A stretch of 63,836 nucleotides of DNA, filler included, from Reclinomonas americana ATCC 50394 (taxonomy: Eukaryota), in the NCBI GenBank assembly GCA_048213135.1. It is 17 parts of 17 records of this genome, joined end to end, with 100 filler letters (N's around TTAATTAATTAA, not from the genome) between each part and the next. Parts side by side here need not be neighbours in the genome. Positions count along the whole stretch, not along the records: positions 22,295 to 36,391 come from AFZH01018944.1; 16 more parts are not named here. One strand, 5' to 3'. This document shows positions 1 to 63,836 of the stretch, piece after piece. The translations under genes were made by a program, and so were the position numbers. The first letter of the stretch is position 1. Each line of letters begins with the position of its first letter. Under the pieces are notes generated by a model. That model had not been told where the DNA came from and searched no databases. It saw nothing but the letters and a program-made list of their open reading frames with translations.

Positions 1-640
1 AGAGTAGTGTAGCGAGTGAGAGCGCGAGTGATGTAGGGCGTGAGTAAGAGCGGGAGCTGAAGAGGATAGTGACGTAGGTGAGAGTTGGAGAGAGACGAGA
101 GAACAGGAGAGTACAAGAGTGTGCAGAACGCTTTTGAGACAGGAGGGAAAGGAGGGAGAAGGGAGGAGAGAATTGAGAGACAGACAGAGAAAGAGAGAGG
201 GGAGAGAGAGAGAGAGAGAGTGAGCAGGAGAGTGCAAGTGTATGCAGAACGCTGTACTACATGCGACAATCAGTGAGACAAGAAGTAAAGGAATGAGGAA
301 GGGAGGAGAGACAGACGGAAAGAGGCAGAGAGAGAGAGGAGAAGGGAGAGAGAGAGAGAGAACAGGAGAGTACAAGTGTGCAGAACGCTGTACTGCATGC
401 GACAATCAGTGAGACAGGAGGGACAGGAGTGAGAGAGGAGGCGAGAGAGGCAGAGAGAGAGTATGAGAGAAAAAGAGATGGAGAGCTCGTTGGAGGCAGA
501 GCGCTGCCCTGAAAGCAATGTCCCGGAAGAGAGGAGGGAGAGAGAGCAGAGAGCGCACTAGCGTGACGCGATCTCTGTACTGCACACAACAACTCGGAGA
601 GTAGAGAGAGGAGCAAGGAAAGGCGAGGAGATAGCACAAC
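1..640. repeat. GA-rich low-complexity tract with short internal duplications; probably intron of the carboxypeptidase gene
   Basis: Purine-rich (GA)n sequence. The block gtgcagaacgctgtact..atgcgacaatcagtgagaca recurs near 238 and 378, with a partial copy near 118. Confidence 0.7.
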
Positions 641-943
641 GCGTGCGACAGTGCGACACTGCACGCTGCCCTTCGTGCCATCAGAGAAGGAAACATGGAA
701 GAAGCTGCCGCGCACACCCAGGAGAGCGTAAGGCAGCAGGCAGAGACAGCGAGAGGTGTGCGTGCAGCAAGTTCAGGGGGAGAGGGACGGAAGGGATTTG
801 AAGAACGGGGCAAGCGGGCTGCTGGGTTTGAGACTGCAGCGAGTGCACGTTGGCCGCCTGCTTCTCTTGTTTGCACCCTATTCTCGACCGCATTCCCCTC
901 TTTCACGTTATTGACTGTCTGCTCTCTCCCTTCCAACCCGCAG

Positions 944-3317
944 GATGAATGGTGGACCGGTACGCGTTCCGTGTTTTCTCTGTCACCGTCGATCACCCCC
1001 TCTGACTTTCCGCGCGCTGCAGGGCTGCTCCAGCATGTTGGGAATGACCACGGAGAACGGACCATTCCACATTGAGGCAGATGGAAACACCGTGACGCTC
1101 AATCCGTACAGTTGGAACACGGTACGACATACTGCCAGCATCGCGCCTCCAGTGCACTGCATGACATCCGTGGGGTTCGCAGGTGGCGTCGGTGATTTAC
1201 GTCGAGGCGCCAGCCGGTGTTGGCTTCTCGTACGCCAACGACGGCAAGTACACCACGGGCGACTCGCAGGTGAGCGAGAGGCCCCTCTCTCTCTCTCTCT
1301 CTCGAGCGTGCAGGTTCTCTGTCTGCCGAGTGTCTGACTCGTTGCTGGCGCGCAGGTGGCCTCTGATAATTTTCAGTTCGTGCAAGGATTCATGCGCCTC
1401 TTCCCGCAGTTCCGCTCGCAGCCGTTTTATGTGTCGGGCGAGGTCTGTCGGGGGAAGTTGCCGATGAGTGCGGATGTAGTGCGAGACTCACACTGCTGTG
1501 TATGCAGAGTTACGCTGGCCACTACATACCACAGCTGGCGCGACTGATTATGCAGGTGCGGTCGTGCGTGCTTTATTCTTGCTTCGTCTCCATACGTCGG
1601 GTCTCTCTGCAGATTTGATCACCTCTGCCTTCTCCTAATTCTCTTGCGCTTACGCAACCATCTTCGATGTTTCACTGAATTCTCCTTCCTGCCATCTTCT
1701 CTCCCCTCCTGGCTCTTGTCCTCTGTCTCCTATTCTTTTCCATCCTCATCCTCCTCTCCACCTCCCTCTTCATATTCATCTCTCCCCTTCCCTCTTTCTT
1801 TTCACGACCTCTCCTTCTCCCTCTCCTATTCTCCCGATCATTACCTCTGCTTCTCTCCTCGTCTCATTCTCTCCTTCTCTGTCCTGTCCTCTCTCTCTTC
1901 CCTCTCTCTCCTTCTCTCATTCTCTCCCTCTCTCCGCTCAGCATCCCTCTCGTCTCGCTCGCCTCTCACTCACTTCCTCCCATTTTCTGCCTCTCCTCAG
2001 TATTGACCTTCCCACTTCCCACTTCCTCCCTTCCTCCCTTCTTCCCTTCCCCCTTCCCACATCCTCCCTTCCTCCCTTCCCCACTTCCCCCTCCCCCCTT
2101 CCCACCTCCCCCTTCCCCCTTCCCCACTTCCCCCTCCCCCCTTCCCACCTCCCCTTTCCCACCTCCCCCTTCCCACTTCCTCCCTTCCCCCTTCCCCTCT
2201 TGCCCCCTTCCCCCTTCCCACTTCCCCTCTTCCCTTCTTCCCCTCTTGCCCCCTTACTCCCTCAGGGCAACGCCAACACCACCAACATCCACGTGAACCT
2301 GGTCGGCACGCTCTCCGGCAACCCCTCCACCGACGGACCCACCGAAGGTCCTGCGTACTTTCCGTTCTGGCAGGGCAAGGTCCAGTTCTCTTGCAGCGTA
2401 GACACGCTTGTGAATATGCGACTCATCCATTCCCCGCCGTCGACAGGGTTTGCTGAGCGAGGACGACTTCAACGCGGCCGTCAAGATCTGCAACGGCCAG
2501 CTGAGCCCGCCAGCCAATGCCGAGTGCGCCAATGTGCTGCAGGATTTGCGACAACGGTTGGGAGGCGAGATGCAGGGAACCATGTATGGCTTGCTGTTCT
2601 CATTTTCTGTTGTCTCTCTGTGCAGCAACCTGCACCTCATCAATCCGTACAACATCATGGAGCCGTGCCTCGGTCTCGGCCCCGACCCGAACGGTGGCTG
2701 CCTCACCACGCAGTCGCTGCTGGTTGCGGCAGGTGAGGAAAATACGTCAGCAAGTGCATTCACAATCACGACTCTTTTCACACATCCAATTTCTCCTCCC
2801 CAGATACTGCGGTGGTCGGTGGTCGCAGCCTGGCGCAGACATTTGTGCCGTGCATTCCGATTGCTCAGGTCGTCAAGTATTTCAATCGTGCCGACGTGCA
2901 AAAGGTACGCGGTCACACCTGCTCTTCGTGTGTCACGCGATGCCCAATTCTCTATCTCTGTGGAAACAGGCTCTTGCAGTCAGCCCCCAGGCGCTCCTCC
3001 CGTGGGACGTCTGCTCGTCGCACGTGCAGTACACGCAGTATGCACCCACCACCATTCCCGACTACCAGTTCCTCATCAGCCAGGGTGTGCGTGTGCTCTT
3101 TTTCAGCGGCGATGTCGATACGTTGCGTTGTTTGTCTGTATGTCTCTCTACTTCCCACGCTATACTTCTTTCTCTCTCTCTCTCTGTCAGTCTCTGTCTG
3201 GCTGTCTGTGTGTCTATTCGTCTGTTTGTCTCTCTGTCTCTCTTTCTCTCTGTCTCTCCTGCTCTTTTCTGCCTGCTTGTCTGTCTCTGTTTGCCTATCT
3301 CTGTATGTACCTATTTC

Positions 3318-3363
<46 letters not shown>

Positions 3364-3414
3364 CTCTCTCTCTCTCTCTCATTCTCCCTCACTCTGTCGA
3401 TCTGTGTGTCTGTG

Positions 3415-3449
<35 letters not shown>

Positions 3450-3450
3450 A

Positions 3451-3482
<32 letters not shown>

Positions 3483-3624
3483 CCTCATCTCTCGTTTGTT
3501 TTGTGTCGATTTGTCAACTCTGCCATCCTGTCTCTTCACTCTCTCTTCTCTTTCATTCTCTCTCTCTCTGTTTCTCTCTTTCTTTCTCAGTCTCTTTGTA
3601 TGTATACCTCTCTCTCTCTCTCTC

Positions 3625-3699
<75 letters not shown>

Positions 3700-4188
3700 C
3701 GTTGTCTCTCTTTCCCTCTCTTCTTCTCTCCCTCTCCCTCTCCCTCTCCCTCTCCCTCTCCCTCTCTCTCTCCCTCTCTCTCTCCCTCTTCCCTGTCCCT
3801 CTCCTTCTCTTCCTCTCCCTCTCCCTCTCCGCTATCTCCCTCTCTCCGCTCACTCTCTTTCCCTTCACCGGAACTCGACAGCTGCGTGCCGTACCTCGCC
3901 ACTCTTCGCTGCATGGCGCTCTTCAACATGGCGGTGCAGGACGACTGGGCACCGTGGCTCGTCAGCATCAACGACATGCCGCAGGTGGCCGGCTACAAGA
4001 TCTCGTACAGCCTTGGTCTGCTGACGTACATTACGGTCAAGGGCGCCGGTCACATGGTGCCGCAGTACAAGCCGCTGCAGGTACGTTGTGGTGGTGATGG
4101 ATGATGGGGGATGTGATGAACTCACGTGTGGTGGACTGTGCAGGCGCTGGCGTTCTTCTCGCGTTTTGTGAGTGGGCAGAATATTTGA
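944..4188 (+). CDS. Serine carboxypeptidase, peptidase S10 family (multi-exon, 5' part not identified in window)
   Basis: Spliced exons 944-959, 1023-1121, 1183-1269, 1356-1442, 1508-1555, 2266-2379 and onward to the last exon 4144-4188 (TGA). They give the S10 motifs (W)[35 protein letters not shown] (catalytic Ser), SGDVD-T-CVP (Asp) and VKGAGHMVP (His). Introns are GT-AG. Confidence 0.95.
3172..3860. repeat. Intronic microsatellite tract (TC)n/(TGTC)n/(CTCTCC)n
   Basis: Directly visible simple repeats inside the intron between the GDVD and CVP exons. They explain the spurious long ORFs in this region. Confidence 0.95.
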
Positions 4189-4624
4189 GGGCGAGTAGTG
4201 GCAGTGTAATGGACGCAACTAAGATCACGGTGGAGTGAGCGATAAGTAGTTGTCGTGATGCATCCACACAAGCACCAGTCTTGGTGGCAGCGATACAATT
4301 GCAACAACAAATTCATTCACCAACAAACAAGCGACAGCTGTCTTGATGACCAAGTTCAACCGTATCCAAAACATCAACACAATCACCAGTCTTGCGGGCA
4401 GCAGCAGGTTTTTTGTGTGTGTGTGTTCGCGATTGGAGCTTCGAACAAGTCGAGAACTGTACATCAGCGTGGTTGATCAGTGGGTTTGACGCACTTGCAT
4501 AGATCTAGACGCAGCGTTTTCTGCGATCACACACGGCACATCAGCCAGGCAAACAAAGCAATGCCGGGTCCTCCAGTTGAGGTGTCGTTGTCGGTGAGAT
4601 TGAACTCTCCTGACTACGTTTGGA

Positions 4625-4724
4625 NNNNNNNNNNNNNNNNNNNNNNNNNNNNNNNNNNNNNNNNNNNNTTAATTAATTAANNNNNNNNNNNNNNNNNNNN
4701 NNNNNNNNNNNNNNNNNNNNNNNN
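4625..4724. other. Assembly gap spacer (N run + TTAATTAATTAA + N run); first of 16 such gaps
   Basis: The same 100-nt spacer recurs at about 8820, 10630, 13006, 15392, 16827, 20171, 22195, 36392, 38266, 40371, 43170, 47173, 55755, 60784 and 62480. Confidence 0.98.
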
Positions 4725-5067
4725 CCGCCGCCGCCGCCATTTCCGTCAGCCCCGGGCGCTCGGTACGTGCAACGAGGCACTCTTATGTCCACCACCTGCT
4801 CTTGTGTCTCACCTTCTTCTCTCCTCCGCCGACAGTCGACTCCAGCGGCGACCACCGACTTGCCCGCGTTCCTGCTGACGCAGCCACTGCTGCCGCCGAT
4901 CCACACATTCTTCCAGATGCAAGGCCGCCACACGACATCGTCGCTGGCGGTGTCGGTGGCGTCCCCCACGGCCTCCACGGCCTCCACTCCCGCCGCCGCC
5001 TCAACGCCGAGCAAGCGATCCATGCACCACCACCACCACCACGACGGAGAGTGTGACGAGCATGAAG

Positions 5068-5106
<39 letters not shown>

Positions 5107-5911
5107 CCCACGAGCGTGATGGATCATCACACGACGGCCACTCGTGTGAGCCACCCGGCTCGCCCTACTCGGACATGTCGTCAGTTTCGTTCTCCCTTGT
5201 GTTTCATCGCAGCAGCCCTTCATGCTTGTGCTGACTTTCATCTTCCGGCGCACAGCCTTCGTCGTGCTGCTCCGGCAGCGATCCCAACGGCAAGTATCCG
5301 TGCCCCGAGCCCGGCTGCCAGAAGATCTTTTCGCGTGCCTCGGACCGCAAGCGCCACATCCAGTCGATTCACGAGAAGAAAAAGTACCCGTGCTCATTTC
5401 CTGGATGCAACAAGGCAAGTGGTCTATTTCAAGTATCTCTCCCTTCTCTCGCTTCAATGCCGCTCATCTCGTCTCCTCTCTCCTCCACCAGGCCTTCTCC
5501 GACCCGTCCAATCGACGCAGCCACGAAAAGTCGATTCACAAGGGCCTCAAGTTCGCCTGCTCCTTTGACGAGTGCGATCAGGTCTTTTCCAACCCGTCGC
5601 ACCTCAAGCGGCACGTCGAGTCGGTGCATGAGCGTCGCAAGTTCCCGTGCTCCCACGTCGGCTGCGACAAGGTCTTCACGCAGGCATCGCACCGCCGCGC
5701 GCACGAAAAGTCGGTGCACGAGGGCTGGAAGTTCCCGTGCAGCTACCCCGGCTGCGACAAGGTGTTCTCCGACACCACTAGCCGCCGCCACCACGAACTG
5801 TACCACCACGAGGGCATGGTGTATGTGTGCCGCGTGCCCGGCTGCAACAAGGAGTACTCGAAGGCCTCGAATCGCTCGCGGCACGAGAAGCGAGCTCATG
5901 GTGGTCTGTGA
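4725..5911 (+). CDS. C2H2 zinc-finger protein with six C-x4-C-x12-H-x4-H fingers and a His/Glu-rich tract (5' truncated by gap)
   Basis: Exons 4836-5183, 5256-5414 and 5492-5911 give fingers CPEPGC..HIQSIH, CSFPGC..HEKSIH, CSFDEC..HVESVH, CSHVGC..HEKSVH, CSYPGC..HELYHH and CRVPGC..HEKRAH. HHHHHHDGECDEHEDEHEHEHE lies upstream. Confidence 0.92.
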
Positions 5912-6169
5912 GGACGGGGAGAAGTTGAGGGACGGAATCTAACTTCCGTAGAAGTGCGCGCCCGCGCGTCGAGAAGAGGCCGTGAGAGGGCCGGTGACGC
6001 GCACACGACGACGATCGTGATGGAAGCGATTGTCGGCGCCGTCGCGGCAGCAGTGCACCACCACTGGTGACTGCTGATGCGTTTCATCATTAAATAAAAC
6101 TAGTGTTTGTTTTGCGATACACCAAGGAGAGAGAGGGAGGCGATTCCGCGGCACGATGCTGCAAACGGC

Positions 6170-6992
6170 GACGCATCGACAAGTGCGATCCAGTGGTGGT
6201 GCGATGAAGGGGCAGAGTGCAAATCGCGTAAGTGCACCGATCGTTCTTCGACTGCGACGCAGTGTGGCAGTGTACACGATGAAGCCGTTGTGAAAGCACG
6301 GCACCGATCGCTCCTCGACAAGTGCAATCCAGTGCTGGTGGTGCGATCCTGCAGGCATGAAGGAGCAGTGACCCAACGATGATTCGCCAAAGTGCTCCGA
6401 TCGCTCCTCGACAAGTGCAATCTGATGTGATGGATGCACTGACAGCAAGCACGCTTGTGAGCAAGTTGTGACAGTGCACCGATCGCCTCGACAAGTGCAA
6501 TCCAGCGTGGTGGTGCGATCCGACCCAACATTGATTCGCCAAGTGCTCCGATCGCTCCTCGACAAGTGTGATGTACTGACAGCAAGCACGCTTGTGAGCA
6601 AGTTGTGACAGTGCACCGATCGCTCCTCGACAAGTGCAATCCAGCGTGGTGGTGCGATCCGACCCAACAATGATTCGCCAAAGTGCTCCGATCGCTCTTG
6701 CCGCATGCAAGCACGCTGGCGAGGAAGCGACCAAGCAATGAGTCATGACAGTGAACCCCTTCCGTGAGAGAGCGACCATGCAAACGAATCGTCGCTGCGC
6801 ACCGATCGCGTGTCGACAAGTGCGATCCTGTGTGGCGGTGCACAGGCTGCAAGCTCTCTTTTTATAATAAACAGTCATGACAGTGCACCGCAGCGATCGC
6901 TCCTCGACAAGTGCGATCCAGCGTAGTGATGCGTCGATTGTTAGCATGCGAATCGTGAAGTCCTCTGTGCACTGATCGCTCCTCGACTGCGC
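6170..6992. repeat. Intergenic array of about 10-11 copies of a ~25-nt core (gtgc[a/t]ccgatcgctcctcgacaagtgc) with variable spacers
   Basis: Core cgatcg at about 6238, 6305, 6398, 6480, 6549, 6617, 6689, 6803, 6894 and 6973, with a partial copy at 6175. Spacing is about 67-114 nt. Confidence 0.9.
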
Positions 6993-7497
6993 AGGCAGCA
7001 ACCAACCACTCCTGTGAAAAGTGAGCAAACTACTTGACCGACAAGCAGTGGCGACAAACTCCCGAGCAGTCAACGGAGTCGCGACACACGAACTGTATAT
7101 ACCCGCTTTGTCTTTGCATGCTTGCTTTGCTTTTGGTCCCATGTACTCTTCATCGTCTCCCACACCTCAAAAAAACACATGCATTTGCCAACTGACTGCA
7201 TGACGGAATAACACAAGAGCATCCCCCCCCCCTCCTCTCCCCCCTTCCTCTCTCTGTCTGTGCGCCTCCTTTCTCTCCTCAAACACATACATGCGACCTG
7301 TGCGATGTAGTCAAAAACACCGGGTCGGAGTGTGCGCCCCGATGATTGGAGAAATCCATCGACTGCTCATCCGTTTTTTCGACCACTCGCCCGGGAGAGC
7401 TAGTTGCGGTGTTTCTCCGCCACCTCTCCCACTGTTCTCACGCTGTTTTCTCACTTTGCGCACGTGCATACGCATACACAGCTGGTTGAATAAGCAC

Positions 7498-8584
7498 ATG
7501 TCGCACGGGCACGGACACGGAGGCGGCCACGGTGGTGGACATGGCGGTCATGATGGCCCGACCATTCATGTCGAGGACGTTCCCGGTCTCACCAGCCAGG
7601 AAGCAGCTGCTCGGTGCGTTGCATCATTCACACACCACACACAGAGACGCACACACGCACTCGGCGTGTGTGTGTGCACACAGACAGAGATGCGCGCGCG
7701 CGTGTGTGTGTTTATCCATGGAAAAATGCCGCCAGTTGTTTGAGCAAACAAAACACGCGCACAAGTTGTTGCACACACACTCTTTTTCCGCGCGCGCGTG
7801 CACACTCTCCTCTCCACTCTCTTCTCCGCGCCATTATCTTTTTGTGTGTGCGTGTTGCAGTTTGATGTTTTGCGGTTCTCGCACTCATGTTTTTTTGTTT
7901 GTTTTGCAGTCTGCTGCAGTATGGCCCCAATGCCATTCCCGAGAAGAAGGACTCGCTTCTCGTGCAGCTCTTCAAGCACTACATTCACGGACCGATGCAG
8001 TACCTCATTTTGTTGGCCGCCATTCTCTCCGGTGCCATTCAGCACTTTGAGGGTGAGGAAATTAATCTCCGTCCGCTTCTCTCTCTCCGTCTTTCTCCAC
8101 GAATCTCACGTCCTTTGTGTGTCTGTGTCTGCTGCAGATTTGGTCATTATGATTCTGCTGCTGGTCGTCAACGGAACCATGTCGTTTGTGGAGGCTCGCA
8201 AGGCCGGTGATGCCGTCGCTGCCTTGAAGAACTCTTTGGCCCCGCAAGCCCGTGTGTTCCGCGATGGCCGTCTCACAGAATTGGAGGCTGCTGGTCTGGT
8301 GCCTGGCGACAAGATTTTGATCAAGCTCGGCGACATTATCCCCGCCGATTCCAACTTGTTGGTGCGTCCGTCCGACCGACCGATTGTGCATCTCCCAACT
8401 TTGTGTGCTCATGACTCTCCCTCCTTTCCTTTTCTTCGCTTAGAATGGCGAGCCGATTACGGTCGACGAAAGTGCTCTGACTGGCGAGTCTCTGCCCGTG
8501 ACCAAGAATCCGGGCGAGTCTGTGCTTGCCGGCTCGGTCATGAAGCTCGGCGAAATCGATGCCGTCGTGACCAACACTGGCATT
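7498..8584 (+). CDS. P-type ATPase, plasma-membrane H+-ATPase (P3A/PMA-like), N-terminal part only; remainder lost at the 8820 gap
   Basis: Spliced protein has [23 protein letters not shown], a TM1-2 hairpin, [38 protein letters not shown] and the actuator motif [15 protein letters not shown]. The DKTGT phosphorylation site is not in the window. Confidence 0.88.
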
Positions 8585-8721
8585 GTTGCGTGCAAAAAAG
8601 TGATGGACGGGGATGGGTTCTTTTCCTCCACTTTTTGCGGCATCTGCCATGTGGGGATATTTCGTTCTTTTTATTTTCATCGTGCGAACATTATTGTCTC
8701 TGTGGTGCCTTCTCCTTTGTT

Positions 8722-8819
8722 CTCTGCTCTGCGCTCTGCTCTGCGCTCTGCTCTGCGCTCTGCTCTGCGCTCTGCTCTGCGCTCTGCTCTGCGCTCTGCT
8801 CTGCGCTCTGCTCTGCGCT
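8722..8819. repeat. 12-mer tandem repeat (ctctgctctgcg)n, intronic
   Basis: About 8 perfect copies running into a gap. Confidence 0.95.
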
Positions 8820-9159
8820 NNNNNNNNNNNNNNNNNNNNNNNNNNNNNNNNNNNNNNNNNNNNTTAATTAATTAANNNNNNNNNNNNNNNNNNNNNNNNN
8901 NNNNNNNNNNNNNNNNNNNCGCCTGTTGGGAGTCGGAAGGGGAAAGGGGAAAAGGGGGAAAGGGGAAGGGGAAAAGGGGAGAAAGGAGAGAAGGGGAAAG
9001 GGGAAGGGCGAAAGAAGGGGAATGGGGAATGGGGAAACGAGTGGGGAAGGGAGAGAAGGGGAAGGGAATGGGGAATGGGGAAGGGAGACAAATTAGGTGG
9101 GCGAAAAAGAAGGGGATGAACGGGAGTGGCGCATAGGAGCGACGCGAAGTACGGAAGAC

Positions 9160-9672
9160 AGGCGAAGAACCGATAAGGAGGTGCCGTGATCGACTCTCAA
9201 CACCAATGTGACGAACGAAGGCGGGCGGGAGAGGAAGGGATGAGAGGAGAAGGGAATGGAGGAAGAAGACGAAGCAGTAAGAGAGGCAGAGAACCATAAA
9301 GGAGGTGCAGGTCCCGCTCCGTGATCGACGAGCGAGAGCATTGCAACCTGTCCTTTGATAATGCAGCGCAACGAACGAGGGCGGGTGGGAAGAGAGGAAA
9401 GGATGAGAGAAGGAATGAGGAAGAAGAGGAGTAGTGAGGCAGAGAACCATAAAGGAGGTGCAGTCCCCGCTCCGTGATCGACGAGCGAGAGCATTGCAAC
9501 CTGTCCTTTGATAATGCAGCGCAACGAACGAGGGCGGGTGGGAAGTGAGGAAAGGATGAGAGAAGGAATGAGGAAGAAGAGGAAGTAGTGAGGCAGAGAA
9601 CCATAAAGGAGGTGCATTCCCCGCTCCGTGATCGACGAGCGAAAGGCTTGCAACCTGTCCTTGGTGCAGCGC
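9160..9672. repeat. ~154-nt tandem repeat, about 3.5 copies
   Basis: Unit gaggcagagaaccataaaggaggtgca starts at 9283, 9436 and 9590. A degenerate copy starts near 9160. Confidence 0.9.
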
Positions 9673-9723
9673 GAGGAGCAAGATACCGCAGTTCTACCAA
9701 TCAGCAGCGCCTTCATCCACCTC

Positions 9724-10626
9724 TTATCTCGGTCGATCAACATCATCCGCATCGTGGTCGTCGCCAATGCTGGAGGGAACTGCTGGCGTGCCATCGTGCT
9801 GCAGCACCCGTTCGAGCTCGCGCCTCAGCACGTCCTCTGCAACGTCGGGCACCTCACTGACCACAAGCGAGTCGAGAACCTGGCGGCACCGGTAAGCGGG
9901 AACGACACTCTCAAAGCAGTGCACGATGCTTTTTCACCTGATGCGCCAGCCTGTCTTCCTCTGGCGACGGCGGTGGTTCGTCACTCGTCATTGTCATCGA
10001 CTCGGCCGCCTTTTCCACGCCCTCCAGCCCCTGCTCCGCAAACAACCTCATCTGCAGCACAGCAAGATGAGTTGTCGACTGCCACGCAAATGGCCTGCCG
10101 AGCCGTGCGCACCTTGTCAGCGTGGAACTGTGTTTGTGCCTGGATCATGCGCCACTGTGGGGATTCGTCGCTCATGCGTGCCATGCGCAGTGTGTCCAGC
10201 ACGCCGAGGCCACTGTGGCACAAAGAGTAAGAAACACAGAGAGAGGAGAAGAGGGGAGAGGGGGAGAGGAGGGGGGGGGGAAGAAAAGCCGTCACACCGA
10301 TGCAACAGCTCATCAATGTAGTCCTCGCTGGTCTCGAACCGGTGCCGCCGGAACGCAAAGCGCAGCACGTTGCTCACATGCGACGACTCGGCGGCTCCAG
10401 GCAGTGATCGTGCCTCGCCCATCAATGCTCGATACAGGCGAATCACGAATCTGCGAGGAGGGAGAAGAGGTGAGAGTGGAGAAGGGAGAGGGAAGGAGGG
10501 AGGGAGGGAGAGGAGGAGAGTGGAGAAGACGGGAGACAGCAGTTGTCATTATGAAGACAAGTGTTGCAAGTCTGCCTCCTACACACGGGGGCGGCGCATT
10601 CGCCGAGTCATCTCCTCTCTGCGCAT
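9724..10626 (-). CDS. LYR-motif (Complex1_LYR-like) protein, multi-exon
   Basis: An exon at about 10450-10295 reads VIRLYRALMGEARSL...VLRFAFRRHRFETSEDYIDELL (LYR plus downstream F-R pattern). Further exons lead to a stop at 9724. Start codon and internal splice sites are tentative. Confidence 0.6.
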
Positions 10627-10729
10627 GGTNNNNNNNNNNNNNNNNNNNNNNNNNNNNNNNNNNNNNNNNNNNNTTAATTAATTAANNNNNNNNNNNNNNN
10701 NNNNNNNNNNNNNNNNNNNNNNNNNNNNN

Positions 10730-10833
<104 letters not shown>

Positions 10834-11535
10834 ACTCACTCTCTCCCTCTTTCTCACTGCATTCTCACGCGAGAGCTCACCGTGGCCGCACCTCCGGATT
10901 CATCACAGCCCTCGAACTCATCTCTGCTCCTCAGCCTCACTCACAAAAGCAAAAGTTGTCCTGTTCGGATCTGTCACTCACTCTTCCTCGCCTTCCCCCC
11001 AGGCCTCTCTCACGGCATCGTGGTAACCATCGTTCAGAGCACGAGTTCCACTCGTCGCATCTTACTCCCTCGCAGTGAGACATGCAAAAAGGTGCCCTGT
11101 TCGGATTTGCAACGATGTCGCTTGTGTTCCGTCTCCCTCTTCCTGTTCCTCTATCTTTTCGTCTATGGCGTACAGGGAGCTTCAGCATAGTAGGGTGCCG
11201 ATCCGAAGTCCAGAGGGCTTGCAATTGCTCTCCAGGAAAGCGAGGAATTCAATGCCGTGGTGACGCTTCGGAGAGGACACAACCGTCGCGGCGTTCTCGC
11301 AATTGTGATCACCGTTACACTCTCACAGTGCACGACAGCTTGACTTGAGAATGCAAACGTGCGCTCGACAAATGCGTGTCCTGTCCGATCGCGAATCTGT
11401 CCAATACAAATCAATACAAGAAGAGATCTCTTCTTGCTCCTCTCTCTTGTCCTCTCTCTCCTCTCCTCTTGTGCCGCAATCAGCGCACTGCGAGAAGGAG
11501 GAGAGAATTTTCTTCTTATTTTATTGAACGTGATC

Positions 11536-13160
11536 ATGCCCGCGTGGAAAAGTAGACAGACTGCCTCTGCTGTGTGGCTGCTGGCGTCATTAATCGTCAC
11601 TGCGTGTGTTCTCGTGCAGGTAAGTCGAACACGCAAACAGCACACTCACACAGGAGGCTTAACACCAGCAGAGTGATGTTTCTTGTCCAGTTTTTGTTCA
11701 CTCTCTCCTCTCTCTCTCTCTTGTGCACTCTGGTTGCTCTCTTGATATACTCTTGTCGTCTCTCTCTTCTCTTTGTTCTGTTCTGCAGTTCTCTCTTTCC
11801 TTTGTGTCTCTGTACAGTATTTTCTGTGTGTGTGTTCCTCTTCTCTCACACTCCCTCTGCGCTCTGTTGTGCTCTCTCTCTCACTCTCTCTCACTGCTCA
11901 CTGCTCTCCTTCTGTGCACTCTGGTTGCTCTCTTGATATACTCTTATCGTTGCTCTCTCTGCTCTTCGTCTTTCTTTGTGCTCTCTGTGTTCTCTGTGCT
12001 CCTCCTCTCTCACACTCTTTCTGCTCTCGCTCGCTGCGCTCTCTCTTCCTGTTCTTCCTGAATGACACTAGTGCTCTGCTTGCTATCTTATGATGTTTTC
12101 TTGTTATCTTGCCCCTTCGCGCTGCCTTGTTCTTCTTCTTCTTCTTCATCTCTCTCTCTCCACATACCCTCTCTCCCCCACATCGCCATGCTGAAGCATT
12201 TGCATTCTGGCTGCATACATGTATGCATGTTCAGTTCGAGTCCTCCTTCCTGCTCATATTGTCACTCACCCTCTTCCCTCGCTTTCCTCTCCGCAGCCAT
12301 CGCATGCCGCCTGCAGCGACTGGGCCTTCAATAGATTTCTTGTTGGCCTCACGTACAACCAGCCTGTGCGCGTGTCGAGCACCACGGCGGCACCACTGAC
12401 GGCGTCCATGATTCGAGCAGCGCGGTGAGTGACGGAGAGAGAGGGAGATGAAGAGGGAAGCAAGGAAGGGAGTTGAGACAGAAAAGACTGAGAGCGTCAT
12501 CAAGAGAGACACGCGTATGGAAAGAGAGAGAGAGAGAGAATAGCGAGAGGCAGAGAGAGACACGCATGCACACAGTCACGCACACATGCAGAGAGAGAGA
12601 GAGAGAGAGAGAGGAGAGGAAGAGTGAGGGAGAGGGAGCGTGAGTGAGAGACAGAGGGGGATGGAAATGGGAAGGATCGGGGAGAGAGGCACTCTCGCGC
12701 TCTCTCTGTCTTTCTCCCCGATCCTTCCTTCATCCTGTTACCATTAGTTCTCTCTCTCCCTCGCACTTGCTCTCTGTGAGAGGAAAGATAAACGAGTGGG
12801 AAGAGAGAATATGTGAGGCTCGATTGTTTGACTGTGGATCTAATGCGCCTGTGGTTTAGCTTCGAACCGGGGGAAACGTGCACGGCGTCGCAGGCAGGTG
12901 CTGCTGCGGGTACAGTGGCGGCCACGGCAATCACCACAGTGTCAGGCACCACCACGTCTGTGGATCTCAGTCTGCCACCTTCAGTTGCGACTCTCTCTCT
13001 CTCTCNNNNNNNNNNNNNNNNNNNNNNNNNNNNNNNNNNNNNNNNNNNNTTAATTAATTAANNNNNNNNNNNNNNNNNNNNNNNNNNNNNNNNNNNNNNN
13101 NNNNNTCTCGTCTCTCGTCTCGTCTCTCTCTCTCGTCGTCTCGTCTCTCTCTCGTCTCTC

Positions 13161-13234
<74 letters not shown>

Positions 13235-13240
13235 CTCTCT

Positions 13241-13300
<60 letters not shown>

Positions 13301-16300
13301 CTCACCTGTCTTCTTTCTTCTCTCATCATTTCTTCGTTTCTTCCTCCCATGTGTTCACCGTCTTTTCTTCTCCCTTCCCCCCTTCCCCTTGCCTTCCTCT
13401 TTCACAGGGTCTCGCCACATCCGGTCTTGTCTCCGTGTGCATCTCGTACATCTCGTCGCCAGGCTACAACTACATCAAAGGTACGCCCACCGTCGAGCTG
13501 TCCCGCGTGAGTTGTCGTGTGCTCACTGTGCCACCCACCGCAGCCTCCTGTCAATCAATCGTGCGTCGGGGTCCCAGCGAGCGTATTGTCGTGTCAGTGA
13601 GCGAGTGATAGGACGCGGCACGACGAGAACGAGAAGACTGAGCGAGTGAGAAAACGCGGGACACCGACAGTACAAGAGAGAGAACCGAGACAAAGCACGC
13701 CATGTTGCGAGATCAGTGAGACGAAGAGGCAACTAGCCAAAGTGGGTGGATGGAAGCAGAAAGAGAGAGGGAAATGCGAACCAGAAGAGTGATGACTGCC
13801 AGTAATAGGAAACGAGGATTAGGCAGCAACGCAGAGCCTTAAAGATTGTGCAAGAGAGAGCGTATACCCACAACCAGACCTATTGCGAGGCAAGTTGATC
13901 TCACGTCTCCTTTTCTTCCGCCTCCCGCAGCGTGTGACTGCATGCACCAGCATAAAGTACAGCTGGACCCCGGAGTCGATCAACGCCAACGATGCCAACG
14001 CTCTCGTCACGTTGGTCGGAGGAGGCTTGTCAGCTGCCGCCATCCGCACGGTGCGTTTCGAACCCGGCCAGCTGTGCACGCCGACCACCGCCGGTGCGAC
14101 ATTCGGCACCGTGACCGGCGGCACACGCACCAACATCGCCGCCGATACGGTGCAGGTCCGAGTCGGTGGCTCGGTGCGTCGTCTACGTCAGCGCCACTGC
14201 CAGTCTTCTCCTGTCGTCGCTCACCATACCTCTGTTGTCCTCTCCTCGTGTTCGTTCAGGGTCTACTTGCCGGCATGTACGCCGTGTGCTTGGATTTTAC
14301 CACGAATCCTGCATCCGGTGCATTTGTCAAGGTCGCGCAGAATGGAAACTGCGATGCGACGTTGGTGAGGGGAGGGAGAGCTCACTACCTCAGTGCATTT
14401 TCTTGTGGTGTACTCACGGGCATCATTCTCGACAGGTTGTCGGTACAGTGAATCGGTTGCTGCCATCAGGGGCCATGTCGATCACGAATGTCGTGCTGAA
14501 CACCAGCACGGGATCGGCGGCCGTGGCGGTCAGCGGAGTCTCAGTCGCAATCACGTTTCGCTGCACCGACGCAAGCACCACAAGCGTCGACATTTACGTG
14601 GTGTATGCGGCCAATACCACTTGTGATCAGTCGTCGGTGGTGGCGTCGGGCGTCGCTGTCGTGTGGTGCGTTGCTGCTGCAGTGCGCCCCTGTTGTTTTA
14701 TGTGTGGAGTATGGCGCGCACGCTCACTTTCTGTCGGCGGCAGCAACGGCGTCGCTACCAATACCGTCAATGTAACTCCGCCGGCAGCCGCCATTGGGTC
14801 GGCCACACGCTACGAGGTTCGCGACGCTACCTGGCGCAGCGGCGGCCTTCGAATTGTATAGTTGCGTGTTGGATGGAAGTGGATCGAGCCGTTCATTCAC
14901 TCTGGTGTTCCGTACCATTTCTCTCTTGCTGGTATCTCCCTCTCTCGCCATTTCTCCCCTCGCTCCTCATTCTTTCATTTTCTCTCACGTATTTTTTCAC
15001 AGGTTCAATTTTGTTTCTCTCTCGACTCTTCTCTCGCTCGAATCTGTTCTCACTCGACTCTGTTCTCGAGCGACGCTCGACTGTTCTCTCGCTCGGCTCT
15101 TCTGTCTTAACTTTCTTCTCTCTCGACACTTCTCTCGCTCGACGCTCTTCTCTCGCTCGACGCTCTTCTCTCGCTCGACGCTCTTCTCTCGCTCGACGCT
15201 CTTCTCTCGCTCGACGCTCTTCTCTCGCTCGACGCTCTTCTCTCGCTCGACGCTCTTCTCTCACTCGACGCTGTTCTCTCGCTCGGCGCTCTTCTCTCGG
15301 TCGACGCTCTTCTCTCTCAACTTTCTGCTCTCTCTTTCTCTCTCTCCATCTCTGTCCATCTTTCTCGCATTCTACTCACGAATTTTCTCCCNNNNNNNNN
15401 NNNNNNNNNNNNNNNNNNNNNNNNNNNNNNNNNNNTTAATTAATTAANNNNNNNNNNNNNNNNNNNNNNNNNNNNNNNNNNNNNNNNNNNNGTGCAAAAT
15501 GCACACATTCTGTTGTCGTCGATCTCTCACTGCGCGCACACCGCATCCCAGTTTACTGTCGTGCCCGACGCGCCGACGTTTTTGCCGAGCATCATTGCCT
15601 CTGCAGCTGCCGGAGCCACCATTATCTTGACGGGCACGTCGTCGCTCACTGTTGCACTTTTGCGATCGGTGCGACTGGAGCCGGCCACAACATGCACCCC
15701 GACGTCTGCGGGAGCCATCAGTGGCACTGTGAATGTTGTTGGCGGCTTTTCGAACTTGGCCGGCGGCACCCGCGTCCAGGCGGCGATTGGCGGGACGGTG
15801 CGGTAGCGGTTTCTCAAATTCTCCTCACTTTTTTTATTACTTATTCACCCATCTCCCCTTTCCCTCTGTGCAGGGTCTACCGCGAGGCGCGTACAGCGTG
15901 TGCGTAGAATACAATGCCGCCCCCGGCGTGTTTGTGCGCGCGGGTCCAGTACAACTGTTGGCGAACTCGGCACCCACTGGCATCTTCCTCAGCGCGCCAA
16001 GTACGTACTTTCCCTCGCAGCCGTCGGTGCAGACCGTTGGTACATTGTCGGCGACCGACAATGACGCCGGCGACTCGTTCACGTTTGCGTTGGCGACCGA
16101 CGGGGTCTTGTGTCCACTGGCCAACAACACGGGATTCAGCTTCCTCGGGCCGATAACGCTGCAGGCGGCGGTGAGTATGGCATCCGTCGGCACACGTGTC
16201 GTTTGCATACAGGTGACCGACGCTCTCGGCTTTACCCGAACCGCGCAAATGTCAATAGGAGAAGGTGCTGTAGAGCTTTAAAGTATTTGGTTTGCCGCCA

Positions 16301-19300
16301 TGCACTTGTTGATGGACTCACTCCGCCTTTACCCTCTCTTCCATGCGGCAGCCAACCTGTCACCAACAGACATTTCACTGTCGGGATTGCAGTCGTTCAT
16401 TCCGTCGGCAGGCGCAGTGCACACGGTTGCCGCGATGCAAGGTGTGCTCCTTGTGATTCCATTGCACAGCCATTCCCCCATTTCAGTGTCTGAGTTGCGT
16501 CTTGTCACGCAGCGACGGATCTGAATGCCGCCGACACGTTTGCGTTTTCACTCGTCAACGATCCTGTGCATTGTCCACTCAACGGCGTCGACAATGCGTC
16601 TTTCGGGACTGCTGGGTCAACTCTGACGGGCGTGGCTGGTATTCCATCGACGGCCAGCGCGGTGCACACTATCTGCTTGCGTGTCACCGACACAGCTGGG
16701 GCAGCATTCACGAAACAGATTGCTGTGGCGGAGCGTTGCGTCGTCGACCCATGTGCCATGTGCCAGCCTTGGCTTTTTGCAATTCACGTATCTGTTCAAC
16801 AGGCAACATGCCACCAACCAATATCGNNNNNNNNNNNNNNNNNNNNNNNNNNNNNNNNNNNNNNNNNNNNTTAATTAATTAANNNNNNNNNNNNNNNNNN
16901 NNNNNNNNNNNNNNNNNNNNNNNNNNATTCTCGTATTTTCCTCATCTCCCACGCTCACTCGCCGATGTGCAGCCACCGACCCCAACGCGTTTGACACGTT
17001 CACCTTTGCGTTGGTCGTTGACGGGATTGTGTGCACCAACAACGACAATGGATTTTTCTCTGTGGATCCGGCGACTGGCGTATTGACTGGTGTCCCCGGG
17101 TTGCCGACCATCGCCATCGCCAAGCTGTTCTTATGCGTACAAGTTACTGACTCGGCCGGCTTCACCATTACCCGGGCGATTGCGCTTGTCGAGAGTTGAG
17201 TGCTCGTATTTGTCTTCAGCAATGATCATATCTCCACTCACAATTCTCATCCTATTTGCTGTAGAAAACGTGCCTCCGACTGTGTTCTACATGACTCCCG
17301 CCGTTGGCATTGATGTGGCGTACGTTCAGCCGACCACGAGATCGTCAATCGTGGGTGTTGCATCTGGTTCGTTCTTGCCCCTGTGATAATCGATGCTACC
17401 ATCCCCTCGCCTCTCTATTCTCACGTGCTTTGTTGGACCGCGCGCAGTTGTGGATCCAAACTCGTGGGATTCATTTACACTTTCTTTCGACAACGACCCG
17501 GGCAACTGTCCTACGTTTGCTGGCATCGATAATGCTAAGTTCAAGTTTTTCGGCAATGCGCTTGCCACACTTCCGGCTCCAAGCCTGCCACAATTACTGC
17601 ATGTGTGCATTCGAGCCGAGGACCTCGCGCACAATGCATTTTGGCTTGAGGTCATGGTGCAAGAGGGTGGTAAGTCTGTGTGTTGCCCCGCAGCCTGCTG
17701 TTTGTGAGTGTCGATACCAATCACGCCACCAACCCAATCAGGGTCCACAACTGCCACACTGTCTGCTCCCGGTGGCTACATCCCCGTAGGCCCTGCGGGC
17801 ATTCTTGGTACGCTCTCGAGCAACACCGCAAGTTTGCCAGAAACAATGACTCTCGACACGCTGTGTACGGGTGGCGGTGCCGAGAACTTCTATTTCTCGA
17901 TTGGCGCCTTGAATGTCCTGTCAAGTGCCGTGTCCATTCCGGCGAGCTCCGGCGGGTATCGGATACTTTGTGTTCGGGAGACTGACTCGGCTGCCAGTAC
18001 ATTTGTGGGCGAGTTGCCAGTACCGGAGAGTACGTGTATCATTTTTGCTGCTGCGCATTGTCCGACTGATTGCTTACAGCGCTGAACTGCTGTGCGGCAC
18101 TCGTGCAGTGAACATGGCCCCTACTGGCGTGTCTGCAGGTGGCGTTTACATCCCCGAGGCGACGGTGGACGGACCTGTTGATGTGTTACTTGGTTTCGTC
18201 GTGCTGCGGCGCGTATGTATGCATTCCCGTCTTGTTGACTTAAATGCGCGCGCTTCGTGGCCAGCTGCGGATCCCAACACCTTTGACGGGTGGGTGTTTT
18301 CGTTTTCCACTGGATGCGTGAATGGCGGAGCGGACAATGGCGACTTTGTCATTGTCGGATCCATGCTTCGCTACAAGAGCCACTTGACGGGGTCACTTAC
18401 CGGCTTGCGAAACATTTGCTTGACGGTCACCGACGCGGCAGGCAACATGGGTCCCGACGTTCCTCTTACAGTCGCTGAGGGTGAGACTTGTGTATGCGCC
18501 TCCGTATGCGTCTTGCTAACGCACTCTGCATGCGGCAGAAAATCTTCCACCGACCGGCATCATCGGCATTACTGCGGCCACCAAGTACACGCCGTCAGCT
18601 GCAGCAATGCACACCGTCACCAGTAATCTTGTGGCCGTTGACGCCAACAAGTCCGGCACGTGGACATTCACGGTCTGTACTCTTATAGTCGTGGTGGGGG
18701 TTTCCGCGTGTCTTTGTGTCGATGTTTTGACGCGACATAAATGATCGTGCAGCTGGTCGCCGATGCCGCCAGGTGCCCAGTGGGACAGGGGGCCGATAAT
18801 GGCGACTTTAGCATCCAGGCCCCTGGAACGGCGCCTGCCACACTGCTGGGCAAAGCTGGCCTGACACCGTCGGCAATCGGCCTCCGTCGTGTGTGCTTGA
18901 ATGTCGTTGACGGTAGCGGAATGTCATATACGGGAGAGTTTGTCATCGCTGAAGGTGTGGATCATGTCTCTTTCTGTTGAGTCGCGCGTCGGACATTCTT
19001 CCATTCATACGTGCGCTCTTACCGCAGCCAATGTTGCGCCGAGTACTGTGGTGCTCACCCCACCTGCACCCACCTACACTCCACTTGCCACTTCGGCGGT
19101 CGCGGTCGCCACCTTTTCTGCCAGTGATGTCAACCTGCAGGATGGCTTCGCGTGAGTGTTGTGTTGCCAGCAGGCTGACGTCTTCGGTTTCGCAAAGCGT
19201 TGACTTCGCCTTTGTCTCTTTTTTCAGCTTTACCTTCGACTCTGGATGTGCAACTGGTGCCGGTGACAATTTGTCGTTCTCCATCAGCGGCGCTGCACTC

Positions 19301-20271
19301 CTGGCCAATGCTGGCATCACCAGTTCCGCCACTGGCAACAAGAAGGTCTGCGTGGTGGCCATTGACACGGGAGCACCGCCGCAGACCTCGCAGCCGTTCT
19401 CGTTCACGGTCGTGGAGAGTTGCGCAACGCGTGCTGCACGCTGTTCTCATGCCTTGGAATGCAACGCATGACTCATGTCTCGTGGCAGACAACTTGCCGC
19501 CGACTGGTATCACGCCGCCGGCAATTGCGACGTACGTCGCCGGTGGACTGGCGACCTCACTTGGCACTCTGGCCGGTTCGTACATGCTTATCGTCCTGCA
19601 AGGGTGCTTTGCGTCTCGTATTACTGAATCACCTGCTCGCCCGCCATACAGCCACCGATCCCAACGCAGCTGACATGCTGGCGTTTGTTGCCGTCGCGGC
19701 CGCTCCGTTTTCGGTTTGCTGCGATTGTGCTAAATGTTGTGCCTCCAGCGTGTCGTGGCATCTCAACTAGTGCTCGTTTTCTTGTGCCTGTACCAGCTGG
19801 TGCTCGACCCTGTATCGTGCCCGCATAATGGCGTCAACAACGGCGACTTTAGTGTGTCGGGATCGACGCTGTCGGTGGCAGCCAGTCTGTCGTCTCTGGC
19901 CTCCGCGACTCGCTACATTTGTGTCCGCGTGGCAGATGCCGCCGGTGCCACGTTCACTCGCGAGATCTCGTTTGCAGAAGTTATCTCCATGCCTACTGGT
20001 ATCGTCGCCAATCCTGTGGCACTGTCATTCACGGCGAATCAAGCTGTGGGGAGCTCCGTGGCATCGCTGTCGGCCATTGACTCGAATCCCGGTGCCCCAC
20101 ACGTGTTCACTCTGGCCACCAGTGGCTCGTGTGCTCACGGCGGCGCTGATAACACGGTTCGTCCAGTCAANNNNNNNNNNNNNNNNNNNNNNNNNNNNNN
20201 NNNNNNNNNNNNNNTTAATTAATTAANNNNNNNNNNNNNNNNNNNNNNNNNNNNNNNNNNNNNNNNNNNNC

Positions 20272-20361
<90 letters not shown>

Positions 20362-22416
20362 CCAATTTCAATCACCAGCAACCGACCCGAATGCGGCCGA
20401 CGCCAACTCGCTGACATTTTCGGTGCGTGCTGCTGAGACAATTGACTTGCCGCAGAAGAATTTTGCTAATCTCATATTTTTGTGGGTGTCGGTGCAGCTG
20501 GTGGTGGATGCAACCAATTGCCCGAACAGCGAGCCTCCGTCGGCAGATTTTTACTTTACGGCGCCGCAGGGCGGAACCGCGAGTCTAATGCTGGTGGCCA
20601 ACACAGCTCCCGCTGCAGTCGGTTCACGCACCATTTGTGTTCGTGTCTCGGATGGACACGTCACCGCCAATTCTCGGACCGCAGAGTTCAACATTATTCA
20701 AGGTCTGTGTGTCTGGCAGACGTAGCCTTTGATGTGCGCGCACATAGCTCACTCCTGGTCGACTGCACGCCAGCCAACTCGCCGCCGACGGACATTACCC
20801 TGACGATTACCAGCTCCGGCATGTATACACCTGTCTCGCCGACCGCTGACGCCATCGGCACTCTTGCGGGTCAGTTGTTGCTGCGGCCGTGTCTCTTTCC
20901 TCGTTCAACCAACAATTGCATGCCACCCCTGTCTGTGCGCACCGCAGCGACGGATGCCGATGTGTTCGACGGGCACCAATTCACGATTGTGACCAATGAC
21001 GGTGTAAACTGCCCGAACACGGGTGGTATCAACTCGGACGATTTCACAATTGTCGGCACCGTGCTGCAAGCCAAGCCATTGTTGAATAGTCTGCTGGTTG
21101 CCGTGCGCTCCATCTGCATCCTTGTCGAAGACTTGCCCGCGCACGCCAAGTACTACAAGGAATTCAAAATTCGTGAAGGTGTGCCGAGTGTCTCCCGTTG
21201 CTGTGATATTCTCCGCTCTGATCCGTTGCGACAACTCGTAGCCAATCTTGCACCGTGTGCCGGTAACCACGGCGTTTTCCCGTGCATTCGTATGACCTCG
21301 ATAAAGTACGTTCCGGAGTCAACTGTTGCCCAGGTACTGTGCGAGTGCGCAAGCCAGTTGCTGTGTCTGTAGGTGTTCGACTAAAAGACATTCCTACCCT
21401 CCCCCTCCCTCCTCTCTCTCTCTCTTTTTCTCTCTCTTGTGTGCGTTATGTGCGCAGGCTGTGGGCACTCTTTCGTGGGTGGACCTGAACGTGTGGGACA
21501 CTGTGACAACAACCATTGTTGGGGGCCGTAATGCAGACGTGTTCCAACTCACCGGCGACAATGTGCTGATGTTCTCCACGGCGGGCGAAGTCCGATCGGG
21601 CCTGGAGGTCATTGTGCAGGTGATGGACTCTGCTGGTCAGCAGTCACGACAGACGTTCTCCATTGACGCTTGTTGCGTGTGCGAGAGTTTGCGCGTCGTT
21701 GTGCGCGATTTGCATCCTGACACTGGATGCGTTGTCAGTGAATGCACCGCCGAAAGCGCCGACTCTGAGCAATGCTCTTTACGACGGGCCGACAGCAACG
21801 GTGGACACTCCAGTTGGCCTGCTGTCGACGTGGGACCCGAATCCGGAACACACAAACAGCACTCTCACGTGGCGCATCTTGCCGGGTGGTGATGGAGACA
21901 ACTTTAATATTTTGAGCACCTTGTGGCCTCCTGTCTTGCGCCTCAAATCACGTCTTGAAGGTCGCTCTGCGCTCTCTGTCACGGTCGAGGTGGCCGGTGT
22001 GTAGTCGTCACATTGCACTACGTTCTTCTCATCGACGACTGACAATATCTCTCTTTCTCTTCAGATCCGCTGGGCCTCACGGCTCAGTCGACGTTCACCG
22101 TCAATTCTCGTTGCGTTGACTCTCTGTGTGTCACAACAGCGTAATGCGATTCAAGACCAGTTCTCAACGCATTTCTCTTTCCTCTCTCTCTCTCNNNNNN
22201 NNNNNNNNNNNNNNNNNNNNNNNNNNNNNNNNNNNNNNTTAATTAATTAANNNNNNNNNNNNNNNNNNNNNNNNNNNNNNNNNNNNNNNNNNNNTACGTA
22301 CCGTACCGTACCGTACTACTTACGTTCGTTCGTCGTCGTACGTCTCTCGTCGTCGTACGTACTAACGAACGTAACGTACGTACGTACGTACGTACGTATA
22401 CTACGTACTACTACTA

Positions 22417-22476
<60 letters not shown>

Positions 22477-24856
22477 TCCCACGCAGGACCGTTTTTATAC
22501 ATATGGAGCCCGGTCTCCATCTGGGTGCGCTTTGCGAAAGCCAAGGCTCACTTCATATGCTCACCGGTCTCAATCAGCAATGTGGAATTGACTCTGACCA
22601 GTCGCGCCAATCGCAACAACTTTTTCGTCATTGCCGGTGAAAACTCACATTTGAGTGCCGGTGCTGGAATGGCACGAGTGCATTTGACTCACACGCTGCC
22701 TTTTCTTCGTGTCTCCTCTGCGTTTGCACAGACTCACAACCGAGTGTTTGCGACGGCTCCACCGTCAACACGCTGGAGTACGTGGTCCCGCACGATGCCA
22801 CCACCGACACACTCGGACACGATGTCGTGCTGACGGACTTGCCGCAACGACGCCTCACCGCGACGACCTTTGTGCTGGTGCAAGGTAATATTCTTGCCGG
22901 TGAAGGCCTTGGCGATTGATCGCTGAACTCATCGTCTCCTCGACAACCGCAGCCCAAGATGTCGGAGTGCAGGTTCCACCGGCTCGTGGCCTCGTCGTGT
23001 CGACCTTGAGTCCCACGGTTCCTGTCGAGTTTATCTGCAATCGTCCAGGTGATTTTTTCTCGCGACAGAGTGGTCAGCGTTTCTTTGTATCTCTCCTAAA
23101 CGCACCTCTGCAGACATGACGCGCGCCACGGTTGTTGTAGTACCGGAGAACACAATCGTTGCCTTTGATGGATCGTTGAGTACTGATGACGGCACAATTG
23201 CGTCCGGCGGCAGTGGCTCGATTCTCGACAGCCCGCTCATTAGTCACTGGTTCGAAATCGACTGTGAGTGCGGGCAGTACATGGTGAACACGGCGACGTT
23301 CTCGTTGAGCGATTTGCAAGGTACGAGTCTTGTTGTAGTGCGTGAAGCGACTGATAAGTGAGAGAGTAACCGTCGCTGCATTGTGTGCATGCGCGCAGTC
23401 CGAAATCGTGACGCAGCAACCGGTGTGTTACACTCTTTGAGTTCACCTTGCCTTGTGCTCAATGCTTGACACTCTCGTTCTTATTGTCGTGCAGACGGCG
23501 ATGCCACTACTCTTCCTGCACCCTTTCGCGTGCTGGTGTACGACTTGGCGAACCCAGTGCAACTTCTCGTTGGCCAGAGTGGACCAGTCCAAGTGGTTTC
23601 CACCCCCGTTGACAACACCACCATCGACACTGGGGACAACACGTCGACCGATGCAAATGGCGGTGACACGTTTCGTACGCCTGCATGGTCAGCTGCCGTT
23701 CAGTTTATTGATTTTTCTGTATTGCTATGCGTAGCACCACCAGTCCATCTAGTGGTAGTGGCAGCAGTAGCAGCAGCGGCGGCAGCAGTAGTGGCACTGG
23801 CACGCCAGCCGACGCCGGCTCAGAATTAACGATTACGGCAGAGTGTGCCTCTTGGCTCAGCTGTCAGTGGCCGGTGGTGCTCGGCTTATCACTCGCGGCT
23901 CTGATTGGCTTGGTGTGCTGTTGGGGCTTGTGCTGCTGTGCTCGGAAACGACGCAAGTCTATGCGCGAAGAGGAGGCCGAAGTTCTGGCAGCCAGTCTGT
24001 TGAAAGCAAGCGCCAAGGCAGCACAACACGGGGGCGATGCGAAGGTGTGCATGGAAGTTTGTGCGGAATGGAGTAAGAGAAAGGGAATGAGAGAAGGGAA
24101 GAGAGAAGGGAAAGAGAGAAGAGAAAGGAAGAGTGAGAGCAAGGAGTGAGAGATGTAAAGAGGGAACTGGATGTTGGGAGGGAGAGGATGGAGTGAGGGG
24201 AAGGACTGAGAGGAAGGAGAGGGAGAAGGGAGTGTGTTACTGATGCTCACCCACGCTGCATCGCTCTGTGATTCCATGCAGCAACTGGCGGAAACGCGGG
24301 ACGACGATGACAGTGCGCCGGTGCCGCCTGCATCGCCACCGCCACCGCCACTGCTGGTACTCGATCACAGTGGGGACTCGGCCGCGACTCTACTGCTTCC
24401 TGGATCACCAGAGGCCTACGTGACCTCTGATGTCGCCGGCAGGTCCACTCGTGTGCAGGTTGGAGTCGGTCGCGACATTCGTCAGCGTTTGCGCCGTTTG
24501 GCGTTCAACTCGCTGCACGCCGCAGATCCTGGTGAGAGTGTCTCTGTAGATTGCTCCTGCTTCGTTTGTCGGCCCGACTCACACATTTCGCAGACATTTC
24601 AGATGCGCCTGCTGCCGTGTCGACCACTGGCGGAGACTTGCAGCGACCGCGCACAGTGGGAGAGTGGATGCAGCTGGCTCGCCGCCGTCTGCTCCAGCTG
24701 CGGAGAGCGGCAGTGGATAGTGGTGAACCTATCGTCCATGTCGACAGGAGACTTGCGGAGTTGGAGGGTCTGCGTTTGAGTCCCTCGCATGACACGTTGG
24801 CGATTGACGAATTAGAGAGATCCTTTTTCCATGAACAATCTGATAGCCCTCAATAA
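11536..24856 (+). CDS. Giant type-I membrane protein: signal peptide, ~4 two-Cys Ig/IPT-like domains, ~14 Cys-bearing cadherin-like repeats, stalk, TM, cytoplasmic tail
   Basis: The N-terminus MPAWKSRQTASAVWLLASLIVTACVLVQ|PSHA-ACS looks like a signal peptide. Repeats of the form N-x-PT..LS..GTL-A-TD-x-D/N..F..VTD occur from about 15960 to 22110. TM WPVVLGLSLAALIGLVCCWGLCCC is followed by RKRRK, and the stop TAA is at 24854-24856. The model crosses five gaps. Confidence 0.8.
15130..15316. repeat. 18-mer tandem repeat (ctctcgctcgacgctctt)n, intronic
   Basis: About 10 near-perfect copies. Confidence 0.92.
23868..23957 (+). other. Transmembrane segment with Cys cluster and basic stop-transfer motif (+ strand giant protein)
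   Basis: WPVVLGLSLAALIGLVCCWGLCCCARKRRK. Confidence 0.85.
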
Positions 24857-24882
24857 ACTAATCCACACGTGTTGTTGTACTA

Positions 24883-27800
24883 CTACTGTTCAGTGCCGTG
24901 CACAAACCGCGAGGGACGGGAGCGGTAGGCCTCGGAGGCAAGAGCGCGTGGGTCAATCACTTGCGGCCAGGCGGAGCGCACAAGTGGCACAGGAGAAGCC
25001 ACCACTGGAGAACCGGCGACGAGCAAGCGATTCGCCAGTGCCTCATTGGGGGGCGACGGCTGACTTGCAGGTGGTGCTGGCCGAGGTGGGGTGCCTAGGC
25101 CAATAAATCTCCGGTCGATGACTTGCGGCCATGCAGATCCCACGAGTGGCACATTCACAGGTGTTGCCGTCTCTCGCCCAATCGCTGCCGACAACGATGC
25201 GGTGGGGACGCTTGGCGCAGCACCATCACTTGCTGGCGCGGCTCGGTTGCGAAGACGTTGGACCAGACGCTGAAGCGGTACCAGAGCGTCAACCTGCGGT
25301 CTTGATTCGTACGCGAATGTGCGAGGCATGGCCGCTCTGCTCGCTGTCGGAGTGCGCCGATTGAGGTGCTGACTGAGACGCGCGAGCAACTCGTTCGAAT
25401 GAGCCGGCACAACTGCGGATGTTGCACGTGCAGCAATAAGTCAAAATATCCATTCCACACGCACTGCACAATATAACTTACCAGCGATAGTTGGCGTTGT
25501 GGGGGACGCGGTAAACGCATTCTGCTGACGCTCACGCTCAGCAGCCGTCAGAGTGGCAGCAATAGAAGTGAGACGAGCTCGGATAGAGTGCGGAGTCAGA
25601 GTCGATGATGATTGTCGGTTACTGCCTCGCAGTCGCCAGGGCAAGTCGCTGACCGCATCTGCAAGCAATGCTACGATGAGACGCATGCACGCACAGCCAC
25701 ACACGGCAACAACCAATCGAACCAGTGGCTGCGGAGAAGTTCACCGCCGGCGGCAACACCAGCCCAGGAGCGACGTCGACTGTGGACGGCGATGATGCAG
25801 CGGGAGTTTCGTAGGATTCTCTCACAGAGGACAATGGATACGCATCCGACTGTGACGATGCCAAGCGAATGAGAAGCAGTTGCTGGCGGAGACAGTGAAC
25901 GCACAACGTCGCGCACCGCCACCGGCATCAATGGCGGTTCCTGTGGCTCTTGGTCAACAAGATATGACTTTAGCGCTGCCAGTTGCTTGGCTACACGGAC
26001 AGCAAGTCGATTTCCACGAGTCGCTGTAACGGGTAGACCTGAATAACAAACGCAGTTGGGCGCAATGACACTCCACACAAGGACTCACCGGTCGCTAACT
26101 GCGGAGGGTGCCGGCGCCTGGCATCCACCCATGCAAGCGTGTTTCCGTCATCCAAGTCATCCATTTCAACATGGCCCTTGCCGTCCTCGACCCCAGCGCT
26201 CGCGCCAACCACAGAATGATTGTCAGCGACGACTGCAGCAATGAATCGTCAGCATCAGCTCGGCACAATGGCTCATCTGACAAATAACGCACGCTGCGCC
26301 TGCAGCTCCTTCTCGTCGGCATGGCGGCGGCGGCGCCAGCAGTATATAAACCAAATGACGTGGAGACCAATAAGAAGCACCGCCGACGCGGCAATCACGG
26401 CCCACAGCCAGCAGCGCAAGCTACCACACATGGCTGCTCCGCCGCCACCGCCCGACACATCACCTCCTCCACTGCCACTGCTGCCAGAGGCAGGTGTCGT
26501 CGCCGGAGAGACAACCACCTGCCCATCGGCAGTGATTTGTACGTCCGCGTCGGCACCGACACCGACCTGCACGCCGTTGCTGGTTATCACCGTGCGCACC
26601 AGGCGGAAGCGGCCACTGCCACCGACAAGCGGCGCTTGTGTGTTGGCCACATCGAGCACCCACGCGCGCAACAAACGCGGACCGTCCCACCCTGATGGTG
26701 GCGGAGTGACGACGTCGGTTTCGGAGCGTGAGAGCGAGCTGGAAGAAGCCGCGGCAGCAGATCCCGAAGTTGAGTTGCTGCACACCATAACACAAGTGAG
26801 CTCACGCACCTCGTCACGCAACTTCAACAACACAACGGCGACGTGCCTCATCGAATCGGGAATCCAGTGGAGCACATTGAGCGATGCGCCGGCACCACAG
26901 AGGGCAGGAACTTCGAAGCGAAGTAGAATGCGCGGATCTGCCAAGTTCAGACTGCGACTGCCTCCGGCAATCGGCAATAGGCGATCAGCCGGATCAAAGA
27001 TTGAGCCAAACGTGTCAACCTCAAAGTTGTGCTCTGCATTCATCGGTCAATGCCAGTCAGAATAGTGCAGTTGATTGCAAGAGGCAATTACAGCAGTTGG
27101 TGGGACGCACCCAGCAGAATCACAGTGCCGACGCGCATTGACGCACGGTTACACGTAAATGTGATGGGAACTGTCGAGTTGGTGGAGAGGATCGTTCCCT
27201 CCACAGGCGTCGTCACCGCAATAAGTGGAGCTACACGCGCGCAACCGCAATGTCAGAGTGAAGAATGGTGCAGATGACGAGGAGGCACCATTGCACACCT
27301 GCCACTCCATAAACGGCCCAACCTGTCACTCGCTTACTCGGCGCGTCGTCCACAATCAGAGCATAGGTATCTTGACCGGACACGGCGTCGACAGAAACTG
27401 TGAAATTGCTCGACAGAACGTTGCGGAATGCTCCGTCGCAAACAGACAGGACATTATCTGCCAGGCATGATAAATACATCTTGAGCAGCGCTTCAAGCTG
27501 CAAACGAGTAACACCAACTGACCAGCCACAGGGAACTGATGGAAGGAGCCACCAACGCGCACAAGCCGCAGATTGACCGTGGTGACCTCAGGCCAATTGC
27601 ACATCCACACCGGATGGTATGCATCGAGGCGAGTGAGCACCAGGTGCGGAATCGGTTCCACCACGGTAATGGCTCGTTCTGTGAGGCACACACACACACA
27701 CACCGATCATGTCAGCCAAACGCTCTTCAAGAAAAGCACATGCTCGATCTCTTGCCGTACCGACAAGCACCACCGAGAAAGTACCAACAGCACCATCGTC

Positions 27801-30800
27801 GAGCACGACGGTAAACTCGACCGTCTCGGAGGCCGCCAGCGACGGAATAATGGCCGTGGATACAAGACCGGCAGGCGGTGATGACGGGACGTTCCACCCC
27901 ACGCCATTGCCGAACGTGCTGTCACAAATGGTGGCACTGTGCACACTGACTACCACCGTAGTGCTCGTACTATTGGAAGAAGGTCGCTGCTGGAACAACA
28001 CGTCGACATTGGCCGTGGCCACAGTCGGATTCTCGCACGACCACATCAGCGAGAGCGGTTCCTGACCGTAGTATGCCACTGCATCAATCAGAGCACATGT
28101 TGAGTGCCACATCGCCATAAATGCCAATCTATGAAAGTGAAAAACCTGGCATTGCCGACGAGGCCAGACGCGTTGTGCCAAGCATTTGCAGCTGAATGGT
28201 TGACATGAACAGCAAGTTGGCACTGATCGTGGAGAACGGATACCACGTCGACGCGTGCCGCACACACAGCTGCAGCCGACGGGCTACCGATGCAGGCGCG
28301 CTGCCGAGGGTGTACGGCACCTGCGAGATGCGAGGTGAATCTAAACGTGCAACACCGAGTTTCAATCCACGAAGAACGCAACCAGCAGTCGACTGCCACC
28401 CCCACTGGGCACACCAACAGTGCCCACTGCCACGCCGGTGGCACATGAGTCGGTAGAAGCCACAATTTGGAAGCGCTCTCGATCGGCATTCAAGTTGACA
28501 CCCATCACTGTCAGCGTGTACGACGTGCTGTCTCGGATGACACGGTGCGATGCCAAGTCATCCACCGACACTGTGAGCGACAGGCGTGATGAGAACACAA
28601 CACACTGCACTACTCAACTACCGCATGAATCGCCTCACCCAGCTGCAACGCAGTGTTGTCCGCCACTGCGCCCCACTGCACTGCGGGATCGGCGCTGGCC
28701 GGTCGCATACATACGTGGTACGCCTGCGCTGTGGCAGTGACGGGAATCGTGACTTTCACCACCAATGTCGAGGGCACACCGCTGGCATCCAGTGTTGTGG
28801 CCACGGCGTTGAGCATGGATGGTACCAGCGGGGCAGCCGGACTGCAGTCTACGTTCCACGGAACCACCGCCACATCCGTACCCACCGTCAAGTTGATGCC
28901 ACTGATGGTGACGCTGACGGACGAGAGCGAGAACGTGGCAGGAACGGTTAGCAGGCGAGGAATCGCCACGGGGGTCAGCGCCGTCGGCCGAGCTGCGAAC
29001 AGTGCAATAGTCAGACATCCTCATCCAGCCTTCGACGTACGGGACAAATACGTGACATACCCAAAGTAATGACATTCAGTCCAGCACCAGCAGCCGCGCC
29101 GACTGGTGTCCACGCAAACGAAGGATCCGCGGCAGCAGAGTTGCGTATACACAGTTGCAAGGCAGATGGCGCGCTCGCTGACGGCGTCACTGCAGAAGGA
29201 AGGACCGTGCGCATCTCAATCTGCATGCTTGATGGCGCGCCGATCGACTGAGTCACCGACGAGGAAACGGCCACCCGCAGTACGACTTGCGTAGACGAGC
29301 TGGCTGCAGTGTCAACCGTGACAAAGCCAAAAGAGGCCGTCGCTGCGCTCGAGCATGACGCATCGGCTGCCACCAAGGCAAACGTATCGCGCGAGGCGTT
29401 CAAGAACAAGCCCGGGACGACAAGTGTCTTTGCCAGGCTGTCAGTAATCATCAGTGTCGGCGATACGGCACCCGTCGACGCTGAGAAAAGGAAAAGGCGG
29501 CGGGAAAATCAGTCAATAAAATAAACAAAGGAAAAGGCGGCATGACATGTCAACAATGCAGACCGAGGATCAGCTGCTGGCCAGGTGCAGCATCACCAAA
29601 CTGCGCACTGGCACTTCCACCCGGTTTGATGCACACCCTGCGCGCACCAAGACAGTGCATGAGTGGATTATGCACATTGACCTGTCCTTGTACATCTCCC
29701 CTCTTAACGCAACTTATACAACCCGGCCGTCAGCGGGAGTGCCAGCGTCAGCGTGGCTGAGGAGGGTGGCGCAGTGACGACCGTGGTAGTGATTGCGCCA
29801 GCCGGGCTGCTACCAGCAGGCACGGTGCACGTAGTCGACGGAAGAGCCACCACGTACTGATCGGCGGCGTCGAGCTGTGCGCCAACCAGCTGCACAGAGA
29901 GTGGCGATGTGCCGATAGACAGAACATTGGGAACGATCGACGAGATCACCACTACGAGAATGATCGTAAGTAATTTCAGCACGCAAACACGCTCGGGAGG
30001 GGATCGACTTTTTGTCGTACCTGCGGTGACATCGCCGTTGCTCGCCACTGGCGTGAACTCAACAAATGGCGTGCCGACATTGACCTGGATACACATGCGC
30101 AGGAATGCGCCGTTTACCAGGTCGGCTGGCACAGGCATGGTGACCAGCAACTCAAGGGACGTGTCGGTTGGTCCAACAGGATCCACTGCACAGCGCGAGT
30201 GAGCAACGCGTCAACAGAAACACGCAGATTGTGGTCACTTCCTCACCAGTGATTGTGCCAACAGCAGCACCGCTGGCACATGTCGTCGACCGCAGCACCA
30301 GCTTGAACACATCGCGCGCCTTGTTCAACCGATTACCTTGAACAGTAATGCGCTTCGCCGATCCGTCGGCAACCGCGACACCAGGACTCAAGGTGACAAC
30401 ACGCACTATGTGGGAAGGCAACGATTTGGGTAACAGCAATGCCACAATAAACACAAGCCTCACACGCTACACACCGATTGACAAGCTGGTCGTGCCCACT
30501 TGCACGTACGGCGAGACACCGTCCACCGAGAAACACACGATGTCTGCACCCAAGTGTGAGACACACACGCACGCCACACCGCACTTAGTAAAGCTATACG
30601 CAACAGCTGCCGGTCGGAATGGGGCCGGGGGTTACACCCAGCGGCAATGATGCTGCCTGCGAGACCACGGTGGTCGATGTGAGCGGAATGCCGGAGCCAT
30701 TGCAGGGAGCCGTGCTGGCAGACTGCAGCTGGAAGAACTGGGTGCTTGCCAGGTTCGTGCCGACAACAGTGAAGCCACTCGACAATGTGTCAGTGGCCGC

Positions 30801-33800
30801 CGTGGATGGTGAAAATCCAGTAGCAGCGACTGCGAGGAGGTGGCAGGCAATCAAAGGCAGTCGTTAGCGATGACGGCATACGGCGACTCGCACGAGAAGA
30901 AGAGAACGAGAACGAAACTGGCGGCAATCACAAACGACTTCTGGAACGTGGCGCCACCGCTGTCGGTGACCCGAATGGTGACAACTACATCTGAGGCTGT
31001 CTGTCCTGCTGCCGTGATGCGTAGCTCAGGTGGCACGGCCGCGTTGTTGATGTTGAACAGTGCATCGCCCTGGCCAGGCACGATGGAGTACACGAAAAAA
31101 TCTTGCGAGTTGGTGTCGACTGCTGAGAGTGTACCAAGCACGACGTTGTTGGCAAACGTCGGTCCCACGTAGGACTGTTTGCTTAGTCCAATATTTGTGG
31201 GCGGCAGGTTACCTGCAGGCATCGGGCATAAGGAAAGACGAAAAATAAGGATTGCGACTCAGCGTCACGAGGGAATCAGAGAGAATAGGAAAGGGGTAGA
31301 GGTGACGAGAGAGGGGAGAGCAATAAGATTGCAAAGCAAGGACAAACGGAAAGACGCAACTTTCGCTAATGGTGAAAACTTCGTCTCGGTACAGGCCGGC
31401 GCTGTCGGTGGCGCGAACAATCACGCTCAAGTTGTTTCCCACCTGACCAGCGTTGCGCACTACCAACGTGGAACCGACGATCGCGAAGAGATTCATATTG
31501 GCGCCCCCGACCAGCGAGAATGTGGCAATATCGGTCACGTTATCGTCAAGCACCGTGAGATTGCCGACGGGTTTGTTGGGAGTGGCAGACGCAGGTGTGT
31601 AAGAGTACGACGACATCAGAACGGCCCGTGGCGGCACCGGAACTAGTGATGAAGCGGTGAGGAATAAGGGAGATGTAACAGAGGTTGAAGACCGCGCTAC
31701 GCACCATCAGTGACGACAAACTCCTTGTCGAGTGATGCCGGGCCGAGTGTATCCGTGACGCGCTGTTTCCATGCAGTCAGTCCAGAGCACGACCACATAC
31801 TGCCCTTCAAAAACAACCAACGCACCACAATGACATGCAGGTTGGTGCCAACCTGGCCGGTGTTCACCAGCACCAGATTGGCACCGAGAATGTTGAACAG
31901 CGTTGAAGACGATCCGCCGACAATCGAAAACACATGCGCCTCCGGAGGCGAAGAGTTGGCATCAACTACAGAGAGTGCACCGATGACGGTGTTCGTCGTC
32001 ACAGTAGCCGGTGTGTACGTGGAGGACGACAGAGAGAGAATGGTGGGTGGCACATTTTCTATGGAGAATAGAATATACACGATGTGAGTTGTTGCCACAC
32101 CAACATGCACTCACGAGCGAGAGACGCACGTTCAGTAACCGTCAGCGTTGAGTCCAGAATGCCACCAGCGCTGTCAGTGGTGCGCACCACCAGCTGCATT
32201 CCGTAGCCTTTAACACCAGCTGACGAGATGCGGAGCTGATTGCCAAAGACTGCGACACAGGGCCTCATGGGTAAGTGCTACCGCGCAGAGATTGGGAAAC
32301 TAACAAACTCCCGTACAAAACTGTTGAAAACAGCGCCCTGCAAGCCCGGCTGAATCGTGTACGTCCACGACTGACAGCAATTGGCGTCCACTGTCGATAA
32401 CGTGCCCACCACCGTGTTCACCGCCAGTGTCGGAGGAACAAACGTGTTTGGCGTCAACGTGGTGGATTGCGGTGGTACATTGGCTGCGGACACGAATACG
32501 AGTGAGCACAACGCCATGTGTCACAAATCTAGCAAGCAGATAAGGTCAAACCTTCGTCGATAGTGAACGTGCGAGTCAGCGTGTTGCCGGCGCTGTCGGT
32601 CACCTGCAATTTGACAGTCAGCAAGGAAACACGAATCTTTCCCACGAAAGAGGCTGCTCCACAAACCTTGACAGTGACCTGCAATCCATTGCCACCTTGA
32701 CCGGCGTTGCGCAGCATGAGAGCGCCTGCCGGCGACACGTCGAAGAGATTCGACTGACCACCAGGCACAATCGACCACGTAAATGCGTCAGCCGTGTTGT
32801 CGTCGACCGCGCTGAGGATGCCGACCACAGCGTTGGCGACGGCAGTCGGTGGCGTGTACGTCAATGAAGACAGCGCAATGGCGGTGGGTGGCACGGGCAC
32901 TGCGCAAAAAGTAGCAATAGTGAGGGGGTGGGAGGCAAGATGGAGACTGTTGGCAAGCAATGACGCAACAGTCGCTGATGACAAAATTGCGGTCGGAGAA
33001 GCCGCCAACCGAGTCCGTCGCTCGAATCTGTGGCGCCACAAAAAATGTCAGTCACTAAGACGCAATGCTGCAACCACACTCTGGCTCTTCTTCGTCAAAT
33101 TACCGTGACAGTCAAGGCAGTGCCGCGCTGACCAGCCGCCACAAAGGCCAACTGGGGTGGCATCGTGGCCAGCACGGTGAAGAGGGCGCCAGAGCCACCA
33201 GGTCGCACGGTAAATGACACAGTTTGGCCAGTGTTCACATCCACAGCACTGAGAATGCCAATGGGCTGCAGGGCGCTGGTGGCCGGTGGAGTGTAGGTGT
33301 TGTTGCTGAGCGAGATGGACGTCGGTGGCACGTTGGCTGGCGGAGGAGGCTTCGTGAGTGTGCCAATCATCGACTCAGGAGACAGGCTGGGTGGTACAGA
33401 CCTTCGTTGATTGTGAAGGTGGACGTGATGGAAAGGCCGCCCGAGTCGGTGGAACGCACTTGCACCAAAAGGCCATTACCGGTGAGTCCCGCGGTGGCCA
33501 CCAACAGGCGATCGTTGCTGATGCTGAAGGCCAGCTGATTGGCACCGCCCACAATCGAGTACGTAAATGTCTCTCCAGTGTTGCTGTCGGTGGTCGTCAG
33601 CTGACCAACAGTGGCACCCACCACGCCCGGCGGCGTGTACAGTTGTGGTGAGAGTGCAAGTGCCGTTGGTGGCACATTGACTGGCCATGGTGCGAGAAAT
33701 CTTGATGAGAAATAACCAGCGACAAGTAGCAGTAAGCGATGACTGACCTTCGTTGAATGTCAGCGTCTGCACCGCACTCCGGCCAGTGTTGTCCGTCACC

Positions 33801-36800
33801 TGCACGCAACAGTCAGCAAGCACAAAGGCAGCGCACTTGGACACGGACAATCCTGTGAACTCACCTGCACAACCACCTGCAGTCCGTTGCCCATCTGGCC
33901 CGCAGAGCGGAGAATCAACTGGTTCCCTTGCACATCGAACAAGGCAGCCGAAGTGCCCCCCACAATGGAGAACGTGAACGTGTCGCTGATGTTGCCGTCC
34001 ACAGCTGTCAATGTGGCGACCGGCATATTTGCAGAAGGCGTGGGTGCGGAATACGTCGTCGTCGACACGGTGATACCCGACGGTGAAACCGGGTCTGTGA
34101 GGATAAGACAATTAAAAAACAACTTAGAAAGGAGGTGCGCATTGCCAACAGACAAAGAATGGCACGCAACCATCGACGACGGTGAATCTGGAAAAGTGGA
34201 GGAGGAGGACGTCACATGTGAGCACACACACACAGACAGATTGAATGCGACACAGTTGATCAACGCAACAGTTTGTCGAAACTGGCCCCGGCGGCATCCG
34301 TGGCTCGAACGACCACGGCGAGGGTGCCTTGCTGACCAATGTTGCGCAACACCAGACGGTTGCCACTCACAATGTCGAATGCAGCTGCATCTGAGCCACC
34401 GACGATACTAAAGGCGTGCACATCGGCAACTGCGACGGAAGAAAGACGGAAAAGATGATCGATGAGCAACAATTGTGTGTACCTAAAGAAGCAATTAAAA
34501 ACCGTTGGCATCAGTGGCTGAGAGAGTGCCCACAACCGTATTGGCTGCCAATGTCGGCGGCAGGTACGATGCAGGGGACAGACCAATGTCCGTGGGGGGG
34601 ACATTCACTGCACGAGAAACAGCGTGTGAGTGTGTTAATTTGAACACATGGGGTTACGATGCTCATCCGAAGCGTACTACTCACCGTCGGTGATGGTAAA
34701 CAACTTCAAGAGCGTGCCACCAGCGCCATCGTCAGTCAGGATCTGAATGCTGAACGAGTGACCCACTTGACCCGCGGCACGAATGCGCAACACGTCGGCT
34801 GCAATGTCAAAAACCGCGAAGTCGCCCACCGGCTGCAGCGTGTAGGTGTGCGACTGTCCGACGTTGCTGTCCTCAGTGGTCAGCGTGCCGACCACCGTGA
34901 ATGGCCCGCTGGTGGGAGGCACATATGTCGTGCCACTCAAATGGATGTCGGTGGGCACGGTGTTCTCCTCCGAGATCAAAAACGATTGCTGGAGAGTGCC
35001 GCCGCGACCGTCGCTGACTTGAACCAGTACTTGCAGGTTGTTGCCCGACTGGCTGGTGTTGACGAGGCGTAGCTGGTTGCCGGAGATGTAGAACAAACTG
35101 GCATCGGCACCGCCAACAATCGAATAGGTGAATGTTGAGGCGGTGTTCGCATCCACGCCTTGAAGGACGCCAACCACTTGCCCTGGCGTCGGATCCAGTG
35201 GCACATACGACGTGCTGTCCAGCAGGAGGTTGGAAGGCTGCACATTGGCTGCGTGAATCAACCATCACGACATGTCAGCACTGGAAACGACAGAGGAAGC
35301 GCATCAACGGGAATGACTCACCCTCATTCAACACAAATGGCTGATCCACAAAGTTGCCGGTGGAGTCTGTCGATCGTACCACCACCTGCAGTCCGTCGCC
35401 GCGTTGTCCGGCGTTCTTGAACACCAGATTGCCATTGACAACATCAAAGAGGGCAGCGTTGGCGCCGCCAACAACCGAGTAGGTGAACGAGTCAGTCGCG
35501 TTGGAGTCGGCGGTCGCCAATGCGCCGACAACCGCATTGGCTGAGGCGGTGGGTGGCACGTAGGTACTGGATGAGAGCGACACCGACGTGGGTGCCACCG
35601 GTACTGCGAGGGAGAGCAATGTGAGTCTCCCAAGGCTGCGTCACATCCCAGTCAATCATCGGCATACCATCGTTGACAGTGAACGGCACATCGAGTGAGG
35701 CACCGGCGGTGTCGGTGGCTCGCACAATCACGGACAGATTGGTTCCCGTCTGACCAGCATTACGCAAGCACAGCTGATTTCCAATGATGGTGAACAGCGC
35801 CTGGTTAGCACCGCCAACGATGGAGAACGTCGTCGTGTCCCAGGCATTGAGGTCGGTGGCGCTCAAAGTGCCCACTGGCTGGTTCGCAGCCAAGGTGGCC
35901 GGCGTGTATGTGTTCGACGAGAGAGAGATGCCGGACGGAGCAACATTGGCTGCGGACGAGTAACGAAGGTTCTGTCTGTGTCAGTATCGCGTCACTCTCC
36001 GTACAAGGGACACGATCAACTCCAGCGCACCATCACCGAGAGACAGCGTCGTATCCACTGTTCCGCCACGGCCGTCGTTTGTCCGCACAATCACCTGCAG
36101 GTTGCGTCCACTCAAGCTCGGCACGGCGGTGCGGATCTGCGATCCAACAACAGCGAACAAGGCCGCATCGGCGCCACCGACTCTGTGGATAGGCACGAGC
36201 GAGTGAGTGATGTGAGCACGCACCGGAGAAATGTCGTCGAGCAGAATGTCGCAACATGGAATAGGTGAATACGTCGCAGCAGTTTGCATCAACGCCTGTC
36301 AATGTGCCGACAACGGTGCCGGCAGGAGACAGCGGTGGAACGCTGTGAGACGTAATGGTGACACCGGTTGGCGGCACGTTGACTGCGCAAANNNNNNNNN
36401 NNNNNNNNNNNNNNNNNNNNNNNNNNNNNNNNNNNTTAATTAATTAANNNNNNNNNNNNNNNNNNNNNNNNNNNNNNNNNNNNNNNNNNNNGATTACTTG
36501 ATTTGGCACCACCGTCGGCGGCACATATGAGGTCGAGCTCAACAACACGCCGGTCGGTGGCACGGGCACATCCGTGATGACAAACGCTTGGTCGACAGAG
36601 GCTGATGCTGAATCCGTAGCTCGCACCGTGACAGAGAGATTCGTGCCAGTGAGTCCCGCCGACGTAATTCGCAGTTGGTCGCCACTAATGTTGAAGAGTG
36701 AACCGGAGCCACCCGGCAGGATCGCGTACGTCACCGTCTGACAGCAGTTGGCGTCGACAGCGGACAGTGTGCCAACCACGGTATTGGCAGCTGCCGAAGG

Positions 36801-39800
36801 TGGCACGTACGTCGCCGGCGACAACGAGATGCTCGACGGTGCCACGTTGACTGCAACAACAACGTGAGCAACGGGTGCACAAGGATAGCGCGCAGCAGCA
36901 CATCGCACCTTCGTTGAGGAAGAAAGTGGTATCTTGTGAGCCGCCGTTGCCGTCACTCACGCGAACAGTGATGACGAGGTTCTGCAAAAATCCACGTGAG
37001 CAAGGGTCACAAGCACTCTTGCAGCCGCGTGAATACACACCATGCCGCTCAGCACCAGCGTCTGTACATGCAGCTCGTTACCAGCAACACCACCAATCTG
37101 CGCATAGCATACAATCAGATCTAGAGTCGTGCGACACCAACACAGCGAATGACAGACGGTGCGTAACATAGAACTTGGAGTCATCGTCATTGCCAATGAG
37201 AGTGTACGACAGATTCTGACAGCAGTTGGCGTCGGTGGCCGACAACACTCCAATCAAAGCATTCTGCAAACTACGCGGAGCATAGAATGTTGTCGACAGC
37301 GCCAGGTTTGCTGGTGGCACGTTGGCTGCAGAACAAACACAATCAGTGGACAGCAGGCGCGTAGAATCACGTGCAATTAACGGTACCTTCGTTGATGCTG
37401 TGCGCGGGGTAAGAGAGAGAGACATGGAGACGCACGTTGAAAACAAAAAAGTTAGATGAAAGAATCAAAATGAGAACCAGCAATCTCCGCGACAGCACAC
37501 TCACGTAAATGTTGTCTGCAGAGTTCCACCACGACCGTCGGATACTTCGATGCGGATACGCAGGTTGTTGCCAGTCTGCCCCGCCAGTGTCAGCGACAGC
37601 GTCGACCCGCTGAGCACAAACAGCGACTCGTTGAAGCCGGCGACGACAGTGTACGTGTAAGAGCCCAGCGTGTTGGCGTCGACGGTGGTGAGCGAACCCA
37701 CCACCACTCCGGCGGTGAGAGTTGGCGGCACATATGTGTTGGAGCTCAACACCAATGCCGATGGCGGCACGTTCACTGTGCGTACGGACGAGTGAGACGA
37801 CATACAACATGCACGGTCGACAGAGATGTGGGACCTTCAGTGATGGTAAACAGCTTGCGGACCCAGGCACCGGCCGCGTCGGTCGACTGCACTTCGACCT
37901 GCAGTGGATCACCACGGGAGTTTGCGGCGCTCAGTCGCAGTTGTGTGCCATTGATGTTGAACATGGCAGAGTGCGGGCCGCCAGAGATTGCTGCATTGAC
38001 ATTGACAAGATCACGATCATGTCAGTCTCAAATCAGAGGCGGCTACCCCCCGCACACTTGCAATCCATGCGCGACGCAACAATAGGTGAAAGTGTCGCCC
38101 GTGTTGGCATCCAACGAGGTGAAGAAGCCCACCACCACATTCGCACTCGAGGTCGGTGGAATGTATGTTGTCCCCCACAAAATAATGTCGCTTGGTGCCA
38201 CGTTGACTGCAGTCGACAAGTCACCCATCAGTCAGTAAGGCATACTTTGCAGTGTACGAGCTCGCNNNNNNNNNNNNNNNNNNNNNNNNNNNNNNNNNNN
38301 NNNNNNNNNTTAATTAATTAANNNNNNNNNNNNNNNNNNNNNNNNNNNNNNNNNNNNNNNNNNNNAACGAGGAGAATCCATCAGAGACACGAATGGTGAC
38401 CAGCAATCCAGTGCCCGACAAGCCACCGGGAACATTGGCAAGCAAGTCGGTGCCGGAGACCGCAAACAGACCCTGGTTTGCGCCTCCAACACTGCATGAT
38501 AGAGGGGATCAGCTGGCAGGCACACGAGAAGGTAAGCAGCAAAGAAAACACCGCTGGTCGTTGCGCAACATGGAATACGTGTGTGACTGACAACAGTTGG
38601 CGTCGATCACAAACAGAGAGCCAATAACTGATCCCTGCGCGGCTGGCGGCACGTACGTGGATGGCGACAGCAGAAGATCACTCGGCGGCACATTAGCTGC
38701 GCAACAAGAAGTGAACCACACGCGCAGCAGATGTGCTAACCCACCGCCGGCCACACAAACCCTCAGTGATGGTCAGTGTCTGGTCGACAGAGCCGCCCGC
38801 GCCGTCGTCGGCGTGCACAATCACAGTGAGAGGCGACGTGTTGAGAGTGGCAGCTGCGACCACCAGCTGGTCTCCCGACACGGAGAACTTGCTGGCATCA
38901 GGTCCACCAACACTGACAAAGAAGACTTTCGGTGAGAACGATATCGCAGATGCCCCAGCTCAACGGTGAACGCACATGGAATGGGTGAACGACTGACAGC
39001 AATTGGCATCCACAGCCGCCAGCGTGCCAACGACCGTACCCAACGGTGACGGCGGTGTGTATGTCATCGACGACAAGGTCACCGCCGTCGGTGCCACATT
39101 GGCCTCGTCCAGCACAAATGTCTGGTCTCGAACACCGCCTGCACCGTCATCAACACGCACAACAATGCTCAGGCTGTTGCCGGTGAGCGGACCACCACTG
39201 CTGTCGACCACCAGTTGGTTCCCGGAGATGCTGAATCGAGACGCAGCAGCGCCACCAACAATCGAGTAGGTCATGCTCTGACAGCAGTTTGCGTCCCTGT
39301 GGTGGCGTGCAGAGTGAGAATCTTACACACCCCAGATAGACCAGTTGCAATCGTGAGTGCAAACGCACGTGGTTGAGAGCGTGGCAACGATGGTGCCAAC
39401 GGGTGCGGGTACCGGCGAGTACGTGGTGGTGGAGAGTGCCAGTGCGGATGGAGGCACATTGGCTAGCGACAGACTCGATGAGCGACACAGACACAAGAAG
39501 GCAGAGAAGCACATGCACGCACCTTCGTTGACGGTAAACGTCTTGTCAACGTGCGCGCCGGACGGGTCACTGACTCGGACGGTGACTTGCAAATTGTTGC
39601 CCTGCTGGCCTGCGTTGCGGAGTACCAACTGCGAGCCGACAATGTCGAAGAGAGCACTATTCGCACCACCGACGATCGACAGTGACAGTGCGTCGTTCGC
39701 ATTGCCATCGACACCAGTGATTGTGCCCACCACCGTATTGGCAGCGGGTGTGGGTGGTGCGTAGGCCGACGAGGATAAAAGTACGTCGGTCGGGGCCACG

Positions 39801-42800
39801 GGTACTGCAAGCGACCGAGAGAGTGAGCAGCGACACTCTCTGCAAACACCAAACATCGTCACTCAAACCGTCGTTGATGGTAAAGAACTTGGCCAGCGTT
39901 TGTCCACTGGCATTGGTTGACAGCACCTGCACTTGCAGACCGGTACCTCGCTGTCCCGCAGCTCGGATTACCAGTTGATCCCCAATGACCGAGAAGACAG
40001 CAGCATCGGTTCCGCCCACCACGGCGTAGGTGTAGGGTGATGAGGCAGATGTGTCGGTTGTGGAGAGCGTGCCAATCACTGTATTCGCGGTCGAGGTCGG
40101 TGGCGTGTAGGTGGTCGAGGATAGAGCCATGTCCACGGGGCCAACTGCGGAGTGTGAGAAATCAGCAAAGAAAAACCTCAAACCATGGAGAAAGACAACG
40201 CACTTGATGTGACAATGAATGTGGCCTGTGACGATCCACCGGCACCGTCGCTTACCGTCACGACGACTTGCAGACTCGAGCCGACCAGACCCGCGACACT
40301 GGAGCGCAGAGTGGTTCCATTGACCTCAAACGACGCCTGATCGGCACCGCCAGTGATGGAGAACGACAGGNNNNNNNNNNNNNNNNNNNNNNNNNNNNNN
40401 NNNNNNNNNNNNNNTTAATTAATTAANNNNNNNNNNNNNNNNNNNNNNNNNNNNNNNNNNNNNNNNNNNNATGTACTCGTTGGTCGAGAGGGTGGGAGCA
40501 GTTGGAGGCACATTGGCTGCGATTCACGTGAGTATGGCAAACATCATACGCACGATGGCAATGCGAATCACCTTCGTTGATGAGGAAAGTGCTCGAGTTG
40601 CTGCCTCCTGCGCCGTCGGAGACAGTGACCGTGACTTGCAGGCCGCTGCCGGTGAGGCCCGCGACAGCAGAGACAAGATCGGTGCCGACCAGAGAGAAGG
40701 AGGCCTGCGCGCTACCGCCGGTGATGGTGAACGACAGCGTCTGCCCAGTGTTCACATCGGTGGCGGCGAGTGTGCCAATGGCGGCTCCTAGGGCCAACGG
40801 GGGAACGTACGTGCTGGTGGACAGCACTGGCGCAGTCGGTATCACATTGCCTGTGGACAAAGAAGTACAAATGAGAACCTGCAAGCCACGAAACATTGAA
40901 TGCAGTTCTCGCAACTCTCGTTGATGATGAATGTAGATGAGCGCGAGCCACCGGCGCCGTCTGACACAGTGACCTCCACTTGAAGACCATTGCCGCTGAG
41001 TCCGTTGACATTGGAGAGCAGGCTGTTGCCAACAACGTAAAAGTCGGACTGATCTGTGCCACCGGTGACTGCGTAAACAAGTGTCTGTGCAGAATTCGCA
41101 TCAGTGGCAGCCAGTGTGCCGATTGTGCCGCCCAAGGCCAGAGGTGGTGCATACAGAGTGGTCGAGAGTGTTGGTGCACTTGGGGGCACATTGCCTGCAA
41201 TTAAGGGACAAGCATTCAGCGACAGTGACTTCGCTTCTTGCCACAGACTTCCATTACGCAACTCTCGCTGATCGAGAACGTTGTACTGTTGATTCCTCCG
41301 GCGCCATCACTGACTTGCACCATCACCTGCAGACTGTTTCCTGTCAAGCCGGCAACATTCGACAGCAGACTTGTGCCGCTGATGCTGAACGACGCCTGAT
41401 TGCCGCCGCCGATGATAGAATACGAGAGCGTCTGCCCCGTATTCGGATCGGACGACGAGAGGGTGCCAATGACACCGTTGAGTGCGAGAGGTGGCGTGTA
41501 CGCCGAGGGTGACAGGGATGGAGCAGATGGTGGCACATTGACTGTGTACAGCAGCACCTCATTAGTACCAGCGTTAATGCATTCTGGAAACACGAAACCG
41601 TACCTTCAGTGATGGTAAATGTGCTGCTGGCGGTGCCACCTGCACCATCACTGACGGTCACCACCACTTGCAAATTGATTCCACTCAGTCCCGCCACATT
41701 GGAGCGCAAGTCGGAGGCGACAATGACAAACGAGCTTGCGTTGACGCCTCCGGTAATGGTGAACGTCAACGCTTGGCCCGTATTGGGGTCTGTGGAGGAC
41801 AGGGCGCCGATGACGCCGTTGAGCGGAAGCGGCGGTGTGAAAGAGAGCGCAGACAGCACCGGCGCAGTGGGATTCACGTTGGCTGTGCGGTCGCGACAGA
41901 CAAACAAATCAGCAAACAAAAAACAGGACGTGCAGTCAGAGAGCAGGGTGCATCAGACCTTCGCCAATGACGAATGTGCTGACGTTGGTACCGCCAGCGC
42001 CATCCGACACAGTGACCACCACCGACAGATTGTTGCCGGTAAGCCCGGCAACACTGCTTCGGAGGCTGGAACCACTGAGGTTGAACAGTACCTGATGCGC
42101 ACCACCGGTGATCGTAAACGTCAGCGACTGCCCGCTGTTGACGTCGGTGGATGACAGGATGCCAATGACTCCATTCGCGGCCAGTGGGGGAATGTACGAC
42201 GAGGACGAGAGGATGGGTGCGGTGGGTGGCACGTTGACTGTGTGCGGGAGAAGAATGAGCAACAGCATGCACGACTTGTGCAAGACACGAGAGCCGCGGC
42301 GTGCCACCAACCTTCGCTGATCAAGAATCTGGCATTTGTCAGTCCGCCGAATCCATCGCTGACTTCGACAATAACCTCCAAGTTGTTGCCGACGAGACCA
42401 GCCACATTTGATCGCAAGTCTGAGCCACTGATGTTGAAGAGCGCCGAGTCGGCTCCTCCCAGAATGCTGAATGTCAGCGTCTGGCCGACGTTCGGGTCGG
42501 TGGCCGACAACGCGCCAATCACGCCGTTGAGTGCCAGAGGTGCAACGTAAAGCACGGTCGACAAAGTGGGCACAGACGGCGGCAAGTTCGCTGTGTTTCA
42601 AGGAACAAAGTCAGGCAGGCGCAACAACCAGGGGATTCAAAATAGAGTGGCAAGAAACGCAACAGCTGCCGATTGTAAATGTTGTGGTGTTTGTGCCACC
42701 AGCACCGTCGCTAACTTGCACAATGACCACCAAGTTGGAGCCGGAGAGGCCGGCAACGTTGGAGCGAAGATTGGACCCGCTGATGTTGAACGAGGCTTGA

Positions 42801-45800
42801 TCCGCACCACCCACAATGCTGAACGCCAAAACCTGCCCGGTGTTTGGGTCTGTCGAGGACAGGACGCCAATAACACCGTTGAGGGCCAGCGGTGGGTTGT
42901 ACGCAGTCGACGAAATCGTCGGAGCAGACGGAGGCACATTGGCTGCGCACCACAGACACTAAGTCAGCTATGCGACTTTTAACAGATAAGGAGCGATGCA
43001 AACCTTCGCTGATGGTGAACGTGGACGCGTTGGTGCCGCCTGCTCCATCGCTCACTTGCACAATCACTTGCAGTGCGTTGCCACTCAAACCAGCCACATT
43101 GGATCGCAAGTCGGTGCCGCTGATGTTGAACGATGCCTGATTGGTACCACCAACAATCGTGTACGTCAGNNNNNNNNNNNNNNNNNNNNNNNNNNNNNNN
43201 NNNNNNNNNNNNNTTAATTAATTAANNNNNNNNNNNNNNNNNNNNNNNNNNNNNNNNNNNNNNNNNNNNAACGTGCCAACATCGTCACCCACAACAAGTG
43301 GCGGAATGTATGTCGTTGATGACAGGGTCGGTGCAGTTGGCGTGACATTGACTGCATGCGATGCAACAGAGTGAGGGCGAGGACGGGGCCCAGTAGACTG
43401 CTTGCATAACATAGGATGCAAACCTTCGCTGATGGTGAACATGGACGTGTTGGTGCCACCAGCTCCATCGCTCACTTGCACAATCACTTGCAGTGCGTTG
43501 CCACTCAAACCAGCCACATTGGACCGCAAGTCGGTGCCGCTAATGTTGAAAGATGCCTGATTCGTGCCACCGACAATCGTGTACGTCAGTGTCTGGCCAG
43601 TGTTGGGATCAGTGGACGACAGTGTGCCGACAACGCCATTCATGGCCAGTGGCGGACTGTACGTCGAGGTGGACAGAGTCGGCGGCGTTGGCACAACATT
43701 GGCTATCACAAAGGCAGCATAGTGTGCAAGTGAGCGGGTGCAAAAGGGAAGAAGATAAAGGACAAGCCACCACACGGACCTTCGCTGATGGTGAACGTGG
43801 ATGTGTTGGTGCCACCTGCTCCATCGCTCACTTGCACAATCACTTGCAGGCTGTTGCCGGTGAGACCAGCAACATTTGACCGCAAGCTGCTGCCGCTGAT
43901 GTTGAACGATCCCATGCTGGTGCCGCCCGTGATGGTGTACGTCAGGGTCTGACCCGTGTTGGCGTCTGTCGAGGCGAGAGTGCCAATCACGCCATTTGTG
44001 GCAAGTGGCGGGGTGTAAGTGCTGCCTGACAGTGTGGGCGCCGTCGGATTCACATTAGCTACGCAAGAGACAAGAACGATGGGTCAGCGAGGACAAGAGA
44101 GACGAGCGCAGTGCGCGTCGCTCCAACCTTCGTTGATGAGGAACGTCGCTGTGTTGGTGCCGCCTACTCCATCGTCGACTGTGACGATCACTTGAAGGCT
44201 GTTGCCCGTCAGATTCGACACTGCTGTCACGAGGCTGTTCCCACCACTGACTGAAAACAGAGACTGATTGGTGCCGCCAGAGACATAGTAAGTCAACGAC
44301 TGCCCCGAGTTTGGGTCTGTCGACGACAGCATGCCAATGACGCCGCCGAGTGCCAGTGGCGGCACATATGTCGACGACGACAGCGTTGGTGCGGTTGGTG
44401 TCACGTTGACTGCAGCCACGGTGGTGAACAACAACGCGGATAAACAAATAAGGAACAGGATCGACTGACGCAACGCTCATCAATGTCGAATACGAAAGAG
44501 TTCGTGCCACCAGCACCGGCCGTGACAGTGATCTCAACATGCAAGTTGTTCCCGACAAGACCTGCGACGTTGGAACGCAGGTCCGTGCCACTAATGTTGA
44601 AGGATGCTTGGTCGGCGCCACCAGTGATCGAGAATGTGAGCGTGTCACCAGCCACGGCAGGTGTTGCGGAGAGAGTGCCAATCACGCCATTCAGAGCACG
44701 CGGCGGCGTGTACAGCGTTGTCGACAAGACGGGGACCGTCGGACTCATGTTGGCTGCAGGAGGAGAGTCAGCGCACCAAGGGCGATCTCTTCAAAAATCA
44801 TCTGCATCACACGAACCTTCCGAAATGTTGAACGTGGACAAGCGAGTTCCACCAGCTCCGTCGCTGACAGTGATAATCACTTGCAGTCCGTTGCCGGTGA
44901 GGCCAGACACACTGGAGCGCAGGCTCGTGCCGCTGATGTTGAATGATGCCGAGTTGGTGCCGCCGGTGATGGAGAAGGTCAGTGTCTGACCGGTGTTGAC
45001 ATCGGTCGACGCCAGAGTGCCGATCACGCCGTTCAGCGCGAGCGGCGCCACGTACAAATTGGTGGAGAGTGTCGGCGCAGTGGGTGCCACATTGGCTGTG
45101 CTCATAGACATGTGTGATGAAGTGGATTAACAGTGAATGAGCGCATCGCCTTACCTTCAGATATGTTGAACGTTGTCGTGTTCACACCGCCGACACCGTC
45201 GCTCACTTGCACAATCACTTGCAGGCTGTTGCCAGTGAGGCCTGCCACATTGGATCGCAGGTTGGTGCCGCTGATGTTGAACGAGGAAGAGTTGGTGCCA
45301 CCAACAATGGAAAATACGAGTGTCTGGCCCGTGTTCAGGTCTGTCGACGACATGGTGCCAATCACACCATTCAACGCGAGTGGTGGGGTGTACGTGGTTG
45401 ATGACAGAGCCGGAGCAGTGGGGACCACGTTGGCTGTGCAGAGCGGCGTCAGCGACTGAGACAGATAAGCACAGTATGAAGCACTCGAAGGCATGCTCAC
45501 CTTCGCTGATGGTGAACGTCGTGCTCGCCGTGCCACCTGCTCCATCACTCACTTGCACGATGACTTGAAGGTTATTACCCGTCAACCCAGCCACATTCGA
45601 TCGCAAACTCGTGCCACTGATGTTGAACGATGCTAGATTCGTGCCGCCCGTGATCGTGTAAGTCAGCGTCTGGCCAGTGTTGGGGTCCGTGGACGACAGC
45701 GTTCCAATTGTTCCATTGAGAACGCGCGGCGGAGTGTATGTCGACGATGAGAGCGTTGGTGCAGTCGGTGCAACATTAGCTGCGAACTGGTGAGGACGAA

Positions 45801-48800
45801 ACCAATACTCGCTGCATAAAATGGCTCAAGGGGTAGTGCGTACACGCACCTTCGTTGATGGTGAAGGTCGAGCTCGCGGTCAAAGTTCCATCGCTCACTT
45901 GCACAATTACTTGCAGGCCGTTGCCAGTGAGGCCAGCAATGCTGGATCGCAGACTGGTGCCGCTGATGTTGAATGACGCTTGATTCGCGCCACCGGTGAT
46001 CGTGTACGTCAGTGTCTGACCAGTGTTGGGGTCCGTCGACGCAAGGGTGCCGATCACTCCATTCGAGGCAAGCGGCGGAGTGTACGTCGATGAAGACAGG
46101 GTCGGTGCAGTCGGATTCACGTTCGCTGCCATGGTCACGACGAATGAGTCAGAGACCAAACACATAACATCACTCACAAATTCTCGCGCACACCTTCGTT
46201 GATGGTGAAGGTTGTCGACGCCGTCAGCGTTCCATCACTGACGCGCACAATCACTTGCAACCCGTTGCCCGTGAGGCCGGCCACACTCGATCGCAGACTG
46301 GTGCCACTGATGTTGAAGGAGGCTTGATTCGTGCCACCGGTGATGGTATAGGTGAGAGTCTGACCAGTATTGACATCGGTTGCCGACAGCGTGCCGATCA
46401 CTCCGTTCGAGGCAAGTGGTGGAGTATACGTCAACGAAGATAACGTTGGTGCCGTCGGCGCAACATTGACTGTAACAAAAAAACAAAATTAATCACGACA
46501 CACATACTACTCGGTGGTTGAAAGCTTGTGGAGCACAACGCACCTTCGCTGATGGTGAACGTGGCGCTTGCCGTTCCGCCCGCTCCATCACTCACTTGCA
46601 CAATCACTTGCAGATTGTTCCCCGTGAGGCCAGCCACATTCGAGCGCAGAGTCGTACCACTAATATTGAACGAAGCCGAGTTGGTGCCACCGGCGATGGT
46701 GTACGTCAGTGTTTGACCCGTGTTTGCGTCGGTCGACGCCAGAGTGCCGATTACTCCATTGGAGGCAAGTGGCGGTGTGAACGTTGATGAAGACAAGGTC
46801 GGCGCAGTGGGGTTAACATTGGCTGCGATACTTGATGAGTATGCAAAACCCAATCAATCCGAGTAGAAGGGAAGTACCTTCGCTGATCGTGAATGTCGTG
46901 CTTGCTGTGCCGCCTGCTCCATCGCTCACTTGCACAATCACTTGTAGATTGTTACCAGTGAGGCCAGCAATGCTGGATCGCAAGCTGGTGCCACTGATGT
47001 TGAATGAAGCGGAGTTGGTGCCACCCGTGATCGTAAACGTCAGCGTTTGCCCTGTGTTCACATCTGTTGACGCCAGAGTGCCGATCACTCCATTCAAAGC
47101 CAAAGGCGGAGTGTACGTTGACGAAGACAGGGTCGGTGCAGTCGGATTCACATTCGCTGCAACGGATACAAANNNNNNNNNNNNNNNNNNNNNNNNNNNN
47201 NNNNNNNNNNNNNNNNTTAATTAATTAANNNNNNNNNNNNNNNNNNNNNNNNNNNNNNNNNNNNNNNNNNNNATCGCTCACTTGCACAATCACTTGCAGA
47301 TTGTTGCCAGTGAGGCCAGCAATGTTGGATCGCAGACTAGTGCCACTGATGTTGAATGAAGCCTGATTCGTGCCGCCGGTGATCGTATACGTGAACGTCT
47401 GACCAGTGTTGACATCAGTCGACGCCAGAGTGCCGATAACTCCATTCAAAGCCAAAGGCGGCGTGTACGTTGACGAAGACAAGGTTGGTGCAGTTGGATT
47501 CACGTTCGCTGCAACGGATACAAAGAGTAAGCAAACCACAATGAACTCGTTCCCAAATCAATCAACCACTAACAGACCCTCATTGATCGTGAATGTCGTA
47601 CTTGCCGTTCCGCCTGCTCCATCACTCACTTGAACAATCACTTGCAGATTGTTCCCCGTGAGGCCAGCCACATTCGAGCGCAAACTCGTGCCGCTGATGT
47701 TGAATGAAGCCGAGTTGGTGCCACCCGTGATCGTGTACGTCAGAGTCTGACCAGTGTTGACATCAGTCGACGCCAGAGTGCCGATCACTCCATTCAAAGC
47801 CAAAGGCGGCGTGTACGTTGATGAAGACAGGGTCGGTGCAGTCGGATTCACGTTTGCTGACATGGTCACGACGAATGAGTCACAGAGCAAACACAGAACA
47901 TCATTACTCACGGGGTCTCGCGCACACCTTCGTTGATGGTGAAGGTTGTCGATGCCGTCAGCGTTCCGTCACTGACGCGTACAATCACTTGCAAGTTGTT
48001 GCCAGTGAGACCAGCCACATTCGATCGCAGACTGGATCCACTGATGTTGAAAGAGGCTTGATTCGTGCCGCCCGTGATCGTGTACGTCAGCGTCTGACCG
48101 GTGTTGGGGTCGGACGAAGCCAGTGTGCCAATCACTCCATTCAGAGCCAAAGGCGGAGTGTATGTGGATGGTGAGAGTGTTGGTGCCGTCGGCGCAACAT
48201 TGACTGTAACACAAAACAAAATTAATCACGACACACATACTACTCTACCGTTGAAAGCTTGTGGAGCACAACGCACCTTCGCTGATGGTGAATGTGGCAC
48301 TCGCTGTGCCACCTGCTCCATCACTCACTTGCACAATCACTTGCAGATTGTTGCCAGTGAGACCAGCCACATTCGAGCGCAAGCTGGTGCCACTAATGTT
48401 GAAGGAGGCTTGATTGGTGCCACCGGTGATCGTGTACGTCAGGGTCTGACCCGTGTTTGCGTCCGTGGATGCCAGAGTGCCGATTGCGCCATTCAGCGCG
48501 AGCGGAGGCGTGTATGTCGATGACGACAAGGTCGGCGCAGTAGGGTTAACATTGACTGTAACGGCATTGTCATGAGGATGCAACCACATGAATACAACAT
48601 CAAGCCAACATGCCTTCGTTGATTGTGAATGTGGCACTTGCTGTTCCACCAGCTCCGTCGCTCACTTGCACAATCACTTGCAGATTGTTGCCAGTGAGGC
48701 CAGCAATGCTGGATCGCAAACTGGTGCCACTGATGTTGAACGAAGCCGAGTTGGTGCCGCCCGTAATCGTATACGTCAGCGTCTGCCCCGTGTTGACATC

Positions 48801-51800
48801 TGTTGACGCCAGAGTACCGATCACTCCATTCGAGGCAAGAGGAGGAGTGTATGTCGATGACGACAGAGTCGGTGCAGTCGGATTCACGTTCGCTGCAACA
48901 AAAAACGAAGGGTGAGTAAAAAACGACGGACTCGTCCCCAAATCAATCAACCAATTACAGACCCTCATTGATCGTGAATGTCGCGCTTGCCGTTCCGCCT
49001 GCTCCATCGCTCACTTGCACAATCACTTGCAAGTTGTTGCCGGTGAGGCCAGCAATGCTGGATCGCAAGCTGGTGCCGCTGATGTTGAATGCCGCTTGAT
49101 TCGTGCCACCGGTGATCGTGTACGTCAGTGTCTGACCCGTGTTCACATCTGTTGACGCCAGAGTGCCGATTACTCCATTCGAGGCAAGCGGCGGAGTGTA
49201 TGTCGACGAAGACAGGGTCGGCGCAGTCGGATTCACATTCGCTGACATGGTCACGACGAAAGAGTCACACACCAAACACAGAACATCATCACTCACGGGG
49301 TCTCGCGCACACCTTCGTTGATGGTGAAGGTTGTCGACGCCGTCAGCGTTCCGTCACTGACGCGTACAATCACTTGCAACACGTTGCCCGTGAGGCCGGC
49401 CACATTCGATCGCAAGCTGGTTCCACTGATGTTGAAGGAGGCTTGATTCGTGCCGCCCGTGATTGTATACGTGAGAGTCTGACCAGTGTTGGCGTCTGTT
49501 GACGCGAGAGTGCCAATCACGCCATTCAGAGCCAAAGGCGGAGTGTATGTGGATGGTGAGAGTGTTGGTGCCGTCGGAGCAACATTGACTGCAACACAAC
49601 ACAAACGATGAATCAGGACAGCTGTGGTTACGAAGCCTGACGGTGATAAAAATACATCGCACCTTCGCTGACGGTGAATGTGGCGCTTGCCGTACCACCT
49701 GCTCCGTCACTCACTTGCACAATCACTTGCAGATTGTTGCCGGTGAGGCCAGCCACATTCGATCGCAGACTCGTACCACTAATGTTGAACGAAGCCGAGT
49801 TGGTGCCACCGGTGATCGTGTACGTCAGGGTCTGACCCGTGTTTGCGTCCGTGGATGCCAGAGTGCCGATTGCGCCATTCAGCGCGAGCGGAGGCGTGTA
49901 CGTCGACGACGACAAGGTCGGCGCAGTAGGGTTAACATTGACTGTAACAACTACGTTATCAGGAGGCGACGACATGAATACAACATCAAGCCAACATGCC
50001 TTCGTTGATCGTGAAAGTGGCACTTGCTGTTCCACCAGCCCCATCGCTCACTTGCACAATCACTTGCAGATTGTTACCCGTGAAGCTGAGAAGGTTTGAC
50101 CTCAAACTCGTGCCACTGATGTTGAACGAAGCCGAGTTGGTACCACCGGTGATGGTGTACGTCAGTGTCTGACCTGTGTTGACATCTGTTGACGCCAGAG
50201 TGCCAATCACATTGTTCATGGAAAGCGGCGGAGTGTATGTCGTCGGTGATAACGTCGGCGTGGTCGGATTCACGTTGGCTGATTTGAGAACAAGAAGCAT
50301 AGTGAGAATACGTCACATGACGACAAATCAAAACATGTTCAAACATCACCTTCGTTGATGGTAAATGTTGTGGTCGCCGTCAGCGTTCCGTCGCTGACTC
50401 GAACGATTACTTGCAACCCGTTGCCCGACAGGCTAGCGACATTTGATCGCAAGCTTGTGCCGTTGATGTTAAATGACGCTTGATTCGTGCCGCCCGTGAT
50501 TGTGTACGTCAGCGTCTGACCGGTGTTGGGGTCGGTCGAAGCCAGAGTGCCGATTACGCCATTCAGGGCCAAAGGCGGAGAGTATGTTGACGGCAACAGG
50601 GTTGGTGCGGTGGGCGCAACGTTGACTGGAACATAAAACAGAATTAACCACGACGTACATATTACTCGGTCGTTGAAAGCTTGTGGAGCACAACGAACCT
50701 TCGCTTATGGTGAACGTGGCGCTTGCCGTTCCGCCCGCTCCATCGCTCACTTGCACGATGACTTGCAGATTGTTCCCCGTGAGACCAGCCACATTCGATC
50801 GCAAGCTGGTACCACTGATGTTGAACGATGCCTGATTCGTACCACCCGTGATGGTGTAGGTGAGAGTTTGGCCAGTGTTGGCGTCTGTCGACGCGAGAGT
50901 GCCAATCACTCCGTTCGAGACAAGTGGCGGAGTGTACGTCGACGACGAAAGGGTTGGTGCAGTCGGATTCACATTGACTGTGATAGACGATGAGAAAAAC
51001 CACATCACCACGAATACGAAAAAAACAAGTACCTTCGCTGATGGTGAATGTCGTGCTAGCTGTGCCGCCCGCTCCATCACTCACTTGCACAATCACTTGC
51101 AGATTGTTACCCGTGAGGCCAGCCACATTCGAGCGCAAACTGGTGCCATTGATGTTGAATGATGCTTGATTCGTGCCACCCGTGATGGTGTACGTCAGGG
51201 TCTGACCCGTGTTGACATCTGTCGACGCAAGCGTGCCGATCACGCCATTCAGCGCGAGTGGAGGCGTGAATGTCGATGAAGACAGGGTCGGCGCAGTCGG
51301 ATTCAGGTTCGCTGCCATGGCCACGACAAATGAGTCAGAGAGCAAACACATAACATTACTCACAAATTCTCGAGCACACCTTCGTTGATGGTGAAGGTTG
51401 TCGTTGCCGTCAGCGTTCCATCACTCACGCGCACAGTCACCTGCAGGCTATTGCCAGAAAGACCGGCCACATTCGATCGCAGGCTGGTACCGCTGATGTT
51501 GAAGGAGGCTTGATTCGTGCCGCCCGTGATCGTGTACGTCAGCGTCTGACCTGTGTTGGGGTCGGTCGAAGCCAGTGTGCCAATCACGCCATTCAGCGCG
51601 AGTGGTGGCGTGTATGTGGAAGGTGAGAGTGTTGGTGCCGTCGGTGCAACATTGACTGTGTATCACAAACAAGATGAATCACGGCGCATGCTACTCTGTC
51701 GTTGAAAGTTCTAAAGCACACGCACCTTCGCTGATGGTGAATGTGGCACTCGCTGTGCCACCTGCTCCGTCACTCACTTGCACGATGACTTGCAGATTGT

Positions 51801-54800
51801 TCCCCGTGAGACCAGCCACGTTGGACCGCAAGCTGGTGCCGCTGATGTTGAAGGAGGCCTGATTCGTGCCTCCGGTAACTGTGTAGGTGAGAGTCTGACC
51901 AGTGTTGACATCCGTCGACGCCAGAGTGCCGATCACTCCGTTCAGTGCAAGTGGCGGCGTGTATGTCGATGATGACAGGGTCGGCGCCGTCGGATTCACG
52001 TTCGCTGCAAACATATACCAAGGGTGAGCAAAATGCGACCAACTCGTCCAGTCAACCAACAACACAGACCCTCGTTGATTGTGAAAGTTGTGTTTGCAGT
52101 GCCGCCTGCTCCATCGCTTACTTGCACAATCACTTGTAGGTTGTTCCCCGTGAGACCGGCGACATTCGATCGCAAATTCGTGCCACTGATGTTGAATGAC
52201 ACCGCATTTGCGCCGCCCGCTATTGTGTACGTTAGCGTCTGACCAGTGTTGACATCTGTTGACGCCAGCGTGCCGATCACTCCGTTGAGGGCCAACTGCG
52301 GAGAATAGGTGGATGGAGACAGTGTCGGCGCAGTCGGATTCACGTTCGCTGCAAGCAGATGCCGAGGGTGAGCAAACTGCGACCAACTCGTCCCGAAATC
52401 AATCAACAACACAGACCTTCGCTAATTGATATAAATGTCGTGCTCGCCGTGCCGCCTGCTCCGTCGCTCACTTGAACAATCACTTGCAGATTGTTCCCCG
52501 TTAGACCAGCCACATTCGACCGCAAGCTCGTGCCACTTATGTTGAATGACGCTTGATTCGTGCCACCCGTGATCGTGTACGTCAGCGTCTGGCCGGTGTT
52601 AACATCTGTCGACGCCAGGGTGCCGATCACGCCATTCAGAGCCAAAGGCGGAGTGTATGTCGATGAAGACAGGGTCGGTGCAGTTGGATTCACGTTCGCT
52701 GCAACAGATATGAAGAGTGAGCAAACCGCGACGGATGTCACACAGTCAACCAACAACAGACCCTCGTTGATCGTGAACGTCGTGCTTGCCGTACCACCAG
52801 CCCCATCACTCACTTGAACGATGACCTGAAGGCTGTTACCAGTGAGGCCAGCGACATTCGAGCGCAGACTCGTTCCACTGATGTTGAACGAAGCCGAGTT
52901 GGTACCACCCGTGATCGTGTACGTCAGTGTCTGGCCAGTGTTGGGGTCTGTTGACGCAAGAGTGCCAATTGCTCCATTGAGGGCCAACGGCGGTGTGTAG
53001 GTGTTGCTTGACAGCGTCGGCACAGTTGGATTCACGTTCGCTGCAGCGGTCACGAAGAGTGAGTTAGACCGCGACGGATACGTCCCCATATCAACCAACA
53101 CCCGCACCACAGACCCTCGTTGATGGTAAAAGTCGTGCTTGCCGTTCCGCCTGCTCCATCGCTCACTTGCACGATGACTTGCAGATTGTTGCCAGTGAGA
53201 CCAGCCACATTCGAGCGCAAACTCGTGCCACTGATGTTGAAGGAGGGCGAGTTGGCGCCACCAGTGATCGTGTACGTCAGTGTCTGACCCGTATTGACAT
53301 CCGTCGAAGCCAGTGTACCGATGACACCATTAAGGGCCCGCGGCGGAGTGTAGGTTGACGGAGATAGTGTCGGTGCAGTCGGCGCCACATTAGCTATGAG
53401 GAAAAAAAGGTAACACTGTCAACTAAAAAGACGCACTGAGCTAGAAATGGACCACTTAAATGCCCCACAAGGTGATCCAGGTTAGAGAGTGATGAAGGGA
53501 GAGAGAGTGTGAAGAAGGAAGAAAGATAGAAGGAGAAAACAGAAAGTGAAATGGAAGAGAGACTGAAGAAGGAAGTAGAGAGAGAGAGAGAGAGAGTGAA
53601 GAAGGCAGAGAACGAAGAAGAGAGAGCGTGAAGAAGGAAGAGTGAGCGAGAGAGCGAAGATAGAAGGCAGAGAACGAAGAAGAGAGAGAGCGTGAAAAAG
53701 GAAGAGAGAAAGAGAGAGAGAGCGAAGATAGAAGGGAGAGAGTGAGCAAAGAAGAAAGAGAGCGATAGAGCGAAGAAGGAAGAGAGAGAGAGAAAGTGAG
53801 AGGCAGTGAGCGATTGGAGAAGAGCAGCAGAACACTTATCAGATGAACTACTTGCGTTCTCACGAAGACCATAGAAGAGAGAGGCGCGCGCGGCATTGCA
53901 AGGGCTAATGTAAATTGCCAAACAAGCACACGGACCTTCGTTGATGATAAATGTCACACTTGCCGTGCCACCCGCACCGTCGCTCACTTGAACGGTGACT
54001 TGAAGATTGTTGCCAGTGAGACTCGCCACATTCGAACGCAGACTGGTGCCACTGATGTTGAACGAAGTCGAGTTGGTGCCACCCGTGATGGTGTATGTCA
54101 GTGTCTGACCCGTGTTGACATCCGTCGACGACAGTGTGCCGATCACCCCGTTCATGGTCAGTGGTGGAGGGTACGTGGTTGGCAACAAGGATGGCAACGT
54201 AGGGTTCACGTTCGCTGCCACGGTCACGACGAATGAGTCACAGAGCAAACACATAACATCACTCACAAATTCTCGCGCACACCTTCGTTGATGGTGAAGG
54301 TTGTCGTTGCCGTCAGCGTTCCATCACTGACGCGTACAATCACTTGCAACCCGTTGCCCGTGAGGCCGGCCACATTCGATCGCAGACTGGTGCCACTGAT
54401 GTTGAAGGAGGCTTGATTCGTGCCGCCCGTGATCGTGTACGTCAGCGTCTGACCGGTGTTGGGGTCGGTCGAAGCCAGTGTGCCAATCACGCCATTCAGA
54501 GCCAAAGGCGGAGTGTATGTGGATGGTGAGAGTGTTGGTGCCGTCGGCGCAACATTAACTGTAACACAGAACAGAATTGATTGCGACACATATACTTCGC
54601 GGTCGTTGAAAGCTTGTGTAGCACAACGCACCTTCGCTGATGGTGAACGTCGCGCTTGCCGTTCCACCTGCTCCATCACTCACTTGCACAATCATTTGCA
54701 GATTGTTGCCGGTGAGACCAGCCACATTCGAGCGCAAGCTGGTGCCGCTGATGTTGAATGACGCTTGATTCGTGCCGCCCGTGATCGTGTACGTCAGCGT

Positions 54801-55434
54801 CTGACCCGCATTGGAGTCCGTCGACGACAGCGTGCCGATCACTCCATTCAGCGCGAGTGGTGGCGTGTATGTCGACGACGACAGCGTCGGTGCCGTTGGG
54901 GCGGCATTCGCTGCATGGTATTCTCTACTAGTGAGACGCAAACGTGGCCGCAAGATACTGCAAACGTGACGCAACGAGTAAGAGTAAACGTCTGCGTGTA
55001 TGAAAGTGGAGGAACTCCATTGTCCGTCACTTGAATGTTCACCACCAGGGTACCGGTCTGACCGCTGTTTTTGACACTTAGGTTGTTGCCGACAATGGTT
55101 AGATTCGACGCATTGGCGCCGCCCACAATCGCATATGTGAATGTCTGTTGAGTGTTGACATCGGTCGCGGACAGAGCACCGACCAGATAGTTGGCCGTGG
55201 GAGTCGGGGCCAAATACCACGGTGTATTTGGGTACGTAATTGCCGTGGGCGCGTTGTTGGTGGACGTTATGGTGAAGGTTTTGGAGAACATCCCATTATT
55301 TCCGTCGTTTGCCGTCACCGTCACTGCAGAATCCAAGCGTTAAGACTGCAGTTGAGGGAGAAAAGAGGCGGAGGTGCTTACCGGTGAGGGATGCCGATGT
55401 GAGGTTGGCTGTGAGGATCGAGAGTGTTGAACCC
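24883..55434 (-). CDS. Giant cadherin-repeat type-I membrane protein: ~65 cadherin-like repeats, ~6 two-Cys Ig/IPT-like domains, stalk, TM, tail; N-terminus missing at gap
   Basis: Repeats of about 94 aa (NVxPTAPTLSSSTYTPP..GVIGTLASTDxN..TYTITGG..FNISG..L..LQVIVQVSDGAGG...FTIxE) run from about 55434 to 30920. IPT-like units lie at about 30830-28190, the TM at 26410-26339, and the last exon ends FVHGTEQ-TAG at 24883. Repeats were counted by eye and the number is a minimum because of five internal gaps. Confidence 0.88.
26339..26410 (-). other. Transmembrane segment (- strand giant protein)
   Basis: WLWAVIAASAVLLIGLHVIWFIYC followed by WRRRRH. Confidence 0.85.
40471..54913 (-). repeat. Homogenised tandem array of exon+intron units (~345-nt period, ~40 units), one cadherin-like repeat per exon
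   Basis: Exons of about 279-285 nt are bounded by cag|nnAAC and GAAG|gt. Introns are mostly about 55-75 nt, and translations are near-identical. Confidence 0.93.
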
Positions 55435-56084
55435 CTGCGAGTGAAGGTGAGGACAAGGAGAAAGGGGGAAGGGCTCATAGGAGAACGAGGAGGGAGGAAT
55501 GAGGAGAGGGAAAAAGGAGAGGAAAGGAGGAGAGGGAAGGAAATGGTGGACGGAGGGGGGAGGAGGTACACGAAGGAAAGAAAAGGGAGAATGGAAAGAC
55601 GGAGGAAGAAGAGAAAGTGAGATGGAGAAAGGGAGATTCTCGGAGAAGAGGATATAGAACCAGGAGAAAGAGAGCGGAAGGGAGGGGATGAGACAGTGAA
55701 AGAAAAGGAAAAGAAGGGAAGTAGGAGGGGAGGGAGAAGGGGAAGGAGAAGGGANNNNNNNNNNNNNNNNNNNNNNNNNNNNNNNNNNNNNNNNNNNNTT
55801 AATTAATTAANNNNNNNNNNNNNNNNNNNNNNNNNNNNNNNNNNNNNNNNNNNNTCTCTCTCTCTCCTCCTCCTCCTCCTCCTCCTCCTCCTCCTCCTAC
55901 TCTCTCTCTTTCTTCTCTCTCTCTCTCTCTCTCTCTCTCCTCTCCTCTCCTCTCCTCTCCTCTCCTCTCCTCTCCTCTCCTCTCCTCTCCTCTCCTCTCC
56001 TCTCCTCTCCTCTCCTCTCCTCTCCTCTCCTCTCCTCTCCTCTCCTCTCCTCTCCTCTCCTCTCCTCTCCTCTCAGCGACTCAC

Positions 56085-59000
56085 CGGCAATCAACAAATC
56101 GGTGAGCCCAGCTGTTGGATTAGCACCGTACAACACACTCTGCTCGACAATGGACGGACCAGCTGTGGAACAATGATGCGATAGTCAGAAGGGTCGGTAC
56201 ACATGACCCTGCAAAATCCCTGCCACGAATTTCACCTTCGTACGCCACCAACTTGAGATTGTACTGCACAGCGAGATCGGCGTGCGGCTTGATGGCTGTC
56301 GTCAGCTTGGGGATCTCGTCGGTGCAAATCTGGAACACCTGGGTCGGCGTCAAAAGCGACGTGGCCACGGCCTTGTTGGCGTTGCCGATGCCTGCACAGC
56401 AGAAGTGAGTCACAGGCCTTCAGAGAACAGCTGAGCGACACAAAGCATGTCGTACCGCCGCAATCAAAGTACGCAGTGATCGACAGTGCGTCGGCCTTGG
56501 TGTACGCATTCTTCCAGGTCAAAATCTGCAACAACGATGTTGAGGAATGGGAGAAGCGAGAGAAGGGAGGTCATTCAGATTCACCTCTCGAGAGGCATTC
56601 GCCGTCAGCGCCCAGGAGGCCAAAATGTAGCGCTGCACGGAGAACAGTAAGCCACCACGACTGCGCTCAACAAGTGTGGCATGCGCTTGACGCAACCAAG
56701 CGTGATCGATTGGCGGTGCCAAAGACATCCGTAAAGATGTCAAAGATTTGCACCGCACGTTGCGAGTAGTATCGCAGCTTGGCCGTTTGTCGATCGGTTG
56801 ACAGGCCAAGAGCGAGGCCCTGGGTTGCGGCGTATTGGCCACTTGCGAAGAACTCGTTCCTGCGCAGCGATGTGAGTCAATCATTGAAAGACGCAACAGC
56901 AGAGCGGGAAGATGCACTCACCAAACCTACACCGCAATCAGAGTTGTCGCGAGGTGAGTAATAGCAAGTGGAAGACAGAGACATGAAGTATCCAAGGAGA
57001 CGCACCTCGTTGGAGTACTCGACAGACACCATGAGATCGGCGCGCAGCTGATCGCGAATCATGATGGCAAAGTTGCGAATGAAATCGTCAGATGCCTGGC
57101 GACAAACGTGATGAGTGCAGAATCCAGGAGGACAGGACACAGACAGGGGCACACCTGGTACGGAATGCAGAACCACGGGTCCAGTGACACCATGTTGGCC
57201 AGCCTGTCATAGAAAACACAGCAAGGTCAGAGTCTGGTTGTGATCACACAATCAGAGAGACAGTGACGCACTGAATCTGGTACTCGAGAGCCGCAAATTT
57301 GGGCGACGCTTGCGAAAAGTACGATGGCGTTACGCGGTCGGACCAATCTGCAGTCGTTTTTGACATGAAAAAGGCGGCAAGGATGCAGAACGAATGCGAA
57401 GGAGACACAGGAACATTATAGAGAACAGAGAAGATGGATTTCGAGCACGATACCCGCACGGTGTGGCACACGAGAATCAAAGAAACAAAGCTTTCCACGA
57501 GCGACGCACCAATCACAGGAGACATGGACGACCAGTCATGGAAGCGCACGGAGCTGAACGGCGTAAATGTCGCAATGTATTGCGGGTGGAACGGGAAGTC
57601 CTGTGAAGCGCACAACGGGGATCAGCAACAAGAGTACTCGGACTGCAGATTCACAGGACACGCCAATATCGACAATCGAAGAGTTTCTAACGCGCTCCGC
57701 AATGAGGATCACAGTCTCGAATCCCAAAGAACAAAAACGTCTGACTCTCGAACTGCTCTTTCTTCAATATTCCAAACACAGGTCCCTCTCCCTCTTCCTC
57801 TCCCTCTTCCTCTCCCTCTCCACCTCCTTCCCACCTCCTCCTTCTCCACCTCCCTCTCCACCTCCTCCTCTCCACCTCCTTCTCCACCTATTTTCCATCT
57901 CCCCCTCCACCTCCCTCTCCACCTCCTTCTCCTTCTCCCAATCCACCTCCTTCCCCCTCATCTCACCTGATACGTCTTCTCAAAGCCCGGCATCACCACC
58001 CGAATATTGCGAATCGGATTGGTGGGGTTCGTCTGCACATCAACTCATCAGCACGTCGCTCAATTCTTCCCCGAGATCACCGCCAGCACCACTCACCGCC
58101 ATGATGCGCATGTAGATGCCGTTGTTGAGGACCGTAGTGAGCTTCACATCCAGCACCATGTGACCCTTCTCCTCCAGAATGACCTTGGCATCGAAGCCGA
58201 ATGTAATCACACCGTCGCCATCATCTGCAGCACAAGTCAGTCACAACGCACAGCGAATGAATATGGAAGGATTATACTCGTCACACACAATACACGTTGT
58301 ATCTGCGAGAATCCACAAGGTGAGTGAGCAACATGCGTCCTTCAACACCGAGAATGGCACAAGCGCAACTGTCCATCGGGCCAGCGTTGTTGCACATCAC
58401 GCAACATGAGCGTGGCAGCCACCTGCATCACCAGCAGCAATCGTAAGATATCACAATTGAAAATCAAAGCAAAATACAATCCGCACCGCTCCAGGTGCCA
58501 GAGTGGCCGGATATCCGTCCGGACGCAAGTCCTATTGTACGAAACAGCGTAAGACAACAGCACTCAAACTACAGGTCAAGTCGGCAGTGCCCCACAAACC
58601 AGTGTGTCGTGCGTGTCCCACGGACTCGGACCATACACGGCTTCGTCGCGTTGTGTGATCCACGAGCGAGCCGTCTACAGAGGAAACAAGTGAGACATAC
58701 AAAGAGCGTCAAGGTGCGATGTACACTTGTCTACCTTCATCACATCGACAAAGACCCACTCCTACAATACACAAAACAGAAATGAGTGCACGATAAAGCA
58801 CCAAAGTGAGCAACATAGAACACACCGTGTTCCAATCCGCCAGACCTATAGCACAGCAACTGCTTAGCAAACAAGAGCAGAAGACAAAACAACAAGAAAC
58901 TGAAGCACTAACCAGCCACGTTCACGCCAAGGCGTGAAATACGATTCGGCTCCTGCAGAACTTGATCACTGCGCACAAACGCTAAGTACGCGCACTTTAT

Positions 59001-62000
59001 GCGACACAAGCGAGAAGGAAACACAGCAGCACAAACCACGAGTCGCCGGTAAAGCCCTTCCAGCACACACAAGCTGCAGGAATGCACAAGAAGAGTGAGT
59101 GAAGACACACACGCAAGCTGGAATCTCTCATAGCACACACCTCCGTTGCGGCAGCTGCCGAACTTGCACTGATGTGTGCATGCGCACTCTCCCGGGCCTG
59201 CAAGCAAGCCCCAGAGTGAGATACAGGAGAGGGTTCGGTATAGGAAGGCAACGCAACCTCGGCAAGTTTGCGACGGGTCGGGGCAGGAGCACTCGAACAC
59301 GCACTGGTGCGATGCGGCGTCCCACTTGGTGCCCGGATCACAAACTGTTCACAAGCGATTAATTGATGAGAACGTCACTCCCACCATATCACACACAGAG
59401 TTCTAGTCTCTCTTTTTGTCCTCTCGTATCCGCTCACTACAAATTGGTCAACCACTAATCGCCTTCTTAATGCACTATTCTTTCTTCATCTGTCTGTCTG
59501 TCTGTCTGTCTGTCTCTTCTCTCTCTCGCTCTCGCTCTGAAACATCTGTCATCTCTCTCGGTAGCAATACCGCTCATAATTTGCACTCTCCAACCACTAT
59601 TCGCTCATTCGTTCGTCATCTGTCTGTCGCCCTCCACGACACGATATTGATATCTCTCGGAAACACTTACTAGCTTACTTCATTGCTCTTAATTTCAATT
59701 CCACTCATTACAAATCGGTCAGCCCCTTCTTTCTCTGCACCCTCTTCATTCAACATTTTCACTTGGTCGTCGGCCTGTCTATCACTCTCTCTCTCTCTCT
59801 CTCGTTCGACTGTCTGTCTCTCACTCTCCTTGTCTCTCTCTTCTCTCTCTTCTCTCTCTTCTCTCTCTCTCTCTTTCCCTCTTTCACTCTCCTTCCCAAC
59901 CCCCCCCTCCCTTTCCCTCTCTCTTTCCCCTATCCCCCCTCCCTCCCCCTCCCTTCCCCTCCCTCCGCAACTGCACGAGGCATTGTCGGGCGCGCACTTG
60001 CCGTGACCATTGCACCCACAATCAATATCACACCCCGCTCCGCCAAACCCGGCATAGCACTCGCACTGGCCGGCCTTGACGCACTTGCCATTGAAGGAGC
60101 ACCGCTTGGGGCAGTCGATCACCGTACACGTGGGTCCCGAGTACCCGTAGTCGCACACGCACTGCCAGTAGCGGAAGGGACTGCGCGGCATGGCGAGGAT
60201 AAGAACTCCGTCAATAACAACGGAGATATGCCTTGCGACACACTCAACTGCTCGGTGCGCACAGCGGAGCAGATGCCATGTCCAGAGCACATGTAGTTGC
60301 AAGACGAAATGTCGTAGAACACTTCGGTGGCGCAGTTGGCGCCCGAGTAGCCGTAGTAGCAGAAGCAGGAGCCGTCCACAAGGCACTGTCCGTTTCCACT
60401 GCAACTGTCGGGGCACTGCGGTGGCGCGGGCAGCGAACAGCTCTGCGGCTTGTTGTCGGTGATGAACGACGACACCGCCCGGTACTTGGGTGACACCGCC
60501 GGCGACATGTCGAGAGCCGAGCGGATGCCCCAGCTGCCGTACTGTTGGTGTGTGAGAAAATGCAGGCGACGGGAAAGGGGTGGTGACGACAATGGCGCAA
60601 CCTTGCTGTACGAGGCCTCGGAGGCGAATACCATTGCTAGTTGCGAGCCGGCGTTCTTGATGCCAGTCTGAGAGAGGCAGGAGGTGAATGAGGGAGAAAA
60701 GAGAGAGGGGAAACATAAAGATAAACAAGGTGTGCGGGTGATAGGCAGCGAGGGAGGAAGAGGGAAAGGAGAGAGAGAGAGAGNNNNNNNNNNNNNNNNN
60801 NNNNNNNNNNNNNNNNNNNNNNNNNNNTTAATTAATTAANNNNNNNNNNNNNNNNNNNNNNNNNNNNNNNNNNNNNNNNNNNNAGGAGAGGAGAGGAGAG
60901 GAGAGGAGAGGAGAGGAGAGGAGAGGAGAGGAGAGGAGAGGAGAGGAGAGGAGAGGAGAGGACAGGACAGGACAGGACAGGAGAGGAAAGGAGAGGACAG
61001 GAGAGGACAGGAGAGGACAGGAGAGGAGAGGACAGGAGAGGAGAGGAGAGGAAAGAGAGAAAGAGAGAGGGAGGAGAGACAGAGACAGAGAGACACAGAG
61101 AGACACAGAGTGAAGGGGCGGGGAGAGAAGAAAGGGAAGAAGAAGAGCATGCTTCCATCGCACGGCGGAAATACAGAGGACAAGGGAGAGAGCAGATGAG
61201 GGACATGATGTGGCAGGCCAAATAACACAGTGCGACTAGATTCCGAAAGCAAGCACAAGGGAGAGCGACAGATCAATATGGAAGAAGAATATAGAATCAA
61301 AGGAGGCAGGAGACTGTTGAAGACGTGAAGCTCACCAAGTACGCAGTGTACGCCGCGGCCATGCGATCGTCGTTGTTGGCCGCTATGGCCAGAGTTGTCT
61401 GCTCTGTGCTTGACGTCGCCACGAGACTGCAAAGCGAAATGCAGTGAGTGATCTCAATGAGAGCAGCACACTCGCCGTCCTCGACTGCAGCACTGCACTC
61501 AGATACACATTCTGAAAAACATATTGTCTCCGTAAATGCGCTGTAATCTCACTCTTAACTACTTGCTTGGTTGGCCAGCATTCCCTGCCCTTTGTTCCCC
61601 AATTGCTCACTCACTTGCCAGCTCTGCCAATAGTACTCTTGATCATCACTCACTCAATACTCGCTCCCGTCGTCTCTCATACAAACACCAAATGATCTCT
61701 CTCTCTTTCTGTGCACTGCAACGCTCTCGAAACTGCATCAACGCAAGTGTGTGCACCAGCCGTCTGCTAACTCGCTCGATTTTTCTCACCCACTGACTTC
61801 CCTTGTCGCATGTCTCACGTTCTCCATTCAGTTTCTTATCCCCTTTCCCACTTTCTCACTCTCACGTTCCCACTTCTCCCACTTCTCCCACTTCTCCCAC
61901 TTCTCCCACTTCTCCCACTCTCCCCATTCTCCCACTCTCCCCATTCCACTTTTTCCCCTTTCTCCCCTGTCTCCCCTGTCTCCCCTTCTCCCCTTCTCCC

Positions 62001-62420
62001 CTTCTCCCATTCTCCCCCTTCTCTCCCTTTCCCCCCTTCTCCCCCCTTCTCCCCCTTCTCCCATTCTCCCCCTTTCCCCCCTTCTCACCTCTGACCAGCC
62101 TCATAGGAAATCAGCTTCACGCCATACTTGTCGGCAATCACTTTGTTGTTCGTCACAAATCCGACCGACTGCGTCACATAACCCGACAAGCGCGTGTCCA
62201 TAAACTCATCCAGTGGATACACATCGGCCGGCTTGTTGGTGTTGCCGCGAGTAAGAGCACCGCTAAAGTACGGGGCGATTGCCAAGGCTGGAAGTCGCCG
62301 ATCGTAAGACGGGAGATGGAGTGAGAGGGAGAGAAACTATACTGCAAACATACGAACCATCGGTTTTCTTGTATGCATCCAGACAGCTCAGCATAGTGTC
62401 CGCGACGGCCGAGTTGACAG
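56085..62420 (-). CDS. Multi-exon gene: bacterial-type glycoside-hydrolase-like domain (C-terminal half), tenascin-type EGF repeats, second GH-like domain; both ends truncated by gaps
   Basis: Domain 1: ALAIAPYF, KLISYEAGQ, ANNDDRMAAAYTAYL, YGSWG, SPKYRA. EGF units: CPDSCSGNGQC..CFCYYGYSGANC and CPKRCSFNGKC. Domain 2: LGVNVAG, FVDVMK|TARSW, DGYP, NPIRNIRV, FHPQY..SVRFHDW, LAN..DPWFCIP, ASDDFIRNFA, VEYSNEV, LKLVAYEG. Confidence 0.8.
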
Positions 62421-62683
62421 CTGTCAAGGCACAGATTGGAGTGAGTCGACGAGAGGGGAGGGACACGAGTGCAACGAGGNNNNNNNNNNNNNNNNNNNNN
62501 NNNNNNNNNNNNNNNNNNNNNNNTTAATTAATTAANNNNNNNNNNNNNNNNNNNNNNNNNNNNNNNNNNNNNNNNNNNNGAAGAAGACCAACAGCACCCC
62601 ACTGAGGCGGAATGCGAATCATCGAGCGAGTGGCGGAAAACATCCCGCAGACAAATGAACGGCAACTTCGTTCGCCACGCAAC

Positions 62684-62949
62684 ATTCGGTACAACTCAAA
62701 GTAGCGACCGAGATGCCGCAACAGCAGCGCAAACTCGGCGCGCTGAATAAAATCGTCACCGACGGTGCTCTTGCCTCGGTAGGCGGCCTTGGCGGCCTGC
62801 GGAAAAGTGAGTGGAGGAGCAAGAAAATGACGTTGGAGGGAGCAAATCGCGAACCTGGAAGGCGCGCATGATGGCTGGTTTGCAATCAAAGACCTCGTCC
62901 AGCTTGAGGACGTCGCGGATGCCCTTGTCTGCGGGAGGCGACGTGAGCG

Positions 62950-62981
<32 letters not shown>

Positions 62982-63172
62982 CACTTGGTTCCTCCCTCCC
63001 TTCCTCCCTCTCATCACCACCACGCACCGACTTCAGCCAGCGACAAGAATCCATTGTTGTTCGGGTCAAAGAGCGCAAACAGGCGCGATCGTTCGCTCTT
63101 GTCGGCCGCGCTGTCGCCAATCGGAAGACCGAGGCCAGCTCGTGCAATGGTTGCCGAGAGGCCGCTCTTGCC
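62684..63172 (-). CDS. EF-hand protein of the flagellar calcium-binding protein (calflagin/FCaBP)-like family, partial
   Basis: Three exons splice to LPIGDSAADKSERSRLFALFDPNNNGFLSLAEV|DKGIRDVLKLDEVFDCKPAIMRAFQ|AAKAAYRGKSTVGDDFIQRAEFALLLRHLGRYFELYRM. This matches the calflagin pattern as I recall it. Confidence 0.8.
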
Positions 63173-63836
63173 CTGTCGAAAGTGAGGGGAGGGAGTGAGG
63201 GGGAAGGAGGAGGGAGGTGAAGGAAGGGAGAGAAGAGAAAAGAGTCTCGGTCAACAATGAGACTTGTGCGAGAGGAAAGAGAAAAGAGAGGAGAACGGAG
63301 ACAGAGAAAGGAGATGCACTCAGGCGACAACTCATCGTTCATGCACAGCGTTGTGCAGAGAGAGAAGGAGGAAGGAGTAACGGAGAGAAAGGGAGAGAGA
63401 GGGAGGAAGGGAGAGAAGGGAGGGAAGTGAGTGAGCGAGTGAGCGAGCGAGACAGGGAGAGAGAGAAGGAGAGGCGAGAAGGAGAGGAGAGGAAGGGGAG
63501 GCGAGAAGGAGAGGAAGAAGGAGAGTGAGAGGCGAGAAGTAGAGGAGAGGAAGGGGAGGCGAGAAGGAGAGGAGAGAGAAGGAGAGTGAGAGAGTGAGTG
63601 AATGTGAGAGAAGGCGTGAGAGAGTGAGTGCATGAGTGAGTGAGTGAGCGAGTGAGCGAGTGAGCGGTGAGTGAGTGAGGGAGCGATAGAGAGAAGGAGA
63701 GGAGAGACGGACTGAGAGGAGGAGAGAAGGAGAGGAGAAGGAGAGGAGAAAATGAGTGAGAGAATGAATGTGAGAGAGACGGAGTGAGTGAGAGAGAGAG
63801 AGTGAGAGAGAGAGAGAGTGAGAGAGAGAGTGAGTG

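Follow-up and report, generated by a model that had tools for sequence, protein, structure and literature searches.

Fungal proteins of the Kre9/Knh1 type, which act in beta-1,6-glucan assembly according to the accessible part of PMC12091936, have a single N-terminal Ig-like domain of ~95-105 residues, then a spacer rich in Ser, Thr and Gly, and a membrane anchor (accessible parts of PMC12091936 and PMC11446221), and are secreted or GPI-anchored. In bacterial fibrillar adhesins, a head is carried on a long rod of cadherin-like or Big repeats of ~93 residues above a conserved base. The motifs LDRE and DxND define cadherins, and bacterial cadherin-like domains without them are described in the accessible part of PMC2926784. 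True cadherins (animals, choanoflagellates, oomycetes) are single-pass proteins having tandem repeats of similar length and three conserved acidic positions. In the yeast FLO-type adhesin families, paralogous surface genes place variable heads over a shared repeat rod and base, and ectopic recombination makes chimaeras (accessible part of PMC3512402).

The window, the whole stretch of 63,836 nucleotides (filler included) of Reclinomonas americana ATCC 50394 DNA that was analysed, contains two neighbouring genes, A on the plus strand and B on the minus strand, for very long predicted cell-surface proteins, each ending in two Ig-like domains (D1 and D2, the stalk) above the membrane. Exons were inferred from the DNA only, by inspection, with boundaries set by GT/AG and by comparison with paralogs. 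Both stalks lie on one contig (G000:C3477, window positions 22295-36391), so their convergent orientation was not produced by scaffolding. Only 26 nt (24857..24882) separate the two stop codons, and the 3' ends of the transcripts probably overlap. With a probability of about 0.65 for the explanation as a whole, we consider that A and B belong to two subfamilies of one family of type I membrane surface proteins found across the genome, A being a shorter version of B, that the common base serves as a pedestal, that the B-type loci recombine or were copied recently, and that the adjacency of A and B reflects history and not a functional unit.

The first-pass annotation took A and B for paralogs with a common membrane-proximal stalk, and pairwise alignment bears this out; the motif pairs that it quoted were all present in the six-frame translation at the place and on the strand given. 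With the spacer and TM segment removed, D1-D2 of A and B align with a score of 186 and 77 identities in 216 positions (35.6%), against a mean of 36 and a maximum of 65 in 1000 global shuffles (z 25.5) and a mean of 40 and a maximum of 84 in 1000 shuffles within ten-residue windows (z 16.7); blastp of the spliced membrane-proximal regions gives E 7e-17. Two phase 1 introns are aligned (22636/22732 in A with 27523/27457 in B, and 22884/22953 in A with 27299/27230 in B), and downstream of these the intron positions differ. No similarity of the two stalks is left at the DNA level, where the best blastn match is 21 nt (E 0.1). Each protein has one hydrophobic stretch (19-residue mean hydropathy 2.40 and 2.46), and a Cys pair just outside it is kept in both.

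On the plus strand, A begins with a signal-peptide-like exon of 28 residues (11536..11619; hydrophobic core judged by eye). Its N-terminal block (12297..15963), which crosses two assembly gaps, has three two-Cys IPT-like modules and one Kre9/KNH-like domain (14472-14660; Kre9_KNH E 0.043, below the cut-off); a Pfam TIG match is absent, and comparison of the N-terminal domain with the stalk profile was not significant. There follow a rod of at least 13 cadherin-like repeats, the majority containing a Cys (15964..22109; Big_9 E 0.03, below the cut-off), D1 (22487..22884; exons 22487-22636 and 22732-22884; paralogs on C9380, C258 and C259), D2 (22953..23603; exons 22953-23048, 23114-23320, a probable 23399-23422, and 23495 onward), and a Gly/Ser spacer with the Cys pair, TM helix (core ~23874-23930), Cys cluster and basic run (23735..24044). 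The join of rod and stalk spans unread DNA (22195-22294 in the window, and likewise 965 N in C470). The 24-nt exon in D2 is optional in frame, and C9380 has a small exon at the same place. On the minus strand, the 5' end of B lies beyond a gap at 55755, and its head is seen on C470 only. B continues with a rod of 67 cadherin-like repeats, mostly one per exon (30926..55480; order supported by C470), a block of about six IPT-like modules counted by eye and with no Pfam match (28365..30863), an extra two-Cys domain absent from A, D0, with weak likeness to D1 only (27761..28078; E 0.013), D1 (27299..27678; exons 27678-27523 and 27457-27299), D2 (26597..27230; exons 27230-27111, 27033-26847, and 26777 onward), and the spacer, Cys pair, TM helix (core ~26401-26345), and Cys and basic run (26298..26596). 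The last intron of D2 in B has a probable GC donor and is open in frame here, but frame-breaking in C470 and C9263.

The order of the ectodomain blocks thus annotated does differ between A and B, although the labels 'IPT' and 'cadherin' have no Pfam support at the cut-offs. One profile matches the rod repeats of both proteins, and the repeats of B have three acidic columns (62/65, 60/64 and 52/52), a likeness to true cadherins. However, the rod consensus sequences (76 matches in B and 16 in A), unlike those of true cadherins, contain neither LDRE nor DxND, and among Pfam cadherin families only Cadherin_CELSR2_9th was found, far below its cut-off (E 0.011, 16.3 bits against 36.8); scores to Big_9 and He_PIG were also below the cut-off. 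In their missing motifs and in the order of head, rod and base, these proteins resemble the bacterial adhesins, from which they differ in having an intron-rich eukaryotic gene, a type I TM anchor and a cytoplasmic tail. Representative-library and word-index searches found no homolog of the stalk in bacteria. None of seven IPT-like exon pieces had a Pfam TIG match, the modules being split over exons, and hhalign between the 'IPT' blocks of A and B gave a probability of 3.2% (E 0.014). Domain shuffling, as had been proposed, agrees with the differing block order and the common rod profile, with the 'IPT' blocks being at most candidate homologs.

The stalk consists of two tandem Ig-like beta-sandwiches of the Kre9/KNH-like type with a conserved Cys pair in each, the Cys columns being invariant in 18/18, 21/21, 23/23 and 23/23 rows. 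Its fold was modelled with the intronless paralog C5498, for which the predicted structure (pLDDT 74) has two all-beta domains, D1 at low confidence (blocks of 47-73), and best matches tandem Fn3/Ig-like domains (Z 9.6, rmsd 4.0, 176 aligned, many ties); in this model, the stalk domain is an Ig-like beta-sandwich of ~95 residues. A first fold prediction had resolved D2 only. D1 of C5498 matches Pfam Kre9_KNH over 94/94 positions with E 0.0034 and 18.5 bits, the best score obtained and short of the PF10342 gathering score of 24.6 bits, and Big_7 was above the cut-off. The Kre9_KNH match occurs in only 1 of 14 alignment rows, and single exons of the window gave no match to this profile. In the Atlas, based on language-model features, the top match was Kre9/KNH (0.92, 181 shared features), with a recognition score of 1755, under the strong-score level; another paralog reached only 0.75, to Big_3_3. 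Comparison of D1 with D2 was not significant. What these proteins have in common with the fungal ones is the succession of Ig-like domain, spacer and membrane anchor. Unlike them, the proteins here are thousands of residues long, carry two or three such domains in tandem next to the membrane with an invariant Cys pair per domain, have a TM helix and a long tail instead of a GPI signal, and score below the Pfam cut-off.

The stalk was found at 29 places on 23 contigs of this genome, corresponding to about 15 genes after haplotype copies are collapsed. Genome searches with the B stalk and with an A exon matched 20/36 and 8/11 candidates, respectively, and searches with other family members matched 11/18, 7/10 and 16/46. 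As judged from these predicted sequences, the two-domain base is not private to the A/B pair but common to the whole family in the genome. The closest paralog of A is on C9380 (49%), those of B are on C210, C36 (twice) and C9263 (99-74%), and A and B are 36% identical; the searches turned up a single A-type paralog and, besides B itself, at least five B-type loci. On C65, C218, C5498 and C259, no cadherin-like repeat was seen in the upstream DNA read. Outside this genome, a representative library gave two matches to the stalk out of 1.84 billion; one was a low-complexity repeat and the other a bacterial protein with generic Ig-like character, and neither was judged to be a homolog. Word-index searches, which are weak evidence, found no homolog; a metagenome scan with one B exon gave 261 pattern matches with 0 confirmed, and PDB sequences gave nothing under E 0.15. 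In the mostly open-access literature covered, a tandem base of this kind is not described for protists. The base has no homolog detected outside this genome, and the family appears to be lineage-specific.

Common to all members are an Ig-like, Kre9/KNH-like base of two domains (three in some), a spacer of low complexity, a single TM helix and a tail, which is divergent. Most likely this base is a rigid, disulfide-stabilised pedestal by which interchangeable ectodomains are anchored and oriented, namely a head, cadherin-like rods of 0 to ~70 repeats and IPT-like blocks; the head of B would stand ~0.3 micrometre away from the cell and may bind prey, substrate or other cells. The B-type copies are 89-96% identical across rod and base, with the homologous locus C470 at 92-95%, and differ in their heads (Cys-rich versus Gly-rich) and tails (36-56%). 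Rod and base may be kept near-identical by ectopic recombination or recent copying. This recalls the FLO-type adhesins, although folded Ig-like repeats and a TM anchor are present here, no sequence relation is claimed, and recombination is suggested by identity patterns only. In this fragmented assembly, haplotypes, mixed strains or misjoins through repeats may account for part of the near-identical copies and would likewise give the appearance of head swapping. The A/B pair is not special in itself, but it marks a family of giant surface proteins whose common base gives a handle for cataloguing them in a fragmented assembly, and whose B-type loci, with one near-identical rod of ~6,000 residues and different heads, are a candidate protist adhesin repertoire varying by recombination.

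As for the origin of the pair, chance alone would hardly place two family genes 26 nt from each other, which makes a local origin or selected linkage possible. An old inverted duplication, proposed in the first-pass annotation, might have produced the A and B lineages here, each later seeding copies elsewhere, with no functional pairing implied. It would fit the adjacency and the three other neighbouring pairs of the family that group as local duplicates of several ages (tandem on C5498, ~40% identical, tandem on C65, and head-to-head on C36), and deep sisterhood of the A and B lineages is not rejected (p-AU 0.08). However, a single clade of the four A and B rows was rejected (p-AU 7e-94), which means that neither gene is the closest paralog of the other; in free trees B lies nearer to the C10164/C9144/C1826 group than to A (support 85/86 and 84/85), and with deep branches unresolved nothing positive ties A to B, whose DNA similarity is gone. 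These trees rest on an alignment built automatically from exon matches, with a few intron-edge residues kept. We therefore regard this origin as possible but rather unlikely.

A functional pair is improbable. A and B would then be a short and a long co-receptor whose stalks or juxtamembrane cysteines bind in cis and whose overlapping 3' ends provide co-regulation. Membrane-proximal domains mediate the cis dimers of clustered protocadherins, the Cys pair is kept in both proteins, and both the layout and the two terminal reading frames are kept on C470. However, the tail-to-tail arrangement, expected to be conserved, recurs on C470 only, a probable other haplotype that is colinear over flanking unrelated genes and is thus not independent conservation. 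No partner stalk gene lies within 15 kb of the three other full B copies whose downstream DNA is readable, or in any of the 12 downstream regions examined (five with <9 kb readable), and the numbers of A-type and B-type loci do not match. Slightly less probable still is that D1-D2 and the juxtamembrane cysteines form a cis-assembly socket for a head-swapping adhesin repertoire, with A and B as co- or counter-regulated short and long partners; if true, a unicellular eukaryote would have a combinatorial recognition system made of bacterial-type parts. That the likeness arose by convergence, in low-complexity spacers, TM segments and generic Ig strands, can be dismissed. Gly/Ser spacers and TM segments do raise the score of the full-length alignment (local-shuffle mean 74), but once they are removed the score is still far above all 2000 shuffles, two introns coincide, and intermediate paralogs connect A and B.

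The cytoplasmic tail of A (24282..24856, plus strand; exons ~24282-24531 and 24594-24856, stop 24854-24856) matched no Pfam family at the cut-off. The Pro-rich tail of B (24883..26297, minus strand) has its last exon within the ORF 25440-24883 and inner exons partly fixed. The last tail exons of both genes end in stops, with no Pfam kinase domain or other family found at the cut-off. A receptor-kinase tail was considered for the C36 copies, which a kinase adjoins, but the tail of C36b is closed by a stop codon ahead of the kinase, which was read as a separate gene. In the tail of B, a Trp-Pro motif is repeated twice and is common to B-type tails.

The first-pass annotation took the stalks of the two convergent genes, A (+ strand) and B (- strand), to be paralogous, and this claim holds. 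The motifs quoted for both genes were found in the sequence, and after three exon ends of B had been set using paralogs as a guide, 77 of 216 residues were identical in the two-domain part of the ectodomain (D1 and D2; alignment score 186, blastp E 7e-17), whereas shuffled controls scored at most 65 (1000 global) and 84 (1000 local). Two introns match in position and phase, and at the DNA level no similarity between the stalks is left. Judged from these alignments, the paralogy is real and old.

The assembly (G000) is an intron-rich eukaryote genome of 108 Mb in 16,441 contigs, and the window is a chain of contigs with gaps between them, in which a single contig (C3477, window 22295-36391) carries both stalks. 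Because window 1291-53787 is colinear with contig C470 at 85-97% identity, unrelated flanking genes included, we read C470 as the probable other haplotype, although a segmental duplicate or a second strain is possible. The A product (roughly 2,400 residues) comprises a signal-like exon, three IPT-like modules with a single Kre9/KNH-like domain, a rod of at least 13 cadherin-like repeats, the stalk domains D1 and D2, a spacer, a transmembrane segment (TM) and a tail; its rod-to-stalk join spans unread DNA in the window and on C470 alike, and a join of this kind is seen directly in the paralog C9380. The B product (roughly 8,000 residues) has a head outside the window, 67 repeats, about six IPT-like modules, an additional domain D0, D1, D2, a spacer, a TM and a tail. 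Since each cadherin-like repeat is about 4.5 nm long, the B rod would be near 0.3 micrometre. The two stop codons are separated by 26 nt, C470 keeps both terminal reading frames with the last codons of A shifted, and the 3' ends probably overlap. A canonical polyadenylation hexamer (window 24852-24857, +) overlaps the A stop codon; none was seen by eye within 200 nt past the B stop.

The intronless paralog C5498 was used for direct domain tests of the stalk with Pfam, Atlas (a language-model feature ranking of protein families) and AlphaFold2. Big_7 matched above the Pfam cut-off, and Kre9_KNH matched over its whole profile, below the cut-off; the latter profile matched one of 14 rows of the stalk alignment. 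Kre9/KNH also ranked top in Atlas (0.92, with a low recognition value; a second stalk paralog reached only 0.75, to Big_3_3). The predicted model has two all-beta domains (pLDDT 74, D1 weaker) and resembles tandem Fn3/Ig-like structures (best Z 9.6, many ties). In the family alignment two cysteines are invariant in D1 and two in D2, and each pair probably forms a disulfide; the A row holds intron frame at the first Cys column, and the true A Cys aligns in the A/B pairwise alignment. The rod repeats had been labelled cadherin, but they are not true cadherins because they lack the LDRE and DxND motifs that define such repeats (PMC2926784). None of seven IPT-like pieces gave a Pfam match, and the IPT-like blocks of A and B align weakly. 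No account of a tandem base like this one in protists turned up in the literature searched. Sequence-library, word-index and metagenome searches detected no homologs of the stalk outside this genome, which is weak evidence.

Genome searches with several members' sequences gave, by our own tally, at least 29 stalk places on 23 contigs, or about 15 genes once likely haplotype pairs and split contigs are collapsed. The first tree had 23 stalk rows. Not among them were C3520 and C4345, represented by the C-terminal end alone, C20 and C431, whose stalks are mostly N, and the second copy on each of C5498 and C6041; in a second tree one of these second copies was added, as a partial row, and four near-identical rows were removed. 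A grouped with its C470 copy and C9380 (support 97/99), and B with its C470 copy, C210, the two C36 copies and C9263 (95/95). Deep branches are weakly supported.

We consider it probable (0.65) that the base is a structural pedestal for a family of modular adhesins or receptors, and that A lies next to B as a leftover of history. An old inverted duplication, compatible with the pedestal, is a tentative explanation of the adjacency: a deep sister relationship between the A and B lineages is not rejected by the tree data (p-AU 0.08), and the three other neighbouring stalk-gene pairs are local duplicates, while a clade of the four A and B rows was rejected (p-AU 7e-94). That the two form a functional pair is improbable and without support. 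The search for a tail-to-tail arrangement elsewhere in the genome turned up no second stalk downstream of the three remaining full B copies, where 11.6-14.4 of 15 kb could be read, and none in the 12 downstream regions examined (five with less than 9 kb readable), and A was detected as a positive control; pairing is therefore no general feature of the family. Cadherin-like repeats of other genes lie close downstream of stalk genes at C878 ~18277 (-), where the gene is convergent with its stalk gene, and at C259:8600-9300 (-). C5498 and C6041 carry, at 1500-9400 (-), tandem short members with stalks ~40% identical, the downstream one of ~4 kb with a vWA-like head by eye. Single D1-like domains occur at C28:80704-81000 and C30:237534-237809; by eye, the one on C30 is internal and follows NHL-like and IPT-like modules.

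Among the B-type loci C470, C36a, C36b, C210, C20 and C431, identity is 89-96% across the rod, the IPT-like block and the base, the tails are homologous (only 36-56% identical, with short motifs in common), and the heads differ, being Cys-rich on C470 and Gly-rich on both C36 copies. Such a pattern would be explained if the middle part of old loci had been homogenised, or by recent copying with head exchange; it recalls the yeast FLO genes, whose similar variation is attributed to ectopic recombination (PMC3512402). The repeats may instead have led to a misassembly that mimics it. The Cys-rich head lies at C470:97100-100900 (-), and one tested exon of it had no Pfam match. Two full B-type genes stand head to head at C36:71694-117200 (-) and 148400-191584 (+) and share both the Gly-rich head and ~15 kb of downstream DNA; they may stem from a large inverted duplication of recent date or from the joining of two haplotypes. 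Directly after each, on the same strand, is an intron-rich protein kinase gene (~70330-65000, -; 194200 onwards, +), one exon of which matched Pfam at E 0.001, below the cut-off, and the end of which is SH2-like by eye, that piece having no Pfam match. At C20:260700-261200 (+), downstream of a masked B-copy stalk, an open reading frame resembles by eye a retroelement-type endonuclease, and this B copy may be interrupted.

Elsewhere in the window, inspection by eye of 900-10500 suggested a serine-carboxypeptidase-like gene, a C2H2 zinc-finger gene, part of a P-type ATPase gene and a small LYR-like gene, colinear on C470. A gene at 56100-60600 (-), also judged by eye, has EGF-like Cys-rich repeats and, after them, a domain of bacterial appearance, and at 62600-63200 (-) there is an EF-hand protein, which we take to be like flagellar calcium-binding proteins.
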